Source of the DNA: an uncultured Nitrospiraceae bacterium
GTDB taxonomy: Bacteria > Nitrospirota > Thermodesulfovibrionia > Thermodesulfovibrionales > Dissulfurispiraceae
DNA length: 64,000 nt
Assembly (NCBI GenBank): GCA_963705105.1
Contig: CAVPIW010000006.1
Location: 960,001-1,024,000, forward strand
Direction of reading: 5' to 3'
The translations under genes were made by a program, and so were the position numbers. Shown in pieces: positions 1 to 64,000 of this stretch; position 1 is the first letter of the stretch, and each line of letters opens with the position of its first letter. The notes beneath the pieces are model-generated. The model saw only the letters and a list, made by a program, of their open reading frames with translations, made no database searches and had not been told where the DNA came from.

Positions 1-880
1 ATTCCATGGTCACGCCATCAACGGTCAGAGTTTCAAAATCCTTCTCGATATAGCGTGTCGGTTCAATCAAACCCCCGTTGCCGGCAGCGGTATTCTTGCC
101 GATCGACTGATCAACGTGCCCGAACGGGCTGCGCGGCAACAGCACCCCGTACTGGAAGAACAGCCGCCGGTTCATCGCGTTGCCGGCATAGACGTTCTCG
201 GCGATCGCATGCTCCATGAAACCGACCGGGGCAATGATCGGCACTTTGCCGCTTTTCACGTCGGCTTCGCCCACCACGCCGCGCACGCCACCGTAGTGAT
301 CGGCATGGGAATGCGAGTAGACGACGGCGACCACCGGCCGCTTGCCGAGTTTCTCGTTGATGAATTCCAGCGCAGCCTTAGCAGTTTCCTTGGCGGTCAG
401 CGGGTCGAACACGATCCAGCCGGTATCGCTCTTGATAAAACTGATGTTGGCGAGGTCGTAACCCCGGACCTGATAAATTTTGCCCGGCACCACCTCATAC
501 AAACCGTAAGCCATGTTCAGGATGGCCTGACGCTGTAACGAAGGGTGGATGCTATCGAAGTCCTGGCCCTGCAACAGCCACTCGTAGCTGCCCATGTCCC
601 AGGCCACGTTGCCAGCCTCGGCCTTGATCTGCTTGTACGGTGGCGCGGCGATGAAGCCCTTCTTGGTTTCCTCGAAATCGCGCTTGTCCTCAAAGGGCAG
701 GCTCTTGCGTAGACCGTTCTGCAGTTCGACGGTGAACTTCGACGACATCTTGCCTTTGGGGTCGAAGTGCTTGCTCGGGTCAGCGGTAACGATCGCGCCT
801 CCGCCCGCCGCGAATGCGGACATCGAAATGCAGCAGGTTAATGTCATGCTGACAGCGGCTCTTTGTATGACGTTTTTCAT
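1..880 (-). CDS. Alkyl/aryl sulfatase, MBL-fold (SdsA1/YjcS-like); 3' end runs off the window
   Basis: My translation from ATG 880: signal-peptide-like MKNVIQRAAVSMTLTCCISMSAFA, then HPSLQRQAILN, IYQVRGYDLAN and the metal motif YSHSHADHYGG. Confidence 0.85.
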   Translation of the reverse strand, partial: MKNVIQRAAVSMTLTCCISMSAFAAGGGAIVTADPSKHFDPKGKMSSKFTVELQNGLRKSLPFEDKRDFEETKKGFIAAPPYKQIKAEAGNVAWDMGSYEWLLQGQDFDSIHPSLQRQAILNMAYGLYEVVPGKIYQVRGYDLANISFIKSDTGWIVFDPLTAKETAKAALEFINEKLGKRPVVAVVYSHSHADHYGGVRGVVGEADVKSGKVPIIAPVGFMEHAIAENVYAGNAMNRRLFFQYGVLLPRSPFGHVDQSIGKNTAAGNGGLIEPTRYIEKDFETLTVDGVTME

Positions 881-1119
881 GAATGGACTCCTTGGTTGAT
901 TAAAGCAGCTAACAATATATTGAATAGTTTCCTGATAATATCAGGAAACCCCTATCCTGTTAATGTGGCCTATAGTCTCAGTTGACATAGCTATCTACTA
1001 TTATACTTTAGTAGTTGTTCAATATACACAATGTGGCATTAGAAGCTAATCTGTTCAATACCGATACTCCCTGTTCCAGATAACATGCGGTGAGCACCGA
1101 CTACAGCAGGAAGTTGAAC

Positions 1120-1143
1120 GGGTCAGCCCTTGAATCTTGACAC
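1120..1143. repeat. 24-bp motif GGGTCAGCCCTTGAATCTTGACAC, candidate RAYT/Y1-element end
   Basis: 23/24 identical to the reverse complement of 35149-35172; a related copy lies at 5914-5937; overlaps the stop of the transposase remnant. Confidence 0.65.
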
Positions 1144-1623
1144 GTCAAGGGATCGAACATAATGACGCTTCGAGACAACGTCCCCAAGCTCTCCCTCCCT
1201 CTCTATGCTCTCAATTACACGCTCAACAAATTCATTGCTTCCCAGCATCGCCTGTCCCACCACTATCTTGGCAGGAAACCCGGGTGCTGATTCGATGCCC
1301 GCCTCGACAAACTGCCTGTATCTCCTTTGCGCCGCCCGATAGGTCGTCCCGTATTCCTGAAGGAGCCACTCCAGGGATAACCATCGCGGTTTTTCCTCCT
1401 TTGCCAGATAAAAGCGGTAACTGCTCCAGGGATAGTCCTCGGGTCGCTCCACTATTCCGGCCCGGACGGGGTTGAGGTGGATGTACCTGCTTAATTCAAG
1501 AAGGTAGCCCTTCTTCTCGACGCAGAGGGATTTATACCTCCCCGCAAAGACGTGCCCGATCCATTCCCTTTGTCTTCTCAGATGGTTGCCATAGCATATT
1601 ATCTGAAGAAGGCGATCCTCCAA
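1123..1623 (-). pseudogene. REP-associated tyrosine transposase (RAYT, Y1_Tnp) C-terminal remnant
   Basis: GHVFAGRYKS...ELSRYIHLNPVRAGIV...YPWSSY motif; the N-terminal HUH-containing half is not found upstream. Confidence 0.8.
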
Positions 1624-1897
1624 TCAGATTTGGTAATGCCAGATTCTTCCCGAAATCTGCAGATAAGACGCGGGGAGCGGGTCTACTCAGTTCAGCCACG
1701 AACATGGCGTTTGCGCCGTCAGGTTTGGATAAGGTGCAGTGGGCGAGAAAAGCGTGCACAGTTAGCGGCTCTGAGATGAACAGAGTGCCGAAGTTGTGAA
1801 ACCACTCTGGCATTTGTACGCAGGCTCACTAAAGATACATAGCCTCCTATCCGATACTTTAAAGATACGAATACATATGCAACGCCGAGGGTGCGTC

Positions 1898-2155
1898 ATG
1901 ATATTCCAGGGTACGAATGGTCACTCGCGAAGGACTGCAGCTTGGCTCTCGCTGCTGACACTGCTTGTCTTGACAGAGGCGCCTCATATCGAGGTTGCTC
2001 ACTCAGCGACCTTTGCGGTCAACAGCACTGCCGACGCCGTCGATACCAGCCCGGGTAATGGGATCTGCGCCACTGCCGGAGGCGTCTGCACCCTGCGTGC
2101 AGCAATTCAGGAGGCGAATACCTTCGCCGAAGGAGAGCGAGATGAAGACATGTGA
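1898..2155 (+). pseudogene. Truncated CSLREA-domain secreted protein
   Basis: Signal peptide, then ATFAVNSTADAVD...GVCTLRAAIQEAN; the frame ends at once, overlapping the tldD start. Confidence 0.7.
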
Positions 2156-3884
2156 GAACAAGAATGTTACAGTCTTATTCATATGCCTTATCGTCCCCCT
2201 CACTATTGCGGGGGCTCTTTCAACTATTTGTTTAGCCCACGCCGCAGGGACGCCTTCGGATCTGGCGCTAAAAGCTATGACTCAAGAGCTAAGCAGCTCA
2301 TTCGAGAATCTTAAGAAGACAGCGGCACCGCCGTATTTCCTTTCTTATGAATTGACCGATAATGATGCTATTCGTATCTCAAGTTCCTTCGGGGCACTGA
2401 CTGGAAGCGACGCGTATCGGACACGTGTGCTGGATATCGTTATACGGCTGGGCGACTATGCTCTGGACAATACCCATCCTTTGCGGGAAACTTCTCGATT
2501 TGCCGATTGTGAAAATCACTCGCAATCTTCCCGGATCCCGCTTGACAATGATCTGGATGCTCTACGCATGGCTATATGGTACGAGACGGACGTGAAGTAC
2601 AAGAAGGCGATCGAGTGTTTTGAGCAGGTCAAAGCCAACGTAGCCGTTAAGGTGGCGCAGGAAGATAGGTCCGGCGACTTTTCACGCGCGCCGACCGAGA
2701 AATATATCGAACCGGAAGTGAAACTCCGCTTTGATCGTGCTTTGTGGGAGCAAAAGATCCGGCAATATACTGAACCGTTCAGCAAACACGGTGCGATTAT
2801 GTATGCCAATGCAGAGATCACCGCCGAGATTGAGACGCGACGCCACGTCAACACTGACGGCACTGTGATTCAAATGTCGGGTCCACTGTATCACCTCACC
2901 ATTTATGCGTCGACAAAAGCTGATGACGGTATGGAACTACCCCTCCGAAAAACTTACATGTCATTCAAGCCGGAGAATCTGCCGGACGATAAGACTGTCC
3001 TTAGGGACGTTGAAAACATGATAAAGACGCTTTTGGCGCTGCGCAATGCGCCTCTGGCAGAGCCGTATACAGGTCCGGCTATTCTATCCGGAAGCGCAAG
3101 TGCGGTCTTTTTTCATGAAATTTTCGGGCACCGCATCGAAGGCCATCGCCAGAAGAATGAGGAAGAAGCACAAACGTTCAAAAAGAAGATCAATCAGGCA
3201 GTCTTGCCCGCTTTTTTGTCAGTGTATTCCGATCCGACTCAAAAGGAAATAAACGGAAAGGAATTAACAGGTTATTACGAGTATGATGACGAGGGAGTAA
3301 AGGCCAGGCGAGTAAATGTGGTTGAGGACGGGATTTTAAGGAATTTTCTGATGTCACGGTCTCCGATTGAGGGCTTCACGGAATCCAATGGACACGGCCG
3401 TAATCAGCAGGGCTATAAGGTTGTGGCACGACAGTCAAATCTGATAGTAGAGTCCAAGAAGGCAGTGAGTCGCGCAGAACTGAAGAAGATGCTTATTGAG
3501 CAGGTGAAAGCTTCAAATAAACCCTATGGACTGTTCTTTGACGAAATCGAAGGCGGCTACACTTCTACCCAGCGAAGCATACCCAATGCATTTACTGTTT
3601 TGCCGACGATTGTTTATCGGGTTTATCCTGATGGCCGAGAGGAACTTGTACGGGGGGTAGACATTATTGGAACGCCGTTGATAGCCTTGAGTAAGATCGT
3701 TGTTACCGACGACGAGGTCCGCATCTTCAATGGGATATGCGGTGCAGAGTCAGGTTGGGTTCCTGTTTCAGGTGTATCTCCCGGTCTTCTTGTTTCACAG
3801 ATAGAAGTGCAACGCAAAGAAAAATCTCAGGAGAAGATGCCCATCCTTCCGCCGCCTTCAATCGCTGATCGGGAAAGGAAATAA
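2142..3884 (+). CDS. tldD: TldD/PmbA-family metalloprotease, catalytic subunit, with signal peptide
   Basis: VFFHEIFGHRIEG (HExxxH), YDDEGV, SNGHGR and CGAESG motifs; AAGGAG RBS before ATG 2142. Confidence 0.85.
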   Translation: MKTCENKNVTVLFICLIVPLTIAGALSTICLAHAAGTPSDLALKAMTQELSSSFENLKKTAAPPYFLSYELTDNDAIRISSSFGALTGSDAYRTRVLDIVIRLGDYALDNTHPLRETSRFADCENHSQSSRIPLDNDLDALRMAIWYETDVKYKKAIECFEQVKANVAVKVAQEDRSGDFSRAPTEKYIEPEVKLRFDRALWEQKIRQYTEPFSKHGAIMYANAEITAEIETRRHVNTDGTVIQMSGPLYHLTIYASTKADDGMELPLRKTYMSFKPENLPDDKTVLRDVENMIKTLLALRNAPLAEPYTGPAILSGSASAVFFHEIFGHRIEGHRQKNEEEAQTFKKKINQAVLPAFLSVYSDPTQKEINGKELTGYYEYDDEGVKARRVNVVEDGILRNFLMSRSPIEGFTESNGHGRNQQGYKVVARQSNLIVESKKAVSRAELKKMLIEQVKASNKPYGLFFDEIEGGYTSTQRSIPNAFTVLPTIVYRVYPDGREELVRGVDIIGTPLIALSKIVVTDDEVRIFNGICGAESGWVPVSGVSPGLLVSQIEVQRKEKSQEKMPILPPPSIADRERK

Positions 3885-5707
3885 TGGAAATGAGCACTGA
3901 ACTGGTCAAACGCTTCTTAGTCTCACTCACTGTAGTTCACCTCCTCCTGATTTTGGTTATTCCTTTGAGGGCAGAGGGAGATATTCTCATAAGTGCCATG
4001 AGTAATGAAATGGCACGGACAGTGGAAGATCTTCATATGCATCAGGCTGAAAAGCCGTACTTCATCGCCTATCGTGCGCAAGACATGATCTCATCGACAT
4101 TTGCAGCGTCTCTCGGCAGTCTGACGATCAATTATTCAAGCAAGAAGAGAACACTCAATGTTGAACTGCGCGTTGGCGACTATTCTCTCGACAATAGCAA
4201 TTATTTTTCGAGTCGGTTTTCTCGATGGGGCGGAGAAACGAATAAAGGAATTATAACCGCGCCTCTGGATGACAACTACCTGGAATTGCGTCGCGGACTC
4301 TGGCTCGCGACAGACGCGCAATATAAAAAGGCAATCGAAGATTTCTCAGCCAAGCGAGCAACGCTCCAGGCACGCAGGCGGACTGATAATATAAAGGACT
4401 TCAGCAAAGAGACGCCTGCAAAGATAGAGGAAACTTGTGCAGACGTGACAGTCAATGTTGCTGAACTTGAGCAATTGGTGCGTGAGGTGTCTCTTCCCTT
4501 CAAGAAGGTGCCCGAAATAACAAGATCGTCAATTTACATTGAAGCCAAGAACACCTGTACGCGATTTTTGAACAGCGAAGGTTCTTTGTTCAAACGCTCC
4601 GAGCCTCAGTTTAGCGTAACGATTACTGCAGAGTCACAAGCTGCTGATGGACTTAGACTCCACGATTCAGTTAAGTTCTTCGGCCGCAGTTTTTCAGATT
4701 TACCTCAGAAGAAAGAATTGCTCGCACAAGTGCACGAGATCGGATTGCGACTGAATAAATTACGCGACGCGGCATACATTGAACGCTATAACGGCCCGGT
4801 GCTCTTTGAGGATACGGCCGGCGGCGAAATGTTTGCCCAGGCATTCGCTCCGAACCTGGTTAGCTCACGCATTCCTACCAGCGACGATCCCAGATTTGAA
4901 ATATTCTTTAATCAGATGATCGCCCAAATGGAGGGCGGGGAAAATTTTCAGGAGAAGATTGGCGGCAGGGTTTTCCCGGCTTTCGTGAATCTTGTGGACG
5001 ATCCACTTCTAAATGAATACAATGGCATGAAGCTCGTTGGGTCGTTCAGAATTGATGACGATGCAGTGCCTTGCCGAAAGACTAAACTCATCGAAAAGGG
5101 CATTTTAAAGACCTTGCTTGCGTCCAGGGTGCCCGTCAAATCCATCGAACAAAGTACAGGCAGCCGGCACGGTTTTGGACCAGCACCCACCAATCTTATT
5201 CTTACTGCAGATAAGGCGCTCACCAACGCAGAAATGCGACAGGAACTTCTTGAGCGTGTGAAGATGCTCAACCTGGATTATGGCATTGTTGTGAAACGCG
5301 TAGGCAATGGAGCCAACACATTCCTGCGCTCGCTTGCAATGATGGATGGGATGCCGCAGTCAGGACCGTCTAATGTATTATTGGAGGTGTATAAGGTTTT
5401 TCCTGATGGACACGAAGAACCAGTGAAAGGAATGGAACTTAAGGGTTTTACACCTGCGGCTTTCCGAACTATCGTCGCCGTAGGCAATAAACCGGTCGTC
5501 TATAATGAACAGTTTTTGCCGAAAATGACTTCAATGTTTTCCATGTCAATGAGCGGTACTTCTTCAGACTACTTGCCGGTCGTCTCTTATGTAATACCGT
5601 CACTGCTGTTTGAGGAAATCACCCTTACAAAAGCAGCCGGCCCCTTTCCTAGTCCTCCAATAGTAGAATCTCCATTAATCCGAGCTTCAAGCCAAAGCAC
5701 AAAATAA
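3884..5707 (+). CDS. TldE/PmbA-like non-catalytic partner, with signal peptide
   Basis: Paralogous layout (ELRVGDYSLDN, YNGPVLFE) without HExxxH; start overlaps the tldD stop. Confidence 0.75.
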   Translation: MEMSTELVKRFLVSLTVVHLLLILVIPLRAEGDILISAMSNEMARTVEDLHMHQAEKPYFIAYRAQDMISSTFAASLGSLTINYSSKKRTLNVELRVGDYSLDNSNYFSSRFSRWGGETNKGIITAPLDDNYLELRRGLWLATDAQYKKAIEDFSAKRATLQARRRTDNIKDFSKETPAKIEETCADVTVNVAELEQLVREVSLPFKKVPEITRSSIYIEAKNTCTRFLNSEGSLFKRSEPQFSVTITAESQAADGLRLHDSVKFFGRSFSDLPQKKELLAQVHEIGLRLNKLRDAAYIERYNGPVLFEDTAGGEMFAQAFAPNLVSSRIPTSDDPRFEIFFNQMIAQMEGGENFQEKIGGRVFPAFVNLVDDPLLNEYNGMKLVGSFRIDDDAVPCRKTKLIEKGILKTLLASRVPVKSIEQSTGSRHGFGPAPTNLILTADKALTNAEMRQELLERVKMLNLDYGIVVKRVGNGANTFLRSLAMMDGMPQSGPSNVLLEVYKVFPDGHEEPVKGMELKGFTPAAFRTIVAVGNKPVVYNEQFLPKMTSMFSMSMSGTSSDYLPVVSYVIPSLLFEEITLTKAAGPFPSPPIVESPLIRASSQSTK

Positions 5708-5913
5708 TGTAGTATCTTAGGGTGTTCAAGAAGATGCGTCAAGGGCGTCCTGTCTCCAGAGATGAATGCGGTCGCTCCTCATTGTATTCCCCGATCCATT
5801 TGCCTGTGCCATTCCTGCGGAGACAAACAGGGACAACCTTTTATTATGCTAGTTATACTCCTGCTAAACCTGGTCGCGAACAGGTCTGACTGAAACGATA
5901 GAGGGTTCTCCTT

Positions 5914-5937
5914 TGTCAAGAGTCAAGACCTGGCACC
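5914..5937. repeat. Variant of the RAYT-associated end motif (TGTCAAGAGTCAAGACCTGGCACC)
   Basis: Resembles TGTCAAG(A/G)TTCAAGGGCTGACCC at 1120-1143 (reverse complement) and 35149-35172. Confidence 0.45.
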
Positions 5938-5966
5938 TATTTCGCTCTCCTCACCTCCATTTACCA

Positions 5967-6776
5967 TTAGTGATGCAACCGTTTTTGAATCTTGGCAAGA
6001 GCCTCTTCTGCTTCATCTCGTACAACCTTCTCCTTATCTGTCAAAAGTGCTGTTAGAATAGGAATCGCTTGCTCATTACCTATTTCACCGAGCGAAAACG
6101 CCGACCACATGCGGACATAGTGGTCAGGATCACTTGAACTTGCAATTAAAGCATCCTGAGCCGATGGATCGTGGAGAAGGCCTATGGCATGCGCTGCGAC
6201 CGCTCGCACATTAGGATTCTTATGATGCAATGCGCTGAGAAAAGGTTCTTTCCCATGTTTCATGAGTTTTCGCGCAGCGGCCGTATGCACTCTTATATTA
6301 TTGTCTCCCATTAATTCTATTAATGTCGGCACATCATCGGGGAGCATTTTATCCTCCGACATATACGCGGTCCCAAAAGAAATAATAATAGCTACCAAAG
6401 GAAAAACCAAAAGCCGCGTATTAAATATTGAACTAACGGCATCGTGCGTCTTTTTCAAAGAGAGGATATAAACTGAGAGTGTTGTCGCTAGTGTCAAGCC
6501 GATCGAAAGCCACGGTCGCCCTGTAAGACCGGAGCTCAGGGCAACCGGAAAAGCAAGAGAAAAACAGAGGACCAGCATCTCAAAGACATTACCGCGGACT
6601 CTCCGTAGCATGAAAAGTGGCGACAGGAACAGCCCAAGCATACCGCCCATTACAGCTCCGATATATGGGCCGACAGGCGAATCAATTGCGAGTGCCATTG
6701 ACATTGAGGTACCCGCAATGTTGCCAAGCGCGACTCCGGCGACCAGGCAAAATAGGATTATGGTCAGCTTATTCAT
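5967..6776 (-). CDS. Membrane protein with C-terminal HEAT repeats; candidate Rhs immunity protein
   Basis: About 5 hydrophobic segments followed by HEAT repeats (VRAVAAHAIG, VRMWSAFSLG, VRDEAEEAL); directly downstream of the Rhs C-terminal domain. Confidence 0.75.
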   Translation of the reverse strand: MNKLTIILFCLVAGVALGNIAGTSMSMALAIDSPVGPYIGAVMGGMLGLFLSPLFMLRRVRGNVFEMLVLCFSLAFPVALSSGLTGRPWLSIGLTLATTLSVYILSLKKTHDAVSSIFNTRLLVFPLVAIIISFGTAYMSEDKMLPDDVPTLIELMGDNNIRVHTAAARKLMKHGKEPFLSALHHKNPNVRAVAAHAIGLLHDPSAQDALIASSSDPDHYVRMWSAFSLGEIGNEQAIPILTALLTDKEKVVRDEAEEALAKIQKRLHH

Positions 6777-6798
6777 TTACACTTCACCGTGCTGGACC

Positions 6799-7173
6799 TC
6801 AGTTCTTACACTCACATTTCTCCATCTGATACTTTCTACACTTAGCCTGGGAATCCCGCAGCCTATCTACTGGAGGCGGCCCACCAAGAACCGTTGCCAC
6901 TCCGTAGAAAAATGCGTGAGCCGCGTCTCCCCCGCAGCCCTCATTATATATCTTTCTGAGACAGCATCGAACAAGTCGCGACCAAATATCGTTCCCAGCG
7001 CACTCGCAAAAAACATTCGGCATTTGCGCCGGCATACTCGTAACAATAAGAGTACTCATCACACCTGAACTTGTGTTCGTGCAATCCTGGCCAACAAACC
7101 AACTCATAAGACCCTGGGGGTCAACGAACTTCAGCGGATTATTTGCCGCATAGACATAAAGATGATTCTTGCC
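6799..7173 (-). pseudogene. Orphan Rhs core end plus Cys-rich C-terminal toxin domain
   Basis: Frame reads GKNHLYVYAANNPLKFVDPQGL (DPxGL at 7108-7122), followed by a 102-aa tail with 9 Cys. Confidence 0.85.
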
Positions 7174-7177
7174 CTTC

Positions 7178-7292
7178 TGAGATTGTCCCCTTCGATCTTT
7201 CCACTAGGCTGACCGTTCAGGTGTATGTACTCCGTTGTGATCGTCCCGTCTGCCGCGGATTCCGCTATGAGCGTCGGTCGCTGCCGTAATGA
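7178..7292 (-). pseudogene. Rhs/YD-repeat core fragment
   Basis: [28 protein letters not shown] resembles Rhs core sequence; out of frame with the adjacent C-terminal module. Confidence 0.65.
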
Positions 7293-7299
7293 ATCGCCC

Positions 7300-7560
7300 T
7301 TGCCGCCAGCTCCTTCCCCGTGCCGCTCTCCCCCTGGATCAGGACCGGGTGCTTTTGATCCCCTTGAAGGTCTCGATACCGTCCATGCCGGGCAGGTTCT
7401 TGTCGATGAAGGCAAGGTCGAGCCCGGGGCTGCGCCTGACGATCTCCATGCCATCCTCTCCCGATGCAGCGGTCAGGACACCGTACTAGTCCCCGAGGGT
7501 CTCCCTGAAAAGTTCGAGGATGGTCCTCTCCTCGTCGATGATAAGAATCCGGCTCTTCAT
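7300..7560 (-). pseudogene. Response-regulator receiver remnant
   Basis: [40 protein letters not shown]...[14 protein letters not shown] with an in-frame TAG at 7486-7488 and a degraded 3' end. Confidence 0.75.
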
Positions 7561-7582
7561 GACGCGTCCCGGCAGTCCTCCC

Positions 7583-9019
7583 TCACTGTTTCGTCATCAA
7601 GAACAACTCCAGGGGAATAATCAAAAAACCGTCCTCTCTTTCAAGCGTGTTCTTCGAAACGAGGATACCCTTTTTGAATCCGAGCTTTTTCATCAGTTTG
7701 AAGTCGGCAAGTCCTGCATCCTTCTGGTATTTCACTTCGACGGGCAGCAACTGACCGTCCCTTTTTATGATGAAATCGATCTCTCCCCCGTTTTTCCAGA
7801 AATGGACATTGGAGCTCATCCAGTCATACCGGTCGTACCTGTCAAACAGTTCGTTCGCCACGACCATCTCTGCAAGCCGGGCCTTGAGGTCCGTCCCGGC
7901 AAGAGCCTTCGTGATTGTATTCGGGTACACCAGCCATTTGTCGATCCAGCCCCGGAGGGTCCAGAAGATGAAAGGATCGAGGAAGTATGCCTTTTTCAGC
8001 TTCTTGATCCTCGGCCGCATGGTATGGATATCTATCTGATAGAGCGTTTTCAGGACAAAGAAATCCTCCATCTCTTCCATGTATTCCGAGACCGTGCGGT
8101 GTGAGGCCACATCCGTCTTCTTTGCGACGGTCTCCCATCCGAAGGCGCTGACGGAGATGCGCATGAGCGCATCGATGATCTGCCTCGCCGTGCGCTCGCT
8201 CCTTCCCGCCCGCGCTATGTCGCCCCTGAACCACTGCTGGTAAAGCTCGTATACGTCAAACCCTATCTCCTGCTTCGAGAAGTATTCGTTGATCGCCCTC
8301 ATGATACCGCCGGTAAGGAGGTACTGATCGAAAAGAACGGACAGCTCCCCGAGCTGCGGCATCAGGGAAACCAAGAGACTCATGTCCTTTTCGTCAGGGG
8401 AGAATATATCTATGTCGTTGGTGATCTTTTGCGCAAGGACGGGATGCACAAGGCCGGTGAATTGCCTGAATTTCAGCGGCAGGAGCAGGCGGTCAGGATT
8501 CTGTATCGCACCCCTTCTGCCCGGAAGCCGCTCGATGCCTTTTCTCAGGTCTGAGGCGTTCGAGCCTGTGAGAACCATACCCGCCTGGGAGAGCCGCCCG
8601 AGGTCTGCAAGGTGCTTGATCCCCCGCTGCCAGTCCCTGACCGATGTGATCTCGTCAAGAAAGATGTATAGCCTCTCTTTCCCGAGATTGAGCTTGCCTG
8701 TATGGGAGAGGTACGTTTCAAGAAGCTCGACGAGTTCCTTGCCGTCATCGATCGTATCGCAGCTGAAGTACATGACCTGTTCTTTCCGGACGTCCTCTCT
8801 TCTGAGCAGGTCTTTGATGAGTATCTTGAGGGCCGTGGTTTTGCCCACCTGTCTCGGCCCCCGTAATGTGTAGACCGAAAACTCGTCGAGCCGGAATTCG
8901 TCTATGACCTCAGGCCTCCAATGGAACTTCCGGGTGGCGAGTTCGGCTATTCTGGGGTCTTGTTCAATAAGCCCCTTGTCCTGCCACCATATGTTCTGAT
9001 TAAAAATCTTCTCAATCAT
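7583..9019 (-). CDS. AAA_14 ATPase with DUF4143 and a C-terminal PD-(D/E)xK-like tail
   Basis: GPRQVGKTT Walker A, IFLDEI Walker B, LTGS, KAYFLDP and EIDFI...PVEVK. Confidence 0.85.
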   Translation of the reverse strand: MIEKIFNQNIWWQDKGLIEQDPRIAELATRKFHWRPEVIDEFRLDEFSVYTLRGPRQVGKTTALKILIKDLLRREDVRKEQVMYFSCDTIDDGKELVELLETYLSHTGKLNLGKERLYIFLDEITSVRDWQRGIKHLADLGRLSQAGMVLTGSNASDLRKGIERLPGRRGAIQNPDRLLLPLKFRQFTGLVHPVLAQKITNDIDIFSPDEKDMSLLVSLMPQLGELSVLFDQYLLTGGIMRAINEYFSKQEIGFDVYELYQQWFRGDIARAGRSERTARQIIDALMRISVSAFGWETVAKKTDVASHRTVSEYMEEMEDFFVLKTLYQIDIHTMRPRIKKLKKAYFLDPFIFWTLRGWIDKWLVYPNTITKALAGTDLKARLAEMVVANELFDRYDRYDWMSSNVHFWKNGGEIDFIIKRDGQLLPVEVKYQKDAGLADFKLMKKLGFKKGILVSKNTLEREDGFLIIPLELFLMTKQ

Positions 9020-9082
9020 GAGAACAATAATACCATATTATTCTTAAATATGATATCTGAAATATCCACTTTTGGGTAATGA

Positions 9083-9216
9083 GTGGTTCGTGCACAAGAC
9101 CAGCCGCCACTTCGGCGAAGGATGAGAGGCGGGCGGTTGCCGGACTCGAGGGGATGCGAATCTCTTGTCGCTGATGATTTGGGGAAACTTGGCTCTTGCC
9201 GGCACGGGCACCTTTT
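9083..9216 (+). ncRNA. Candidate structured RNA (long rod-like hairpin with internal bulge), family unassigned
   Basis: GTGGTTCGTGC pairs with GCACGGGCAC via G-U on the + strand; CAAGACCA pairs with TGGCTCTTG; followed by TTTT; intergenic between divergent genes. Confidence 0.4.
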
Positions 9217-9346
9217 ACGTACTCTCGGAAGAAGTCCGGGAAGAATCTCGTACACTCACGCTGTCTGTATTGACAAAGCTTGACAAAGCATGGAAACTAT
9301 GATCAGAATTTAAGCCGCAGCGCAACATAACACAGAGGAGGGTGCA

Positions 9347-9733
9347 ATGAATCCTGAGGACCTCAAATACCACAGGGAGCACACGTGGGTGAAAGTGTCA
9401 GGGCGCAGGGCGACGATCGGCATCACGGATTATGCTCAGGACGCTCTCGGCGATATCGTCTATATTGACCTCCCCGATACGGATAGCCACGTGGCCGTGA
9501 ATACCGAGCTCGGAGAGATCGAATCCACGAAAGCCACGTCTGCGATCATTGCGCCCGTGAGCGGGACGATCGTCGACATCAATGAAAAACTGAGCGACTC
9601 CCCGGAGATCATCAATGAAGACCCCTTCGGAAACGGCTGGATAGTCGTTATCGACATGGAAGACGCGACGGAACTGGATGAGCTCATGGACGCCGACGAG
9701 TACGAGCGCTATATCGAGGAAGAGTCCAAGTGA
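9347..9733 (+). CDS. gcvH: Glycine cleavage system H protein
   Basis: IGITDYAQDALGDIVY and the lipoyl motif EIESTKA. Confidence 0.95.
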   Translation: MNPEDLKYHREHTWVKVSGRRATIGITDYAQDALGDIVYIDLPDTDSHVAVNTELGEIESTKATSAIIAPVSGTIVDINEKLSDSPEIINEDPFGNGWIVVIDMEDATELDELMDADEYERYIEEESK

Positions 9734-11115
9734 GGCTGACCGTCATCGGCGCCGGCCCGGGCGGGTACGTTGCCGCCCTGAAAGCGGCCCAGCTCGGAGC
9801 TGCCGTGACGGTCGTCGAGACCTATGAAGTCGGCGGCACCTGCCTGAACTGGGGATGCATCCCGACGAAGTCCCTCGTCTCCTCCGCCGAAGCCTTCCAC
9901 ACCGTCAAGAGGGCGGGAGACTTCGGCATCGATCTGTCGGGCACGGCCGCGCCGAACATGACGAAGATCATGGAACGAAAAGGCAAAGTCGTCTCGACGA
10001 TGATCAAGGGCATCCGCTCCCTCTTCAAGAGCTGGGGAGTGACGCTGATCGAGGGCAGAGGGACTCTCAGAAGCCCCCGGGAGGTGACTGTCACCCGGCC
10101 GGACGGCTCCACGGAGACGATAGGCTCCGACGCCGTCATCATCGCAACGGGATCAAAGCCTGCCGCATTGCCCCTCTTCCCCTTCGACGGGGACCGCATC
10201 CTGTCCAGTGACGACGCCGTGAATCTGCCTGCACTGCCGAAGAGCATCATCATGATCGGCGGCGGCGTCATCGGCTGCGAGTTCGCCTGCATCTTCCAGG
10301 AACTCGGCTCCGACGTCTCCGTCATCGAGGCGCTCCCCCGCATCCTCGCGACGGAGGACCCCGCGGTCTCCGAGCTCATGGAGCGCGAATTCAAGAAACG
10401 GAAGATCTCCGTCTTTGCTTCCGCAACAGTGGAAAAGGTGACCAGGTCTGATGAGGATGTGAGGGTCATCCTCGCGGGAGGACGGGAACTCGCAGCCGAG
10501 AAACTCCTCGTCTCCGTGGGCCGGACCTTCAATACCGACGGCATCGGCGCCGACGAGATCGGTATTCAGAGGGGAACAAAAGGGGAGATCAGTGTGAACA
10601 GCCGCATGGAGACTGACGTCGCAGGAGTGTACGCCGTCGGCGATATTACCGGCGGGATGCTCCTCGCCCACAAGGCATCGAGGGAGGGCGTCGTCGCCGC
10701 GTATAATGCCTGCGGCATACCGAAGGAGATGCAGTACGACGTCATTCCCGCCGCGATTTTCACGTCGCCGGAGATCGGCTCCGTCGGCCTGCGGGAGCAT
10801 CATGCCGCGGAACGGGGGATAGCGGTCAGGACGGGCAATTTCCAGTACCGGACCCTAGGCAGGGCCCATGCCATGGGAGAGATCACAGGCTTTTTCAAGA
10901 TCGTCGCCGACGCCCGATCCGACCGTGTCCTGGGTGTGCACATTGTCGGCCCCCATGCCTCGGACATCGTTCACGAGGGGGCCCTCGCCATCAAGACAGG
11001 ATTGACGGTCCGCCAGGTCGCCGACCTCGTCCATGCCCATCCGACCCTTTCGGAGGGGTTCATGGAGTGCGCCGACGACGCCCTCGGCGGGGCCATCCAC
11101 GCATTGAAACGATGA
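9730..11115 (+). CDS. lpdA: Dihydrolipoamide dehydrogenase
   Basis: GAGPGG, GGTCLNWGCIPTK and HAHPTLSE. Confidence 0.95.
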   Translation: MRLTVIGAGPGGYVAALKAAQLGAAVTVVETYEVGGTCLNWGCIPTKSLVSSAEAFHTVKRAGDFGIDLSGTAAPNMTKIMERKGKVVSTMIKGIRSLFKSWGVTLIEGRGTLRSPREVTVTRPDGSTETIGSDAVIIATGSKPAALPLFPFDGDRILSSDDAVNLPALPKSIIMIGGGVIGCEFACIFQELGSDVSVIEALPRILATEDPAVSELMEREFKKRKISVFASATVEKVTRSDEDVRVILAGGRELAAEKLLVSVGRTFNTDGIGADEIGIQRGTKGEISVNSRMETDVAGVYAVGDITGGMLLAHKASREGVVAAYNACGIPKEMQYDVIPAAIFTSPEIGSVGLREHHAAERGIAVRTGNFQYRTLGRAHAMGEITGFFKIVADARSDRVLGVHIVGPHASDIVHEGALAIKTGLTVRQVADLVHAHPTLSEGFMECADDALGGAIHALKR

Positions 11116-11155
11116 ACAGGGCAGCTCGCTCTGAAATCTACTGAAAAAGAGGTAA

Positions 11156-12439
<1,284 letters not shown>

Positions 12440-12645
12440 CCTTATCGCTGCAATACAGTCCCGGAAAGGCGGGGCCGGGGTGAATGCGCCGAAAACCTTG
12501 CTGCGGCGACACCTGTAACGTGACGGAAGGCGAGGCATACGCCGATGTCAGGAGAACTGGACATCTTTTCCGACACTGACACTCACACTGACACTGACAC
12601 TTTTTTCAGAGCGCTTCGCCTCGGCTTCGCTCTGCAACTGGTAGG
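12440..12645 (+). mobile_element. MITE, family A subfamily 2 (carries CTGACA hexamer repeats)
   Basis: Ends CCTTATCGCTGCA...TGCAACTGGTAGG; flanked by direct ATAA (12436-39 and 12646-49); homologous to the element starting at 42939. Confidence 0.8.
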
Positions 12646-12651
12646 ATAAAC

Positions 12652-13008
12652 GTGGCTCTTAGGAACGCAAGAACGTCGGGAGGACCAGGAACGCTCCGGC
12701 AAATCACTGCCGTCGAAACGAAGCGGCGGGTCCTCCTGTTTTCCTGCCTCATCCTCGTCATCCTCGGCTACTTCATGGTGCATCTCATCTTCGGCAACAA
12801 GGGCCTGATCAAATACCAGCATCTCCAGAGGACGAAGCAGACCCTCGAACAGGAAATCACGGCCATGGAGAAGGAAAACAAAATCCTGAGGGAGAAGACG
12901 AAGCAGATCGAGCAGGACCCGTACTACATCGAGAAACACGCCCGGGAGGAATTCAACATGTCCAAGCCGGGCGAATACATCTTCCAGTTCCAGGAAAATG
13001 ACAAGTAG
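12652..13008 (+). CDS. ftsB: Septum formation initiator FtsB/DivIC
   Basis: TM helix, GNKG, coiled coil, IEKHAREEFNMSKPGE; follows eno. Confidence 0.85.
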   Translation: MALRNARTSGGPGTLRQITAVETKRRVLLFSCLILVILGYFMVHLIFGNKGLIKYQHLQRTKQTLEQEITAMEKENKILREKTKQIEQDPYYIEKHAREEFNMSKPGEYIFQFQENDK

Positions 13009-15214
13009 GCCCCTTCGTATCGTCTTTCTCTGGCACATGCATCAGCCCAACTACAAGGACCCCCTGACGGGCGTTTTCCGGCTGCCCTGGGTGCGCCTTC
13101 ACGGGGTGAAGGACTACCTCGACATGGTCGAGATACTGGACGACTTCCCCGCTATCCACCAGACCTTCAACCTCGTCCCTTCCCTGCTCGCCCAGCTCAC
13201 CGATTACCTCGACAACAGCGCCAGTGACCGGTACCTCGACCTGACGCTGAAAAACCCGTCGGACATGACGGAAGGCGAGAAGCTCTTCGTCGTCGAGAAT
13301 TTCTTCCTTGCAAACTGGGACAACCTGATCAAGCCTTTCCCCCGGTACTATGAGCTCCTCACGAAACGGGGCTTCCGGTTCACCAAGGCCGACGTCAAGA
13401 GGGTGACGAAGTACTTCACGAACGAAGACGTGCGCGACCTCCAGGTCCTCTTCAACCTCAGCTGGATCGACCCCATGTACCGCAACGCCGATCCGTTCCT
13501 GACGGAGCTCGCCGCCAAGGGAAAGGATTACACGGAAGAGGAAAAAGAGATCCTCATCGCGAAACAGTTCGAGTTGCTCAGGCGGATCATTCCCGCCTAC
13601 AAGAGCGCCAGGGACAGGGGGCAGATCGAGATCTCGGTAACGCCTTTCTATCACCCTATCCTGCCCCTCCTCTGGGACACGGAATCAGCCAGGATGTCCA
13701 TGCCCCAGGTCCGCCTGCCCCGGCAGAGGTTCCGGCACCCCGAGGACGCCACTGCCCAGATCAGGATGGGCATCGAGTATTTTGAGAAACTGTTCGGATT
13801 CAGGGCCCAGGGCATGTGGCCGTCGGAAGGGTCCGTCAGCGAGGATGTTCTCCATGCGATCGCCGCAGAGGGCATCACATGGGTGGCGACGGATGAGGAG
13901 ATCCTCGCCCGGTCCATCGGGTGGCCCCTGAGAAGCCCCGAGGGGTATCCCACGGAGCCGGCGATGCTTTACAGGCCCTACGAGTACGGGGGCGTCTCCA
14001 TATTCTTCAGGGACCACAAACTCTCCGATCTCATCGGTTTTGTCTATTCGGGATGGGACGCCGGGCGGGCCGTCGACGACTTCATGGCGAAGCTCCTGGC
14101 CGTGCGTCACAGCCTGCCGGGAGACAGGGACTTCGTCGTCCCGATCATCCTCGACGGGGAGAACGCCTGGGAGTATTACCGGAATGACGGTCATGACTTT
14201 CTCCGCGGCCTCTACCACGCCCTTAGCAACGACGACAGGTTCAGGACCGTCACGTGCTCGGAGTTCCTGCGGGAGTCGGCGGCCGATCACCTCCACCGGC
14301 TCCATACGGGCTCATGGATAAACGGGAATTTCGGCATCTGGATCGGCCATGAAGAAGACAACCTCGCCTGGGATTACCTGTCCATGACGAGGGACGACCT
14401 GGCGGCCTTTCAGGCGGCAAACCCCGGCCTCGACCTCTCGGAGGCCTGGGATGCGCTCTACGCGGCCGAGGGAAGCGACTGGAACTGGTGGTACGGCGAC
14501 GATCACGCGACGGAGACCCAGGAAGACTTCGACGAGCTCTTCCGTGGATACCTGATGAAGGTCTACAAGGTCATGAACAGGGACATTCCCTATCAGCTCC
14601 ACATTCCGATCCTGATCGAGGACCGCAGCGTCGTGCCGTCCACGTTGATCCGCGGATTCATTCGCCCGAAGATCGACGGCTTCGTGACGAGCTATTTCGA
14701 GTGGCACCAGGCGGCTTCGCTGGACATGAAAAGGTCCGGCGGGAGCATGCACAAATCGGAGAGCCTCATATCGGCCCTTTATTTCGGCTTCGACAAGGAC
14801 ACGCTTTATCTGCGCGCCGACCCGGCCACTCCTTTCAGTGAGATGAAGGAGCGCATCATGGTCAACATCAATCTTGTCGTCGGCAGCACCTTCAGGGTCG
14901 TCTGCAACCTGATGAGCAAACCGCCCGCAGCACTGCTCTTCGAGAAAAAGGGCGAGGAGTGGTCGGCCGGCACGACCGTCCCTGATGTCGCCGCCGAAGA
15001 TGTCTTCGAGATCGCTATTCCCTTCTCGATGGTCAGGGGAAACGTAAATGATGAGATACATCTCTCTCTCGACGTCATCCGCAACGGCGAGGAGATGATG
15101 TCGCCCCGCGAACAGGCTCTGAAAGGCGTGGAGTCCGTCGACCGCTGTCCCTGGAGGGGATACATCACCATCACCGTCCCCTCACCCGATTACGAGATCC
15201 TCATGTGGTATTAG
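12998..15214 (+). CDS. GH57 amylopullulanase/glycoside hydrolase
   Basis: WHMHQP, HPILPLL, GMWPSEG, ILDGENAWE and AEGSDWNWW. Confidence 0.92.
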   Translation: MTSRPLRIVFLWHMHQPNYKDPLTGVFRLPWVRLHGVKDYLDMVEILDDFPAIHQTFNLVPSLLAQLTDYLDNSASDRYLDLTLKNPSDMTEGEKLFVVENFFLANWDNLIKPFPRYYELLTKRGFRFTKADVKRVTKYFTNEDVRDLQVLFNLSWIDPMYRNADPFLTELAAKGKDYTEEEKEILIAKQFELLRRIIPAYKSARDRGQIEISVTPFYHPILPLLWDTESARMSMPQVRLPRQRFRHPEDATAQIRMGIEYFEKLFGFRAQGMWPSEGSVSEDVLHAIAAEGITWVATDEEILARSIGWPLRSPEGYPTEPAMLYRPYEYGGVSIFFRDHKLSDLIGFVYSGWDAGRAVDDFMAKLLAVRHSLPGDRDFVVPIILDGENAWEYYRNDGHDFLRGLYHALSNDDRFRTVTCSEFLRESAADHLHRLHTGSWINGNFGIWIGHEEDNLAWDYLSMTRDDLAAFQAANPGLDLSEAWDALYAAEGSDWNWWYGDDHATETQEDFDELFRGYLMKVYKVMNRDIPYQLHIPILIEDRSVVPSTLIRGFIRPKIDGFVTSYFEWHQAASLDMKRSGGSMHKSESLISALYFGFDKDTLYLRADPATPFSEMKERIMVNINLVVGSTFRVVCNLMSKPPAALLFEKKGEEWSAGTTVPDVAAEDVFEIAIPFSMVRGNVNDEIHLSLDVIRNGEEMMSPREQALKGVESVDRCPWRGYITITVPSPDYEILMWY

Positions 15215-15610
15215 CCTTACAGTTGAATGAAAAGGCGGGGCGAAGCGCTCTGAAAAAACAGTGTCAGTGTCAGTGTCAGTGAAAGGAATAATTCTTATAT
15301 GTACGCTGCCTCCGGGAAGGCAGATATGGTTCAAAGCCTTTCCAATGCGATGATGAGACATCTCGAGGTGTTCAGCGCCTGTTGGCTGACGGGCATTCGG
15401 TATCAATCGACACGGCAAAGGGTGGTCCGGTGACGAATAAGGTATCTTAGCGGAAAGGCTTTTCACCACATCAGACTTCCCGTCGTGACGCACGTGGTTT
15501 TGTGTCCATTGTCGAGTGTCGTTCTATGACTTAGTGACTCAATGACTTAATGACTCTTGCGGTGGCATCTTCGCTCCGCCTTTCCGGTTAAGTCTTACGC
15601 AACGGTTAAC
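15215..15610 (-). mobile_element. Composite MITE, family A subfamily 3 (A-type ends, about 180-bp palindromic core, hexamer and octamer repeats)
   Basis: Inverted homolog of 24210-24575; core 15309-15487 has arms AAAGCCTTTCC/GGAAAGGCTTT; right boundary approximate. Confidence 0.7.
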
Positions 15611-15663
15611 GTGACAGTATTTGCGACAGTGTCTGTGTCTGAAGAAAAAATAGGGAGGGTGCG

Positions 15664-16131
15664 ATGAAGGTCAAGGATTTGATGATCCCGCTGTCTGAAT
15701 GTCCCCATGTGGCGGAGGACAGGAGTCTTCAGGCAGCCATCATAATGCTCTCGGCATTCCGGCGGAGACTCAGGGATTCCGACTACCCGCCCCGCTTCGT
15801 GCTGGTCACGGACTCACAATACCGGGTCGTGGGTGTCCTGCGGCACCTCGAGATACTGAGGGGCCTTGCCCGTGCCGCCGGGGGCGGCGCGTCTCATGCC
15901 GAACTGATAGCGCTCGCACCCCGCGTCACGGCGAGGGAAGCGATGACCGTCTACAGCGAGTCGGAACATGTCGATGCCTCCGCATCCCTGGAGGAAGCCG
16001 TCGAACAGATGCTCAGCGGCTCTTTCCGTCACCTCCTCGTCGATGAAGGCGGCACGACGATCGGTATCCTCAGGCTGTCCGAGGTCTTCGCAAGGATCTG
16101 CAGGGATATCGGGAGGACCGCGAAGGAATAG
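15664..16131 (+). CDS. CBS-domain protein
   Basis: MKVKDLMIP start and two CBS-like repeats; GGGAGG RBS. Confidence 0.8.
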   Translation: MKVKDLMIPLSECPHVAEDRSLQAAIIMLSAFRRRLRDSDYPPRFVLVTDSQYRVVGVLRHLEILRGLARAAGGGASHAELIALAPRVTAREAMTVYSESEHVDASASLEEAVEQMLSGSFRHLLVDEGGTTIGILRLSEVFARICRDIGRTAKE

Positions 16132-16203
16132 CCGGCGGGTGCATCATCAGGATAGTGACAGCGAGGTGATTTCCCGAACCAAAGAAAGAGGAGGACGGAC
16201 ACG

Positions 16204-17755
16204 ATGGCTGAAGAGAAAATCGCCGAGATAAGGGAAACGCTGTCCGAGCGGGAAGAAGCCTTCGAAAAATGGAGAAACACCATCGGCCTCTTTCTCGGAC
16301 CGCTGTTGGCGATCGTCGTGTACTCTCTGGACATGCCCGCCCTGAGCCCCAAGGCGCACATTCTCGCTGCGGTCCTTGCCTGGACGGTCGTGTGGTGGAT
16401 CTGCGAACCCGTTCCCCTGGCAATGACGGCCCTGGGAAGTTCGGTGCTCTGTGTCGTCCTCGGTGTTGAAGGCGCGAAGAAGGTCTTCGCACCCTATGCC
16501 GATCCGATCATTTTTCTATTTCTCGGCAGCTTCATCCTTGCCGAGGCAATGGCCCTCCACGGGCTCGACAAGCGTTTCGCCTATGGGATCATGTCGATGA
16601 AGACCGTCGGCAACAGCACGGGCCGCATCCTCGGCGCCTTCGGCTTCATCTGCGCCTTTCTTTCCATGTGGATCAGCAACACCGCCGCCACGGCGATGAT
16701 GTTTCCCATCGCCCTCGGCATCGTCTACGCGATGGCGGACATCATGGCGAAACAGAAAGGCATGGACGTCGATCCGCTCAAACTTCGCTTCGGCACGGGC
16801 ATGATGCTCATGGCCGCCTACGCCGCCTCGGCGGGCGGCATCGCCACGCCCGTGGGAACGCCGCCGAACCTGATCGGCATCGCCCTGATCGAGAAGACCC
16901 TGGGGCTGAAGATCGCCTTTTTCCACTGGATGTCCTTTGCGGTGCCCCTGCTCTTCTTTCTCTTCGCGCTCCTCTACTTCCTCATGTATTACCTGCACAA
17001 ACCTGAACTTTCCCGTGTGGAGGGCGGCACCCAGTATGTCTCCCTCGAGCGGGCGAGACTTGGCAAATGGACAAGGGGCCAGAAGAACGCCCTCCTCTGC
17101 TTCCTCGTGACGGTCACGCTCTGGCTGATCCCCGGCTTCCTCGCCGTCCTGTACGGCGAAGGTTCGCCGGCTGCAAAGGAATACAGCAGGGTCATGCCCG
17201 AAGGGGTCGCCGCCCTGATCGGCGCGCTGCTCCTCTTCCTGCTCCCGACGGACTGGAGAAAGACGGGAGTTCACGATCACCTGGAAGCAGGCGACCAAAA
17301 TCGACTGGGGCACCCTCCTGCTCTTCGGCGGCGGCATAACGCTTGGCTCACTTATGTTCGAGACGAAGCTGGCCGACGTGATCGGCAGGAACCTGCTCCA
17401 GCTCAGCGGTGCGTCGACCACGTGGGGCATCACCTTCGGTGCAATCTTCATAGCGATCCTGGTGAGTGAGACCTCATCGAACACCGCGTCGGCCAACATG
17501 GTCGTGCCGGTGATGATCGCGCTTGCGCAGGCCGCGGGCGTCGATCCTGTGCCGCCGGCCATCGGCGCCACCCTCGGGGCGAGCTGGGGCTTCATGCTGC
17601 CCGTCTCGACGCCTCCCAACGCAATCGTCTACGGATCAGGGATGGTGCCGATCACGAAGATGATCAGGGCGGGCGTCTTCTTCGACATCCTCGGCGGCCT
17701 GGTCATCTGGGCCGGGCTTTACGTGCTTCTGCCGCTCGTGGGTCTCGCCAAATAG
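16204..17755 (+). pseudogene. DASS/SLC13 sodium:dicarboxylate or sulfate symporter, frameshifted near 17260
   Basis: SMWISNTAAT and TPVGTPPN in the first frame; IDWGTLLLFGGG, SNTASAN and PVSTPPNAI continue in a shifted frame. Confidence 0.85.
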
Positions 17756-17761
17756 CGTTTC

Positions 17762-17815
17762 CCTTATCGGTGCACACGTCTCTCCGGAAAGGCGGGGTGT
17801 ATTGCAGCGACAAGG
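17762..17815. repeat. 54-bp minimal family-A derivative between convergent genes
   Basis: CCTTATCGGTGCA...GGAAAGGCGGGG...TGCAGCGACAAGG, two A-type ends; no duplication visible. Confidence 0.6.
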
Positions 17816-17924
17816 TTGATTCCCGATACGGCGCAACAGTTCCCGGAAGAACATCGTAGCCATAAGGAGGACTGTCCTCGTTTCAGATCATGCCGGTCAG
17901 CGATGATCCGGTAACCGGGACCTC

Positions 17925-18302
17925 TTACTCATACTCCTCCAGGTCCTCCTCGGACATGCCGAAGTAGTGGCCCACCTCGTGGACGACGGTCTTCCTGACC
18001 TCCTCGACAAGCTCTTCCTCGGTGTTGCAGATTGCCTGGAGGTTCCGCTGAAAGAGGACGATTTCATCGGGAAAGGGCGGGGGGATGTCGAGAAATCCGC
18101 CCTTGTGCGGATAGGACACGCCGGCGAAGAGCCCGAGGAGCTCGTCCCGGTGCGATCCCGTGCCTTCGGCATCCTCCCTCGACGGGTAGTCTTCGACGAT
18201 GACGCTCACGTTCGTCATGAGCCGCCGGAATTCATCGGGCAGCGATTCCAGGGCCCTGTCGACGAGCCTCTCGAAGCCGGCCCTGCTTACCCTGACAGGC
18301 AT
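17925..18302 (-). CDS. Zincin_1 family metallopeptidase-like protein
   Basis: LLGLFAG, IVLFQRN and TVVHEVGHYFG. Confidence 0.9.
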   Translation of the reverse strand: MPVRVSRAGFERLVDRALESLPDEFRRLMTNVSVIVEDYPSREDAEGTGSHRDELLGLFAGVSYPHKGGFLDIPPPFPDEIVLFQRNLQAICNTEEELVEEVRKTVVHEVGHYFGMSEEDLEEYE

Positions 18303-18308
18303 GGCGAC

Positions 18309-19940
18309 TCACAGCTCACAGAAGAAGTTCTGGATTTCCTTTGAGAAGGTCTCGTAGTTCACCGAATAGTCGATGGGGCACTCGATGACGACCACCTTTT
18401 TGAGAGAGAAGGCCTCCGCCAGGACACGGGAAAGATCATCGCCCTCGCCCACTGTCATGCCCACGGCGCCGTAACTCTCGGCGTACCGGGCGAAGTCCGG
18501 GTTGCCGTAATCGAGGCCGAAGTCCCGGAACCCCATGGCGCGCTGTTTCCACTTGATGAAACCGTACGCGTCATCGTTCAAAATGAGGACGACGATGGGA
18601 ATATTGCAGCGTAAAGCCGTCTCGATCTCCTGGGAGTTCATCATGAACCCGCCATCGCCAACGACGGCGAGGACCTTCCTCCCGGGGTTGAGCATCTTGG
18701 CGACGATGCCCGACGACAGACCGGCTCCCATGGTGGCGAGGGCGTTGTCGCAGAGGAACGTGTTCGGCTTATAGGTCCTGAAAAGGCGTGCGAACCAGAG
18801 TTTATAGATGCCGTTGTCGAGGGTGACGATGTCGTCTTCGCAGAGCACATTCCGTACATGCTGGACCACCTCTGCAGGACAGAGCGGGTACCTTTTCTCA
18901 TAGGACGGGGTGAGTTTTCTGTCAAGAAAATCACGTATCTTCGGGAAGTCGCCGCCTTCCTTCCTGGTCACCTTCCCGCCGAGTTGCTGCAGGGCGTGCG
19001 AGACGTCGCCGATCACCTCGACCTCGGGGTTGTAATACTTGTCCGTTTCGGCCTCGGTGAAATCGATGTTGATGATTTTCTTGTCCAGGTCTCTGTTCCA
19101 GAGAAAGGGCGGGTATTCGACGATGTTGTACCCCACGGTGATGATCAGGTCCGCCCTGTCCATGGCGCAGTTGATGTAGTCACGCCTATGGATGCCGGCG
19201 GCGAAGAGGCTGTATGCGGATTCGTCGCTCACGACCCCCTTCCCCATCTGCGTATGCACGACGTAAATACCTGTCTTGTCTATGAACTCCAGGAGACGTC
19301 TCGTGATGAGTTTTCTGTTCGCCCCTGAGGAGAGGATGATCAGGGGGTGGCTTGCTCTGTTGATCAGGACGGCGGCTTGTTCGATCGCCCTGTGGTCCGG
19401 TCCCGCCCGGCGCACATACCCCTTTTTCTGGATACAGGCTTCCGTTTCGCTCGACGCGACGTCTTCAGGCAGTTCGATGTGAACGACGCCGGGCCGCTCC
19501 GCCTGGGAAAGCTTGAAGGCGTTCCTGACGACCGTCGGGATAGACCCCGGGTCGGCGATCGACAGGGACATCTTGGTGATGGGACGCATGAGGTTGACCA
19601 CATCGATGAGCTGAAACCGGGCCTGCCAGTTGTCCCTGAGGGCCTTCTGTCCCGAGATCGACACGACGGGGGCGCCGATGAGCTGCGCATGGGCGATCCC
19701 CGTGACCAGGTTCGTCGCGCCGGGACCGAGGGTCGAAAAACAGACGCCGGCCTTCCCGGTGAGCCGGCCGTACGTCGCAGCCATGAACGCGGCGGCCTGT
19801 TCGTGGCGGGTGACGATGACCCGTATGTCCGACCGGCGAAGGGACTCGAGGAGGTCGAGGGTCTCTTCGCCCGGCAGGCCGAAGACGTACCGCACGCCTT
19901 CCTCCTCCATCTGTTTTACAAAGAGGTCAGAGGCCTTCAT
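18309..19940 (-). CDS. Acetolactate synthase large subunit (ThDP enzyme)
   Basis: FGLPGEE, RHEQAAAFMA, TLGPGATN and GDGGFMMN. Confidence 0.92.
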   Translation of the reverse strand: MKASDLFVKQMEEEGVRYVFGLPGEETLDLLESLRRSDIRVIVTRHEQAAAFMAATYGRLTGKAGVCFSTLGPGATNLVTGIAHAQLIGAPVVSISGQKALRDNWQARFQLIDVVNLMRPITKMSLSIADPGSIPTVVRNAFKLSQAERPGVVHIELPEDVASSETEACIQKKGYVRRAGPDHRAIEQAAVLINRASHPLIILSSGANRKLITRRLLEFIDKTGIYVVHTQMGKGVVSDESAYSLFAAGIHRRDYINCAMDRADLIITVGYNIVEYPPFLWNRDLDKKIINIDFTEAETDKYYNPEVEVIGDVSHALQQLGGKVTRKEGGDFPKIRDFLDRKLTPSYEKRYPLCPAEVVQHVRNVLCEDDIVTLDNGIYKLWFARLFRTYKPNTFLCDNALATMGAGLSSGIVAKMLNPGRKVLAVVGDGGFMMNSQEIETALRCNIPIVVLILNDDAYGFIKWKQRAMGFRDFGLDYGNPDFARYAESYGAVGMTVGEGDDLSRVLAEAFSLKKVVVIECPIDYSVNYETFSKEIQNFFCEL

Positions 19941-19955
19941 AGTAATCCCTCCCCG

Positions 19956-20762
19956 TCAGAACTCGATCTCCTGCCCGAAGACGGCATTGATGATCTCCCT
20001 GCACGTTTCCTCCACGGACCTGTTCGTCGTGTCGATGACCTTCCATGTCCTGTTCTTTGCACAGAGGGCATGCACGAATTCCGACTCCTCGAAGATGCGC
20101 CTGACGTTCGTGTAGTTGCTGACGGTCTGATATTTCCGGATCCGGGCCATCCTGACCTTCTGGAGCACCTCGGGATCCATGGTGAGGCAGACGATCTTCT
20201 TCTGGTCCACTGCATAGAGCGCTCTCGGCAATGGCACCTCGGGGACGATGGGGATATTCACGACCCTGTATCCCTGCTGCGCCAGGAAGAGGGACGTGGG
20301 CGTCTTCGAAGTCCTTGAAAGGCCGACGATGATGACGTCGGCCGTGTCGAGCTTGTCCGTGCTCATGCCGTCGTCATGGGCCATGGTGAAATCGAGGGCC
20401 TCGATCATCCTGAAATAGCGCTCGCTGATCCTCCGGTAGAGATTGGGGTTTTCGACGGGTTTGAGGTCCAGGTAGTCGGACAGGATGTTGATCGGCAGGT
20501 TGAGGATGTTGAAAAAGGGGATCCGGTGTTTCACGCAGAACCCGACAATCTCCTCCCTGAACGCCTTCTTGGCGAGGGTGAAGGCGATGAGGCCGCCGTT
20601 TACCTGAGCATCTTTCAGGAAGGACCTCAGTTTCGCCTTCGTGTCGATCTTCGAAAAGACGTTAAACTTGACCTGCGGACTCTCGAACTGGGCGAGGGCC
20701 GCCCGCATAACGTCCATCGCCGTCTGTCCCGTGCCGTCCGATACGATGTAAATCCTCTGCAT
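19956..20762 (-). CDS. ppsR: PEP synthase/PPDK regulatory kinase-pyrophosphorylase (DUF299)
   Basis: VSDGTGQTA, HDDG and GLSRTSKTPTS. Confidence 0.9.
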   Translation of the reverse strand: MQRIYIVSDGTGQTAMDVMRAALAQFESPQVKFNVFSKIDTKAKLRSFLKDAQVNGGLIAFTLAKKAFREEIVGFCVKHRIPFFNILNLPINILSDYLDLKPVENPNLYRRISERYFRMIEALDFTMAHDDGMSTDKLDTADVIIVGLSRTSKTPTSLFLAQQGYRVVNIPIVPEVPLPRALYAVDQKKIVCLTMDPEVLQKVRMARIRKYQTVSNYTNVRRIFEESEFVHALCAKNRTWKVIDTTNRSVEETCREIINAVFGQEIEF

Positions 20763-20802
20763 GGTTTTATGCCCGTTTACCGGTATACAAAATAATCTGG
20801 GT

Positions 20803-21047
20803 TATTGGTGTCCAAAATAACGTGACACGAGGATTGGGCATGCCTTCTTCGCAAAATAAACTACCTCTCCTCATGTGTATCCCTCTGTTATGAAAACTTT
20901 TGCCTGCTCTGGTACACTGCGCGGCTCCCGCTTAGGCTGGCGCCTTCGACTCCCGCCGCCGTTCACGTTACCCGTGAATTTTGCTACAGAAACCACACCC
21001 AATCCTCGCTTTCAAGGTCTGTCTGTAAGATATTTTGGACAGGGGTG
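20803..21047. mobile_element. MITE family D, 245 bp, 9-bp TSD; carries the empty family-A target site
   Basis: TIR TGTCCAAAATA/TATTTTGGACA; AATCTGGGT duplicated at 20794-20802 and 21048-21056; inverted homolog at 53491-53951. Confidence 0.85.
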
Positions 21048-21078
21048 AATCTGGGTACGACGTTTCATGAAGGTACAA

Positions 21079-21291
21079 AATACTGCACTCCATTCACTGA
21101 CACTGACACTCGCACTCACACTGTCCTTACCTAATACTGCGCTCCATTCACTGACACTGACACTCGCACTCACACTGTCCTTACCTAATACTGCGCTCCA
21201 CTCACTGACACTGACACTCGCACTCACACTGTCCTTACCTAATACTGCGCTCCACTCACTGACACTGACACTCGCACTCACACTGTCCTTA
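21079..21291. repeat. Tandem repeat, about 4 x 54 bp, built on CACTGA-like hexamers
   Basis: Units start at 21079, 21133, 21187 and 21241; near-identical, no spacers. Confidence 0.95.
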
Positions 21292-22932
21292 TTCCGACTG
21301 TCCCCTTTTCACATGGAAATATGCCGGCAGAGACGTGACTCTCCTGTCTTCCACGGCGCCTCCGACGGTGAAGTGGTAGAGGTCCTGGTAGGCATCGCCG
21401 GAGAGACCGATGAGCTCATGGACAAGGTCGTCATAGAAGCAGCCGATACCCGTTCCCCTGAGATCGTGGGCCTCCGCTTCAAGGTAGAGGACCTGACCGA
21501 TCATGCCTGTCTCCCAGTGTAGTGTCCGGTATGATGACGGCTGCGCCTCGATGGGTTCGCGGAAACGGGCGATCATGGACACTGAAAAAACGCCGTCGGC
21601 GGCGATGTCCTGGTCGCAGCTCACCCGTTTCGAAATGACCTCGTAGTCGCCCCGGTCAAGGCAGAAGAGGCTCAGCCCGTCCGGCGCCTCCCCTACCCGT
21701 TCCCAGAGGAGTTCCCCGTGGCATCGGCCCTTGAAATCGTCGATGTCCTCATCATTGCGGAAGAGCATATAGAGACCCGGATCGAGTCCCCTTACCCTGT
21801 GGACATAAAGCAGGAGATGAACGGACGTCGGACCCTGCTCAAGGTCAAACGGTGAAGCGCCCGATCGAGCTATCGTCCGGTCGAGCATCGAGAAAAAGGC
21901 GTCCCTGTCCAGGGTCGTCTCCCTGTCATAAGCCTGGGCGCTTCTCCTGCGGAGAATCACCTCCGACGCCCCTTTGCCGGGGATGTCCCTTTCGATGTAC
22001 GGCCGGTTCGGCGTCTCAAAGATCGACGCATCGGTCCTTCTCTTTGCCGACGCCCTGGCGACGCCGTCGATCACGTCCCAGTCCACATGGTCACCGCTCA
22101 GTGCATTCGGCTCGCCGCCGAAATCGAGATCGCCGAAAGAGTCAATAATGTATGGCGGGATGTCCCGCGGCGTCTTTCCATCGGACTGGCCGCAGACGTA
22201 GCAGAGGCACTCGGCGATTTCCCGTTCAAAGGGCAGCCAGTTCGTCTTGTGGAACCCGAGCACCCTGTCGATCTCCTCCTCGGAGAGGGCGTTCAGATAG
22301 ACGACTCTCCATCCGAGGAGGCTCGCCGAGAGGCTCAGGCAGGCCAGGGCGTGGCCCGTGTCGTGGTTGCAGTAACGGAATGCCCTCTCGCCATACTTCC
22401 ACGCTTCCCTCCAGGCGATGCTGCTGAGCCCGACGAAAAAACCCTGCCTGCCGAAGTGCTCCCGCAGCCGTTCCCACACCGTCACATCGACGGACGCCCT
22501 CGGTTCGAGGGCATGGGAGAAAGGGAAGTAGTGGTAGACACCGCCGTCGATGCCCGAATCCGGCACGTCCGGGAGGACCAGGTGCGCCTCCGTCGGGTGG
22601 AGATTGCCGCTCGACGGGTTGACACGGAGGGCCCAGGTGTTTTTTTCAAAGGCCTTCCAGGCCGAAATCGCCATCGAAAACTCGAGAAACCGTCCGATGG
22701 TCCCGAGGGTGATGGGCTGCACGTCGTTGCGCGACCTGTCGAACAGGTCGGTGTATCGCTTCTCGTCTCCACCTCCTGTCAGGGGAAGATCGATCAGTGG
22801 TGTCCCTTTGTATCTCCTGAACGGATGGGGCTCGTTGTCCCAGTCGAGGTGCCCGGCAGACCGGGCGTATTTCCCGGGATAATGCTTCGTCCTTTCGTGA
22901 TATTCGAAAACCGTCCTGCTCTCTGTCGACAT
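21289..22932 (-). CDS. SagB/ThcOx-family nitroreductase-fold dehydrogenase (double domain)
   Basis: YHERTKH, LRVNPSSGNLHPTE, RRRS and GTGIGCFYDD. Confidence 0.88.
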   Translation of the reverse strand: MSTESRTVFEYHERTKHYPGKYARSAGHLDWDNEPHPFRRYKGTPLIDLPLTGGGDEKRYTDLFDRSRNDVQPITLGTIGRFLEFSMAISAWKAFEKNTWALRVNPSSGNLHPTEAHLVLPDVPDSGIDGGVYHYFPFSHALEPRASVDVTVWERLREHFGRQGFFVGLSSIAWREAWKYGERAFRYCNHDTGHALACLSLSASLLGWRVVYLNALSEEEIDRVLGFHKTNWLPFEREIAECLCYVCGQSDGKTPRDIPPYIIDSFGDLDFGGEPNALSGDHVDWDVIDGVARASAKRRTDASIFETPNRPYIERDIPGKGASEVILRRRSAQAYDRETTLDRDAFFSMLDRTIARSGASPFDLEQGPTSVHLLLYVHRVRGLDPGLYMLFRNDEDIDDFKGRCHGELLWERVGEAPDGLSLFCLDRGDYEVISKRVSCDQDIAADGVFSVSMIARFREPIEAQPSSYRTLHWETGMIGQVLYLEAEAHDLRGTGIGCFYDDLVHELIGLSGDAYQDLYHFTVGGAVEDRRVTSLPAYFHVKRGQSE

Positions 22933-22943
22933 GTTGTTCCCGC

Positions 22944-23546
22944 CTATTCCGTGATCTGCTTCAAATTTTCACAGGCCCGCTTGTCACCCATGTCGCAGAC
23001 CTTCCTGAAATCCACGGCGCCTTTCTTCACATAGGCGACACCGCGGGAGAAAAGGGCCTCGGGGTAACCCGGCCGCAGGCCGATGGCCTTGTTGTAATCG
23101 TCGATCGCCTCGTCATAGCGTCCCTTTCTCGCAAAGGCGACGCCCCTGTTGTGATACGCCTCAGCCAGCTTCGGGCTGAGGGTGACCGCCTTCGTCTCGT
23201 CTTCGATCGCCTCGTCATACCTGCCCTTCTTGAGGAATGCCAGCCCCCTGTTATGATACAACTCGGCGCTGTCGGGCGAAAATTCAAGGGCCTTCGTAAA
23301 GTCCGCAACCGCCTCATCCAGCTTGCCTGTCCGGTAGTGGGCAAGCCCCCTGTTGATGTAGGCGTCGGACAGGTTCGGGTTCAGTGCGATGGCCCGGCTG
23401 TATGCCTTGATCGCATCGTCGTATTTGCCGTCGTTGAAGAGGGTGTTGCCGCCGGCGAAAAAGTACTGGGCATCGACGGCGGGGGCGGCCTGCGGCGCCG
23501 TGAAAAGCACGATCAGCAGGAAAAACAAGAGACTCCGGTGTTTCAT
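22944..23546 (-). CDS. Secreted tetratricopeptide-repeat protein
   Basis: Signal peptide and repeated AYxNRG...A TPR motifs. Confidence 0.9.
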   Translation of the reverse strand: MKHRSLLFFLLIVLFTAPQAAPAVDAQYFFAGGNTLFNDGKYDDAIKAYSRAIALNPNLSDAYINRGLAHYRTGKLDEAVADFTKALEFSPDSAELYHNRGLAFLKKGRYDEAIEDETKAVTLSPKLAEAYHNRGVAFARKGRYDEAIDDYNKAIGLRPGYPEALFSRGVAYVKKGAVDFRKVCDMGDKRACENLKQITE

Positions 23547-23634
23547 GCCTCGTCCTCCCAAAAACATACCATTATCGTTGAGTATACCACAGAGACCGCG
23601 GGAGGGGATCAGCGATAACGCTCATTCTCCACGA

Positions 23635-24195
23635 TCAGGGAAGACCGCCGGACTGGGGCGTCCTGACGAGCCTCGTCACGTCGTAGGCCTGTTTTTCGAG
23701 GTCTTCGAGAATACGCTTGTACAGCCCCTCGTCCATCCGGGGCGTGCGACCGAGGATCCAGAGATACTGTCTTGCAGGGTGTCCGACGACGGCATACTCG
23801 TAGTCTTTCCCGAGGCCGATGATCCAGTAATCTCCCGAGAAGGGCCAGAAGAAGCGGACCTTGAGCTTTGCCCTCGTCGTCTCGTCGACGACCCATGCGC
23901 TGCCGCTCACCGACGAGAGGGGACCGTCGGGAGCCCCGATCCTGCATTGATTCACCACCCCGACGGTGCCGTCATCACGGACAGTGTAGTTCGCCGTCGA
24001 ACCGAAGCATCCCTCCTGGAAGCGGTTCGGATAGCTCGCAATCTCATACCACAATCCTGCATACCGCGATAGATCGACGGCGGAGACGACCTGCAGGGGA
24101 GGCTCCGTCCTGCCCCCGTGAGACGCGCAGGAGGCCAACACACAAATACCCAGGACAAGCAAACAACCAACGGTCTTCATTTTGCGACTTTTCAT
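23635..24195 (-). CDS. blc: Lipocalin lipoprotein
   Basis: LASC lipobox, RYAGLWYEIA and KLKVRFFWPFSGDYWI. Confidence 0.92.
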   Translation of the reverse strand: MKSRKMKTVGCLLVLGICVLASCASHGGRTEPPLQVVSAVDLSRYAGLWYEIASYPNRFQEGCFGSTANYTVRDDGTVGVVNQCRIGAPDGPLSSVSGSAWVVDETTRAKLKVRFFWPFSGDYWIIGLGKDYEYAVVGHPARQYLWILGRTPRMDEGLYKRILEDLEKQAYDVTRLVRTPQSGGLP

Positions 24196-24209
24196 ATCAA
24201 CACCTCACT

Positions 24210-24575
24210 CTTGATGAATGCATAAGCCCTGCGGAAAGGCGGGGCGAAGACGCCGCGAAACAATGACAGCAGACATTAGGCAACAGACAGGCACCGGAGG
24301 ACAAACGCACGACGGGAAGGCTGATGTGGTGAAAAGCCTTTCCTCTAAGATACCCTATTCATCCCCGGACCACCCTTGCCGTGTCCATTGATACCGAATG
24401 CCCGTCAGGCAACAGGCGCTGAACACCTTGAGATGTCTCATCATCGCATTGGAAAGGCTTTGATCCATATCTGCCTTCCCGGAGACAGCGGTAGTGACAC
24501 CGACAGTGACCCTGTCACTCACACTGTCACTGTTTTTCAGAGCGCTTGTCCCACCGTTTCATGCACCTGATGCAG
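24210..24575 (+). mobile_element. Composite MITE, family A subfamily 3, second copy
   Basis: GGAAAGGCGGGGCGAAG end, core 24310-24485 homologous to 15309-15487, hexamer tract and TTCAGAGCGCTT; boundaries approximate. Confidence 0.7.
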
Positions 24576-24610
24576 AAAATCCATATTATTTTCCCATGTT
24601 CCCCTGCAAG

Positions 24611-24639
24611 TTGACAATCCCCCCGGTATGTGATACAAG
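24611..24639 (+). promoter_or_regulatory. Putative sigma70 promoter of the Mo-hydroxylase operon
   Basis: TTGACA, 17-bp spacer containing TG, then TACAAG. Confidence 0.45.
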
Positions 24640-24650
24640 TTAGAAACAAC

Positions 24651-24897
24651 GACAGTGGCAGTGTCTGTGTCAGTGAATGGAGCACATCTCAGAAGAAATG
24701 TCTCGCACAAAGAAAGACCACGACAGTGGATGTGTCAGTGGATGGGAGCCATCGTTGCCGGGCAGTGGTGGATGACACAAGGGATGATATCGGGTGATTG
24801 CAGGGGCCGTTCCCTGAACGGCCCGCCATGAGATGAGACGGTCTGCTCGGAGAGCAGACCCTGCTCCTTCACTGCCACTGCCACAGACACTGACACT
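24651..24897. repeat. Inverted hexamer-repeat arms enclosing a REP-doublet-like pair of hairpins
   Basis: CAGTGAATGGAGCA pairs with TGCTCCTTCACTG; inner hairpins GGGCCGTTC/GAACGGCCC and GGTCTGCTC/GAGCAGACC are framed by GCAGGG...CCCTGC (24800-24864). Confidence 0.7.
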
Positions 24898-24911
24898 ATT
24901 GGGAGGTATCC

Positions 24912-25559
24912 ATGAAGAAAAACGATCATGATGAAACGTGCCGCTGCCGGGACGGCGTGACGCGGCGGGAGTTCCTCGCCACCGTCGGCCTGGGCGCCGT
25001 TGCCGTGACGGCATCGGGTTCGCGTGACATTCAGGCTCAGACAGCGGAGCCTGCAGCGGAGCTGCCGCCGGAGGAAACGACGAAACTGAAACTGCGGGTC
25101 AACGGCAGGAGATACAATGTCCTCGTCGAGCCGCGGTGGTCCCTCCTCTTCGTGCTCAGGGAGAGGATCGGCCTGACGGGGACGAAGGCGGGATGCGAGC
25201 GCGGCGAGTGCGGCGCCTGCACGGTCCTCATCGACGGCATTCCCCGCTATGCATGCATGACCCTCGCCGTCGAGGCCGCCGGCGCCGACATTACGACACT
25301 GGAAGGGCTCATGAAGGGCGAGCAGCTCGGGCCTGTCCAGCAGGCCTTTCTCGAATCGGACGCCTTCCAGTGCGGCTACTGCACGCCCGGGCAGATCATG
25401 GCGGCGGAAGGTCTTCTGCGTACCAACTCTTCTCCCTCCATCGACGAGATCCGGCACGGCATGAGCGGCAACCTCTGCCGGTGCGGCGCCTATGTGCACA
25501 TCTTCAGTGCCGTGAAACGGGCCGCTGACATGAAGGGCAGGGCGGGAGGCTCATCATGA
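24912..25559 (+). CDS. 2Fe-2S subunit of a xanthine/aldehyde oxidoreductase with Tat signal (PaoA/YagT-like)
   Basis: TRREFL twin-arginine motif; GCERGECGACTV, QCGYCTPG and GNLCRCG. Confidence 0.93.
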   Translation: MKKNDHDETCRCRDGVTRREFLATVGLGAVAVTASGSRDIQAQTAEPAAELPPEETTKLKLRVNGRRYNVLVEPRWSLLFVLRERIGLTGTKAGCERGECGACTVLIDGIPRYACMTLAVEAAGADITTLEGLMKGEQLGPVQQAFLESDAFQCGYCTPGQIMAAEGLLRTNSSPSIDEIRHGMSGNLCRCGAYVHIFSAVKRAADMKGRAGGSS

Positions 25560-27886
25560 AGGACAAACAGAAGGGGATCTATTATGTCCAGGGCCTTCCT
25601 GTGCCTGAGACTCCAGCAGCCAAGAAGACCGATGAATCGTGGGACAAGACGAGGGTCGTCGGCAAGCCCCTTCCCCGTGTCGACGCTTACGAGCGGGTGA
25701 GCGGTTCAGCGATCTATCCCTCCGACCTCTCCCTTCCGGAGATGCTCTACGGGGCGATCCTTCGTTGTCCCCATGCCCATGCCGTCGTCAGGGAGATCGA
25801 CGCGGAGGCTGCCGGCAAAATGCCCGGCGTCCATGCCGTCATCACCATGGCAAGTCCCGAGGCGGACGTCGTCTGGCCTTACACGAAAGACGTCCGGACG
25901 AAGCTCTTCGATCCCCGGTGCCGTTATGAGGGAGAGACCGTCGCCGCCGTCGCCGCAGAGACGCCCTACCAGGCCTGGGACGCCGTCCGGGCCATCACGG
26001 TCCTCTACGACGTGCTGCCTCCTCTCTCGGATGAACGGAAGGCCCTCGATCAGCGCGCCCCTGCCGTCCATGAAAAGGGGAACCTCGTGGGCAAACCTCT
26101 CATCTACGAGCGCGGAGACGTGGCAAAGGGTTTTGCCGGCGCCGATGTCGTCATCGAGGAGGAGTTCCGGACCGTCAGCGAAGTGCACACGCCCATGGAG
26201 CTTCACGGTTGTGTGGCGAAATGGGACGGGGACCGACTCACCATCTGGGAATCGACGCAGGGTGTCTACGCCGTCCAGGCCGGTGTCGCCGAGGTGCTGA
26301 AGCTGCCCCTCTCAAAGGTCAGGGTCATCGGGCACTACATGGGCGGAGGGTTCGGGAGCAAGCTCAGGGCCGGTAAATACACGGTCATCGCCGCCGTCCT
26401 CGCAAAAAAGACAGCCCGGCCGGTGAAGCTCTTCCTCACCCGGGAAGAGACCTTCCTCGATGCCGGCAATCGTCCGCCGAGCACGATGAAGCTGAAAGCG
26501 GGAATCAGGAGGGACGGCACCCTGACAGCCCTGCACTTCACCTGCACCGGCACGGGAGGCGCCTATCCGGCCGGAGGGGTCAATCTCGTCGACTGGGTCA
26601 TCAAGGACCTCTATACGTGCCCGAATGTCCGCACAGAGATGACGGACGTCTACATCAACGCAGGCCCCGCCCGTCCCTTCAGGGCGCCCGGTCATCCCCA
26701 GGGCTCCTGGGCCCTCGAGCAGATGCTCGACATGCTCGCCGAAAAAATCGTCATGGACCCCGTCGACCTGCGTCTCAGAAACATTCCCCTGTTCAGCCAG
26801 GCCAGGGAGGGCAACCCGCCTTACACCTCGACGGGCCTCAGGGAATGCCTCGTCGAGGGGGCGCGCGTCTTCGGCTGGAAGGAGAAGAGGAAAGGGGCGT
26901 TCACATCCGGTGATAAAGGGACCGTCCGGCGCGGTGTCGGCATGGGAAGCGCCCTATGGGTCGCCGGTGGGGGCGGTCCGCCGTCGACGGTCATCGTCAA
27001 ACTCTTTTCCGACGGGAGCGTCAATCTCAACATGGGCGCGAGCGACATCGGCACGGGCACCAAATCGGTCATGGCCATGGTCGTCGCCGAGGAGCTGGGG
27101 GTCGCCACGGACATGATCCAGATCGAACACGCCGACACAGGCACCACGCAGTACGCGACGCCGAGCGGAGGGAGCAAGACCGTCCCGACGGAGTCGCCCG
27201 CCGTGCGGGCCGCGGCCATCGACGTGAAACAGCAGCTCCTCGACATGGCATCGAAAGACCTCAAGACCGATACGGCATCTCTGAAACTCTCGGACGGCAT
27301 GATCGTGTCCGTGAAAGACCCTGCGCTGAAGACCGGTTTGACCGATGTGTCGGGACTGAAGAAACGCGGCGTCATCGTCGGCGTCGGTTACCGGGGGCCC
27401 AATCCGGAGAACAAGGTCGTGAACCCCTTTGCGGCCCAGTTCTGCGAGGTCGAGGTGAATACCCTGACCGGCGAAGTGACAATCGTCCGTTTCGTCGGCG
27501 CTCACGACAGCGGCAGGGTCATGAACCGCCTCACCTATGACAACCAGGTCCATGGCGGCATCGTCATGGGAATCGGCTTCGCCATGACGGAATCGAGGAT
27601 CCTCGACGGCGACCAGACAGGGAAAATGGTGAACAGGAACTGGCACGACTACAAGCTCCCAACGGCCCTTGACGTGCCCGCCGACATCGTGTCCGTCCCC
27701 ATCGAAACAGATGACCGCGAGGCGAACACGACGGGGGCGAAGGGACTCGGGGAGCCCGTCACGATCCCGACGGCGGCGGCCATCGCCAACGCCGTGTATC
27801 ATGCCACAGGCGTGCGGATCACGGAGACGCCGATCACGCCCGCCGTGCTCTGCGAGAAACTCGCCGGACGCAGGAAGGAGGGATGA
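25556..27886 (+). CDS. Molybdopterin-binding subunit, xanthine dehydrogenase family
   Basis: GGGFGSK, FRAPG and AKGLGEP. Confidence 0.93.
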   Translation: MKDKQKGIYYVQGLPVPETPAAKKTDESWDKTRVVGKPLPRVDAYERVSGSAIYPSDLSLPEMLYGAILRCPHAHAVVREIDAEAAGKMPGVHAVITMASPEADVVWPYTKDVRTKLFDPRCRYEGETVAAVAAETPYQAWDAVRAITVLYDVLPPLSDERKALDQRAPAVHEKGNLVGKPLIYERGDVAKGFAGADVVIEEEFRTVSEVHTPMELHGCVAKWDGDRLTIWESTQGVYAVQAGVAEVLKLPLSKVRVIGHYMGGGFGSKLRAGKYTVIAAVLAKKTARPVKLFLTREETFLDAGNRPPSTMKLKAGIRRDGTLTALHFTCTGTGGAYPAGGVNLVDWVIKDLYTCPNVRTEMTDVYINAGPARPFRAPGHPQGSWALEQMLDMLAEKIVMDPVDLRLRNIPLFSQAREGNPPYTSTGLRECLVEGARVFGWKEKRKGAFTSGDKGTVRRGVGMGSALWVAGGGGPPSTVIVKLFSDGSVNLNMGASDIGTGTKSVMAMVVAEELGVATDMIQIEHADTGTTQYATPSGGSKTVPTESPAVRAAAIDVKQQLLDMASKDLKTDTASLKLSDGMIVSVKDPALKTGLTDVSGLKKRGVIVGVGYRGPNPENKVVNPFAAQFCEVEVNTLTGEVTIVRFVGAHDSGRVMNRLTYDNQVHGGIVMGIGFAMTESRILDGDQTGKMVNRNWHDYKLPTALDVPADIVSVPIETDDREANTTGAKGLGEPVTIPTAAAIANAVYHATGVRITETPITPAVLCEKLAGRRKEG

Positions 27887-27889
27887 ACG

Positions 27890-28894
27890 ATGCTGAAACC
27901 GTTTTCCTATATCAAAGCCTCATCGCTTGAGGAGGCTGTCCGGCAGCTCTCCTCGCCCGGCGCCGTCCTCCATGCCGGGGGAACGGACCTGCTCGGGTGC
28001 CTCCGGGACCACGTGTTCGATGCCGGGAAGGTCGTGAGCATCAGCGGGCTCAGTCATCTCCGGGGGATTTCGGAGAAGGCGGGCAAGGGGATCACCATCG
28101 GGTCGATGACGACCATCAGCGATATCGCCCGTCACGGCGTCATCAGGGACAAGTACACGGCCCTGTCCCAGGCCGCCTCGGAGGTGGCGAGTCCCCAGCT
28201 CCGCAATCAGGGGACCATCGGGGGCAACCTCTGCCAGAAACCACGGTGCTGGTACTACCGGGGGGATTTCCACTGCCTGCGGAAAGGCGGTGAACAGTGT
28301 TTCGCCGTCGCCGGGGAAAACCACTACCACTGCATCTTCGGCGGCGCGGGCTGCGTCATCGTCCATCCCTCCGATACGGCACCTGCCCTCGCGGCCCTCA
28401 ACGCGTCGATCCATATCGAAGGGCAGAAGGGAAAACGCTCCCTACCGGTCACGGAATTTTTCGTCCCACCCTCGCGGGACCCGCGGAGGGAGACAGTGCT
28501 CGAACCGGGCGAGGTCGTGACATCGGTCACTCTTCCTGAACCGCGGAAGGGCCTGAGAAGCTCCTACCGCAAGGTCAAGGCCAGAGGGGCCTGGGACTTC
28601 GCCATGGCCGGAGTGGCCCTTGCGCTCCTTTTCGAAGGAGACCGCGTGCAGGAAGCGCGGGTGGTTCTGAGCGGCGCGGCGCCCGTGCCGTGGCGGTCGG
28701 GGGCCGCAGAAGAAGCACTGACGGGCAGGCGTCTCGACGCGGAGACGATAGGGCGGGCTTCGGAAGCCCTGGTCAAAGGGGCTCAACCGCTGAGATACAA
28801 CGGGTACAAGATCTCCCTCTTCCGGGGCATCATTGAGGAAGAGCTGAAAAGACTGGGCGGAAACCTGAAAGATCCGTCAGGAGGTGCACGTTGA
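27890..28894 (+). CDS. FAD-binding subunit, xanthine dehydrogenase family (YagS-like, with 4Fe-4S insert)
   Basis: AGGTDL, SPQLRNQGTIGGNLCQKPRCWYYR and HPSD. Confidence 0.93.
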   Translation: MLKPFSYIKASSLEEAVRQLSSPGAVLHAGGTDLLGCLRDHVFDAGKVVSISGLSHLRGISEKAGKGITIGSMTTISDIARHGVIRDKYTALSQAASEVASPQLRNQGTIGGNLCQKPRCWYYRGDFHCLRKGGEQCFAVAGENHYHCIFGGAGCVIVHPSDTAPALAALNASIHIEGQKGKRSLPVTEFFVPPSRDPRRETVLEPGEVVTSVTLPEPRKGLRSSYRKVKARGAWDFAMAGVALALLFEGDRVQEARVVLSGAAPVPWRSGAAEEALTGRRLDAETIGRASEALVKGAQPLRYNGYKISLFRGIIEEELKRLGGNLKDPSGGAR

Positions 28895-29838
28895 ACACAG
28901 ATCGATCGAAATCGTCGGCTCCTTATCAGAACCCCGCAATCCTTCTCTGCACCCTGTTCTGCATGGTGATTGCTGCTGCGGTCCTGCTGGAAGGGTTCAG
29001 TGCCTTCCGTGAGGCCCTGGCTGAAGATGCAATGGGCGGGACCGCAAAGGGATCACTCACAGTCAACGGAAAGAGCGTCCCCCTGAGCCATGCGTACGCG
29101 ATGGCCCAGCCGAACACCTTCGAAAAGAGCAAAACCGACATCGCCGTCCTCCTCACCGAGAAGCCCCTGCCCGAGGGGGCCCTCAAAGACGTGGAGGAGA
29201 TCGAGGACGCACTGCCGAAACAGCAGGCCTACGCCCTTTTCAGGATGGATGAATCGGGCAAACTGACCTACGAGCTGATCAGTCACCCCTCCCTCGGCAA
29301 GAACCGCCTCATGATGTCGGACATCGCCACAAAGGCCCGTTTCACTGCCAGGGTCTTCGGCAAGGACCGCGTCGAAGGTTCCGTTGAGACGTTGAAGACG
29401 GAGGAAATTTTTGAACACACATACGCGATCAAGGCGACGTTCAGCACCCCGGTGCTTCGGGCGAAGGTGCCCGAGCCACTGCCTGACGCGAAGACGGGCA
29501 AGCCCTTGCCGGCCGGCGGCGGCGAACCCGGCAAGGCCTATCTTGCGTTCGTCAAGGCTCTTCATGCGAGAGATCTCGCAGCCGTGCGCAGCATGGCGCC
29601 CCGGGATCAGGCGGACATGTCCGATGAGGAACTGAAGGAAGCCCTTGAGTTCTTTGCCTCTATCACTCCGGCAGACACCAGGATCACGCGGGGATATATC
29701 AAGGACGACCGCGCGGCGCTGTATGCCATAGGGACCATCGAAAAGGAGAAGCAGTTCGCAACAATCGAGATGAAAAAGACGGGTGGACAGTGGCGGCCTC
29801 TCAAGACCAACTGGAGCGACTCGCCTCCGCCGGAGTAA
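28891..29838 (+). CDS. Hypothetical exported protein
   Basis: Long ORF coupled to the operon; N-terminal hydrophobic segment; GGAGG RBS. Confidence 0.7.
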   Translation: MNTDRSKSSAPYQNPAILLCTLFCMVIAAAVLLEGFSAFREALAEDAMGGTAKGSLTVNGKSVPLSHAYAMAQPNTFEKSKTDIAVLLTEKPLPEGALKDVEEIEDALPKQQAYALFRMDESGKLTYELISHPSLGKNRLMMSDIATKARFTARVFGKDRVEGSVETLKTEEIFEHTYAIKATFSTPVLRAKVPEPLPDAKTGKPLPAGGGEPGKAYLAFVKALHARDLAAVRSMAPRDQADMSDEELKEALEFFASITPADTRITRGYIKDDRAALYAIGTIEKEKQFATIEMKKTGGQWRPLKTNWSDSPPPE

Positions 29839-29943
29839 GGGAACGGACCGGCAGATACTCCTTGATTTTGAATGTCCTCTGCTTACATACTGAAAGATGG
29901 TGTGTGTCTTTTTGAAGCGCTATGAAATGCCGGTACTGAGGAC

Positions 29944-30492
29944 ATGAACGGACCCGACGATCGCAAATACCGCTTTTCCTGGGATTTGCTCGGCAACATC
30001 GCACTGGGACGGCCGAACCTCGGGTCCACGACCCGTGTTGAGGTCTACCGGCTCATGCAGTTCTGCTTTCGCGACGTCATGGAGCAGCATTTCGGGTCCG
30101 CGAAGGCGGACGAGATCTTCCATGAGGCCGGCAAGCTGGCCGGAAGGGAATTCTATTATCGCTTCTTTTCCGGCATCAGCGATTTCAGTGAATTCATCCG
30201 TGAACTCCAGCGGGTGCTGCGGGAAATGGGGATCGGCATCCTGCGGATCGAAAAGGCCGATCCTGAAAAGGGCTCCTTCGTACTGACCGTCTCTGAGGAC
30301 CTCGACTGCTCGGGACTTCCGGAGAAGGACAGCGAAATCTGCACCTATGATGAAGGGTTCATTGCTGCCCTTTTGGAGGGTTTCGCAGGCATCCCTTTCA
30401 AGGTAAGAGAAATCGATTGCTGGTGCACCGGCGACCGCACCTGCCGTTTCACTGCAGACAGGATCACACAAGGGAACACATCCGATGGATGA
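29944..30492 (+). CDS. V4R (4-vinyl reductase) domain protein
   Basis: EDLDCSGLP, ICTYDEGFIA and EIDCWCTGDRTCRF. Confidence 0.88.
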   Translation: MNGPDDRKYRFSWDLLGNIALGRPNLGSTTRVEVYRLMQFCFRDVMEQHFGSAKADEIFHEAGKLAGREFYYRFFSGISDFSEFIRELQRVLREMGIGILRIEKADPEKGSFVLTVSEDLDCSGLPEKDSEICTYDEGFIAALLEGFAGIPFKVREIDCWCTGDRTCRFTADRITQGNTSDG

Positions 30493-31426
30493 AGGTCCCT
30501 CCGGGGGAGAAAAGAGCCGGGAGATCATGCTCGATGTTCTCGGGCAGGTGATCTACAGTCCCGATCTTCCCGGATCGATACCGGAGGAACTCTCGGGTGA
30601 CAGTAATTTCATCCGCATATACACCACCCTTCTTGAACTGAGGAAATTCTGCCTCAGCATGGCTAGGGGCGATCTGTCACCGGTGCTGACGGAGCGCGGC
30701 TTCCTCGCCGGAACCCTCAAGACCCTTCAGGCCAACCTGAGAAACCTCACCTGGCAGGCACAGATGATCGCCTCGGGCGATCTCAGCCAGCGCGTCGACT
30801 TTATGGGCGAATTCTCCGACGCCTTCAACGCCATGATCGAGAAACTGCAGGAAATCGAGAGAGAACGAAGCAGGATCATGGAAGACATGACGCACCTTGC
30901 GATCACGGACCCCCTGACCGAGCTGTACAACAGGCGTCATTTCCTGATGCTTGCCCGCAAGGAGATGGCCCGGAGCATCCGGTTCAGCCACCCCCTCTCC
31001 GTCGTCATGATGGACATCGATTTCTTCAAGCATGTCAATGACACGTATGGCCACATCGCCGGAGACCGTGTCCTGAATTCCATTGCCGAGATGAGCAGAA
31101 AAAGTCTTAGGGACTCGGACGCCGCAGGCCGCTATGGCGGGGAGGAGCTGATCTTCATGCTCCCTGAGACGGGACCGGAGCAGGCATTGCGGTTTGCAGA
31201 ACGGCTGAGGAAATCCATTGAGACCCTGAGCTGCTCAAGCGATGACCATGAGATATCCGTCACGGTGAGCCTCGGCGTCGCATCGCTGAGCCCCGTGCGT
31301 CACAGCTCCCTGACGAAGGACGATGTGGAGACGATCATCCATGAGGCGGACATCGCCCTGTACCGGGCAAAGGAAGCGGGAAGAAACCGCGTCATGATCT
31401 ACGGCAGTGAAGAATCCGCCATTTGA
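30485..31426 (+). CDS. Diguanylate cyclase (HAMP-like plus GGDEF)
   Basis: DPLTELYNRR, DIDFFKHVNDTYGH, RYGGEEL and ALYRAKEAGRNRV. Confidence 0.92.
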   Translation: MDEGPSGGEKSREIMLDVLGQVIYSPDLPGSIPEELSGDSNFIRIYTTLLELRKFCLSMARGDLSPVLTERGFLAGTLKTLQANLRNLTWQAQMIASGDLSQRVDFMGEFSDAFNAMIEKLQEIERERSRIMEDMTHLAITDPLTELYNRRHFLMLARKEMARSIRFSHPLSVVMMDIDFFKHVNDTYGHIAGDRVLNSIAEMSRKSLRDSDAAGRYGGEELIFMLPETGPEQALRFAERLRKSIETLSCSSDDHEISVTVSLGVASLSPVRHSSLTKDDVETIIHEADIALYRAKEAGRNRVMIYGSEESAI

Positions 31427-31504
31427 GACCCCCATTTTTTTGTATAATACCCGCACCGCACCTCGGAGGAGGAGTGGAGGTCTGATGCGGACAGAGGAGA
31501 GAGC

Positions 31505-31969
31505 ATGCTGAAAGCCAGGGATATCATGACGACCGATGTCATTACAGTCGGAACGGACACGACGGTCACCGATCTTGCCCGCATCCTCACGGAGCACCGC
31601 ATCAGCGGTGCGCCCGTCGTGAACGACGAAGGGCGCCTGATCGGCATCGTCACAGAGAACGACCTGATACGCCGCAACCGGCGCTTCCACATTCCGACGG
31701 TGCTGCGGATACTGGACGGGTTCATTCCCCTCGAAACGGAGGGCATGGTCGAAAAGGAAATACGGGAACTGACCGCATCGACAGTCGGCGAGATCTGCGC
31801 GAGGGACGTCGTGACCGTCGGTGAGGACGCGACCGTTGAAGACCTCGCCACGATCATGGCCGAAAAGAAGGTCCACCTGATTCCCGTCGTCAAAGGGGAC
31901 AAGATCACGGGCATAATCGGGAAGATGGACCTCGTCCGGTCGATGGCGGGTCGCAGCGATCAGGCATAG
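31505..31969 (+). CDS. CBS-domain protein
   Basis: Two CBS repeats (ISGAPVV, GIVTENDL). Confidence 0.9.
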   Translation: MLKARDIMTTDVITVGTDTTVTDLARILTEHRISGAPVVNDEGRLIGIVTENDLIRRNRRFHIPTVLRILDGFIPLETEGMVEKEIRELTASTVGEICARDVVTVGEDATVEDLATIMAEKKVHLIPVVKGDKITGIIGKMDLVRSMAGRSDQA

Positions 31970-31977
31970 CCGGGTCA

Positions 31978-32463
31978 GTGGGTGAATTTGAGCGGCCGTT
32001 GCGCTTCCTGTCGTCCTCCCGGGATGAGACGGAGACAATAGGACGAAACGTGGGCGCCTTCCTCCTGACGAAGGGAGGCGACGCTGTTCTCTGTTTTTAC
32101 GGCGACCTCGGCGCCGGGAAAACGGCCTTCATCCGCGGCCTTGCCACCGCTTTCGGCATCCCCGGGAGGGATATCGGGAGCGCGAGCTTCATCATCGTGG
32201 CTGAATACGAAACCCGTCCCCCCTTCTATCACATCGATCTCTACCGGGTCACGGGGGAGGACGACCTTGAATCGACGGGTGTCTGGGACACCCTGGAGTC
32301 GGGCGGCATCGCCGCCGTCGAATGGGCGGAGCGCCTGCCCTGCATTCCGAAAGGCGCCATCATCGTCAGGATCGACCACCGGTGGAATGACACCCGTGAA
32401 ATCATCATCGAAGGCCTTCCGGAAGGGGTCCTGGACGGCGAAAAGGATTCGGAGAATCGATGA
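31978..32463 (+). CDS. tsaE: tRNA threonylcarbamoyladenosine biosynthesis ATPase
   Basis: GDLGAGKT, HIDLYR and VEWAE. Confidence 0.92.
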   Translation: MGEFERPLRFLSSSRDETETIGRNVGAFLLTKGGDAVLCFYGDLGAGKTAFIRGLATAFGIPGRDIGSASFIIVAEYETRPPFYHIDLYRVTGEDDLESTGVWDTLESGGIAAVEWAERLPCIPKGAIIVRIDHRWNDTREIIIEGLPEGVLDGEKDSENR

Positions 32464-33311
32464 AACGCATCGGCATCATCTGCAAAACGGGAAGGCCCGA
32501 ACCTGTCGACATCGTCAGGGACTTCATCCCCTGGCTCAGAAACCAGGGATATGAGACCTTTCTCGACATCGAGACGGCAGGTCTGCTCAACATGGACGGC
32601 TACCCGAGAGACAAGATCCCGGGCCTCGTCGAGATCATCATCGTCCTTGGTGGCGACGGGACCATGCTGAGTGTGGCCCGGCTGATCGGCTGCAGGGATG
32701 TGCCCATCATCGGGATCAATCTCGGCGGCCTCGGGTTCATCACCGAGGTGAACAGGGACGACATCTTCGATGACGTTGCCATGATGCTCACGGGAAGTTT
32801 TTCCATCGAAGAGAGGATCATGCTCACCGCGGCAGTGTACCGGTATTCCGAGAAGATCGCCGATTTCGTCGTCCTCAACGACGTCGTCGTCAACAAGGGG
32901 GCACTGGCCCGGATGATCGACCTGGAAACGTACGTCAACAAGTCATACGTTACGACATTCAGGGCCGACGGGCTTGTCATCGCCACGCCGACAGGCTCCA
33001 CGGCCTATTCCCTCTCGGCGGGCGGGCCGATCCTCTACCCGACACTCAACAGCATTCTCATCACGCCCATCTGCCCCCACACGCTTACAAACAGGCCTAT
33101 CGCCCTTCCCGACACCTTCACGATCGAGGTGATCCTTCGTTCCGAGAGCGAGGACGTCTTTCTCACCCTCGACGGCCAGGTCGGCTTCTCCCTGAGAATG
33201 AACGACCGTGTCGAAATTCAGAAGGCGAAATGCACCACGAAGATCCTGATCCCCCTCGACAGGGATTACTTCCAGGTCCTCAGGACGAAGCTGAAATGGG
33301 GAGAGAGATAA
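32460..33311 (+). CDS. nadK: NAD kinase
   Basis: LGGDGT and DGLVIATPTGSTAYSLSAGGP. Confidence 0.96.
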   Translation: MKRIGIICKTGRPEPVDIVRDFIPWLRNQGYETFLDIETAGLLNMDGYPRDKIPGLVEIIIVLGGDGTMLSVARLIGCRDVPIIGINLGGLGFITEVNRDDIFDDVAMMLTGSFSIEERIMLTAAVYRYSEKIADFVVLNDVVVNKGALARMIDLETYVNKSYVTTFRADGLVIATPTGSTAYSLSAGGPILYPTLNSILITPICPHTLTNRPIALPDTFTIEVILRSESEDVFLTLDGQVGFSLRMNDRVEIQKAKCTTKILIPLDRDYFQVLRTKLKWGER

Positions 33312-33323
33312 AGGGGAAACGTC

Positions 33324-34118
33324 ATGGATGACAGGGTTGAGTTGAGGGAGAACCTTCGTCTCGTCCTCGAGTTCTACCGCGCCCTCGGCTGCGAAAGCAT
33401 ACCCTATCGTGAAAGCCGGGCGATCGAAGCGCCGCCTGCCGTGAAACGGGATGAGAGACCTGCCGCCCCGTCGCCTGCCGTCTCCCACACGGACAGACAT
33501 GCCGGTACCGACCGCGCCGCCCTCCTTGCGGACCTGCGTGAAGAAATCGGGGACTGCCGGCGCTGCAGGCTTTCGGAGGGACGGACGACCATCGTCTTCG
33601 GCGACGGCAATCCCGGTGCGAAGATCCTGTTCATCGGCGAGGCGCCGGGCAGGGACGAGGACCTCCAGGGGAAACCCTTCGTCGGCGAGGCCGGAAAGAT
33701 ACTGACGAGCCTCATCAACAAAATGGGTGAGGATGAGGGATTCACCCGAAAGGACGTCTACATCGCCAATATCGTCAAGTGCAGGCCCCCCGGCAACCGC
33801 GATCCACGGGAGGACGAAATTGCGAGCTGCCTGCCCTTCCTGAGACGGCAGATCGAAATCATTTCACCCCTCGCCATCATGTCTCTGGGAAGGATATCGG
33901 CCCACACCCTCATGGGCTCCGTTGTCCCTTATACCAAATTTTCCATCTCACGGGTCCGGGGGACCTTTTTCGACCTCGTTACCGGCTCGCTCAGGATTCC
34001 CGTCATGCCCACCTTTCATCCCGCCTATTTCCTGAGAAATCCGAAAGACAAGCACCTCACCTGGGCCGACGCGCAGGCACTGCTGCAAAAACTTCGGGAG
34101 ATGGAAGCGGCCGGATAA
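33324..34118 (+). CDS. Family-4 uracil-DNA glycosylase
   Basis: CRRCRL, GEAPG, KCRPPGNR and TFHPAY. Confidence 0.93.
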   Translation: MDDRVELRENLRLVLEFYRALGCESIPYRESRAIEAPPAVKRDERPAAPSPAVSHTDRHAGTDRAALLADLREEIGDCRRCRLSEGRTTIVFGDGNPGAKILFIGEAPGRDEDLQGKPFVGEAGKILTSLINKMGEDEGFTRKDVYIANIVKCRPPGNRDPREDEIASCLPFLRRQIEIISPLAIMSLGRISAHTLMGSVVPYTKFSISRVRGTFFDLVTGSLRIPVMPTFHPAYFLRNPKDKHLTWADAQALLQKLREMEAAG

Positions 34119-34593
34119 ACGTTGTCGTTGTATGAAAAGAGGGACAAAGATCGACCTCCGCGAGGAGTGTCGCGGCGGTCCAGTTCCTTGTGCCCTCCCC
34201 TGATTCCCCGTCGCAATCAAGACACCAGGATTTTCCCGCTGATCCCGATCTCCGGAACGCCATCACTGTTCCCCGCCCCCTCAATGTGTGCATCTGTAGG
34301 CTTGCGTCATTGTAGGTTCACACCGATGATGATGCTCTCATAATCATCGGTGGAGTGATCTTTGGCTGCGGGGGCCAGGAAGAACGACGTTTCAGGATTT
34401 GGTGATTGGTTCAAAATGCCAGATTTCCTTTGAAATTGTCAGACGAGACGGGGGGCGAATCTTCTAAGTTGCAGCCACTACTCCGCGCTTGGTGCTGTCA
34501 GTCTCGAATGAAGAATCCCTCTACTACTCCTTGCGCTATCACTGACATTGTTGCTCCTCAAAGGAAGTTGTAAAGGGCGTTGACCCCAAGAAA

Positions 34594-34770
34594 TCACGCT
34601 TTTAATTTCCGAATTATGTGTCTTGCGAGGTTGTCGTTGATTTCAGCGTGCCTGGGTACCGGCTGAGAGACTTTTGTTGCCGGATTCTGATACCAGTCAT
34701 GATTACCCCCATGCCTGATCAAGATACAACCCATCAGTTCAATCTCTCTGATCAGGTCCCGTCTTTTCAA
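34594..34770 (-). CDS. hicA: HicA-family mRNA interferase toxin (58 aa, absent from the ORF track)
   Basis: TTG start; MKRRDLIREIELMGCILIRHGGNHDWYQNP...QPVPRHAEINDNLARHIIRKL; overlaps the hicB stop. Confidence 0.9.
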   Translation of the reverse strand: MKRRDLIREIELMGCILIRHGGNHDWYQNPATKVSQPVPRHAEINDNLARHIIRKLKA

Positions 34771-34958
34771 GAAACCTGGAGTTCTGCGACTCTGCGAACG
34801 TGCGGGATGCTTCCGCTGGTGAGTTCTTTGTAAATATCTCTGAGGTTATCCTGGAGTTCCTCTAATGATTTCCCCTGTGTCATGTAATCAGGATATTCCT
34901 CCAGATAGCCCAACCACATTCCCTCATCCTGCCAATAAATATATTTCAGTTTTTCCAT
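34767..34958 (-). CDS. hicB: Short HicB-family antitoxin
   Basis: WLGYLEEYPDYMTQGKSLEELQDNL. Confidence 0.88.
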   Translation of the reverse strand: MEKLKYIYWQDEGMWLGYLEEYPDYMTQGKSLEELQDNLRDIYKELTSGSIPHVRRVAELQVS

Positions 34959-35148
34959 GACTATATTGTATCCGCCACATGATTAAAACTTCAAATAAAC
35001 GAATCGCTGCATTCTTGTTCATGGCATCTTGATGATTGCAGGCTACTTGTAGGGGCCAATGCCCTCGTCGGCCCGCGGACGTGCAATCCCATCTATTTGA
35101 GGTTTTCTTCTACTTCACATATGTCAGGGACATGTTCCCTGACTTCGA

Positions 35149-35172
35149 GTGTCAAGGTTCAAGGGCTGACCC
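35149..35172. repeat. RAYT-associated end motif copy
   Basis: Reverse complement is 23/24 identical to 1120-1143. Confidence 0.65.
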
Positions 35173-35576
35173 TGTTTTTCCCCTTTGTATTTTTGTTGTT
35201 ATACCGTTCTGTTATGACTGCTTCTTCCCCTTTCTGAAGTTAAGTTTTGCTTTCCTGTCTCACTTTTAACAAGAAGCGTGCCATAGTGCAAAAAGGATGT
35301 TCTCCGCTTATAAATCAAGACGCACAGCTGAACAGGCGCTGCCGGCGTGGATGCGCAGCGCTTTGCCTGACACATATGTCTGACGCTGATGTGCATCACG
35401 GCCTGCCCGGGATGATTAGGCTTGAGACTATCCGTCGTCTCCACCTCCGGTCGGGGGGTCTGCAACTCTGAGTGCCGATAAGTATTTCTTATATAATTAT
35501 TTTTTATTGACAACCGGCGCATGGTGTGATAAATATTGACTTACTCTCAAGAAAATCCAATGAAGGGGGCAACAGG

Positions 35577-38500
35577 ATGAAAACAGCCGGCCTTATCACT
35601 ATCGTTCCCGTTCGGACTTTACTGGTCATACTGACTGCTTCGTTTCTCATACTCCTTCCCTTTGGTCCTTCAGGCTCACAACCCTCATGGGCGGAAAGCC
35701 AGGAGGCACCCTCTCCCGGTCAACCGTCCGACGCTGTGCAATCTCTGTTCGCCGTGCAGGCAGACGGCCTTCCCCGGCTGGACGAAACTGCCAGGGCAGG
35801 CAGCGCCGTTCAGGATGCCAGGGCGGCTTTCGGAGACCTGAAGAGGTCATACTTCCCGGGAGACCGGATGGCCCTCACCGTATCGGTCTCGTCACAGGAC
35901 CAGAGCATGAGGGGGGACCTCTACGCCATAGTATGGGCGCCGGGCCTCCGGAACGTCATCTTTTTTACGGGCAATCCGCTTGAACCCTTCACGTCAGTGC
36001 CGACGCCCATCAGTCGGGATGTCAGATCGGGATCGCAGGAATACCAACTCCTCGATATCACCACACCGGCACTGGCACAGGGTCTTGAGCTTTTCCTTTA
36101 TGCGGCTCTTTTCGAGACCGGAGAGCCCCTGACCGTGGAAAACCTCGTCTCCAATATCGCGGAGGGCAGGATCAGGCTCATCGGCAAAGCAGGCAGCGAG
36201 GCGGACCAGAAACAGTCGAATTTTCTGAGAATCCTCAGGGGCATCACGACGCCGGATGCCTACAACGCGAAAGTGGCAAAAGGGGCACTGAAACGTTTAG
36301 ACCTGGAACTCCCCATTCCGAAGTCGCTTCTGCCGCCGGGGACCACTGAGGACGAACTGGCACTGACCCTCCTTTCGATAACGCAGGACCTCCTCAGGGT
36401 CGAGACGCCCCGGCGGAGCTTCCGTCTCCAGAAGAGAGCGGGAGAGGGAATCCGCACCCTGACCTTCGGCCAGTATTATCAGGATATTCCCGTTTTCGGG
36501 GCCTGGTTCCAGATGACGATACAGGAGAGGAGCGAATCGTTCCTCCTGAAGAACATGTCGGGCAAGTACATACCCGATCTCAAAATGGAACAGTTTGAGC
36601 CTGTCATTTCCGCGCAGGAGGCCATGCGCAGGGTGATGCGGAAATACAACATCCGTTCCCTGGGGGAGCTGAGAATGGCTGTCCCCATCAAGCTTTGGAT
36701 ATTCGACGGCGCTCTCTTCGCTCCCCAATGCCCGGCTTGTCCCGATGTGAACCACAGCCCGAGGCTGGCGTGGCGGGTGATCTTCGACTCACCGAAGGAC
36801 AGAGGCGCACTGGCGGATGCCTTTGTCGACGCCGTCAACGGCGAGATCCTGATGGCCCGGCCAAGAACAGACGGGATCAATATTCAGCTCTGGTCGGGCA
36901 ACGGGAACGAACTGTCGAACTGCATGGACAGGGACGACGCGGTGGCATGGCTGGACGAGGACGGGGTCTGTGAGGGCAGAAACGCCTGCGACGACCGCAA
37001 CCCCTGCTACTGGGACTGGCCGCCCACCTGTGCCGGCCCCGATGACGAGGGCCGGCACGCACAGGAATACACCCATCTGATCCACCGGTTTTACAGCGAG
37101 GTATTCGGCCGGTCTTCCTATGAGGATGTCTCTACCACGGTGTACCGGATGATCATAGACGTGAATTTCGGCGACGACGAGCCGAATGCGAGCTCTACAG
37201 ACTGCGGCGCCTACGAAGTCCACAAGTTTTCGGACGGGTATGCAGTCCTCGACGTCATGGGTCATGAGGTGGGGCATTCCTTCCACGACTCAGAGGTCAA
37301 TTACGAGTACTCCCATCAGAGCGGGGCCGTTGCCGAGCATATAGCAGACATGTTCGGCCACTTTGTGGGAGTCTGGAGCGGGCTGGATCCCGACTGGCTC
37401 ATGGGGGAAGACCTCCCCGGCGGAACATTGAGGGACATGGCAAATCCGGGAAGGGATCACATCAGTGATTATGTACCCCTTCCGGGAGACGAAGACAACG
37501 ACTACGGCGGGGTCCACCGGTACAGTACCATCCTGAGCAAGGCAGGGTACATGATGACGGTGGGGGATACCCATCCCGATACCGGCATCAGGACGACCGG
37601 CATCGGCGAGGACAAGGCGCGGAGAATCTACTACCGGCTCGTCACCGAGAAGCTGGGGCGCAACAACGACTTCGGCGATTTCGCAATAAAGATCCGTGAC
37701 GCCTGTAACGAGCTTATCGGGCAGCACGGGATCACCGCCGATGACTGCTGCCAGGTCAGGAACGCCTTCTCGGCCATCGGGATCGATCCGGCCGATTCCG
37801 ACTGCGACGGCAGGCTCGACTCGGAGGAATCGGATAACGACGATGACGGTGTTCCCGACACAAGTGATAATTGTCCCTTCATCCCCAATCCCGGCCAGGA
37901 AGACGCCGACGACGACGGTCCCGGCGATGTCTGTGAATTCGACGCCGACGACGACGGCATCAGGAACGTCGATGACAACTGCCCCGTCGTGGCAAACCCG
38001 ACCCAGAGAGACACCGACGGCAACGGCGTGGGTGACGCCTGCGACGACAGGGACGGCGACGGCATTACCGACAGAGTGGACAATTGCCCCGACAACAGAA
38101 ACCCGAATCAGTCCGATGTGGACAGTGACGGACGGGGCGATACCTGCGATAACGACAGGGACGGCGACGGCTTTGACAACATCAGGGACGACAACTGCCC
38201 TGACGTCGCAAATGCGGATCAGGCCGACGACGACGGTGACGACGTGGGGAACGTGTGCGACAACTGCAGGATAGTGGCCAACCACAGCCAGTCGGATGTC
38301 GATGGCGACGGCCTGGGCGACGAGTGTGACGATGACATCGACGGCGACGGCATCCTGAACGGGGCTGACAATTGCCCGGATGAATACAGCCCGGCCGTGG
38401 ACGTGTGTGTGGCGCCTCCCGGATTCTTCTGCCGCGAGTACGGATGTCCGCCGGGCCGGCTTTTGTCCTCCGCCGAAGTCCGGATGCATTTCAACTGGGA

Positions 38501-39008
38501 CCGCCTGCAGGCTGCACACCCGGCCGCAGTGAGACCCGCGTTCGGCATGTCACTGAATCCGTGCGAGGTCATTGACTGCCAGGCTCAACGCCTCTTCGGG
38601 GCCGATGAAGTCCTTCAGGTGATCGTCGACCTGGGTATGGACTTTGCCGCAGGCCTGCAAATGGAAACGCCCCTCAATTTCATCGTTGCGGTGCTGAACG
38701 AGGAGGGCCGTCGAGTGGCCGGCGGGGAAGCCTTCCTGGCCGCCGGCACAAGGCTGACACAGCGGGACGCTCAGATCACGCTTTCCTTCAGGATGCTTCC
38801 CTCCTTCACCTGGAGACAGTCCGGTGTCCTTTCCGGTCAGTCCGGCACGGACAACCGCGCAACGACGGCTATCGAGGCCGACGCAGCACTGCCTGCCTAT
38901 CACCTGCTGCTTGTGCCTGAGAATCTGAGCCCGCAGAACCGGCAGATTCTTTCAACCACCCCGCTCAGGTTCAGGCACCGGATGACCCTGACACAGCAGA
39001 AGCAGTAA
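35577..39008 (+). CDS. Secreted M4 (thermolysin-like) metallopeptidase with thrombospondin type-3 Ca-binding repeats
   Basis: Signal peptide; FTP/PepSY-like propeptide (VDAVNGEIL); GHEVGH...SGAVAEHIAD; GGVH; many DxDxDGxGDxCDNCP repeats. Confidence 0.88.
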   Translation: MKTAGLITIVPVRTLLVILTASFLILLPFGPSGSQPSWAESQEAPSPGQPSDAVQSLFAVQADGLPRLDETARAGSAVQDARAAFGDLKRSYFPGDRMALTVSVSSQDQSMRGDLYAIVWAPGLRNVIFFTGNPLEPFTSVPTPISRDVRSGSQEYQLLDITTPALAQGLELFLYAALFETGEPLTVENLVSNIAEGRIRLIGKAGSEADQKQSNFLRILRGITTPDAYNAKVAKGALKRLDLELPIPKSLLPPGTTEDELALTLLSITQDLLRVETPRRSFRLQKRAGEGIRTLTFGQYYQDIPVFGAWFQMTIQERSESFLLKNMSGKYIPDLKMEQFEPVISAQEAMRRVMRKYNIRSLGELRMAVPIKLWIFDGALFAPQCPACPDVNHSPRLAWRVIFDSPKDRGALADAFVDAVNGEILMARPRTDGINIQLWSGNGNELSNCMDRDDAVAWLDEDGVCEGRNACDDRNPCYWDWPPTCAGPDDEGRHAQEYTHLIHRFYSEVFGRSSYEDVSTTVYRMIIDVNFGDDEPNASSTDCGAYEVHKFSDGYAVLDVMGHEVGHSFHDSEVNYEYSHQSGAVAEHIADMFGHFVGVWSGLDPDWLMGEDLPGGTLRDMANPGRDHISDYVPLPGDEDNDYGGVHRYSTILSKAGYMMTVGDTHPDTGIRTTGIGEDKARRIYYRLVTEKLGRNNDFGDFAIKIRDACNELIGQHGITADDCCQVRNAFSAIGIDPADSDCDGRLDSEESDNDDDGVPDTSDNCPFIPNPGQEDADDDGPGDVCEFDADDDGIRNVDDNCPVVANPTQRDTDGNGVGDACDDRDGDGITDRVDNCPDNRNPNQSDVDSDGRGDTCDNDRDGDGFDNIRDDNCPDVANADQADDDGDDVGNVCDNCRIVANHSQSDVDGDGLGDECDDDIDGDGILNGADNCPDEYSPAVDVCVAPPGFFCREYGCPPGRLLSSAEVRMHFNWDRLQAAHPAAVRPAFGMSLNPCEVIDCQAQRLFGADEVLQVIVDLGMDFAAGLQMETPLNFIVAVLNEEGRRVAGGEAFLAAGTRLTQRDAQITLSFRMLPSFTWRQSGVLSGQSGTDNRATTAIEADAALPAYHLLLVPENLSPQNRQILSTTPLRFRHRMTLTQQKQ

Positions 39009-39021
39009 GAGACTTTGTTGA

Positions 39022-39049
39022 GGGAAGGGGAGGTCTGACTCCCCTTCCC
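39022..39049. terminator. Hairpin between convergent genes
   Basis: GGGAAGGGGAG pairs with CTCCCCTTCCC. Confidence 0.7.
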
Positions 39050-39056
39050 CGCATGG

Positions 39057-39440
39057 TCAGTCCGAGCGGCCGGACGACCTGTAGCTCAGTGCGCGTCTGG
39101 CGACTGCAAGGAGGGTATCCTTGAGCACCGGCTTGGTAAGGTACTCGAAGACGCCCAGGCTGGCCGCCTCCTGGTCTGTATCGTCGCTTGGGGCGCCTGT
39201 CATCATCACGACGGGAAGGGAAGGATCCCTCCGCCTTACTTCCCGGAGGATGTCCATTCCGGAGACCCCGTCGAGGATCAGGTCCGCGAAGATCACGTCG
39301 AAGTCCCTTTCCGAAATCCTGTTCACCGCCTCTGCGTAATTGCTTGCCGTCGTCACATCGTACCCTTCGTCCGATAGGAATATATCAAATGTGAGTCGTA
39401 TCCCTTGCTCGTCGTCAACGACCAGCACCTTTGGCCTCAT
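39057..39440 (-). CDS. Single-domain response regulator
   Basis: VLVVDDE, FADL, MMTG and YLTKP; GGGAGG RBS before ATG 39440. Confidence 0.88.
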   Translation of the reverse strand: MRPKVLVVDDEQGIRLTFDIFLSDEGYDVTTASNYAEAVNRISERDFDVIFADLILDGVSGMDILREVRRRDPSLPVVMMTGAPSDDTDQEAASLGVFEYLTKPVLKDTLLAVARRALSYRSSGRSD

Positions 39441-39499
39441 CTTTCGACCTCCCTGTGGGGCCCTGTGTCCACGGGGAGCTCGACCGTGACCATGGTATA

Positions 39500-39711
39500 C
39501 CCTATAGTTGCATAGAAAGGCGGGGCGAAACGCCTCAAAGCCTTGCTGAAGGCGACGATGCGCCTCGCCATCTTCGTGTTTCAGGATTTCACTCTTTGTG
39601 TCATCGACCATTGGCGTATAGTTCATCTTTCGTTTTGATACAGGTGTCGCCGCAGCAAGGTTTTCGGCGCATACGCCCCGCCTTTCCCGGGCGTGCATTG
39701 CAACGATAAGG
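39500..39711 (-). mobile_element. MITE family A1, 212 bp
   Basis: TIR CCCTATAGTTGCA/TGCAACGATAAGG; TSD TATA (39496-99 and 39712-15). Confidence 0.88.
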
Positions 39712-39995
39712 TATACTCACCTTCCGCGCTGTCGACCGTGAGGCTCCCTTTGTGATCGGCGATGATGGTGTTGATGATACCGATCTATCCCCACTAAATT
39801 ATACGATAGGCAGATCACTTTGCAAAGCGCAGTCTATAACGCAGTTGCGTGAAAATGCGCAGCGGCTTCTTTCTATCATTTGTGTCATGATACACATCTG
39901 TACCGGGACAGAGCAGATCCTGTCACGCTGCGATCACAATTGCGCCGCCATGTTTTTGCTTCTAATTACAGCCGATTAAGGTCGTGCATTGCTCT

Positions 39996-40010
39996 TGGCA
40001 TGTTTCTTGG
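39996..40010 (+). promoter_or_regulatory. Possible sigma54 promoter (non-canonical -12)
   Basis: TGGCATGTTTCTTGG has GG-N10-GG instead of GC; dyad TGTGTCATGATACACA lies about 100 bp upstream. Confidence 0.35.
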
Positions 40011-40042
40011 TATAACTAAATCGATTAACAAAGGAGGAATGT

Positions 40043-40531
40043 ATGCATAAAACGCTGAATGCTCCCCTGATGATCAAAAATAGAGGCAGGAGAACGGAAG
40101 CGGCGAAGGGGACAACCTCCGCCTTGCCTCCATCGGATCAGCGGCACGCCCTCGTCGTCGATGACGACTCGATTATCACCAGGCTTCTGAGTATTTTCCT
40201 CGGGCAGATCATGCCTGTTGAAACGGCGGTAAACGGCAACGAAGCCCTGCAGAAGGTAAGACAGCAGCACTATGATGTGATTGTTTCCGATATCGAGATG
40301 CCGGTCTTGAACGGCATTGATTTCTATCGGCATGCCGCCCTGTCTGACCCGTCAATTCGTGATCGGTTCCTGTTCATTTCTGGGTCCGTCGAGGAGTACG
40401 AAGGCTTCTTCCGGGAAAACAACCTCCGTTACTATCCGAAACCTGTCTCGTTCGATGAGTTGAAAGACGCCGTGGTCGAGATCCTGCGGCAAAATGGGCG
40501 GCTCTCACCACATATGGAGGAATATGGCTGA
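40043..40531 (+). CDS. Single-domain response regulator
   Basis: ALVVDDD, IVSDIEMPVLNG, FISG and PKP; AGGAGG RBS. Confidence 0.88.
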   Translation: MHKTLNAPLMIKNRGRRTEAAKGTTSALPPSDQRHALVVDDDSIITRLLSIFLGQIMPVETAVNGNEALQKVRQQHYDVIVSDIEMPVLNGIDFYRHAALSDPSIRDRFLFISGSVEEYEGFFRENNLRYYPKPVSFDELKDAVVEILRQNGRLSPHMEEYG

Positions 40532-40730
40532 CGGTCAAGGCACATGACCGTTCCGGCCACAGGACAATGGGTTTCATCTTTTTACTGATCATACTGGCAG
40601 CGTGCCTGATGATTGTCTTCTACTCCGATCCCGAGCGTAGAAGCGAAGAGTCGGTCTTCACCTTCTACGTCCGGTCCTGGCGGGAGAGCGGGAGCCACGC
40701 CCCGGGGCCATCCCAAAGAACAGTGGCTCT

Positions 40731-41723
40731 CTAACGCCTCCATCCTCTCCCTCCTCCTCCGGAGGAGCCCCTGCCGCCCCCGCGCGCCGGCGGTCCCGAG
40801 GTCCTGCCGCCGCCTGAAGGGGGGGCGCTCATCCGACCGCCTGAAGATGGGCCGGAGGTCCTGCCCCGTGAAGGCGGGCTAAAGGACCTGCCATCCCCCG
40901 GCATCCCTCGATGACGGCCGGGATTGAAGACCCTTTCGGGCGTCCTCGGAATGCCCGGCGAAATGAAGCCCCCGGGTACGGGGCGCCCCGATCCCCTTAA
41001 AGGTCCTTCCGTGAAATCTCTGCACGGGGTCGACCCTGAAAACCCTGTGGGTCCTGAAGTGGTTGAAGTGATTCGTGATGAAGAAGGGGCGATTCTTCAC
41101 ATGGACGGTTTTGTGGAAGTCATGGAGGATGAAGAATCCCGAAAACCAGAGGTGGCCCCACCAGAACGGGTAGGGAACCCAGGAGTAGAGGTAGTAGTAA
41201 TCCGGCGGTGGAGTGTAATAGGTTACGACCGGGGGCCCTGGTTGTAGTAATAGTTGCAGATTGTCCCGGGACAGGGATAATCGGGTGTGCTTGGCGCTGT
41301 TCCCCCATACCCTTCTCCTGCGGCAGCAGGTCTGACCGACAGAGATGCATCCTCAAGGACCCTCCTGAAGGCCCTCAAGGCGTCGTCCCTTGTCATCGCA
41401 ATAGTCCCGGCATCCGCCGCTGCGATGACGCTCTCCTGCAGCTCCCCGGCGATGTCGGGAGTGACGGGGTAGTCGGCGATCCAGCCGTTCCGGGGTGAGA
41501 TGCCCGCCCTGCCGAGGGCGGTTTCCGCCTCGACCTCGTCGGTTGTCGAGGCAAGCCCCAGCGCTTCAGCCAGGCTGACAGCGAGAGTGCCTTCACGGAC
41601 GAGAGGCTGCTCGACCGGGGGTGAGGCCGTCGACGGCTGCATTGACTGCGCTTCGATCACGGCGGGCAGCGTGAGCGCGAATGCGCAAAGCAGCGCCATC
41701 CCAATACAAAGTGACTTTCTCAT
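40731..41723 (-). pseudogene. Secreted protein with aromatic/Pro-rich middle and Gly/Arg-rich tail, interrupted by two homopolymer frameshifts
   Basis: Signal peptide from ATG 41723; frame changes at the G5 run near 41231 and the C5 run near 40970; tail ends GRGWRR*; total length 993 bp. Confidence 0.65.
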
Positions 41724-41767
41724 GATGGGCCTCCTCAAAGCTCAAAGCCTTCAGCGGAACTTCCCTC

Positions 41768-42154
41768 TTATTAACCCGGCAATTAACCAGATGAACTGCA
41801 CTACGCTTTGTCATTTCCGGCTTGTCCGGAATCCTTCCCTATTTTCAGAAGGATTCCCGACGCGCGGAGCCTGTCCCGGCTTGACCGGGGCTTGCGGCAA
41901 TGACAGGATTACCGGTAATTAACTCTATAGTTGCACAGAAAGGCGGGGCGAAGCGCCTCAAAGCCTTGCTGAAGGCGACGATACGCCTCGTCAGGTTTGT
42001 CTTTCAGGACTCCACTCTTTGTGTGATCGGCCATTGGCTTGAACGGTTGTCTTCTGTGAGGGTTATGGTGTCGCCGCATCAAGGTTTTCGGCGCATACGC
42101 CCCGCCTTTCCCGGGAGTGTATTGCAACGATATGGTTAATTGCCGGGTTAATAA
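41768..42154. mobile_element. MITE family E (19-bp TIR, palindromic GTCATT..AATGAC core) interrupted by an A1 element
   Basis: Perfect inverted repeat TTATTAACCCGGCAATTAA/TTAATTGCCGGGTTAATAA; inverted homolog at 55977-56360. Confidence 0.82.
41923..42135 (-). mobile_element. MITE family A1, nested in family E
   Basis: TSD TTAA (41919-22 and 42136-39). Confidence 0.88.
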
Positions 42155-42229
42155 TCAAAATATAGCATCAGTTTTCTTCTACAGAACCGACACCTCTCTG
42201 TCACCGACACTGTCATCGCGGCACATCGC

Positions 42230-42931
42230 TCATGATTCTGCAAATTCACGAAAACGCGTCGCCAGTTCGGGTCCTTTGGCTTCCTCTTCGTGTTTGAAAA
42301 AAACGAAGACCTTCTCCCATTTCTGTGCGCCGATTCTTTCCAGCCACTGCTTCAGATCGGCATCGCTGTAATCGGAACGGCGCAGGCGCAGGTACCCCCA
42401 CGGCGCAGTCGGGATGATCTCGCCCGACGGATGCTCATCCGCATCGGCGATACACAGGCACGATCCCCTTTCACGAAGGAGGTTCAGAATCTCATCGTCG
42501 GTGCGGGATACACTGCGAAACTCGAATGCGCAGTCCCTGCCGGCGGGGATCAGGCCGAGAAAATCCTTCATCAGAGGCGGGCTCGCGCGAAAGCTCTTGG
42601 GAAACTGGAAGAGGACCGGCCCCAGCCTGGCGTCAAGAACGGAGAGAGTTCTGAAGAAATATGCCGCCTCATCATAGACATTGCGCAACTGCTTCAGATG
42701 CGTTATGACCCGGGGCGCCTTGAGCGCGAAAACAAAATCCCCGGGAACCTGCTCCGCCCACGAAATGAGCACCCGCTCCCCGGGCATGCGATAAAAGGTA
42801 GTGTTGATCTCTACAGTGTTGAACCGACCTGAATAGAAACGAAGCATGTCCCCCGGAGGGATCTTCTCCGGGTAGAAGGTCCCCTTCCATTCCCGGTATG
42901 CATACCCGCTTGTGCCGACGCGAATCTCCAT
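42230..42931 (-). CDS. DUF72 family protein
   Basis: VGTSG, FNTVEINTTFY, LGPVLFQFP, YLRL and FFKHE. Confidence 0.92.
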   Translation of the reverse strand: MEIRVGTSGYAYREWKGTFYPEKIPPGDMLRFYSGRFNTVEINTTFYRMPGERVLISWAEQVPGDFVFALKAPRVITHLKQLRNVYDEAAYFFRTLSVLDARLGPVLFQFPKSFRASPPLMKDFLGLIPAGRDCAFEFRSVSRTDDEILNLLRERGSCLCIADADEHPSGEIIPTAPWGYLRLRRSDYSDADLKQWLERIGAQKWEKVFVFFKHEEEAKGPELATRFREFAES

Positions 42932-42938
42932 AAATGAA

Positions 42939-43354
42939 CCTTATTGCTGCAATGCGCCCCCGGGAAAGGCGGGTGTCTGCGCCGAAAACCTTGATGCGGC
43001 GACACCTTAACCGTCACAGAAGGCTGTGTTTTACACCAATGATCGAAGAAATGAGCCTTTTTGCCGACACTCGCACTGTCACTGACACTCACACTTTATT
43101 AGAGTGCTCCGTCCCGCCTTTCCAGGCAACTACACCTTATCGTTGCAATACACGCCCGCGAAATGCGGGGCGTATGCGGCGAAAACCTTGCTGCGGCGAC
43201 ACCTGTATCAAAACGAAGGACAGCTTATACGCCTATGATCGATGACACAAAGAATGGATTCCGGAAACACAAACCTGACGAGGAGTATCGTCGCCTTCAG
43301 CAAGGATTTGAGGCGTTTCGCCCCGCATTTTCCATGCAACTACAGGGTACAGGG
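42939..43354 (+). mobile_element. MITE family A2, interrupted in its right TIR by an A1 element
   Basis: Starts CCTTATTGCTGCAAT; right end GGCAACTACA[insert]TACAGGG; flanks TGAA/TGAT. Confidence 0.78.
43135..43347 (+). mobile_element. MITE family A1, nested in A2
   Basis: TSD TACA (43131-34 and 43348-51). Confidence 0.88.
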
Positions 43355-43360
43355 TGATCG

Positions 43361-43633
43361 CTACCAGTAGAGCACTTTCATATGCTGGGCGTTTACCGTG
43401 CCCATCTTTCCGAGGTTCTTCCCTCTCCTGCCTTCTATTTTTCTGATCCAGTTCCTGATATCCTCGGCAAGCTCTGGTTCACACACCTCCGCGTACCGTT
43501 TCAGCGCCTCCAGTGCAGCAGGGTCTCTCTCGGGACTGAGGACGAAATAGGGTTCATCGTTTGCGAAGTTGACCGATTCCGCCGTTCTGCCCGTTTCGAG
43601 ATTGATCACCTTGTACCTGGGAGCGAGTTTCAT
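43361..43633 (-). CDS. Small hypothetical protein (90 aa)
   Basis: AGGAGG RBS, clean ORF, YFVLSPERDPAALEALKRYA motif. Confidence 0.75.
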   Translation of the reverse strand: MKLAPRYKVINLETGRTAESVNFANDEPYFVLSPERDPAALEALKRYAEVCEPELAEDIRNWIRKIEGRRGKNLGKMGTVNAQHMKVLYW

Positions 43634-43698
43634 CGTGACCTCCTGTGCATTTTACTGTCAGACGCCGCCGTGTCCTGACACATGCGGTCCCTGAATCA

Positions 43699-43855
43699 GA
43701 GTCTGTCCATAAAGTCACCTTCATCTGTCATTCCCGCAAGAGAAGCGCGTCGGGAATCCTTTTGAAAGAACGATTCCGGACCGATCCCCGGCTGTGCGAG
43801 GGCAAGAGCCGGAACGACAAACAAACCGCAACTTCGTGAGTTTATAAACGGACTC
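43699..43855. mobile_element. MITE-like element with a family-E-type palindromic core but different TIRs
   Basis: GAGTCTGTCCATAAA/TTTATAAACGGACTC inverted ends; core GTCATTCCCGC...GCGCGTCGGGAATCC...GATTCCGG...CCGGAACGAC. Confidence 0.7.
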
Positions 43856-43869
43856 AAATTATCAGGGTA

Positions 43870-43884
43870 GCGATAACCGTGCCA
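43870..43884 (-). promoter_or_regulatory. Sigma54 -24/-12 promoter
   Basis: Minus strand TGGCACGGTTATCGC (GG-N10-GC), just downstream of a sigma54 activator gene and pointing at the gene starting at 43633. Confidence 0.7.
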
Positions 43885-44080
43885 TTGTGAGGTCGATCGT
43901 ATCACGCCTTGCAAGACATTGGAAATCATCGATTGTTTGCAACAATGTCCCGTCGGTGCAAAATATACTCATGTCGCGTGAAACACATGCAGGGAACACA
44001 TCTGTATCATGGACGGTCCTGAACGAGGGGAACAGTGAGATGCCCGGGGCGAACCGAGGGGGCCCCGCGCTATCCCCGCG

Positions 44081-45799
44081 TTACGAACGCTTCGGGAATG
44101 TACTGTCGGTCTCGATGTCGTATTCTTTGATCTTCCGGTACAGCGTGCTGCGGCTCACTGCGAGCAGGCGGGCAGCGCGGGCTTTGTTCCAGCCGGTCTT
44201 CTCAAGGGCGCTGACAATCATCTCCGTGAGATTGTCCGGCGCCGCAGCGGCCACCTCCGGCGCGGCCCCGGTGAAACCCTTCAGCTCCTGGGGAAGATCC
44301 TCGAGGGTGAGAAGAGCACCGCGGCTCAGAAGGACCCCGTGTTCGATTGCATGCTCAAGCTCCCGCACATTGCCGGGCCACTCATAGGCGGAGAACAGCC
44401 CCATGACGTCGTCCGACACCCCGAGAACCTGCTTGTTCAGGCGTTCGTTCAGCTTCGCAATAAGATGATCGACCAGAAGCGGGATGTCCTCGCGCCGTTC
44501 CCGCAGCGGCGGAACCTTCAATTCCACCACCTTCAGCCGGTAATAGAGATCTTCCCGAAAGGCGCCTTCCCTGACCTTCCCGATGAGCTCACGGTTTGTT
44601 GCCGCCATCACCCGCACATCCACGGTGATGGGCGAGGTGCTCCCCACCCGTTCGAACTCACGTTCCTGGAGGACCCGAAGGAGCCTGATCTGCACCTGCT
44701 GCGAGATGTCCCCGATCTCATCGAGCAGGATCGAGCCGCCGTCGGCTATCTCGAATCTCCCGGCCTTGCTGCTGATGGCGCCGGTGAAGGCCCCTTTCAC
44801 ATGGCCGAAAAGCTCGCTCTCGAGGAGGTTCTCGTTCAGGGCCGAGCAGTTCACCTTCACGAAGGGCTTGTCTCTCCGGGACCCGCACAGGTGAATCGCC
44901 TCGGCGACCAGTTCCTTTCCCGTTCCGGTCTCGCCGGTGATGAGGACCGTCGTCGGCGTGTCGGCCAGGGCCTCGATGAGGGAGTAAATGCGCTGCATCG
45001 GCTGGCTCTGGCCGATGATGCCGTGAAAGCTTCTCCTTTTCCCGAGGTCGCGCTCCAGCGTGTCGAGCCTGGTTTCATCACGGACGACGACGATGCCGCC
45101 GTATACTTTCCCCGACCCGTCCCTGAGAGGAGAGACGGTCACCGCCACCGAACGTTCACTTCCGCCGGGGTGGAAGCAGGAGAGCCTCTTGACGGAGACG
45201 GGCTTCTCGGTGCGCATCGCGTCCCCGAGGGCATGCATACAGTTGCCTTTGCAGCGCGTGCGAAGGGAAGGGAACGCCTTCCCGACCACGTCGGGGCTGA
45301 AACCGCAGATGTCCCTGGCCGCATCATTGATGTCGATGACCGCCAGGTCCTTGTCAACCAGGATGATGCCCTCTGCGATGCTCCGGAACAGACCCTCCAG
45401 GTTCGCTCGGTACCGCTCCTTTTCTTCCACCAGCGCCTTGTGCATGAGGGCCTGTCGGGTCACCCGCAGGAGCGATTCCTGTCCCACCGGCTTGGAGATG
45501 TAGTCGAAAGCGCCGAAACGGACCGCTTCCGCCGCCGTTTCAAGGCTCGGATACCCGGTGATCAGCACGACAGGGCAGGAAGGATTTTTTTGCTTGATCT
45601 CCCGCAGCAGGTCGATGCCGCTCCGCTCTTCAAGGATGATGTCAAGGAACACCAGATCATACTGCCTCTCCTGGAATCGCGCCCATGCTTCTTCACAGTC
45701 TTTCGCCGTCCAGACACCATACCCCTCGTCTGACAGAAAGCTCTCGAAGGTCACCCTGATGCCCTTTTCGTCATCGATGACAAGAATGGGTTCCTTCAT
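44081..45799 (-). CDS. Sigma54-dependent enhancer-binding response regulator (REC-PAS-AAA-Fis HTH)
   Basis: GETGTGKE, GAFTGA, LLDEIGD, WPGNVREL and RSTLYRK. Confidence 0.95.
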   Translation of the reverse strand: MKEPILVIDDEKGIRVTFESFLSDEGYGVWTAKDCEEAWARFQERQYDLVFLDIILEERSGIDLLREIKQKNPSCPVVLITGYPSLETAAEAVRFGAFDYISKPVGQESLLRVTRQALMHKALVEEKERYRANLEGLFRSIAEGIILVDKDLAVIDINDAARDICGFSPDVVGKAFPSLRTRCKGNCMHALGDAMRTEKPVSVKRLSCFHPGGSERSVAVTVSPLRDGSGKVYGGIVVVRDETRLDTLERDLGKRRSFHGIIGQSQPMQRIYSLIEALADTPTTVLITGETGTGKELVAEAIHLCGSRRDKPFVKVNCSALNENLLESELFGHVKGAFTGAISSKAGRFEIADGGSILLDEIGDISQQVQIRLLRVLQEREFERVGSTSPITVDVRVMAATNRELIGKVREGAFREDLYYRLKVVELKVPPLRERREDIPLLVDHLIAKLNERLNKQVLGVSDDVMGLFSAYEWPGNVRELEHAIEHGVLLSRGALLTLEDLPQELKGFTGAAPEVAAAAPDNLTEMIVSALEKTGWNKARAARLLAVSRSTLYRKIKEYDIETDSTFPKRS

Positions 45800-48700
45800 G
45801 GAGCCTCCTCCGGCGCTTCAGCGGGGAGGTCGATCATCACCGTGGTGTATTCACCCTCAACGCTTTCGAGGGTCAGCCGTCCGCCATGATCGGCCACGAT
45901 ACCGTGACTGATGCTCAGTCCCAGCCCCGTTCCCTCGCTCGGGGGTTTGGTGGTAAAGAAGGGAGAAATCACCTTGTGTTGTATGTTCTTCGGGATGCCG
46001 CTACCGTGGTCGCACACCTCGATGCGGACGTGCGGCTTGCCTTCAACAGTGCAGCTTTCCCCCCTGATGTCCAGTGTCTTGTCCTGGTGCGGGCCGTGAT
46101 ATTTCTTGTTGAGCGCGTAACGGGCATTGCTGATAAGGTTCAGAAAGACCTGCTGGATCTGCTGCTGGTTCGCCCGTATCGGCGGGAGGTCCTGAGGCAT
46201 TATCACCCTGAGCTTGATGCCGTCCCGTCTCAGTTGAGCATTGGTGAGGACAAAGGTCGCTTCCAGGATATTTTGGAGGGCGACGGGATGTTTGACGTCA
46301 CTCCTGTCCCGCGCAAAGCCGAGCAGGCCTCTCACGATACCGGCAATCCTCCCGCCTTCGTTGACGATCTCTTCTGCGAATTCGTGCTCCCGCGAGGGCG
46401 GATCCGCCCTGTTCGCCAGAATCTGGGCGTAGTTGATGATGGAGTTGATGGGGTTGTTGATCTCATGGGCGACTCCGGCGGCAAGTTCCCCGAGGGAGGC
46501 GAGGCGCGCCGATCGGACGGCTTCCTCATGGAGTCTCAATTCCCGGGTGATGTCCCGGGCATCGAGGATGACGTTCTTCACCGTCCCCGACTCGTCTTTG
46601 ACGGGGATCGCCATCACATCCCAGATGGTGCTGCCTGGTATTTCCAGGCGGGCCGTTATTCGCTGTCCACTTTGAAAACAGATCGGCGCGGGACAGTCGT
46701 CGCGATTGACTCCCAGTCCCGCCCAAAAGCTTTCGCTGGTCTGTCCGACAAGGGCTTCGGGCGTGAGGTCAGCTCGTGCGGAAGCTGCCTTGTTCACCCA
46801 CAGGATCTTCAGGTCCGACGAAAGCAGAACGAGCATATCGGAAAGGGCATCGAGAAGGGCGTTGAGTTGCTGAGAGACCCTGCGATACCGCGCCTCGCTC
46901 TCCTCGATCATGGACCTGTTTCTCATGCGCTCCAAAAAGTCCCCGATCAATTCTGCGATCGTGCCGATGAGTGCGTCTTCTTCCTTCATGAAAGGACCGG
47001 CATCGATCGCAGGCCGCTCTGTGCAATAGACAACGGAGAGCGAACCCTGGACAGCGCCCTGGATGCGTATCGGTCTCTGCAGCTTCCACGGCGTGTCGCG
47101 GTAGTTGACCGTCTTGAACTCAAGACCGCTCAGGGTGACGCAGGCGCCGGTCGTCTCCGGGAACTGCCATCCCGAAGGAATCACGTTGACGACTTCATAG
47201 AGAGCAGACGCCATAGGCACTCCCTCCCCGCTCAGCAGGCGGTGCACCGTATTAAGACAGTTCAGCTCCTTGAGCCGCTCATTGAGATCATGGGTCTTCT
47301 TCTCAAGATCGCGGTAAGCCCGCCGAAGCTCTTCAGTCCGCTGCCTGATCCTGCATTCGAGCTCTTCGTTCGCCTCTTGCAATGCCTCCCGAGCCTTGCG
47401 CAGGTTCTCCTCGCTCTCGCGCAGGGCCACCTCCGCCTGCTTGCGCTCGGTGATGTCCTGGGTGATGCCGAAGCCACCTATCAGCGTGTCTTCCTCATCG
47501 AATTCAAGGTAGGCCTTCTCCCGCACCCATTTGACCTGTGCGTCCACCACGATGCGGTGTTCGATGTCGTAGGGCTCGCCGCGCAGGGCTGCATTCCACA
47601 TCATGTCCACGCACTGCCGGTCGTCGGGATGAATTGTCGCCAGGAACGATTCGTAGGTTAACGGTGTCCCCTTGGGCACGCCGAAGATACGATAATTCTC
47701 ATCGGACCATGTCAGGATGTTGCGGAGCACGTCCAGACGCCAACTGCCGATCTGCCCGACCGCCTGGGCGCGGTCCAGGTCTTCCCGGCTCTGGCGCAGG
47801 GCCTCCTCGGCCTGTCTGCGGGCGGTGACATCGAGTCCGTATATACGGACAAACCGCCCGTCCGGGAAATACTGCAGAGACTGCTGGAAGGTGCGTTCCC
47901 TCACGGTCACATCGCGCTGCGCGCTCCCGGTCAGTCCGTCCCGGAACGGCTGGGCCAAAGCCGTCCAATGCATGAACCACGGATGTGCCAATCCCTGTAT
48001 TTCCAGGTCCGGCAAAAGTCGACGCGTCGCTGGATTGGAGTACCTGATCGCGCCGTCCAGGCTCACCTCCATGACAGGATTCGGATTTCGTTCGGGGAAG
48101 GACGCAAGATACGCCAACCTCTCCTCCGCCTGCTTGAGGCGGCTGATATCAAGGTTGATGCCGGCCCAGCAGATGATCCGGCCCTGCTCGTCATGCACCG
48201 GTACGCCGCGTGCGAGGACCGGATGCCAGTCGCCGTCGACGCCGCGGAAACGATGTTCTATATCCCACGTCCCGCCCGTGCGGACGCACTCCTTCCAGGC
48301 TGCTATGGTCTGTTCGGCATCGTCCGGGTGCAGCACATCGCCCCAGCCGAAGTCTGAGCATTGTTGCTGCGTGATGCCCACCAGCCTGAGGAAGCTCTCG
48401 CTGGCGTATATGTTTCGACCGTCGGGGGCACAGATCCAGATGCCATAGTCGATCGATTCTCCAATGGCGCGGTAAAGCCCTTCGCTTCGCCGCAGGGCCT
48501 CCTCGCCGCGTTTCTGCTCTGTGATGTCGTAGTTGATCCCGTCGAAGCGGACAGGTGTTCCATCGGCGCCGTACGTCGCCTGGCCGGCTGAGCGGACCCA
48601 TCGAACTTCGCCGGTGACGGGATTGACGACGCGATGGTCGATCTCATACAACGAGCGCTCCCTGACCGCCTTCTCGACCGCCAGTCGTGTCGGCTCGCGA

Positions 48701-50943
48701 TCGTCGGGATGCAGCCTGCTCCAGAACAGATCGACGGTGGGCTCGGTCCCGGCCGGAACACAGAACAGCTGTTTTGTCTTTTCGTCCCAGTTGAGGCTGC
48801 CAAGCGGCATTTTGTTAAGCCATGTCCCGACACCCGTTATCCCCAGCACCCAGGCAAGGCGTTCACGGCTTTGGCGGAGTTCTTCCTCAACCCGCTTGCG
48901 CTCGGTGATGTCATGGGCCACATGAACGGAGCCGATCATCTGCCCCTTATCGTCGTACATCGGTGTCGTGCTGACCAGAAAATCGCCGCCGAGACGCTCC
49001 TCGCGCACTTCTTCTATATGTTCACGACCGTCCTGCAATGTTCGGCACTGAGGGCAGAAGGCAGGCGGCACGGATGTCCCGTGCACGACTTCATGGCACG
49101 GCAGCCCGATGCACTCCGCAGGGCTGCGCCCCAAACGACGTGCCATCGCAGCATTCACCCGCCGGACCCGATGGCGGTTGTCCATGATCGCGATCAGATC
49201 CGGCACGCTGTCAAAGGTTCTCTCCCATTCCTGTTTGGCCCGGACTATCCTTTCCCCGGCGGCGAACCTGGACAGGGAGATGGCCAGATAGTCAGCCAGA
49301 CTCTCCCACAGTGATAGGCCTTCAGGACTGAAACGCCCCTTTCTCCTGTCGTTCAACTGGAGCAGGCCCAGCCGCTCCTCTCCCGCACGGAGGCCGATCA
49401 GCGCAACCGACTCGTAGCCTTCCCCGTTGCACCTGTTTCTCGTGCGCGCCTGCCTGTCGGCGTCTGTGGTTGATGTCAGCAGCTCCGTCGTGCTGTTGGT
49501 CCAGAAGCTTCCCTTTTCCGTAAAGAAAGGCTTTGAAGGATCGAAACGCCCACAGATAACGTTGTCGCACATACATTCAAGGACCGGGTTGCCCGCGCCG
49601 TCGAGGATGAGCCGTCCCTCCCCGTCACGGGAGCAAAGACTATTTTCCAGAAGAACAAACTCCTTCGGGAACCCTCGCGTCTCGTAATACGGATAATCAT
49701 GCTCCCGCCTGAGTCTTATGCCCACTGCCTCGCACCCGGACTTCCGCTGAAAGAAGTCAGTCGCAGCGTGAATCAGGTCATCGGTCCCCTTGCTTTCATT
49801 GGCAAGGTGAAGAAATCCGGCTACCGTCTCACGCTCCTCCTCCGCCCGCCTGCGAACCGTGATATCCTGAAACACTGTGGCGAATTTCCCCTTGCCCGGC
49901 GAAAAGACAGATATGGCGAAATACCTTTTCATCGGGGGGAAGTACGCCTCGAAAGCGAATGACTCACCTGTGGAAGCAACCTTTGCGTATATATCGATAT
50001 ACGGGGCCTCCCCTGTGCCGTAAAGCTCGGAAGCCCTCTTGCCGACGGCAACATTTCGGACAAGGCCCGTAATTTTCTCGTACGCCGGATTCACATCTGC
50101 GACCACATAGTCAACGGCCCTTCCATCCTCATACACGATCTCGTGCATGGCAAGGCCTTCGCTCATTGACGCATACAGGCTCTTCAGCCGCTCCCCGTTC
50201 CTTCGCAGCTCATCTTCCACCTCCTTACGCCGGGCGATCTCACGCCGGAGCTCTTCACTTGTCTCCTCGGCGAGCCGCCTGGCCCTGATGGCGTCTTCCA
50301 AGGCTTCAAGAACGGCCGCGCGTGATTCACGCAGACCTGCCTCGGAGGCCTCAAGCCTGTCACGGGAGACCCTGAGCTCTTCGTTCGCCGCGGCAAGTTC
50401 TTCGTTCGCTTCCCGGAGCCTCTCCATCACCCTGAGGACCCTCAGGTCCGTCACAATCACGCAGGCCGCCTCCATGTCGTCTGTCCTGAGGAGGCTTGCC
50501 GATATGCTCACAGGGACTGCAGGGTTTTCATTCCCCTTTGCCTTCAGGAAGGTCTCAAGAGCGCGGCTCTCCGGACCGACTTCCGCGATGAGGGCTGAAA
50601 CGGAGTGACGCAGGTCTTCAGCCACGAAATCAAGGAATGACATCCCGAGCACCTCTTCGCGGGGTGCGCTCACAAGTTCGGCGAATCGGGGGTTGCAGAA
50701 GAGGATAAGCCCTTCGAACGTCATGGTGACCGCGCCTTCATTCATCGACTCGAAGAAGACCCGGTACGGATGGTCGGCGCCCTTCAAAGTATATATCCGG
50801 TCACCCGCGGGAGACGAGCAGACGAGCGCATCCACTTCTCCGCTCCTGATGGCGCGAAGGGCATCTTCCGCCTCCTCAAGCCGCGACCGGAGCTCCTGAA
50901 TCTCCGGAAGCAGATCCATCCTGGGCTTGCCTTTCCCCGTCAT
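45796..50943 (-). CDS. Multi-PAS/GAF sensor histidine kinase (1715 aa)
   Basis: Several PAS/PAC repeats (HPDD..., DITERK); GVAHEINNP, QVFLNL, PFFTTK and GTGLGL. Confidence 0.95.
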   Translation of the reverse strand: MTGKGKPRMDLLPEIQELRSRLEEAEDALRAIRSGEVDALVCSSPAGDRIYTLKGADHPYRVFFESMNEGAVTMTFEGLILFCNPRFAELVSAPREEVLGMSFLDFVAEDLRHSVSALIAEVGPESRALETFLKAKGNENPAVPVSISASLLRTDDMEAACVIVTDLRVLRVMERLREANEELAAANEELRVSRDRLEASEAGLRESRAAVLEALEDAIRARRLAEETSEELRREIARRKEVEDELRRNGERLKSLYASMSEGLAMHEIVYEDGRAVDYVVADVNPAYEKITGLVRNVAVGKRASELYGTGEAPYIDIYAKVASTGESFAFEAYFPPMKRYFAISVFSPGKGKFATVFQDITVRRRAEEERETVAGFLHLANESKGTDDLIHAATDFFQRKSGCEAVGIRLRREHDYPYYETRGFPKEFVLLENSLCSRDGEGRLILDGAGNPVLECMCDNVICGRFDPSKPFFTEKGSFWTNSTTELLTSTTDADRQARTRNRCNGEGYESVALIGLRAGEERLGLLQLNDRRKGRFSPEGLSLWESLADYLAISLSRFAAGERIVRAKQEWERTFDSVPDLIAIMDNRHRVRRVNAAMARRLGRSPAECIGLPCHEVVHGTSVPPAFCPQCRTLQDGREHIEEVREERLGGDFLVSTTPMYDDKGQMIGSVHVAHDITERKRVEEELRQSRERLAWVLGITGVGTWLNKMPLGSLNWDEKTKQLFCVPAGTEPTVDLFWSRLHPDDREPTRLAVEKAVRERSLYEIDHRVVNPVTGEVRWVRSAGQATYGADGTPVRFDGINYDITEQKRGEEALRRSEGLYRAIGESIDYGIWICAPDGRNIYASESFLRLVGITQQQCSDFGWGDVLHPDDAEQTIAAWKECVRTGGTWDIEHRFRGVDGDWHPVLARGVPVHDEQGRIICWAGINLDISRLKQAEERLAYLASFPERNPNPVMEVSLDGAIRYSNPATRRLLPDLEIQGLAHPWFMHWTALAQPFRDGLTGSAQRDVTVRERTFQQSLQYFPDGRFVRIYGLDVTARRQAEEALRQSREDLDRAQAVGQIGSWRLDVLRNILTWSDENYRIFGVPKGTPLTYESFLATIHPDDRQCVDMMWNAALRGEPYDIEHRIVVDAQVKWVREKAYLEFDEEDTLIGGFGITQDITERKQAEVALRESEENLRKAREALQEANEELECRIRQRTEELRRAYRDLEKKTHDLNERLKELNCLNTVHRLLSGEGVPMASALYEVVNVIPSGWQFPETTGACVTLSGLEFKTVNYRDTPWKLQRPIRIQGAVQGSLSVVYCTERPAIDAGPFMKEEDALIGTIAELIGDFLERMRNRSMIEESEARYRRVSQQLNALLDALSDMLVLLSSDLKILWVNKAASARADLTPEALVGQTSESFWAGLGVNRDDCPAPICFQSGQRITARLEIPGSTIWDVMAIPVKDESGTVKNVILDARDITRELRLHEEAVRSARLASLGELAAGVAHEINNPINSIINYAQILANRADPPSREHEFAEEIVNEGGRIAGIVRGLLGFARDRSDVKHPVALQNILEATFVLTNAQLRRDGIKLRVIMPQDLPPIRANQQQIQQVFLNLISNARYALNKKYHGPHQDKTLDIRGESCTVEGKPHVRIEVCDHGSGIPKNIQHKVISPFFTTKPPSEGTGLGLSISHGIVADHGGRLTLESVEGEYTTVMIDLPAEAPEEAP

Positions 50944-51278
50944 TTCTTCAACCTCAGATCGAACCCGAGGAGGATGCGCTCCGTGTCGGACATGTCGCCG
51001 ATGAACTTGCGGAGCGGAAGAGGCAGTTTCTTTATGAGGGTCGGCGCGGCGATGATCTGCTCACCTTTTGCGAGCACGGGGTTTTGGTATATATCGACGA
51101 TCTCCAGATCGAAACGGCCGTTCAGGTGTTCTTCGCATATCTTCCGGATGTTCATGATCGCTTTGGAAGACCGGGGGGTCATTCCGGTAATGTACAGCTT
51201 CAGCACATATGTCTGACCCGAGGCCTCTTTTGCCGCCTTCTCCAGTTCCTCTCCCTGGTGTCTTTTCCCTGCCGCCAT
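50940..51278 (-). CDS. kaiB: KaiB family protein
   Basis: YVLKLYITG and QIIAAPTLIKKLPLPLRKFIGDMS. Confidence 0.95.
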   Translation of the reverse strand: MAAGKRHQGEELEKAAKEASGQTYVLKLYITGMTPRSSKAIMNIRKICEEHLNGRFDLEIVDIYQNPVLAKGEQIIAAPTLIKKLPLPLRKFIGDMSDTERILLGFDLRLKK

Positions 51279-51281
51279 TTC

Positions 51282-51632
51282 TCATGCTCCCTGTTTGACG
51301 GGCACAAGGTTGAGCCCGACAAGAACGCGCTCTGTGTTCGACAGGTCTCCTATGATCTTTCTGACAGGGACGGGCAGCTTTCTCACCAGCGTCGGGAGAG
51401 CGACAATCTGGTCGCCTTTGGCGAGCTGCGGGTTCTCGATCAGGTCGATGATCTCGATCCTGTATTTGCCTTTGAGGTGCTCTTCACAGATCTTCTTCAG
51501 ATTCGAAAAGGCTGCGATAGACTTCGGCGTCTGTCCTGCCACGTAAAGGCGCAGCTCCCAAAGATCCTTCCGCCCCTGAGTCTTCCCGGCCTTCCGGTCG
51601 CCTGCCGTCGCTTCACTTCTCTGCGCTTTCAT
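51282..51632 (-). CDS. kaiB: KaiB family protein
   Basis: [12 protein letters not shown] and [21 protein letters not shown]. Confidence 0.95.
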
Positions 51633-53418
51633 TGTCCGCCTTCCTCATTTGGGCCAGCATCTTTCTGTCTCCGGCAAGCTGCTGCCGCCTCATCCTGTCT
51701 TCCAGGAGTGCAAGCCGCAACTCTTCCTCCGCATCGGCAAACTCGGCCCGCAGGGCCGCGGTCCGGGCCTCAAGCGTCTTTCTCTTCGTCTCGACGTCAC
51801 GCTTTTTCCTTTCGAGTTCCTGCCTGCGGATGCGCTCATCCGTTTTCTCCTTCGCCTCCTCTGTCAGACGGGCCGACCCCATCAGTACCCTGCCTGCCCC
51901 TGTATAGACATCCAGAAGGTCGATGCCCTTGTCGGAGATGACGAGCTCCCGTATCTGGTGCGAATGGGCCATGCCGCGTGATTTGAGCACATAGAGCCCC
52001 CTCGTCCGCTCTCCGGCCTGCTCCAGCTCCCTCACCACGATCCATGTGTCCATGAGAGACGAGACGCCCACATCGGTCTGCTCGAGGTTCGTCCCTCCGA
52101 TGGTGAGGTTCGTGCAGAGGCAGGTGATGCCCTGATCCTTCAGCATATCGATGAGTCTCATGATGACCAGCTTCACATCGGACGCGCTCGCCACGAAGGT
52201 GAAACTGCTGATGGGGTCTATGATCACCACCGAGGGCTCGAAGTCCCGCATCAGCCTGTGGATCGAGGCGAGAAACATCTCGAGACCGTGCGCGGTGGGG
52301 CGGACGGCGTTGAAACGCAGGGTTCCTTTTTTGACGTACGGCCCGAGGTCGATGCCGATGGACCTGCCGTTCCGTATGATCTGGCTTTCAGACTCCTCCG
52401 AGGCGACGTACAGGCAGCGTTCTCCGTTCCGGCAGGTTCTGTGCGCAAAGCACATGGCCATGCCCGTTTTTCCCGTGCCCGCGGTGCCCGTGATGAGGAT
52501 GGTGCTCCCCCTGTAATACCCTCCGTTGAGCATCCTGTCCAGTCTCGGGATGCCGGTCCTGATGCGCTCGGTCGACGCCTTGTGCGTCAGACCCAGAGAA
52601 GTGACCGGCACGACCGAAAAACCGCTGTCGTCAATGAGGAAGGGGTATTCGTTCGTTCCATGGACGGAGCCCCGGTACTTGACTATCCGCATCCTCCTGG
52701 TCGATATCTGGTCCGTCACCCGGTGATCGAGGAGGATCACGCAATCGGCCACATACTCTTCCAGCCCGTGGCGGGTGAGTGTGCCGTCCCCTCTCTCTCC
52801 CGTGATGAGCGCCGTCACTCCTCTGTCCTTGAGCCACCTGAAGAGACGCCGCAACTCCGCCCGAAGGATGTTCTCATTCGGGAGACCCGAGAAGAGCGAC
52901 TCTATCGTGTCGAGGACGATTCTCCTGGCGCCCACCGAGTTGATGGCGTTTTCAAGCCTTATAAAGAGCCCCTCAAGGTCGTACTCCCCTGTTTCCTCGA
53001 TCTCGCTCCGCTCGATGTAGACGTAGTCAAGAGACAGCTTCTTCCGCTTCACGAGGGCTTCGAGGTCAAAGCCCAGTGAAGAGACGTTCTGCGCAAGTTC
53101 CCTCGTGTTCTCTTCGAAACAGACAAAGACGCCCGGCTCGTCGTACTGTTGCGCGCCACGGACAAGAAACTCCATCGCAAGAAGCGTCTTGCCGCACCCG
53201 GCGCTGCCGCAGACGAGCGTCGGTCTGCCCTTGGGAAATCCGCCCCCTGTGATCTCGTCGAGCCCGCGGATGCCCGTCGGGCATTTCTCAAGGACTGCTT
53301 TCACCATCCCCTTTGCCCTGGGAGCGGCAATGCCTGCGTTACCCGCCTTCGATGCACGATTCTTGGGGGCCTTGGGATGAGCAGTGCTTCCTTCAGGACC
53401 CGTCTTGTCTTTCTTCAT
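51613..53418 (-). CDS. kaiC: Double-domain KaiC with C-terminal coiled coil
   Basis: GSAGCGKT and GTAGTGKT Walker A motifs, [17 protein letters not shown] and a charged helical tail. Confidence 0.95.
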
Positions 53419-53490
53419 TCTTCTATCACCTTTCTATCTGCACACTGGTAAGGTTATTGAACCGAGTCGTCACGATTTTATTGTATCACA

Positions 53491-53951
53491 CACCCCTGTC
53501 CATAATGTCTTGCAGCAAAACCTTGAAAACGAGGATAGGGTGTGGTTTCTGAAGCAAAATTCACGGGTAAGGTGAACGGCGGCGGGAGTCGAAGGCGCAC
53601 GCCGCAGCGGGAGCCGCACAGTGTACCGGAGAAGGCAAAGGTTTTCATGACAAAGGTATACACATGAGGAGAGGTAGTTTACCTTATCGTTGCAATACAC
53701 TCCCGGGAAAGGCGGGGCGTATGCGCCGAAAACCTTGCTGCGGCGACACCTGTATCAAAACGAAAGATGAACTATACGCGAATGGTCGATGACACAAAGA
53801 GTGAAATCCTGAAACACGAAGATGACGAGGAGCATCGTCGCCTTCAGCAAGGCTTTGAGGCGTTTCGCCCCGCATTTCTATGCAACTACAGGGTTTATTT
53901 TGCGAAGAAAGCATGCCCTATCCTCGTGTCATGTTATTTTGGACACCAATG
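53491..53951. mobile_element. MITE family D interrupted by an A1 element
   Basis: Inverted homolog of 20803-21047; flanks TGTATCACA/TGTACCACA (8/9 match). Confidence 0.85.
53682..53893 (+). mobile_element. MITE family A1, nested in family D
   Basis: TSD TTTA (53678-81 and 53894-97); single-copy site in the D element at 20.8 kb. Confidence 0.92.
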
Positions 53952-54082
53952 TGTACCACAGATACTTCCGGGTCGCACCAAGCTGCCCCGTCAGCGACCT
54001 CAAGGGGATGGGTTCCCCTTTTTCGTACCTCCCCGAAAGATCTTCCCCCTGAAAAGCCGGCCCGGCAAAGAGAAAACCCCGG

Positions 54083-54403
54083 TTACTTCAGGAACGTGTT
54101 GCCCTGCATATCGACACAGACGTTGTCGACGTAGTCAAAGTCGTGATAACAGCCGATGCATCTCCCCCTGCAGTCGTAGTACATGGAATTGCACGCCGGA
54201 GCAGCCTCTGCGGCGTCAAACACCACGACCCTTCCGACAGAGAAGCTGGATCTCGCATCCTTGTAACAGGTGATGTTGATACCGTCGTCAGCGCACGCCG
54301 GCCCGGTGAAACAGGACACAGTGAGCACGATCCCCAAAAGAACGCCTGCCTTAAAAAGTATCGCAAAAAAAGGGTGTCTTTCTCGTCGTTTCACTCTTTT
54401 CAT
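54083..54403 (-). CDS. Small Cys-rich secreted protein
   Basis: Signal-like N-terminus; CNSMYYDCRGRCIGC; AGGAGG RBS. Confidence 0.75.
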   Translation of the reverse strand: MKRVKRRERHPFFAILFKAGVLLGIVLTVSCFTGPACADDGINITCYKDARSSFSVGRVVVFDAAEAAPACNSMYYDCRGRCIGCYHDFDYVDNVCVDMQGNTFLK

Positions 54404-54436
54404 GATTTCCTCCTGAAAGTGCCTATGTCAATCCTG

Positions 54437-54865
54437 TTACTCGGGGGGCTCCTTTTTCTCCTGCGCCTTTTCCCCGGGCCTCTCCGCCATTCTCTTGCAG
54501 GCCGCGGACAGTTCCTGCATATGCTCCCTTAAACATCTGATGATCCGGCCCTCTCCGGGCTTGACATCCTTGCAGTACTTTTCCATATCCCCGGAGCAGG
54601 CCTGCTGCGCTTCCGCCAGTTTCTTCTTCGACTCTTCGATCTTGCCCTTGCACGAAGCCGAAAGCTCCGTCTGGTGCTCGTTCAGGCAGCTGAGGATGCG
54701 ACCTCCTCCCGGCTTCACCTCCTTGCAGTATTTCGCAATTTCCTCCGCGCACGGGAGTTCCTGTTCCGCTGCATAGATCCTGCCCCCTGCACTCCCGCAA
54801 AGGACGACAAATGCAAGGGCAAACGTCTGCACGCCGATGACATGCCACACAATCCTTTTTTTCAT
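54437..54865 (-). CDS. Cysteine-rich repeat protein (GLG1/Cys_rich_FGFR-like repeats)
   Basis: Two repeats of C..E/D..KYCK.VKPG.GRI..CL.EH..ELS..CK. Confidence 0.85.
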   Translation of the reverse strand: MKKRIVWHVIGVQTFALAFVVLCGSAGGRIYAAEQELPCAEEIAKYCKEVKPGGGRILSCLNEHQTELSASCKGKIEESKKKLAEAQQACSGDMEKYCKDVKPGEGRIIRCLREHMQELSAACKRMAERPGEKAQEKKEPPE

Positions 54866-54998
54866 TCTTTCAGCCTCCTCAGGCAATTGACCTGCCTTCA
54901 TCCGAGTTTTTGGGCTTCGCTTCACAGCCGGGAGCCTCTCCACGTCAGCGGCAATATCGTTATTTCACTTTTTTATCCCGCCTGCAGGTTGCGTCATG

Positions 54999-55832
54999 TC
55001 ACTGTTTGACCAATTCGACCCGCCGATTCTTGGCCCTTCCGTCCTCCGTGTCGTTCGATGCGATGGGCGCAAGAGAGGCGACACCATACGGCTTCAATCG
55101 CGCGGCGGCTATTCCGTATTTGCCGGAGAGGACCCGAACAACCGCTTCGGCACGGTCCTTCGACAGCTTCATGTTCGAATCAAAGGAGCCGACGTTGTCC
55201 GTATGGCCGACGACATATATCTTCAGCGCGCCATCGTTCCTGAGGAGCTTCCCGATCTCCGAGACAGCGGCATCGGATTCGGGCTTTATCTCGGATTTTC
55301 CGGTGTCGAAGTATATGCCGTATATCGCAACGCGGCCGGTTGCATTGATATCCTTGCCCATCGCCTCGGCGTTCGCCACCACCTCCTGCTTCATGGTCTC
55401 TCTTTCCAGCATGGTAAGCCGGTACATGTTGTTGTAAGACCTGACTTCGACCCAGGTCTCTTTGCCCTCCTTTTGGAGTACGATTGTGGATGTTTTGTTG
55501 AAGTTGTCGTCGAAGATGACCTTTCCGCCGATCTTCTTGAGGGCATCCTGGATGTTCCGGCGGATTTTCAACTCTCCGGGCTCCGCAGCGCCCTTGTTCA
55601 GGCGGTATTCGATGTAATATTTGTGGCCCTCGACGCTGACCTGCTTTTTGTCGTGGTTGATAAATTTATGGCTGTCGAACTCGGTGTCCTTATAACCCGA
55701 TATGTGGAAGTCGGGCATCCTCGAAAGCAGTGGGTGATCCTTGCTTCCCATTATATCCTGTTCGGCCACAGAAAGACTGAAACTTGCCATCACGAAGAAC
55801 AGACCGAAAATTACCGTCATTGCATGCTTCAT
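54999..55832 (-). CDS. OmpA-family peptidoglycan-binding protein
   Basis: Signal peptide, DHPLLSRMP, IYFDTGKS, VGHTD and GRAKNRRVELV. Confidence 0.92.
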   Translation of the reverse strand: MKHAMTVIFGLFFVMASFSLSVAEQDIMGSKDHPLLSRMPDFHISGYKDTEFDSHKFINHDKKQVSVEGHKYYIEYRLNKGAAEPGELKIRRNIQDALKKIGGKVIFDDNFNKTSTIVLQKEGKETWVEVRSYNNMYRLTMLERETMKQEVVANAEAMGKDINATGRVAIYGIYFDTGKSEIKPESDAAVSEIGKLLRNDGALKIYVVGHTDNVGSFDSNMKLSKDRAEAVVRVLSGKYGIAAARLKPYGVASLAPIASNDTEDGRAKNRRVELVKQ

Positions 55833-55976
55833 TATTCCTCCTCGTATGAAATGTCGTATGCCGTCGTCACAGGACGTCGCCATGGCATCACTTTACCACA
55901 AGACGGGGTGATTCACAAAGGATGCAAACTCCCTTGAATCAAAGGACATCAATGGAAAAGCTCACAATTCTGCGCA

Positions 55977-56360
55977 TTATTACTCCGGTAAATGAAAACG
56001 TCTGATTGTGTCATTGCCGCAAGCCCGGTCAAGCCGGGACAGGCTCCGCGCGTCGGCAATACTTTTGAAAACAAAGAAGGTTTCCGGTCAAACCGGAATG
56101 ACAGAGCACAATACAGTTCATCTCTTTACCTTATCGTTGCAATACACGCCCGGGAAACGCGGGGCGTATGCGGCGAAAACCTTGCTGCGGCGACACCTGT
56201 ATCAAAACGAAAGACGGCTTATACGCCTATGATCGATGACACAAAGAATGGATTCCTGAAACACAAACCTGACGAGGAGTATCGTCGCCTTCAGCAAGGC
56301 TTTGAGGCGTTTCGCCCCGCATTTCTATGCAACTGCAAGGTTTAATTGCCGGGCTAATAA
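55977..56360. mobile_element. MITE family E interrupted by an A1 element
   Basis: Inverted homolog of 41768-42154; ends TTATTACTCCGG/CCGGGCTAATAA. Confidence 0.8.
56129..56340 (+). mobile_element. MITE family A1, nested in family E
   Basis: TSD TTTA (56125-28 and 56341-44). Confidence 0.9.
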
Positions 56361-56558
56361 GAAACAGAAAGAATTCTATATTTCATGAGCAAAGCGTCAC
56401 ATGATAGCCCGGGATGACCGCCTGTTTTTCAGGTGGTCCTGCGGAATCGAAAGCTTGTCCGCAAAGGAAGCATTCCATATTCCCTGCCTTGTCTTTTCAG
56501 GACACTCGCGAGGGTGTCTTCGTTGACTCGACTCACGGCACTTCTGTAGACTACCGGG

Positions 56559-57143
56559 ATGGAAAAAAAGATCTTCAGGATCTTCGAGGAAAGCATCGCC
56601 GTCAAGGAAAAATTCGTCAGGGCCTACGCGCCGCTCATCGCGGAGGTCTCGCGGCTGATCGCCGACGCCTTCAGTGACGGCAAAAAGGTCATCATCTTCG
56701 GCAACGGCGGCAGCGCCTGCGACGCCTCCCACATCGCGGCGGAATTCGTCAACCGCTTCAAGCGGGACAGGCCGGGACTGCCCGCACTCGCCCTCAACAC
56801 GGATATGGCTGTCCTCACGTCCATCGCCAACGACTATGACTACTCGGAGATATTCGCCCGTCAGCTCAAGACGCTCTCCGACACGGGAGACATCGCCATC
56901 GCCATCAGCACGAGCGGTAACAGCCGGAACATCCTCAAGGCCGTCGACGTCGCCAAGAAGAAAGGCCTGCGGACGATCAGCTTCACCGGCCAGAAGGGCG
57001 ACAAGCTGGCGTCGAAGAGCGAGTTTTCCTTCGTCGTCCCCTCGGACGACACACCCCGGATCCAGGAGACCCATATCACCCTGGGGCATGTCATCTGCCA
57101 GATGGTGGAGGAGATACTCTTTGAGGTCCCGAGGAAGCTTTAG
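56559..57143 (+). CDS. gmhA: Phosphoheptose isomerase
   Basis: GNGGSA, ISTSGNS and RIQETH. Confidence 0.93.
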   Translation: MEKKIFRIFEESIAVKEKFVRAYAPLIAEVSRLIADAFSDGKKVIIFGNGGSACDASHIAAEFVNRFKRDRPGLPALALNTDMAVLTSIANDYDYSEIFARQLKTLSDTGDIAIAISTSGNSRNILKAVDVAKKKGLRTISFTGQKGDKLASKSEFSFVVPSDDTPRIQETHITLGHVICQMVEEILFEVPRKL

Positions 57144-57168
57144 CATCGCTTCCCCTCGCGAAACCGCC

Positions 57169-57723
57169 ATGCCATCCCCTTCAGTGGCCGTAAAGATCCT
57201 CGGCATCGACCCCGGAAGCATTTATTGCGGGTATGGTCTCATCGGGACAACGGGCAGCGGAATGCGCCGGGGCGACGGCCGGACCTCCGGCATCCGTTAT
57301 CTCTCGTCGGGGAGGATCGTGCTGCCCCAAAAACATGACCTCCCGACGAGGCTGAGGGAGCTTTACGGCAACCTCGTCGAGGTGATCGAGGAATACGATC
57401 CCGACGAAATCGCCGTGGAGCGCATCTTCTTCGCCCGTGGCATCAGGGCGGCCCTCAGTCTCGGCCACACGAGGGGCGTCGTCCTCCTCGTCGCGTCCAT
57501 GAAGAAGCGCCCCATTTATGAATACAGCGCCCTTGAAATCAAGCAGGCCGTCGTGGGCTACGGCAGGGCGGCGAAATTTCAGGTGTCCGCCATGGTGAGA
57601 GAGATCCTCCGGATCGGTCACACCCTCAGCCCTGACAGCGCCGACGCCCTCGCCCTCGCCATCTGCCATGCGAACACGCGGAAAAGCTTGACGCGCGATA
57701 TGGCCGGGGCTGCCGGAGCATGA
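57169..57723 (+). CDS. ruvC: Holliday junction resolvase
   Basis: ILGIDPGS, VVGYGRAAK and DSADALA. Confidence 0.93.
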   Translation: MPSPSVAVKILGIDPGSIYCGYGLIGTTGSGMRRGDGRTSGIRYLSSGRIVLPQKHDLPTRLRELYGNLVEVIEEYDPDEIAVERIFFARGIRAALSLGHTRGVVLLVASMKKRPIYEYSALEIKQAVVGYGRAAKFQVSAMVREILRIGHTLSPDSADALALAICHANTRKSLTRDMAGAAGA

Positions 57724-58289
57724 TCGCATCACTCAGGGGAAAGATCCTCTTCAAGAGGCCCGACAGCCTCACCGTCGACGTGCACGGCGTCGGCTACCAC
57801 GTCATCACGCCCGTCGGTCTCTATCCGTCGTTGCCCGACGAGAGTGCGGAGGTCTTTCTCTTCATACACACCCACGTCAGGGAGGACACCCTTCAGCTCT
57901 ATGGGTTCCTGACGGAAGAGGAGAGGAGGATCTTCGCCACCCTCATCGGCGTGTCCGGCATCGGCCCGAAGATCGCCCTCAATGTCCTCTCGACGATCCC
58001 CCCCGACCGCTTCCTCCGTGCCATCGACGCGGAAGAGGTGGATCTTCTCTGCAGGGTCCCCGGTCTCGGCAAAAAGACCGCTCACCGGCTGATCCTCGAG
58101 CTGAAGGAAAAACTCCCTGTGACCCGTGAAAGGAGGGACGCGCTGTACGATGACACCCTCTCAGCCCTCGTCAATCTCGGGTACAAGAAGGCCGTCGCCC
58201 AGGCCGCCCTCGACAGGGCGAGCACCGGCGGAAGCCGCGACATTGAAAGTTTGCTCCGCGAATCATTAAAATATCTGACAAAGGAATGA
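57720..58289 (+). CDS. ruvA: Holliday junction branch migration protein
   Basis: [13 protein letters not shown] and ALVNLGY. Confidence 0.95.
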
Positions 58290-58320
58290 CACTCCCTCGG
58301 CATCAGAACGGGCAGACGCA

Positions 58321-59349
58321 ATGAGGGTCGACGACAGAGAGTCGCATCCCCTGGCTCCGGAGGCGCAGAACGACGACGTCGCCTACGAAACAACCCTCCG
58401 CCCCCGGACCCTCTCGGAATTCATCGGCCAGCAGCGCCTGCGGGAGAACCTCCAGATTTTCATCGCCGCGGCCCGTCTCCGGAAGGACTCCCTTGACCAT
58501 GTCCTCTTCTGCGGCCCCCCCGGTCTCGGCAAGACGACACTGGCCGCCATCATCGCCAGCGAGCTGGCCGTCGGCATCAAGAGCACCTCGGGCCCGGTGA
58601 TCGAGCGGCAGGGCGATCTCGCCGCGATCCTGACGAACCTCTCCGAATGCGACATCCTCTTCATCGATGAGATCCACAGGCTGCCCCGCGTCGTCGAGGA
58701 GGTCCTCTATCCCGCCATGGAGGACTTCAAACTCGACATTATCATCGGCCAGGGACCGAATGCGAGGACCCTCAAGCTCACCCTGCCCCGGTTCACCCTC
58801 ATCGGCGCCACGACGCGGACGGGCCTGCTCACGTCACCGCTCAGGGACCGTTTCGGTGTCATCTTCAGGCTCGAGTTCTACGAGCCCGAAGAACTGAAGG
58901 AAATCGTGGACCGCTCGGCCCGCCTGCTCGGCATAGAGATCGGCGCGGACGCATCCATAGAAATCGCCCGGAGATCGCGGGGCACACCGAGGATCGCAAA
59001 CAGGCTCCTCAAGAGGCTCAGGGACTTCGCGCAGGTCAAGGGAAACGGGACCATCGACCTGGCCATCGCCCGGGATGCGCTGAAGGCGCTCGATGTGGAC
59101 CACCGCGGGCTCGATGAGATCGACAGAAAGCTGCTCAGGACGATCATCGACAAGTTCAACGGAGGTCCGGCAGGCATCGATGCCATCGCCGCCTGTCTCA
59201 GGGAGGACAGGGACACCATCGAGGACGTCTACGAGCCCTTTCTCCTCCAGGAGGGGCTCATCGAAAGGACATCACGGGGCAGGCTCGCCACCCGCCTCGC
59301 CTATGAGCATCTCGGCATGGCTTTTCCGGGGGGACTGTTCAACCAGTGA
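58321..59349 (+). CDS. ruvB: Holliday junction helicase
   Basis: [15 protein letters not shown] and GATTR. Confidence 0.97.
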
Positions 59350-59912
59350 AACTCCTCATGCATATCTGCTGCGCCAACTGCGCCCTCTATCCCCTTTCCG
59401 TCCTGAGAGAACGCGGCCTCGAGGTGACGGGACTCTGGTTCAACCCGAACATCCACCCCTATACGGAGTACCGGAGCAGGATCGAGGCGGTGCAGACACT
59501 CGAGACCCTCCGGCGTCTCGACATGGAGTACGTCGACTGGTACGGGCTGCGCGACTTCGTCAGGACCGTGGCGTGGAAGGAGGGCGAGCGGTGCCTCCAC
59601 TGCTATTCCGTCAGGCTCGAAAGGACGGCGCGCCGGGCCGCCGAACTCGGCGCGGACGCCTTCACGACGTCTCTGCTCGTCAGCCCCTACCAGAAGTTCG
59701 ATCTCATCACCGGGATCGGCAGGCAGATGCAAAACCGCCATGGCGTGGAGTTTCTGGCCGAGGACTTCCGGCACGGGTACGGCAAGGGCCGCAGGATGTC
59801 GAGGGAACTCGGACTATACAGGCAGAAATACTGCGGCTGCATCTATTCGGAAATGGAGCGGTTCGCCCCGAAGGAGACGGTGGAGGACGCGGCGACACCG
59901 CACGTGCACTGA
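59346..59912 (+). CDS. queH: Epoxyqueuosine reductase (DUF208)
   Basis: HICCANC, NPNIHP, RCLHCY and YRQKYCGC. Confidence 0.92.
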
Positions 59913-59913
59913 G

Positions 59914-60138
59914 TTGGGCGAGATCGGAAACATCGGCAAAATCGTCTTGATTGCGGGCGTCGTCATGGTCGTCCTGGGAGGTCTCCTCATGCTGTCCGGG
60001 AAGATACCATGGATCGGCAGGCTGCCCGGGGACATCATCGTGGAGCGGAAGAATTTTACCTTTTACTTCCCGCTTGCGACGAGCATCGTCCTGAGCGTCA
60101 TCCTGTCGCTCATTATCTGGCTCATCGGGAGGAAATAG
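59914..60138 (+). CDS. DUF2905 membrane protein
   Basis: GRLPGDI...FYFPLATSI. Confidence 0.88.
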   Translation: MGEIGNIGKIVLIAGVVMVVLGGLLMLSGKIPWIGRLPGDIIVERKNFTFYFPLATSIVLSVILSLIIWLIGRK

Positions 60139-61166
60139 TGAAGCTTGACGTTTCAAGAACCGTGAGGAAAGGCGGGGCAATCCTCAGTTTCGTCCCCCTG
60201 TTGCTCCTCGTACTCTTCGTCATACCTGCTTTCGCGGAGACGACGGTCAGGGTGCTGCTCCTGGAGAATTCCTCGAAAAGGCTCCCGCAGAAAAATGAGA
60301 AAATGGAGCGCATGGGGCACACGCGAGGCGACGTGCTCCTGAGCGGTCTCCAGTACTCGGGGAAGATCGAGGTGTGGAAGGGCGAAAAGGGTCTGTACCT
60401 CATCAATATCGTCCCCCTCGAGGAATACGTCAAAGGTGTCGTCTCCGCCGAAGTGGGCAAAGGATGGGACGCCGAGGCCCTGAAAGCGCAGGCCGTCGTC
60501 GCCCGGACGTACGCGCTCTATCAGATGGCCAACAACCAGGCCCCCCAGGGGCTTTATAACCTCACATCATCGGTGCTCCACCAGGTCTACAAGAGCAGCG
60601 GCATCCCCGAATCCGTGTCACGGGCCGTCGAGCAGACGAGGGGCGAGATACTCACCTTCTACGGCAGGCCGATCCTCGCCTACTACCATTCGACGAGCGG
60701 TGGCATGACGGAAGACCCCGCCGAGGTCTTCGGCAAAGCCCATGCCTACCTGAGGCCCGTCGAAACGAACTGCGAGCTGTCCCCGTACTATATGTGGGAA
60801 AAGCGGATCCCCGTCATCGAGATCGAGAAAGCCCTCGGCCTCCGTGACATCATCGAGATCTATATCGGGCCGAGGACCGTTTCGAACCGCGTCAGGGACC
60901 TCCGCATCGAGACGAAATCGGGCTCCGTCACCATGGCCGCGAAAGACGTGCGCCGAAAGATCGGCTGGGACCGGCTGCCGAGCACCATGATCACGACCCT
61001 TGTCAGGGACGGAGACGCCTTCGTCTTCGAGGGCAAGGGGTACGGCCACGGTGTCGGCATGTGCCAATGGTCTGCCCTCGAGATGGCCAAGGGGGGCTCG
61101 ACGTACCGGGACATCCTCGCGAAGTTCTATCCGGGCGCTCTCATAGAGCTTCATGAAGACCGCTGA
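60138..61166 (+). CDS. SpoIID/LytB-domain protein
   Basis: LEEYVKGVV, EALKAQAVVARTY and GYGHGVGMCQW. Confidence 0.92.
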   Translation: MKLDVSRTVRKGGAILSFVPLLLLVLFVIPAFAETTVRVLLLENSSKRLPQKNEKMERMGHTRGDVLLSGLQYSGKIEVWKGEKGLYLINIVPLEEYVKGVVSAEVGKGWDAEALKAQAVVARTYALYQMANNQAPQGLYNLTSSVLHQVYKSSGIPESVSRAVEQTRGEILTFYGRPILAYYHSTSGGMTEDPAEVFGKAHAYLRPVETNCELSPYYMWEKRIPVIEIEKALGLRDIIEIYIGPRTVSNRVRDLRIETKSGSVTMAAKDVRRKIGWDRLPSTMITTLVRDGDAFVFEGKGYGHGVGMCQWSALEMAKGGSTYRDILAKFYPGALIELHEDR

Positions 61167-62205
61167 CTTCGACTTCTCCCTGCCTGAGGGAATGATCGCC
61201 CTGCGGCCGTCCCCCAGGCGGGATCTCTCACGGCTCCTCGTTCTCCGCAGGGACGGCTCCATCGAGCACCGTCGCTTCATGCACCTGCCGGAATATATCG
61301 GCGCCGGCGACCTGCTCATCCTGAACGATACGAAGGTGTTCTGCGCCCGCCTCCTGGGACGGAAAAAGTCGGGGGGGAAGATCGACATCCTCCTCCTGCG
61401 CCGGATGGACGACGGCGCCCGCTGGGAAGTGCTCTACAGGGGCAGATATGCCGGCATTGTTACCGTCGGCGACGGCGTAACAGCAGAGGTGGGACCCCGT
61501 GAAGACGGTGAGGGAAAATACCTGCGCTTCCTCGATGTTGACCCGCCGGAGGTTCCCGGTCTCATCGCCGCCCGGGGTTCCATGCCCCTTCCGCCCTATA
61601 TCAAACGCCTCCCCGACGACGAGGACCGGCTCCGTTATCAGACGGTCTATGCAACAAAGACGGGATCCATCGCCGCCCCTACGGCGGGCCTCCACTTTAC
61701 GAACTCCCTCCTGCGCCGCATCCGCGACAGGGGGGCGAAGGTGAGGACCGTCACTCTCCACGTCGGGCCGGGCACATTCAAGCCCATTGTCAGCTCATCC
61801 ATCGACGAGCACAGGATGGACAGGGAGTACGCAGAGATCCCCCGGGTGCTTATCGATGAAATCGCGCACGCCAGGGCCTCGGGCGGGCGCGTCTTCGCCG
61901 TCGGCACAACGGTGACGAGGACCCTCGAAGGATACCTGAGCGGCGCCTTCAGCCCCCTGTGCGTCCACCGGTCAGGGTCCGGGGACAACGGGACGATCAG
62001 GGGGTACACGGACATCTTCATGTACCCCGGCTATCGCTTCAAGGCCGTCGACTGCCTCGTCACCAATTTCCACCTGCCCCGGTCGACGCCCCTCCTGCTC
62101 GTGTCAGCCTTCAGGGGCTTCGAAAATGTCATGAAAGCTTACGGGGAAGCCATTGCCGAAGGTTATAGATTTTTTTCCTATGGTGATGCTATGGTACTTT
62201 TATGA
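61153..62205 (+). CDS. queA: S-adenosylmethionine:tRNA ribosyltransferase-isomerase
   Basis: PLPPYI, AAPTAGLHF, TNFHLP and YRFFSYGDAM. Confidence 0.96.
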   Translation: MKTADFDFSLPEGMIALRPSPRRDLSRLLVLRRDGSIEHRRFMHLPEYIGAGDLLILNDTKVFCARLLGRKKSGGKIDILLLRRMDDGARWEVLYRGRYAGIVTVGDGVTAEVGPREDGEGKYLRFLDVDPPEVPGLIAARGSMPLPPYIKRLPDDEDRLRYQTVYATKTGSIAAPTAGLHFTNSLLRRIRDRGAKVRTVTLHVGPGTFKPIVSSSIDEHRMDREYAEIPRVLIDEIAHARASGGRVFAVGTTVTRTLEGYLSGAFSPLCVHRSGSGDNGTIRGYTDIFMYPGYRFKAVDCLVTNFHLPRSTPLLLVSAFRGFENVMKAYGEAIAEGYRFFSYGDAMVLL

Positions 62206-62223
62206 CTACATGCATTCCTTACT

Positions 62224-63243
62224 GTGCCTTCTCTTTTCAGGGTTTCCGCGCACACGTTGAATAACGGGAGGACGGAGACGAAAACAATAGAGCTCCTCCT
62301 GGACGAGCAGAAGGAGTACCCCTTCATCCACGGCGGCCTCGACAAGACCATGAAGGTCGTCGAAGAGACCCTCAAGGTGGCCATCAGCATTCGCGGCAAC
62401 AAGCTCCTCATCCAGGGCGAAGACGGGCATGTCGCGAAGGCCGAAAAGCTGATCCAGGAGATCAGGTCCGTCAACCGTGACGGCTATGCGCTCAAGCCCG
62501 AGGATATCAGCTACGCGCTCCGGTCCCTCTCGGAAGGGGGGGAGCTTTCGATCCAGGAGCTCTTTTCACGTAACATCCCCGTGTCGTCGAAACGGCGGTT
62601 CATCATCCCCAAGACGGACAACCAGCGCCTGTACATCGAGGCGATCCAGCGCTACGACATCGTCTTCGGCATCGGGCCGGCCGGGACGGGAAAGACCTAC
62701 CTCGCCATGGCCATGGCGATCAACGCATTCCTGTCCAAGCACGTTTCACGCATCGTCCTCGTCCGCCCCGCCGTTGAGGCGGGCGAAAAGCTCGGTTTTC
62801 TGCCGGGCGACATCGCCGAGAAGGTCAGCCCCTATCTCCGGCCCCTGTATGATGCGCTGTTCGATATGATGGAGATCGACAAAGCCTCCAAGCTCATCGA
62901 GAGGGGGATCATCGAGATCGCGCCGCTCGCTTTCATGAGGGGCAGGACGCTGAACGACTCCTTCATCATCCTCGACGAGGCGCAGAACACGACGACGGAG
63001 CAGATGAAGATGTACCTGACGAGACTCGGCTTCGGCTCGAAAACGGTGATAACCGGCGACATCACGCAGATCGACCTGCCCCAGGGGAGGGTCTCGGGGC
63101 TTGTCGAGGCGATCCGCATCCTGAAAGACATCGGGGACATCAACATCACCTTCTTTACGCAACGGGACGTCGTGCGGCACAGACTCGTCCAGGAGATCGT
63201 CAAGGCCTATGAACATCATGAAAAACGGGATGCCGAAGAGTAG
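62224..63243 (+). CDS. phoH: PhoH-family ATPase (true start probably near 62278)
   Basis: GPAGTGKT, RPAVEAGE, MRGRT and DEAQN. Confidence 0.93.
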   Translation: MPSLFRVSAHTLNNGRTETKTIELLLDEQKEYPFIHGGLDKTMKVVEETLKVAISIRGNKLLIQGEDGHVAKAEKLIQEIRSVNRDGYALKPEDISYALRSLSEGGELSIQELFSRNIPVSSKRRFIIPKTDNQRLYIEAIQRYDIVFGIGPAGTGKTYLAMAMAINAFLSKHVSRIVLVRPAVEAGEKLGFLPGDIAEKVSPYLRPLYDALFDMMEIDKASKLIERGIIEIAPLAFMRGRTLNDSFIILDEAQNTTTEQMKMYLTRLGFGSKTVITGDITQIDLPQGRVSGLVEAIRILKDIGDINITFFTQRDVVRHRLVQEIVKAYEHHEKRDAEE

Positions 63244-64000
63244 CGCCCCGCCGCCGAAGAAGCGCAGGAACGTCGCGGAGATACTGAGACAGTTCCGCGA
63301 GAAATACCGCGACGATATGTCTCAGGTCGCGGCTCTCCTCGGACTGAGCTTCCTCTCCGCGCTCATCATCCAGGAAACGGTCGACATCGCCAGATTCCTC
63401 GGGACCTTCATGCTCACGAGCCTGGTCCTCCTCATTTTCTACAAGGACATCAAGCGCTACAAACCTTTATACCTGAAGAACTACAAGATGCTCGTCCTGC
63501 TCTGCCTGCTCATCACGGGTACCCTGCTGGCCAGCCGCGTTTTCGCCTTTCTCCACTCGGGGATGGAACGGGGCCTCGATCTTCCCGCGGGAGGAGCCTT
63601 CATCTACGGCTTGCCCGTGCCCATCGGCTCGATGCTCGTCACACTCGTCTTCGATTTTCACACGGCCATCATCTTCTCCTTCGTGATCAGCCTGCTGGCA
63701 GGCATATGGCAGAACAACCCCCTCTTTGCCGTGTACGCTTTCATCGGCAGCCTGACAGCGGCCTTCTGCGTCATCCGCTGCAAGAAAAGGTCCGCCCTCA
63801 TCAAGGCCGGACTCGCCGTGACGGCAATAAACCTGCTCACGTCGGCGATCATCCTTGTCTACAACAGCACGATCCTGACGCCCGTCGCCATATCGACCTT
63901 CTTCTTCGCCGCCATCTCGGGCATCATGGTGGCAGGCGTGGTGTCGCTCATTCTTCCCGTCATCGAGTATCTCTTCGGCGTGACGACGGACATCAGCCTC
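63218..64000 (+). CDS. 7TM-HD family phosphohydrolase (PgpH-like), partial
   Basis: Open frame with multiple TM helices running off the window; typical position after phoH; the HD domain itself is not visible. Confidence 0.65.
   Translation, partial: MKNGMPKSSAPPPKKRRNVAEILRQFREKYRDDMSQVAALLGLSFLSALIIQETVDIARFLGTFMLTSLVLLIFYKDIKRYKPLYLKNYKMLVLLCLLITGTLLASRVFAFLHSGMERGLDLPAGGAFIYGLPVPIGSMLVTLVFDFHTAIIFSFVISLLAGIWQNNPLFAVYAFIGSLTAAFCVIRCKKRSALIKAGLAVTAINLLTSAIILVYNSTILTPVAISTFFFAAISGIMVAGVVSLILPVIEYLFGVTTDISL

Follow-up and report, generated by a model that had tools for sequence, protein, structure and literature searches.

The 64-kb window, meaning the whole stretch of DNA analysed here, contains five full copies of a small repeat designated MITE family A, together with the small elements that host four of them. 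The copies and their hosts are as follows.

39500-39711, minus strand: complete family A MITE of 212 bp; exact 4-bp direct repeat TATA; not nested
41768-42155, no strand assigned: family E host with ends TTATTAACCCGGCAATTAA and a CGTC-type palindrome doublet inside; about 170 bp without its insert
41923-42135, minus strand: complete family A MITE of 213 bp; TTAA duplicated; within family E, at the inner edge of its right terminal repeat
42939-43354, plus strand: host of type A2, a shorter form of family A; 199 bp without its insert, flanked by TGAA/TGAT
43135-43347, plus strand: complete family A MITE of 213 bp; TACA duplicated; within the A2 host, 3 bp from its right end
53491-53951, no strand assigned: family D host with ends CA...TG and a 9-bp duplication (one mismatch); 245 bp without its insert
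53682-53893, plus strand: complete family A MITE of 212 bp; TTTA duplicated; within the family D host, at its position 188
55977-56360, no strand assigned: family E host, in the orientation opposite to the host at 41768-42155
56129-56340, plus strand: complete family A MITE of 212 bp; TTTA duplicated; within family E, at the inner edge of its other terminal repeat

All five full copies described in the original prediction were recovered, each with its own exact 4-bp repeat (TATA, TTAA, TACA, TTTA, TTTA). The CC...GG ends that had been attributed to every copy are present in four, the copy at 41923 having the ends CT/CC rather than CC/CC. The four proposed nestings (one in family D, two at opposite ends of family E, and one in an A2 element) are borne out by multi-copy repeats that span four of the five empty sites, and paralogous copies of D and E lacking the insertion represent empty sites for the family A copies nested in them. 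Counting themselves, the family E copy at 41768-42155 has 15 near-full matches genome-wide and the family D host at 53491-53951 has 31; the ends of the latter are similar to those of an IS4-type element on contig C12. Both E insertions in the window (41923 and 56129) are on TWAA at the inner end of the E terminal repeat. The copy at 39500-39711 is located upstream of an ORF starting at 39440, the product of which presumably resembles a receiver-domain protein. A search for an orthologous empty site at the 53681 boundary returned contigs of three runs with many other flanks and no clean empty site among the matches listed. Eighteen of 20 holders share less than 0.2 of words, and they are uninformative on habitat or expression.

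Family A is a miniature transposon without genes (MITE), of which the genome has hundreds of copies. Fuzzy matching finds 909 termini genome-wide, which yield 294 paired elements, and BLAST with the copy at 53682-53893, the reference copy for searches, gives 139 full-length matches spread over 17 of the 19 contigs; DNA masked as family A comprises about 149 kb, or 3.5% of the assembly. The element is 212-213 bp long with terminal repeats of 13-14 bp, its ends across 142 copies being CCTTATCGTTGCA and CCYTNNAGTTGCAT, and is too short for a transposase gene; 95 of 207 copies have a length of 211-213 bp. Exact 4-bp duplications flank 143 of the 294 pairs, compared to 7 pairs for 3 bp and 5 for 5 bp, far above chance genome-wide, and their consensus is TWWA. 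Two candidates of 1225 and 2327 bp lying between A ends were rejected as autonomous elements, as they are actually separate MITEs flanking host genes. The hairpin proposed for the element is upheld by folding energies with z values of -3.7 (DNA) and -4.0 (RNA), none of 200 shuffles being equally stable. An Rfam search of the window gave no match, and in a covariation analysis, for which the cross-genome alignment was poor, the consensus fold retained only 13 pairs, two of them with repeated double changes.

In being short, non-coding, and intergenic, with TIRs, a target duplication, and a stable hairpin, family A resembles the bacterial type I MITEs Nezha, Chunjie, and Correia/NEMIS. Passages of PMC3542288 and PMC3184786 give definitions of this type; its ends are common to an autonomous element, as are those of family A with the IS1380 clade described below. 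Family A nevertheless differs from the known type I MITEs in sequence, in its high load (3.5%), and in that its partner IS is missing from the assembly.

A tree of 27 IS1380-like proteins from related genomes, calculated in FastTree after three of 30 rows shorter than 350 aa were left out, places eight of them on one branch (local support 100), and all four clade members scanned pass the NF033539 cut-off. The right ends agree with the MITE end at 10-12 of 13 positions in seven of the eight clade members, while none of the other 19 proteins exceeds 9; the left ends agree at 10-12 of 13 in five of the six loci reaching them, and the sixth locus agrees with the other MITE end, at 11 positions. 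The two asymmetric ends of the MITE thus match the left and right IS1380 ends separately. Four 1520-bp IS copies in genome G287, where an intact clade transposase is encoded at C1:45471-46862, have the exact duplications TTTA, TTAT, TTTA, and TTAA, while further clade copies have TTAA (in genome G039), AAAA (one), a duplication with one mismatch (two), or no matching duplication (one). Genome G039 contains a clade IS, with an intact transposase on contig C48, along with 351 matching termini (control, 0), and in a sample of 334 kb of its 2.6 Mb, 9 of 19 MITEs are 213-214 bp long, with an interior largely different from that of family A and one end equal to the G039 IS end at 14 of 14 positions. 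A cognate transposase in the same genome is present for the MITEs of G039; for family A, none is found in the assembly. The family A MITE and the clade IS have nothing in common beyond about 20 bp at the ends. Because shared DNA is limited to these ends and no IS1380 gene is found in the assembly, the pairing of MITE and IS rests on ends, duplication, and co-occurrence elsewhere. These features indicate that family A is likely moved in trans by the transposase of the end-sharing clade, in agreement with the IS1380-like mobilization suggested at the outset, for which the matching ends and the TWWA-type duplication now point to one clade in related genomes.

Members of the IS1380 family (NF033539, PF13701; IS1247, ISPme1, ISEcp1, ISSsu5) have terminal repeats beginning with CC and a short duplication that is AT-rich, as does family A, from which they differ in that family A lacks a transposase and has a 4-bp duplication, TWWA; for IS1247, repeats of 16/13 bp and a 5-bp duplication are given in Table 2 of PMC3281130. 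With an identity of only about 24-26% to IS1380 proteins from plasmids (best rows among 3379 plasmid records), the clade is not closely related to ISEcp1 or ISSsu5. Scans with the end sequence gave chance matches only in the genome collection (at least three loci) and, in metagenomes, 118 matches of which none extends into the element; viral contigs contain no relative of the transposase. In the largely open-access literature searched, neither an IS1380-derived MITE family nor family A is described. Family A constitutes an orphan MITE family, about 3.5% of the assembly, that can be linked to one specific IS1380 clade.

The original prediction had noted that no IS1380-like transposase is in the window, and none was found anywhere in the assembly either (19 contigs, 99.36% complete by markers): there is no PF13701 match and no clade-profile match at E ≤ 1, and the NF033539 profile gives only sub-threshold cross-matches to IS1634 and ISH3-like genes. 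The absence of IS1380, the long open transposase frames of IS1634, ISH3, IS4, and IS1182-like elements in this genome, and the many family A copies with near-identical neighbours would accord with mobilization by one of these resident transposases, with the IS1380-like ends reflecting old inheritance or coincidence. However, matching ends are absent from all DDE elements with visible flanks, IS1634 copies with both flanks visible make 5-6-bp duplications, and the asymmetry of the MITE ends fits the left and right IS1380 ends separately, making a resident mobilizer very unlikely. Under IS1380-clade mobilization, the partner IS would have been lost from the lineage or would be missing from the assembly.

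The nesting seen in the window had been taken to mean that the element mostly inserts into other MITEs, possibly by targeting hairpin or TIR DNA. Genome-wide, however, only 39 of 207 family A copies (19%) are inside another repeat and 168 are outside any recognizable repeat. The comparison with control sites that had been proposed as a check reveals no enrichment, 280 of 1409 and 345 of 1500 matched non-coding sites being in repeats (20-23%), which is the result that had been named in advance as refuting the prediction, so that hairpin or TIR targeting is not upheld as the main rule. A second method gives 39 of 206 sites in repeats versus 38.5-39.9 (global) or 35.6-38.1 (local) expected, and in gaps up to 800 bp 37 of 182 copies are nested versus 38.2 expected. 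Among copies at least 77% identical to the window type 24 of 86 are nested (28%), and among those closest to it 12 of 34 (35%). The nesting frequency corresponds to the share of repeats among non-coding target sites, about what chance gives, so that what looked like targeting of other elements is nothing unusual. Since repeats already make up a quarter of the non-coding DNA of this genome, nesting seen in one window alone can be misleading.

Two observations are in favour of an element that mainly targets other MITEs or their terminal repeats, like REP-targeting insertion sequences: the nesting of four of five copies in the window, for which the binomial p is 0.005 if taken alone, and the three insertions that fall at positions 188-189 of family D. 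Yet a run of four nested copies in five occurs somewhere in the genome in 37-46% of shuffles (three overlapping runs observed, p 0.09-0.12), no other of the 67 occupied 64-kb bins has four nested copies, and the D site is predicted from sequence preference alone, six insertions in family D being observed versus 6.2 expected after modelling of the flanking sequence preference. Together with the 168 copies outside repeats, these results leave such targeting extremely improbable. Nested copies are spread over at least five host types, with no single repeat class at a defined position dominant. Preferential re-insertion beside the element's own ends was also rejected (3 observed versus 4.4-8.8 expected). 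The REP-targeting elements IS1397, IS621, and IS1594 and the nested plant MITEs Castaway, Gaijin, and Ditto are likewise found inside small repeats; REP targeting by insertion sequences is described in a section of PMC3184786, and a passage of PMC5172404 gives MITE multimers in rice as more than 10%. Those are reported as real preferences, whereas family A is at or barely above the repeat share and self-insertion is not enriched. Had the element truly homed to other MITEs, it would have exemplified a 'safe-landing' strategy and a DDE transposase with a new rule of targeting, but the genome-wide test contradicts this.

Gene calls were made with a home-made caller on MITE-free sequence, 76-81% of which is coding. 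Only 3 of 206 insertion sites are in confident gene cores, versus 47% expected, and the 30 bp upstream of start codons hold fewer sites than expected (28 versus 45.5); both results support survival in safe havens, which had been offered as the alternative to targeting. An orientation bias of family A relative to genes was rejected (78 versus 64, p 0.28). Taken together, family A is most probably a MITE with 13-14-bp repeats and a 4-bp TWWA duplication, likely mobilized in trans by the IS1380 clade and nested about as often as the repeat share predicts. The transposase would bind both ends and excise the element, which would then insert with a 4-bp stagger at T-W-W-A sites having purine-rich 5' flanks. 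Copies landing within a gene or immediately before a start codon would be purged, and survivors would therefore accumulate in gaps where repeats already occupy about a quarter of the sequence; the sites at the inner edge of the TIR may simply be good matches to the target sequence. The roughly 200 insertion sites supply a target profile for the clade, namely TWWA with purine-rich 5' flanks.

A small excess of nesting is observed when sites are compared within the same gaps. For any repeat, 39 insertions are observed versus 29.9 (p 0.011) or 31-32 (p 0.03-0.06), and for non-A repeats 31 versus 22-24 (p 0.016-0.038), weakening to p 0.05-0.12 once the 80 bp upstream of starts are excluded; p values near 0.02 are weak because nine masks were tried under several nulls. 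Sites near the CGCAAAG repeat number 10 versus 1.2-2.1 globally and 4.8-7.4 locally (p 0.002-0.11), sites near non-A repeats number 60 of 207 versus 306 of 1409 controls (p 0.026), and each of the three insertions in family E is at the inner edge of a terminal repeat. A transposase with a real but weak (about 1.3-fold) preference for small structured repeats atop its TWWA preference, favouring DNA in or beside CGTC palindromes, CGCAAAG repeats, and other MITEs, would account for these figures. Nevertheless, the all-repeat excess is absent under global or fixed-window nulls, the remnants of family A itself are hit less than or as often as expected (7-8 versus 7.8-16.5), the excess shrinks without promoter-side DNA, and survival bias would give the same excess. 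A weak preference of this kind is thus unlikely, and the small within-gap excess can be explained by survival bias. A further proposal, likewise improbable, is that an undescribed IS1380 clade has produced separate bursts of MITEs in different genomes, all of almost constant length, and that its enzyme has a weak (about 1.3-fold) bias to small hairpin repeats. If so, the near-fixed MITE sizes would suggest that the transpososome of the clade prefers a certain distance from end to end, and the structural bias of the enzyme would appear as the residual within-gap excess.

The window, positions 960001-1024000 of contig C6, contains five full-length copies of the A element, a hairpin MITE, each with an exact 4-bp duplication. 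Four of them are nested: once the A copy and one of its two duplicates are deleted, an intact host of known type reappears. These features agree with the original prediction.

Full A copies in the window (all 212-213 bp, duplications exact)
39500-39711, TATA, not nested
41923-42135, TTAA, within family E host 41768-42155
43135-43347, TACA, within a copy of the shorter A2 type, 42939-43354
53682-53893, TTTA, within family D host 53491-53951
56129-56340, TTTA, within family E host 55977-56360

The un-nested copy is flanked by two TCGACCGTGA copies (39480-39740) upstream of an ORF starting at 39440, and this pair is possibly a split regulatory site. Further A-family variants occur in the window at 12431-12650, 15203-15604, 17762, and 24219-24570, some with CACTGA-type tandem cores.

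BLAST of one A copy against the genome finds 139 full-length matches among a total of 672, and a fuzzy search for ends genome-wide yields 909 termini forming 294 pairs. Duplications are recoverable genome-wide, being exactly 4 bp in 143 of the 294 pairs (7 for k = 3 and 5 for k = 5), and the target consensus is a palindromic T-W-W-A with mildly purine-rich 5' flanks. Duplications overlap a called stop codon in 17 of 203 cases genome-wide (8%, vs 3.6% of controls), an excess that a target sequence containing TAA, TGA or TAG would be expected to give. The element has a long hairpin fold (z of -3.7 as DNA and -4.0 as RNA) and no Rfam match. Masking assigns ∼149 kb (3.5%) of the assembly to the A family, whose copies show a length peak of 211-213 bp (95/207). 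The element is lineage-restricted: of 30 related genomes, 2 have weak relatives, and of 300 others, 1 has the strict end pattern.

Nesting was assessed for 207 pairs shorter than 700 bp whose duplications differ at no more than one position; 87 pairs were left out, 86 with worse duplications and one false 2.3-kb pair. Tests using MITE-free sequence omit one further pair (n = 206), and gap-based tests 20 more (n = 186). When empty sites, rebuilt without the A copy and one duplication, and 1500 duplication-matched non-coding control sites were compared with the genome by BLAST, 39/207 A sites fell inside a repeat vs 345/1500 controls, or 280/1409 for controls away from excised copies. Counting only non-family hosts gives 23/207 vs 165/1409 (p 0.91), and the outcome is the same under four threshold settings. 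A second method masked repeats in MITE-free non-coding DNA, which is 25% repeat; 39/206 sites are nested, compared with a global expectation of 38.5-39.9 and one of 35.6-38.1 from local windows. With gap length limited as a guard against missed genes, 23 are nested vs 25.8 expected (gaps ≤400 bp) and 37 vs 38.2 (≤800 bp). Because genome-wide nesting is at the control level, the prediction that the element mostly inserts into other MITEs is refuted on its own terms. Copies nearest the window's type nest somewhat more, still as a minority (24/86; 12/34 at ≥90% identity). Taken alone, the four of five nested in the window have a binomial p of 0.005, but the window is the most extreme of 67 occupied bins, and some 4-of-5 nested run turns up in 37-46% of shuffles.

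Conditioning the null on each copy's own gap leaves 39 nested vs 29.9 (p 0.011); adding target profiles gives 39 vs 31-32 (p 0.03-0.06), and 31 vs 22-24 (p 0.016-0.038) for non-family repeats. With 80 bp upstream of start codons excluded, p becomes 0.15-0.41 for all repeats and 0.05-0.12 for non-family repeats. The strongest residual association is with the CGCAAAG repeat (101 motif matches genome-wide), within 30 bp of which lie 10/206 insertions vs 1.2-2.1 globally and 4.8-7.4 locally; 9 insertions lie near CGTC palindromes, where the global expectation is about 3 but the local one 6-8. Given the nine masks and several nulls used, these excesses are weak. Family D is struck six times, three at positions 188-189, of which two may not be independent, and a 14-bp target profile predicts 6.2; family E is struck three times, always at the inner end of its terminal repeat, which itself contains TTAA.

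Confident gene cores hold 3/206 A sites vs 47% expected. Inside gaps, fewer sites than expected lie 30 bp or less from a start codon (28 vs 45.5), and more than expected lie that close to a gene end (62 vs 49.6, p 0.001). This distribution suggests that insertions in genes, and harmful ones generally, are purged, which would explain the small excess in repeats without targeting.

The IS families of the assembly, assigned by sequence likeness, are presumably IS256, IS3, ISL3, IS1634, ISH3, IS4, IS110, and IS1182-like, PF01609 matches being the part of this labelling that rests on profile search. No IS element with visible flanks in the assembly has A-type ends, and no IS1380 gene was found there, extending to the whole assembly the absence of such a transposase noted for the window. 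IS1380 elements begin with CC and generate 4-5-bp duplications. These features were compared with IS1380-like loci here and, for IS1247, with its table entry in PMC3281130. PF13701 matches occur in 105/301 genomes of the class, and eight of 30 IS1380-like loci examined have MITE-type ends, forming one branch of a 27-row tree (FastTree, local support 100). All four clade proteins scanned pass the IS1380 model NF033539; among the best matches listed from 3379 plasmid records, clade proteins are ∼25% identical to plasmid IS1380 proteins. The resemblance is specific to each end: the MITE end CCTTATCGTTGCA matches the IS right end at 10-12 of 13 positions in 7/8 clade members, vs at most 9 of 13 at 19 other IS1380-like loci, and the second MITE end resembles the IS left end, CCTTCCAGTTGCAT being identical in both. 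Related genome G287 carries four intact 1520-bp IS copies with exact duplications (TTTA, TTAT, TTTA, TTAA). Another, G039, has one clade IS plus 351 matching termini (control 0), and 334 kb sampled from it contains 213-214-bp MITEs with one end equal to that of its own IS over 14 bp. The clade is present in 12/317 genomes of the order (E ≤ 1e-40). The guess of IS1380-like mobilisation is thus borne out to the extent that the A element and one IS1380 clade have ends and a TWWA-type target in common. From these sequence likenesses we infer that the clade's DDE transposase would move the A element in trans, inserting it by a 4-bp stagger at TWWA; the partner IS has probably been lost or was left unassembled.

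The A element works like a type I bacterial MITE and shows its testable features, as given in PMC3542288, PMC3184786, and PMC10969869. The defining feature of repeat-targeting elements such as IS1397 or IS621 (PMC3184786) is not found in it. In plants, MITEs inside MITEs have long been known (PMC5172404), and ISEcp1 and ISPme1 are described in PMC9330008. A term look-up in PMC5381638 and PMC11602168 returned no mention of IS1380, and no description of the A family was found in the literature searched.

Family D, whose elements are ∼245 bp long with 9-10-bp duplications, counts 31 near-full copies (window copies 53491-53951 and 20804-21050); it has ends resembling those of a two-copy IS4-type element (contig C12, 149978-151251) and is likely, on this resemblance, an IS4-type MITE whose partner is present. 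A CGTC-type palindrome doublet forms the core of E (41768-42155, 55977-56360) and of a second TIR family (43701-43845). One contig of run X3 aligns either side of 43716-43846, not across, hinting that a related strain lacks the latter element. In G039 (loci L226-L245), 9/19 MITEs are 213-214 bp, their interiors aligning with those here at only ∼46%, and minimal forms of 49-91 bp also occur. Locus L161 of a third related genome (G258, C55:1003-2891) holds an IS1380 of another clade within an element with A-type ends, a TTAA duplication, and a CGTC palindrome. Reverse nesting also occurs, an IS1634 copy lying within an A-family element at C10:241471; across this region, the one around C6:934816, and C5:59229-60778, taken together, IS1634 copies lie within or adjoin A elements and a two-copy IS110-like element lies within a CGTC palindrome adjoining an A insertion.
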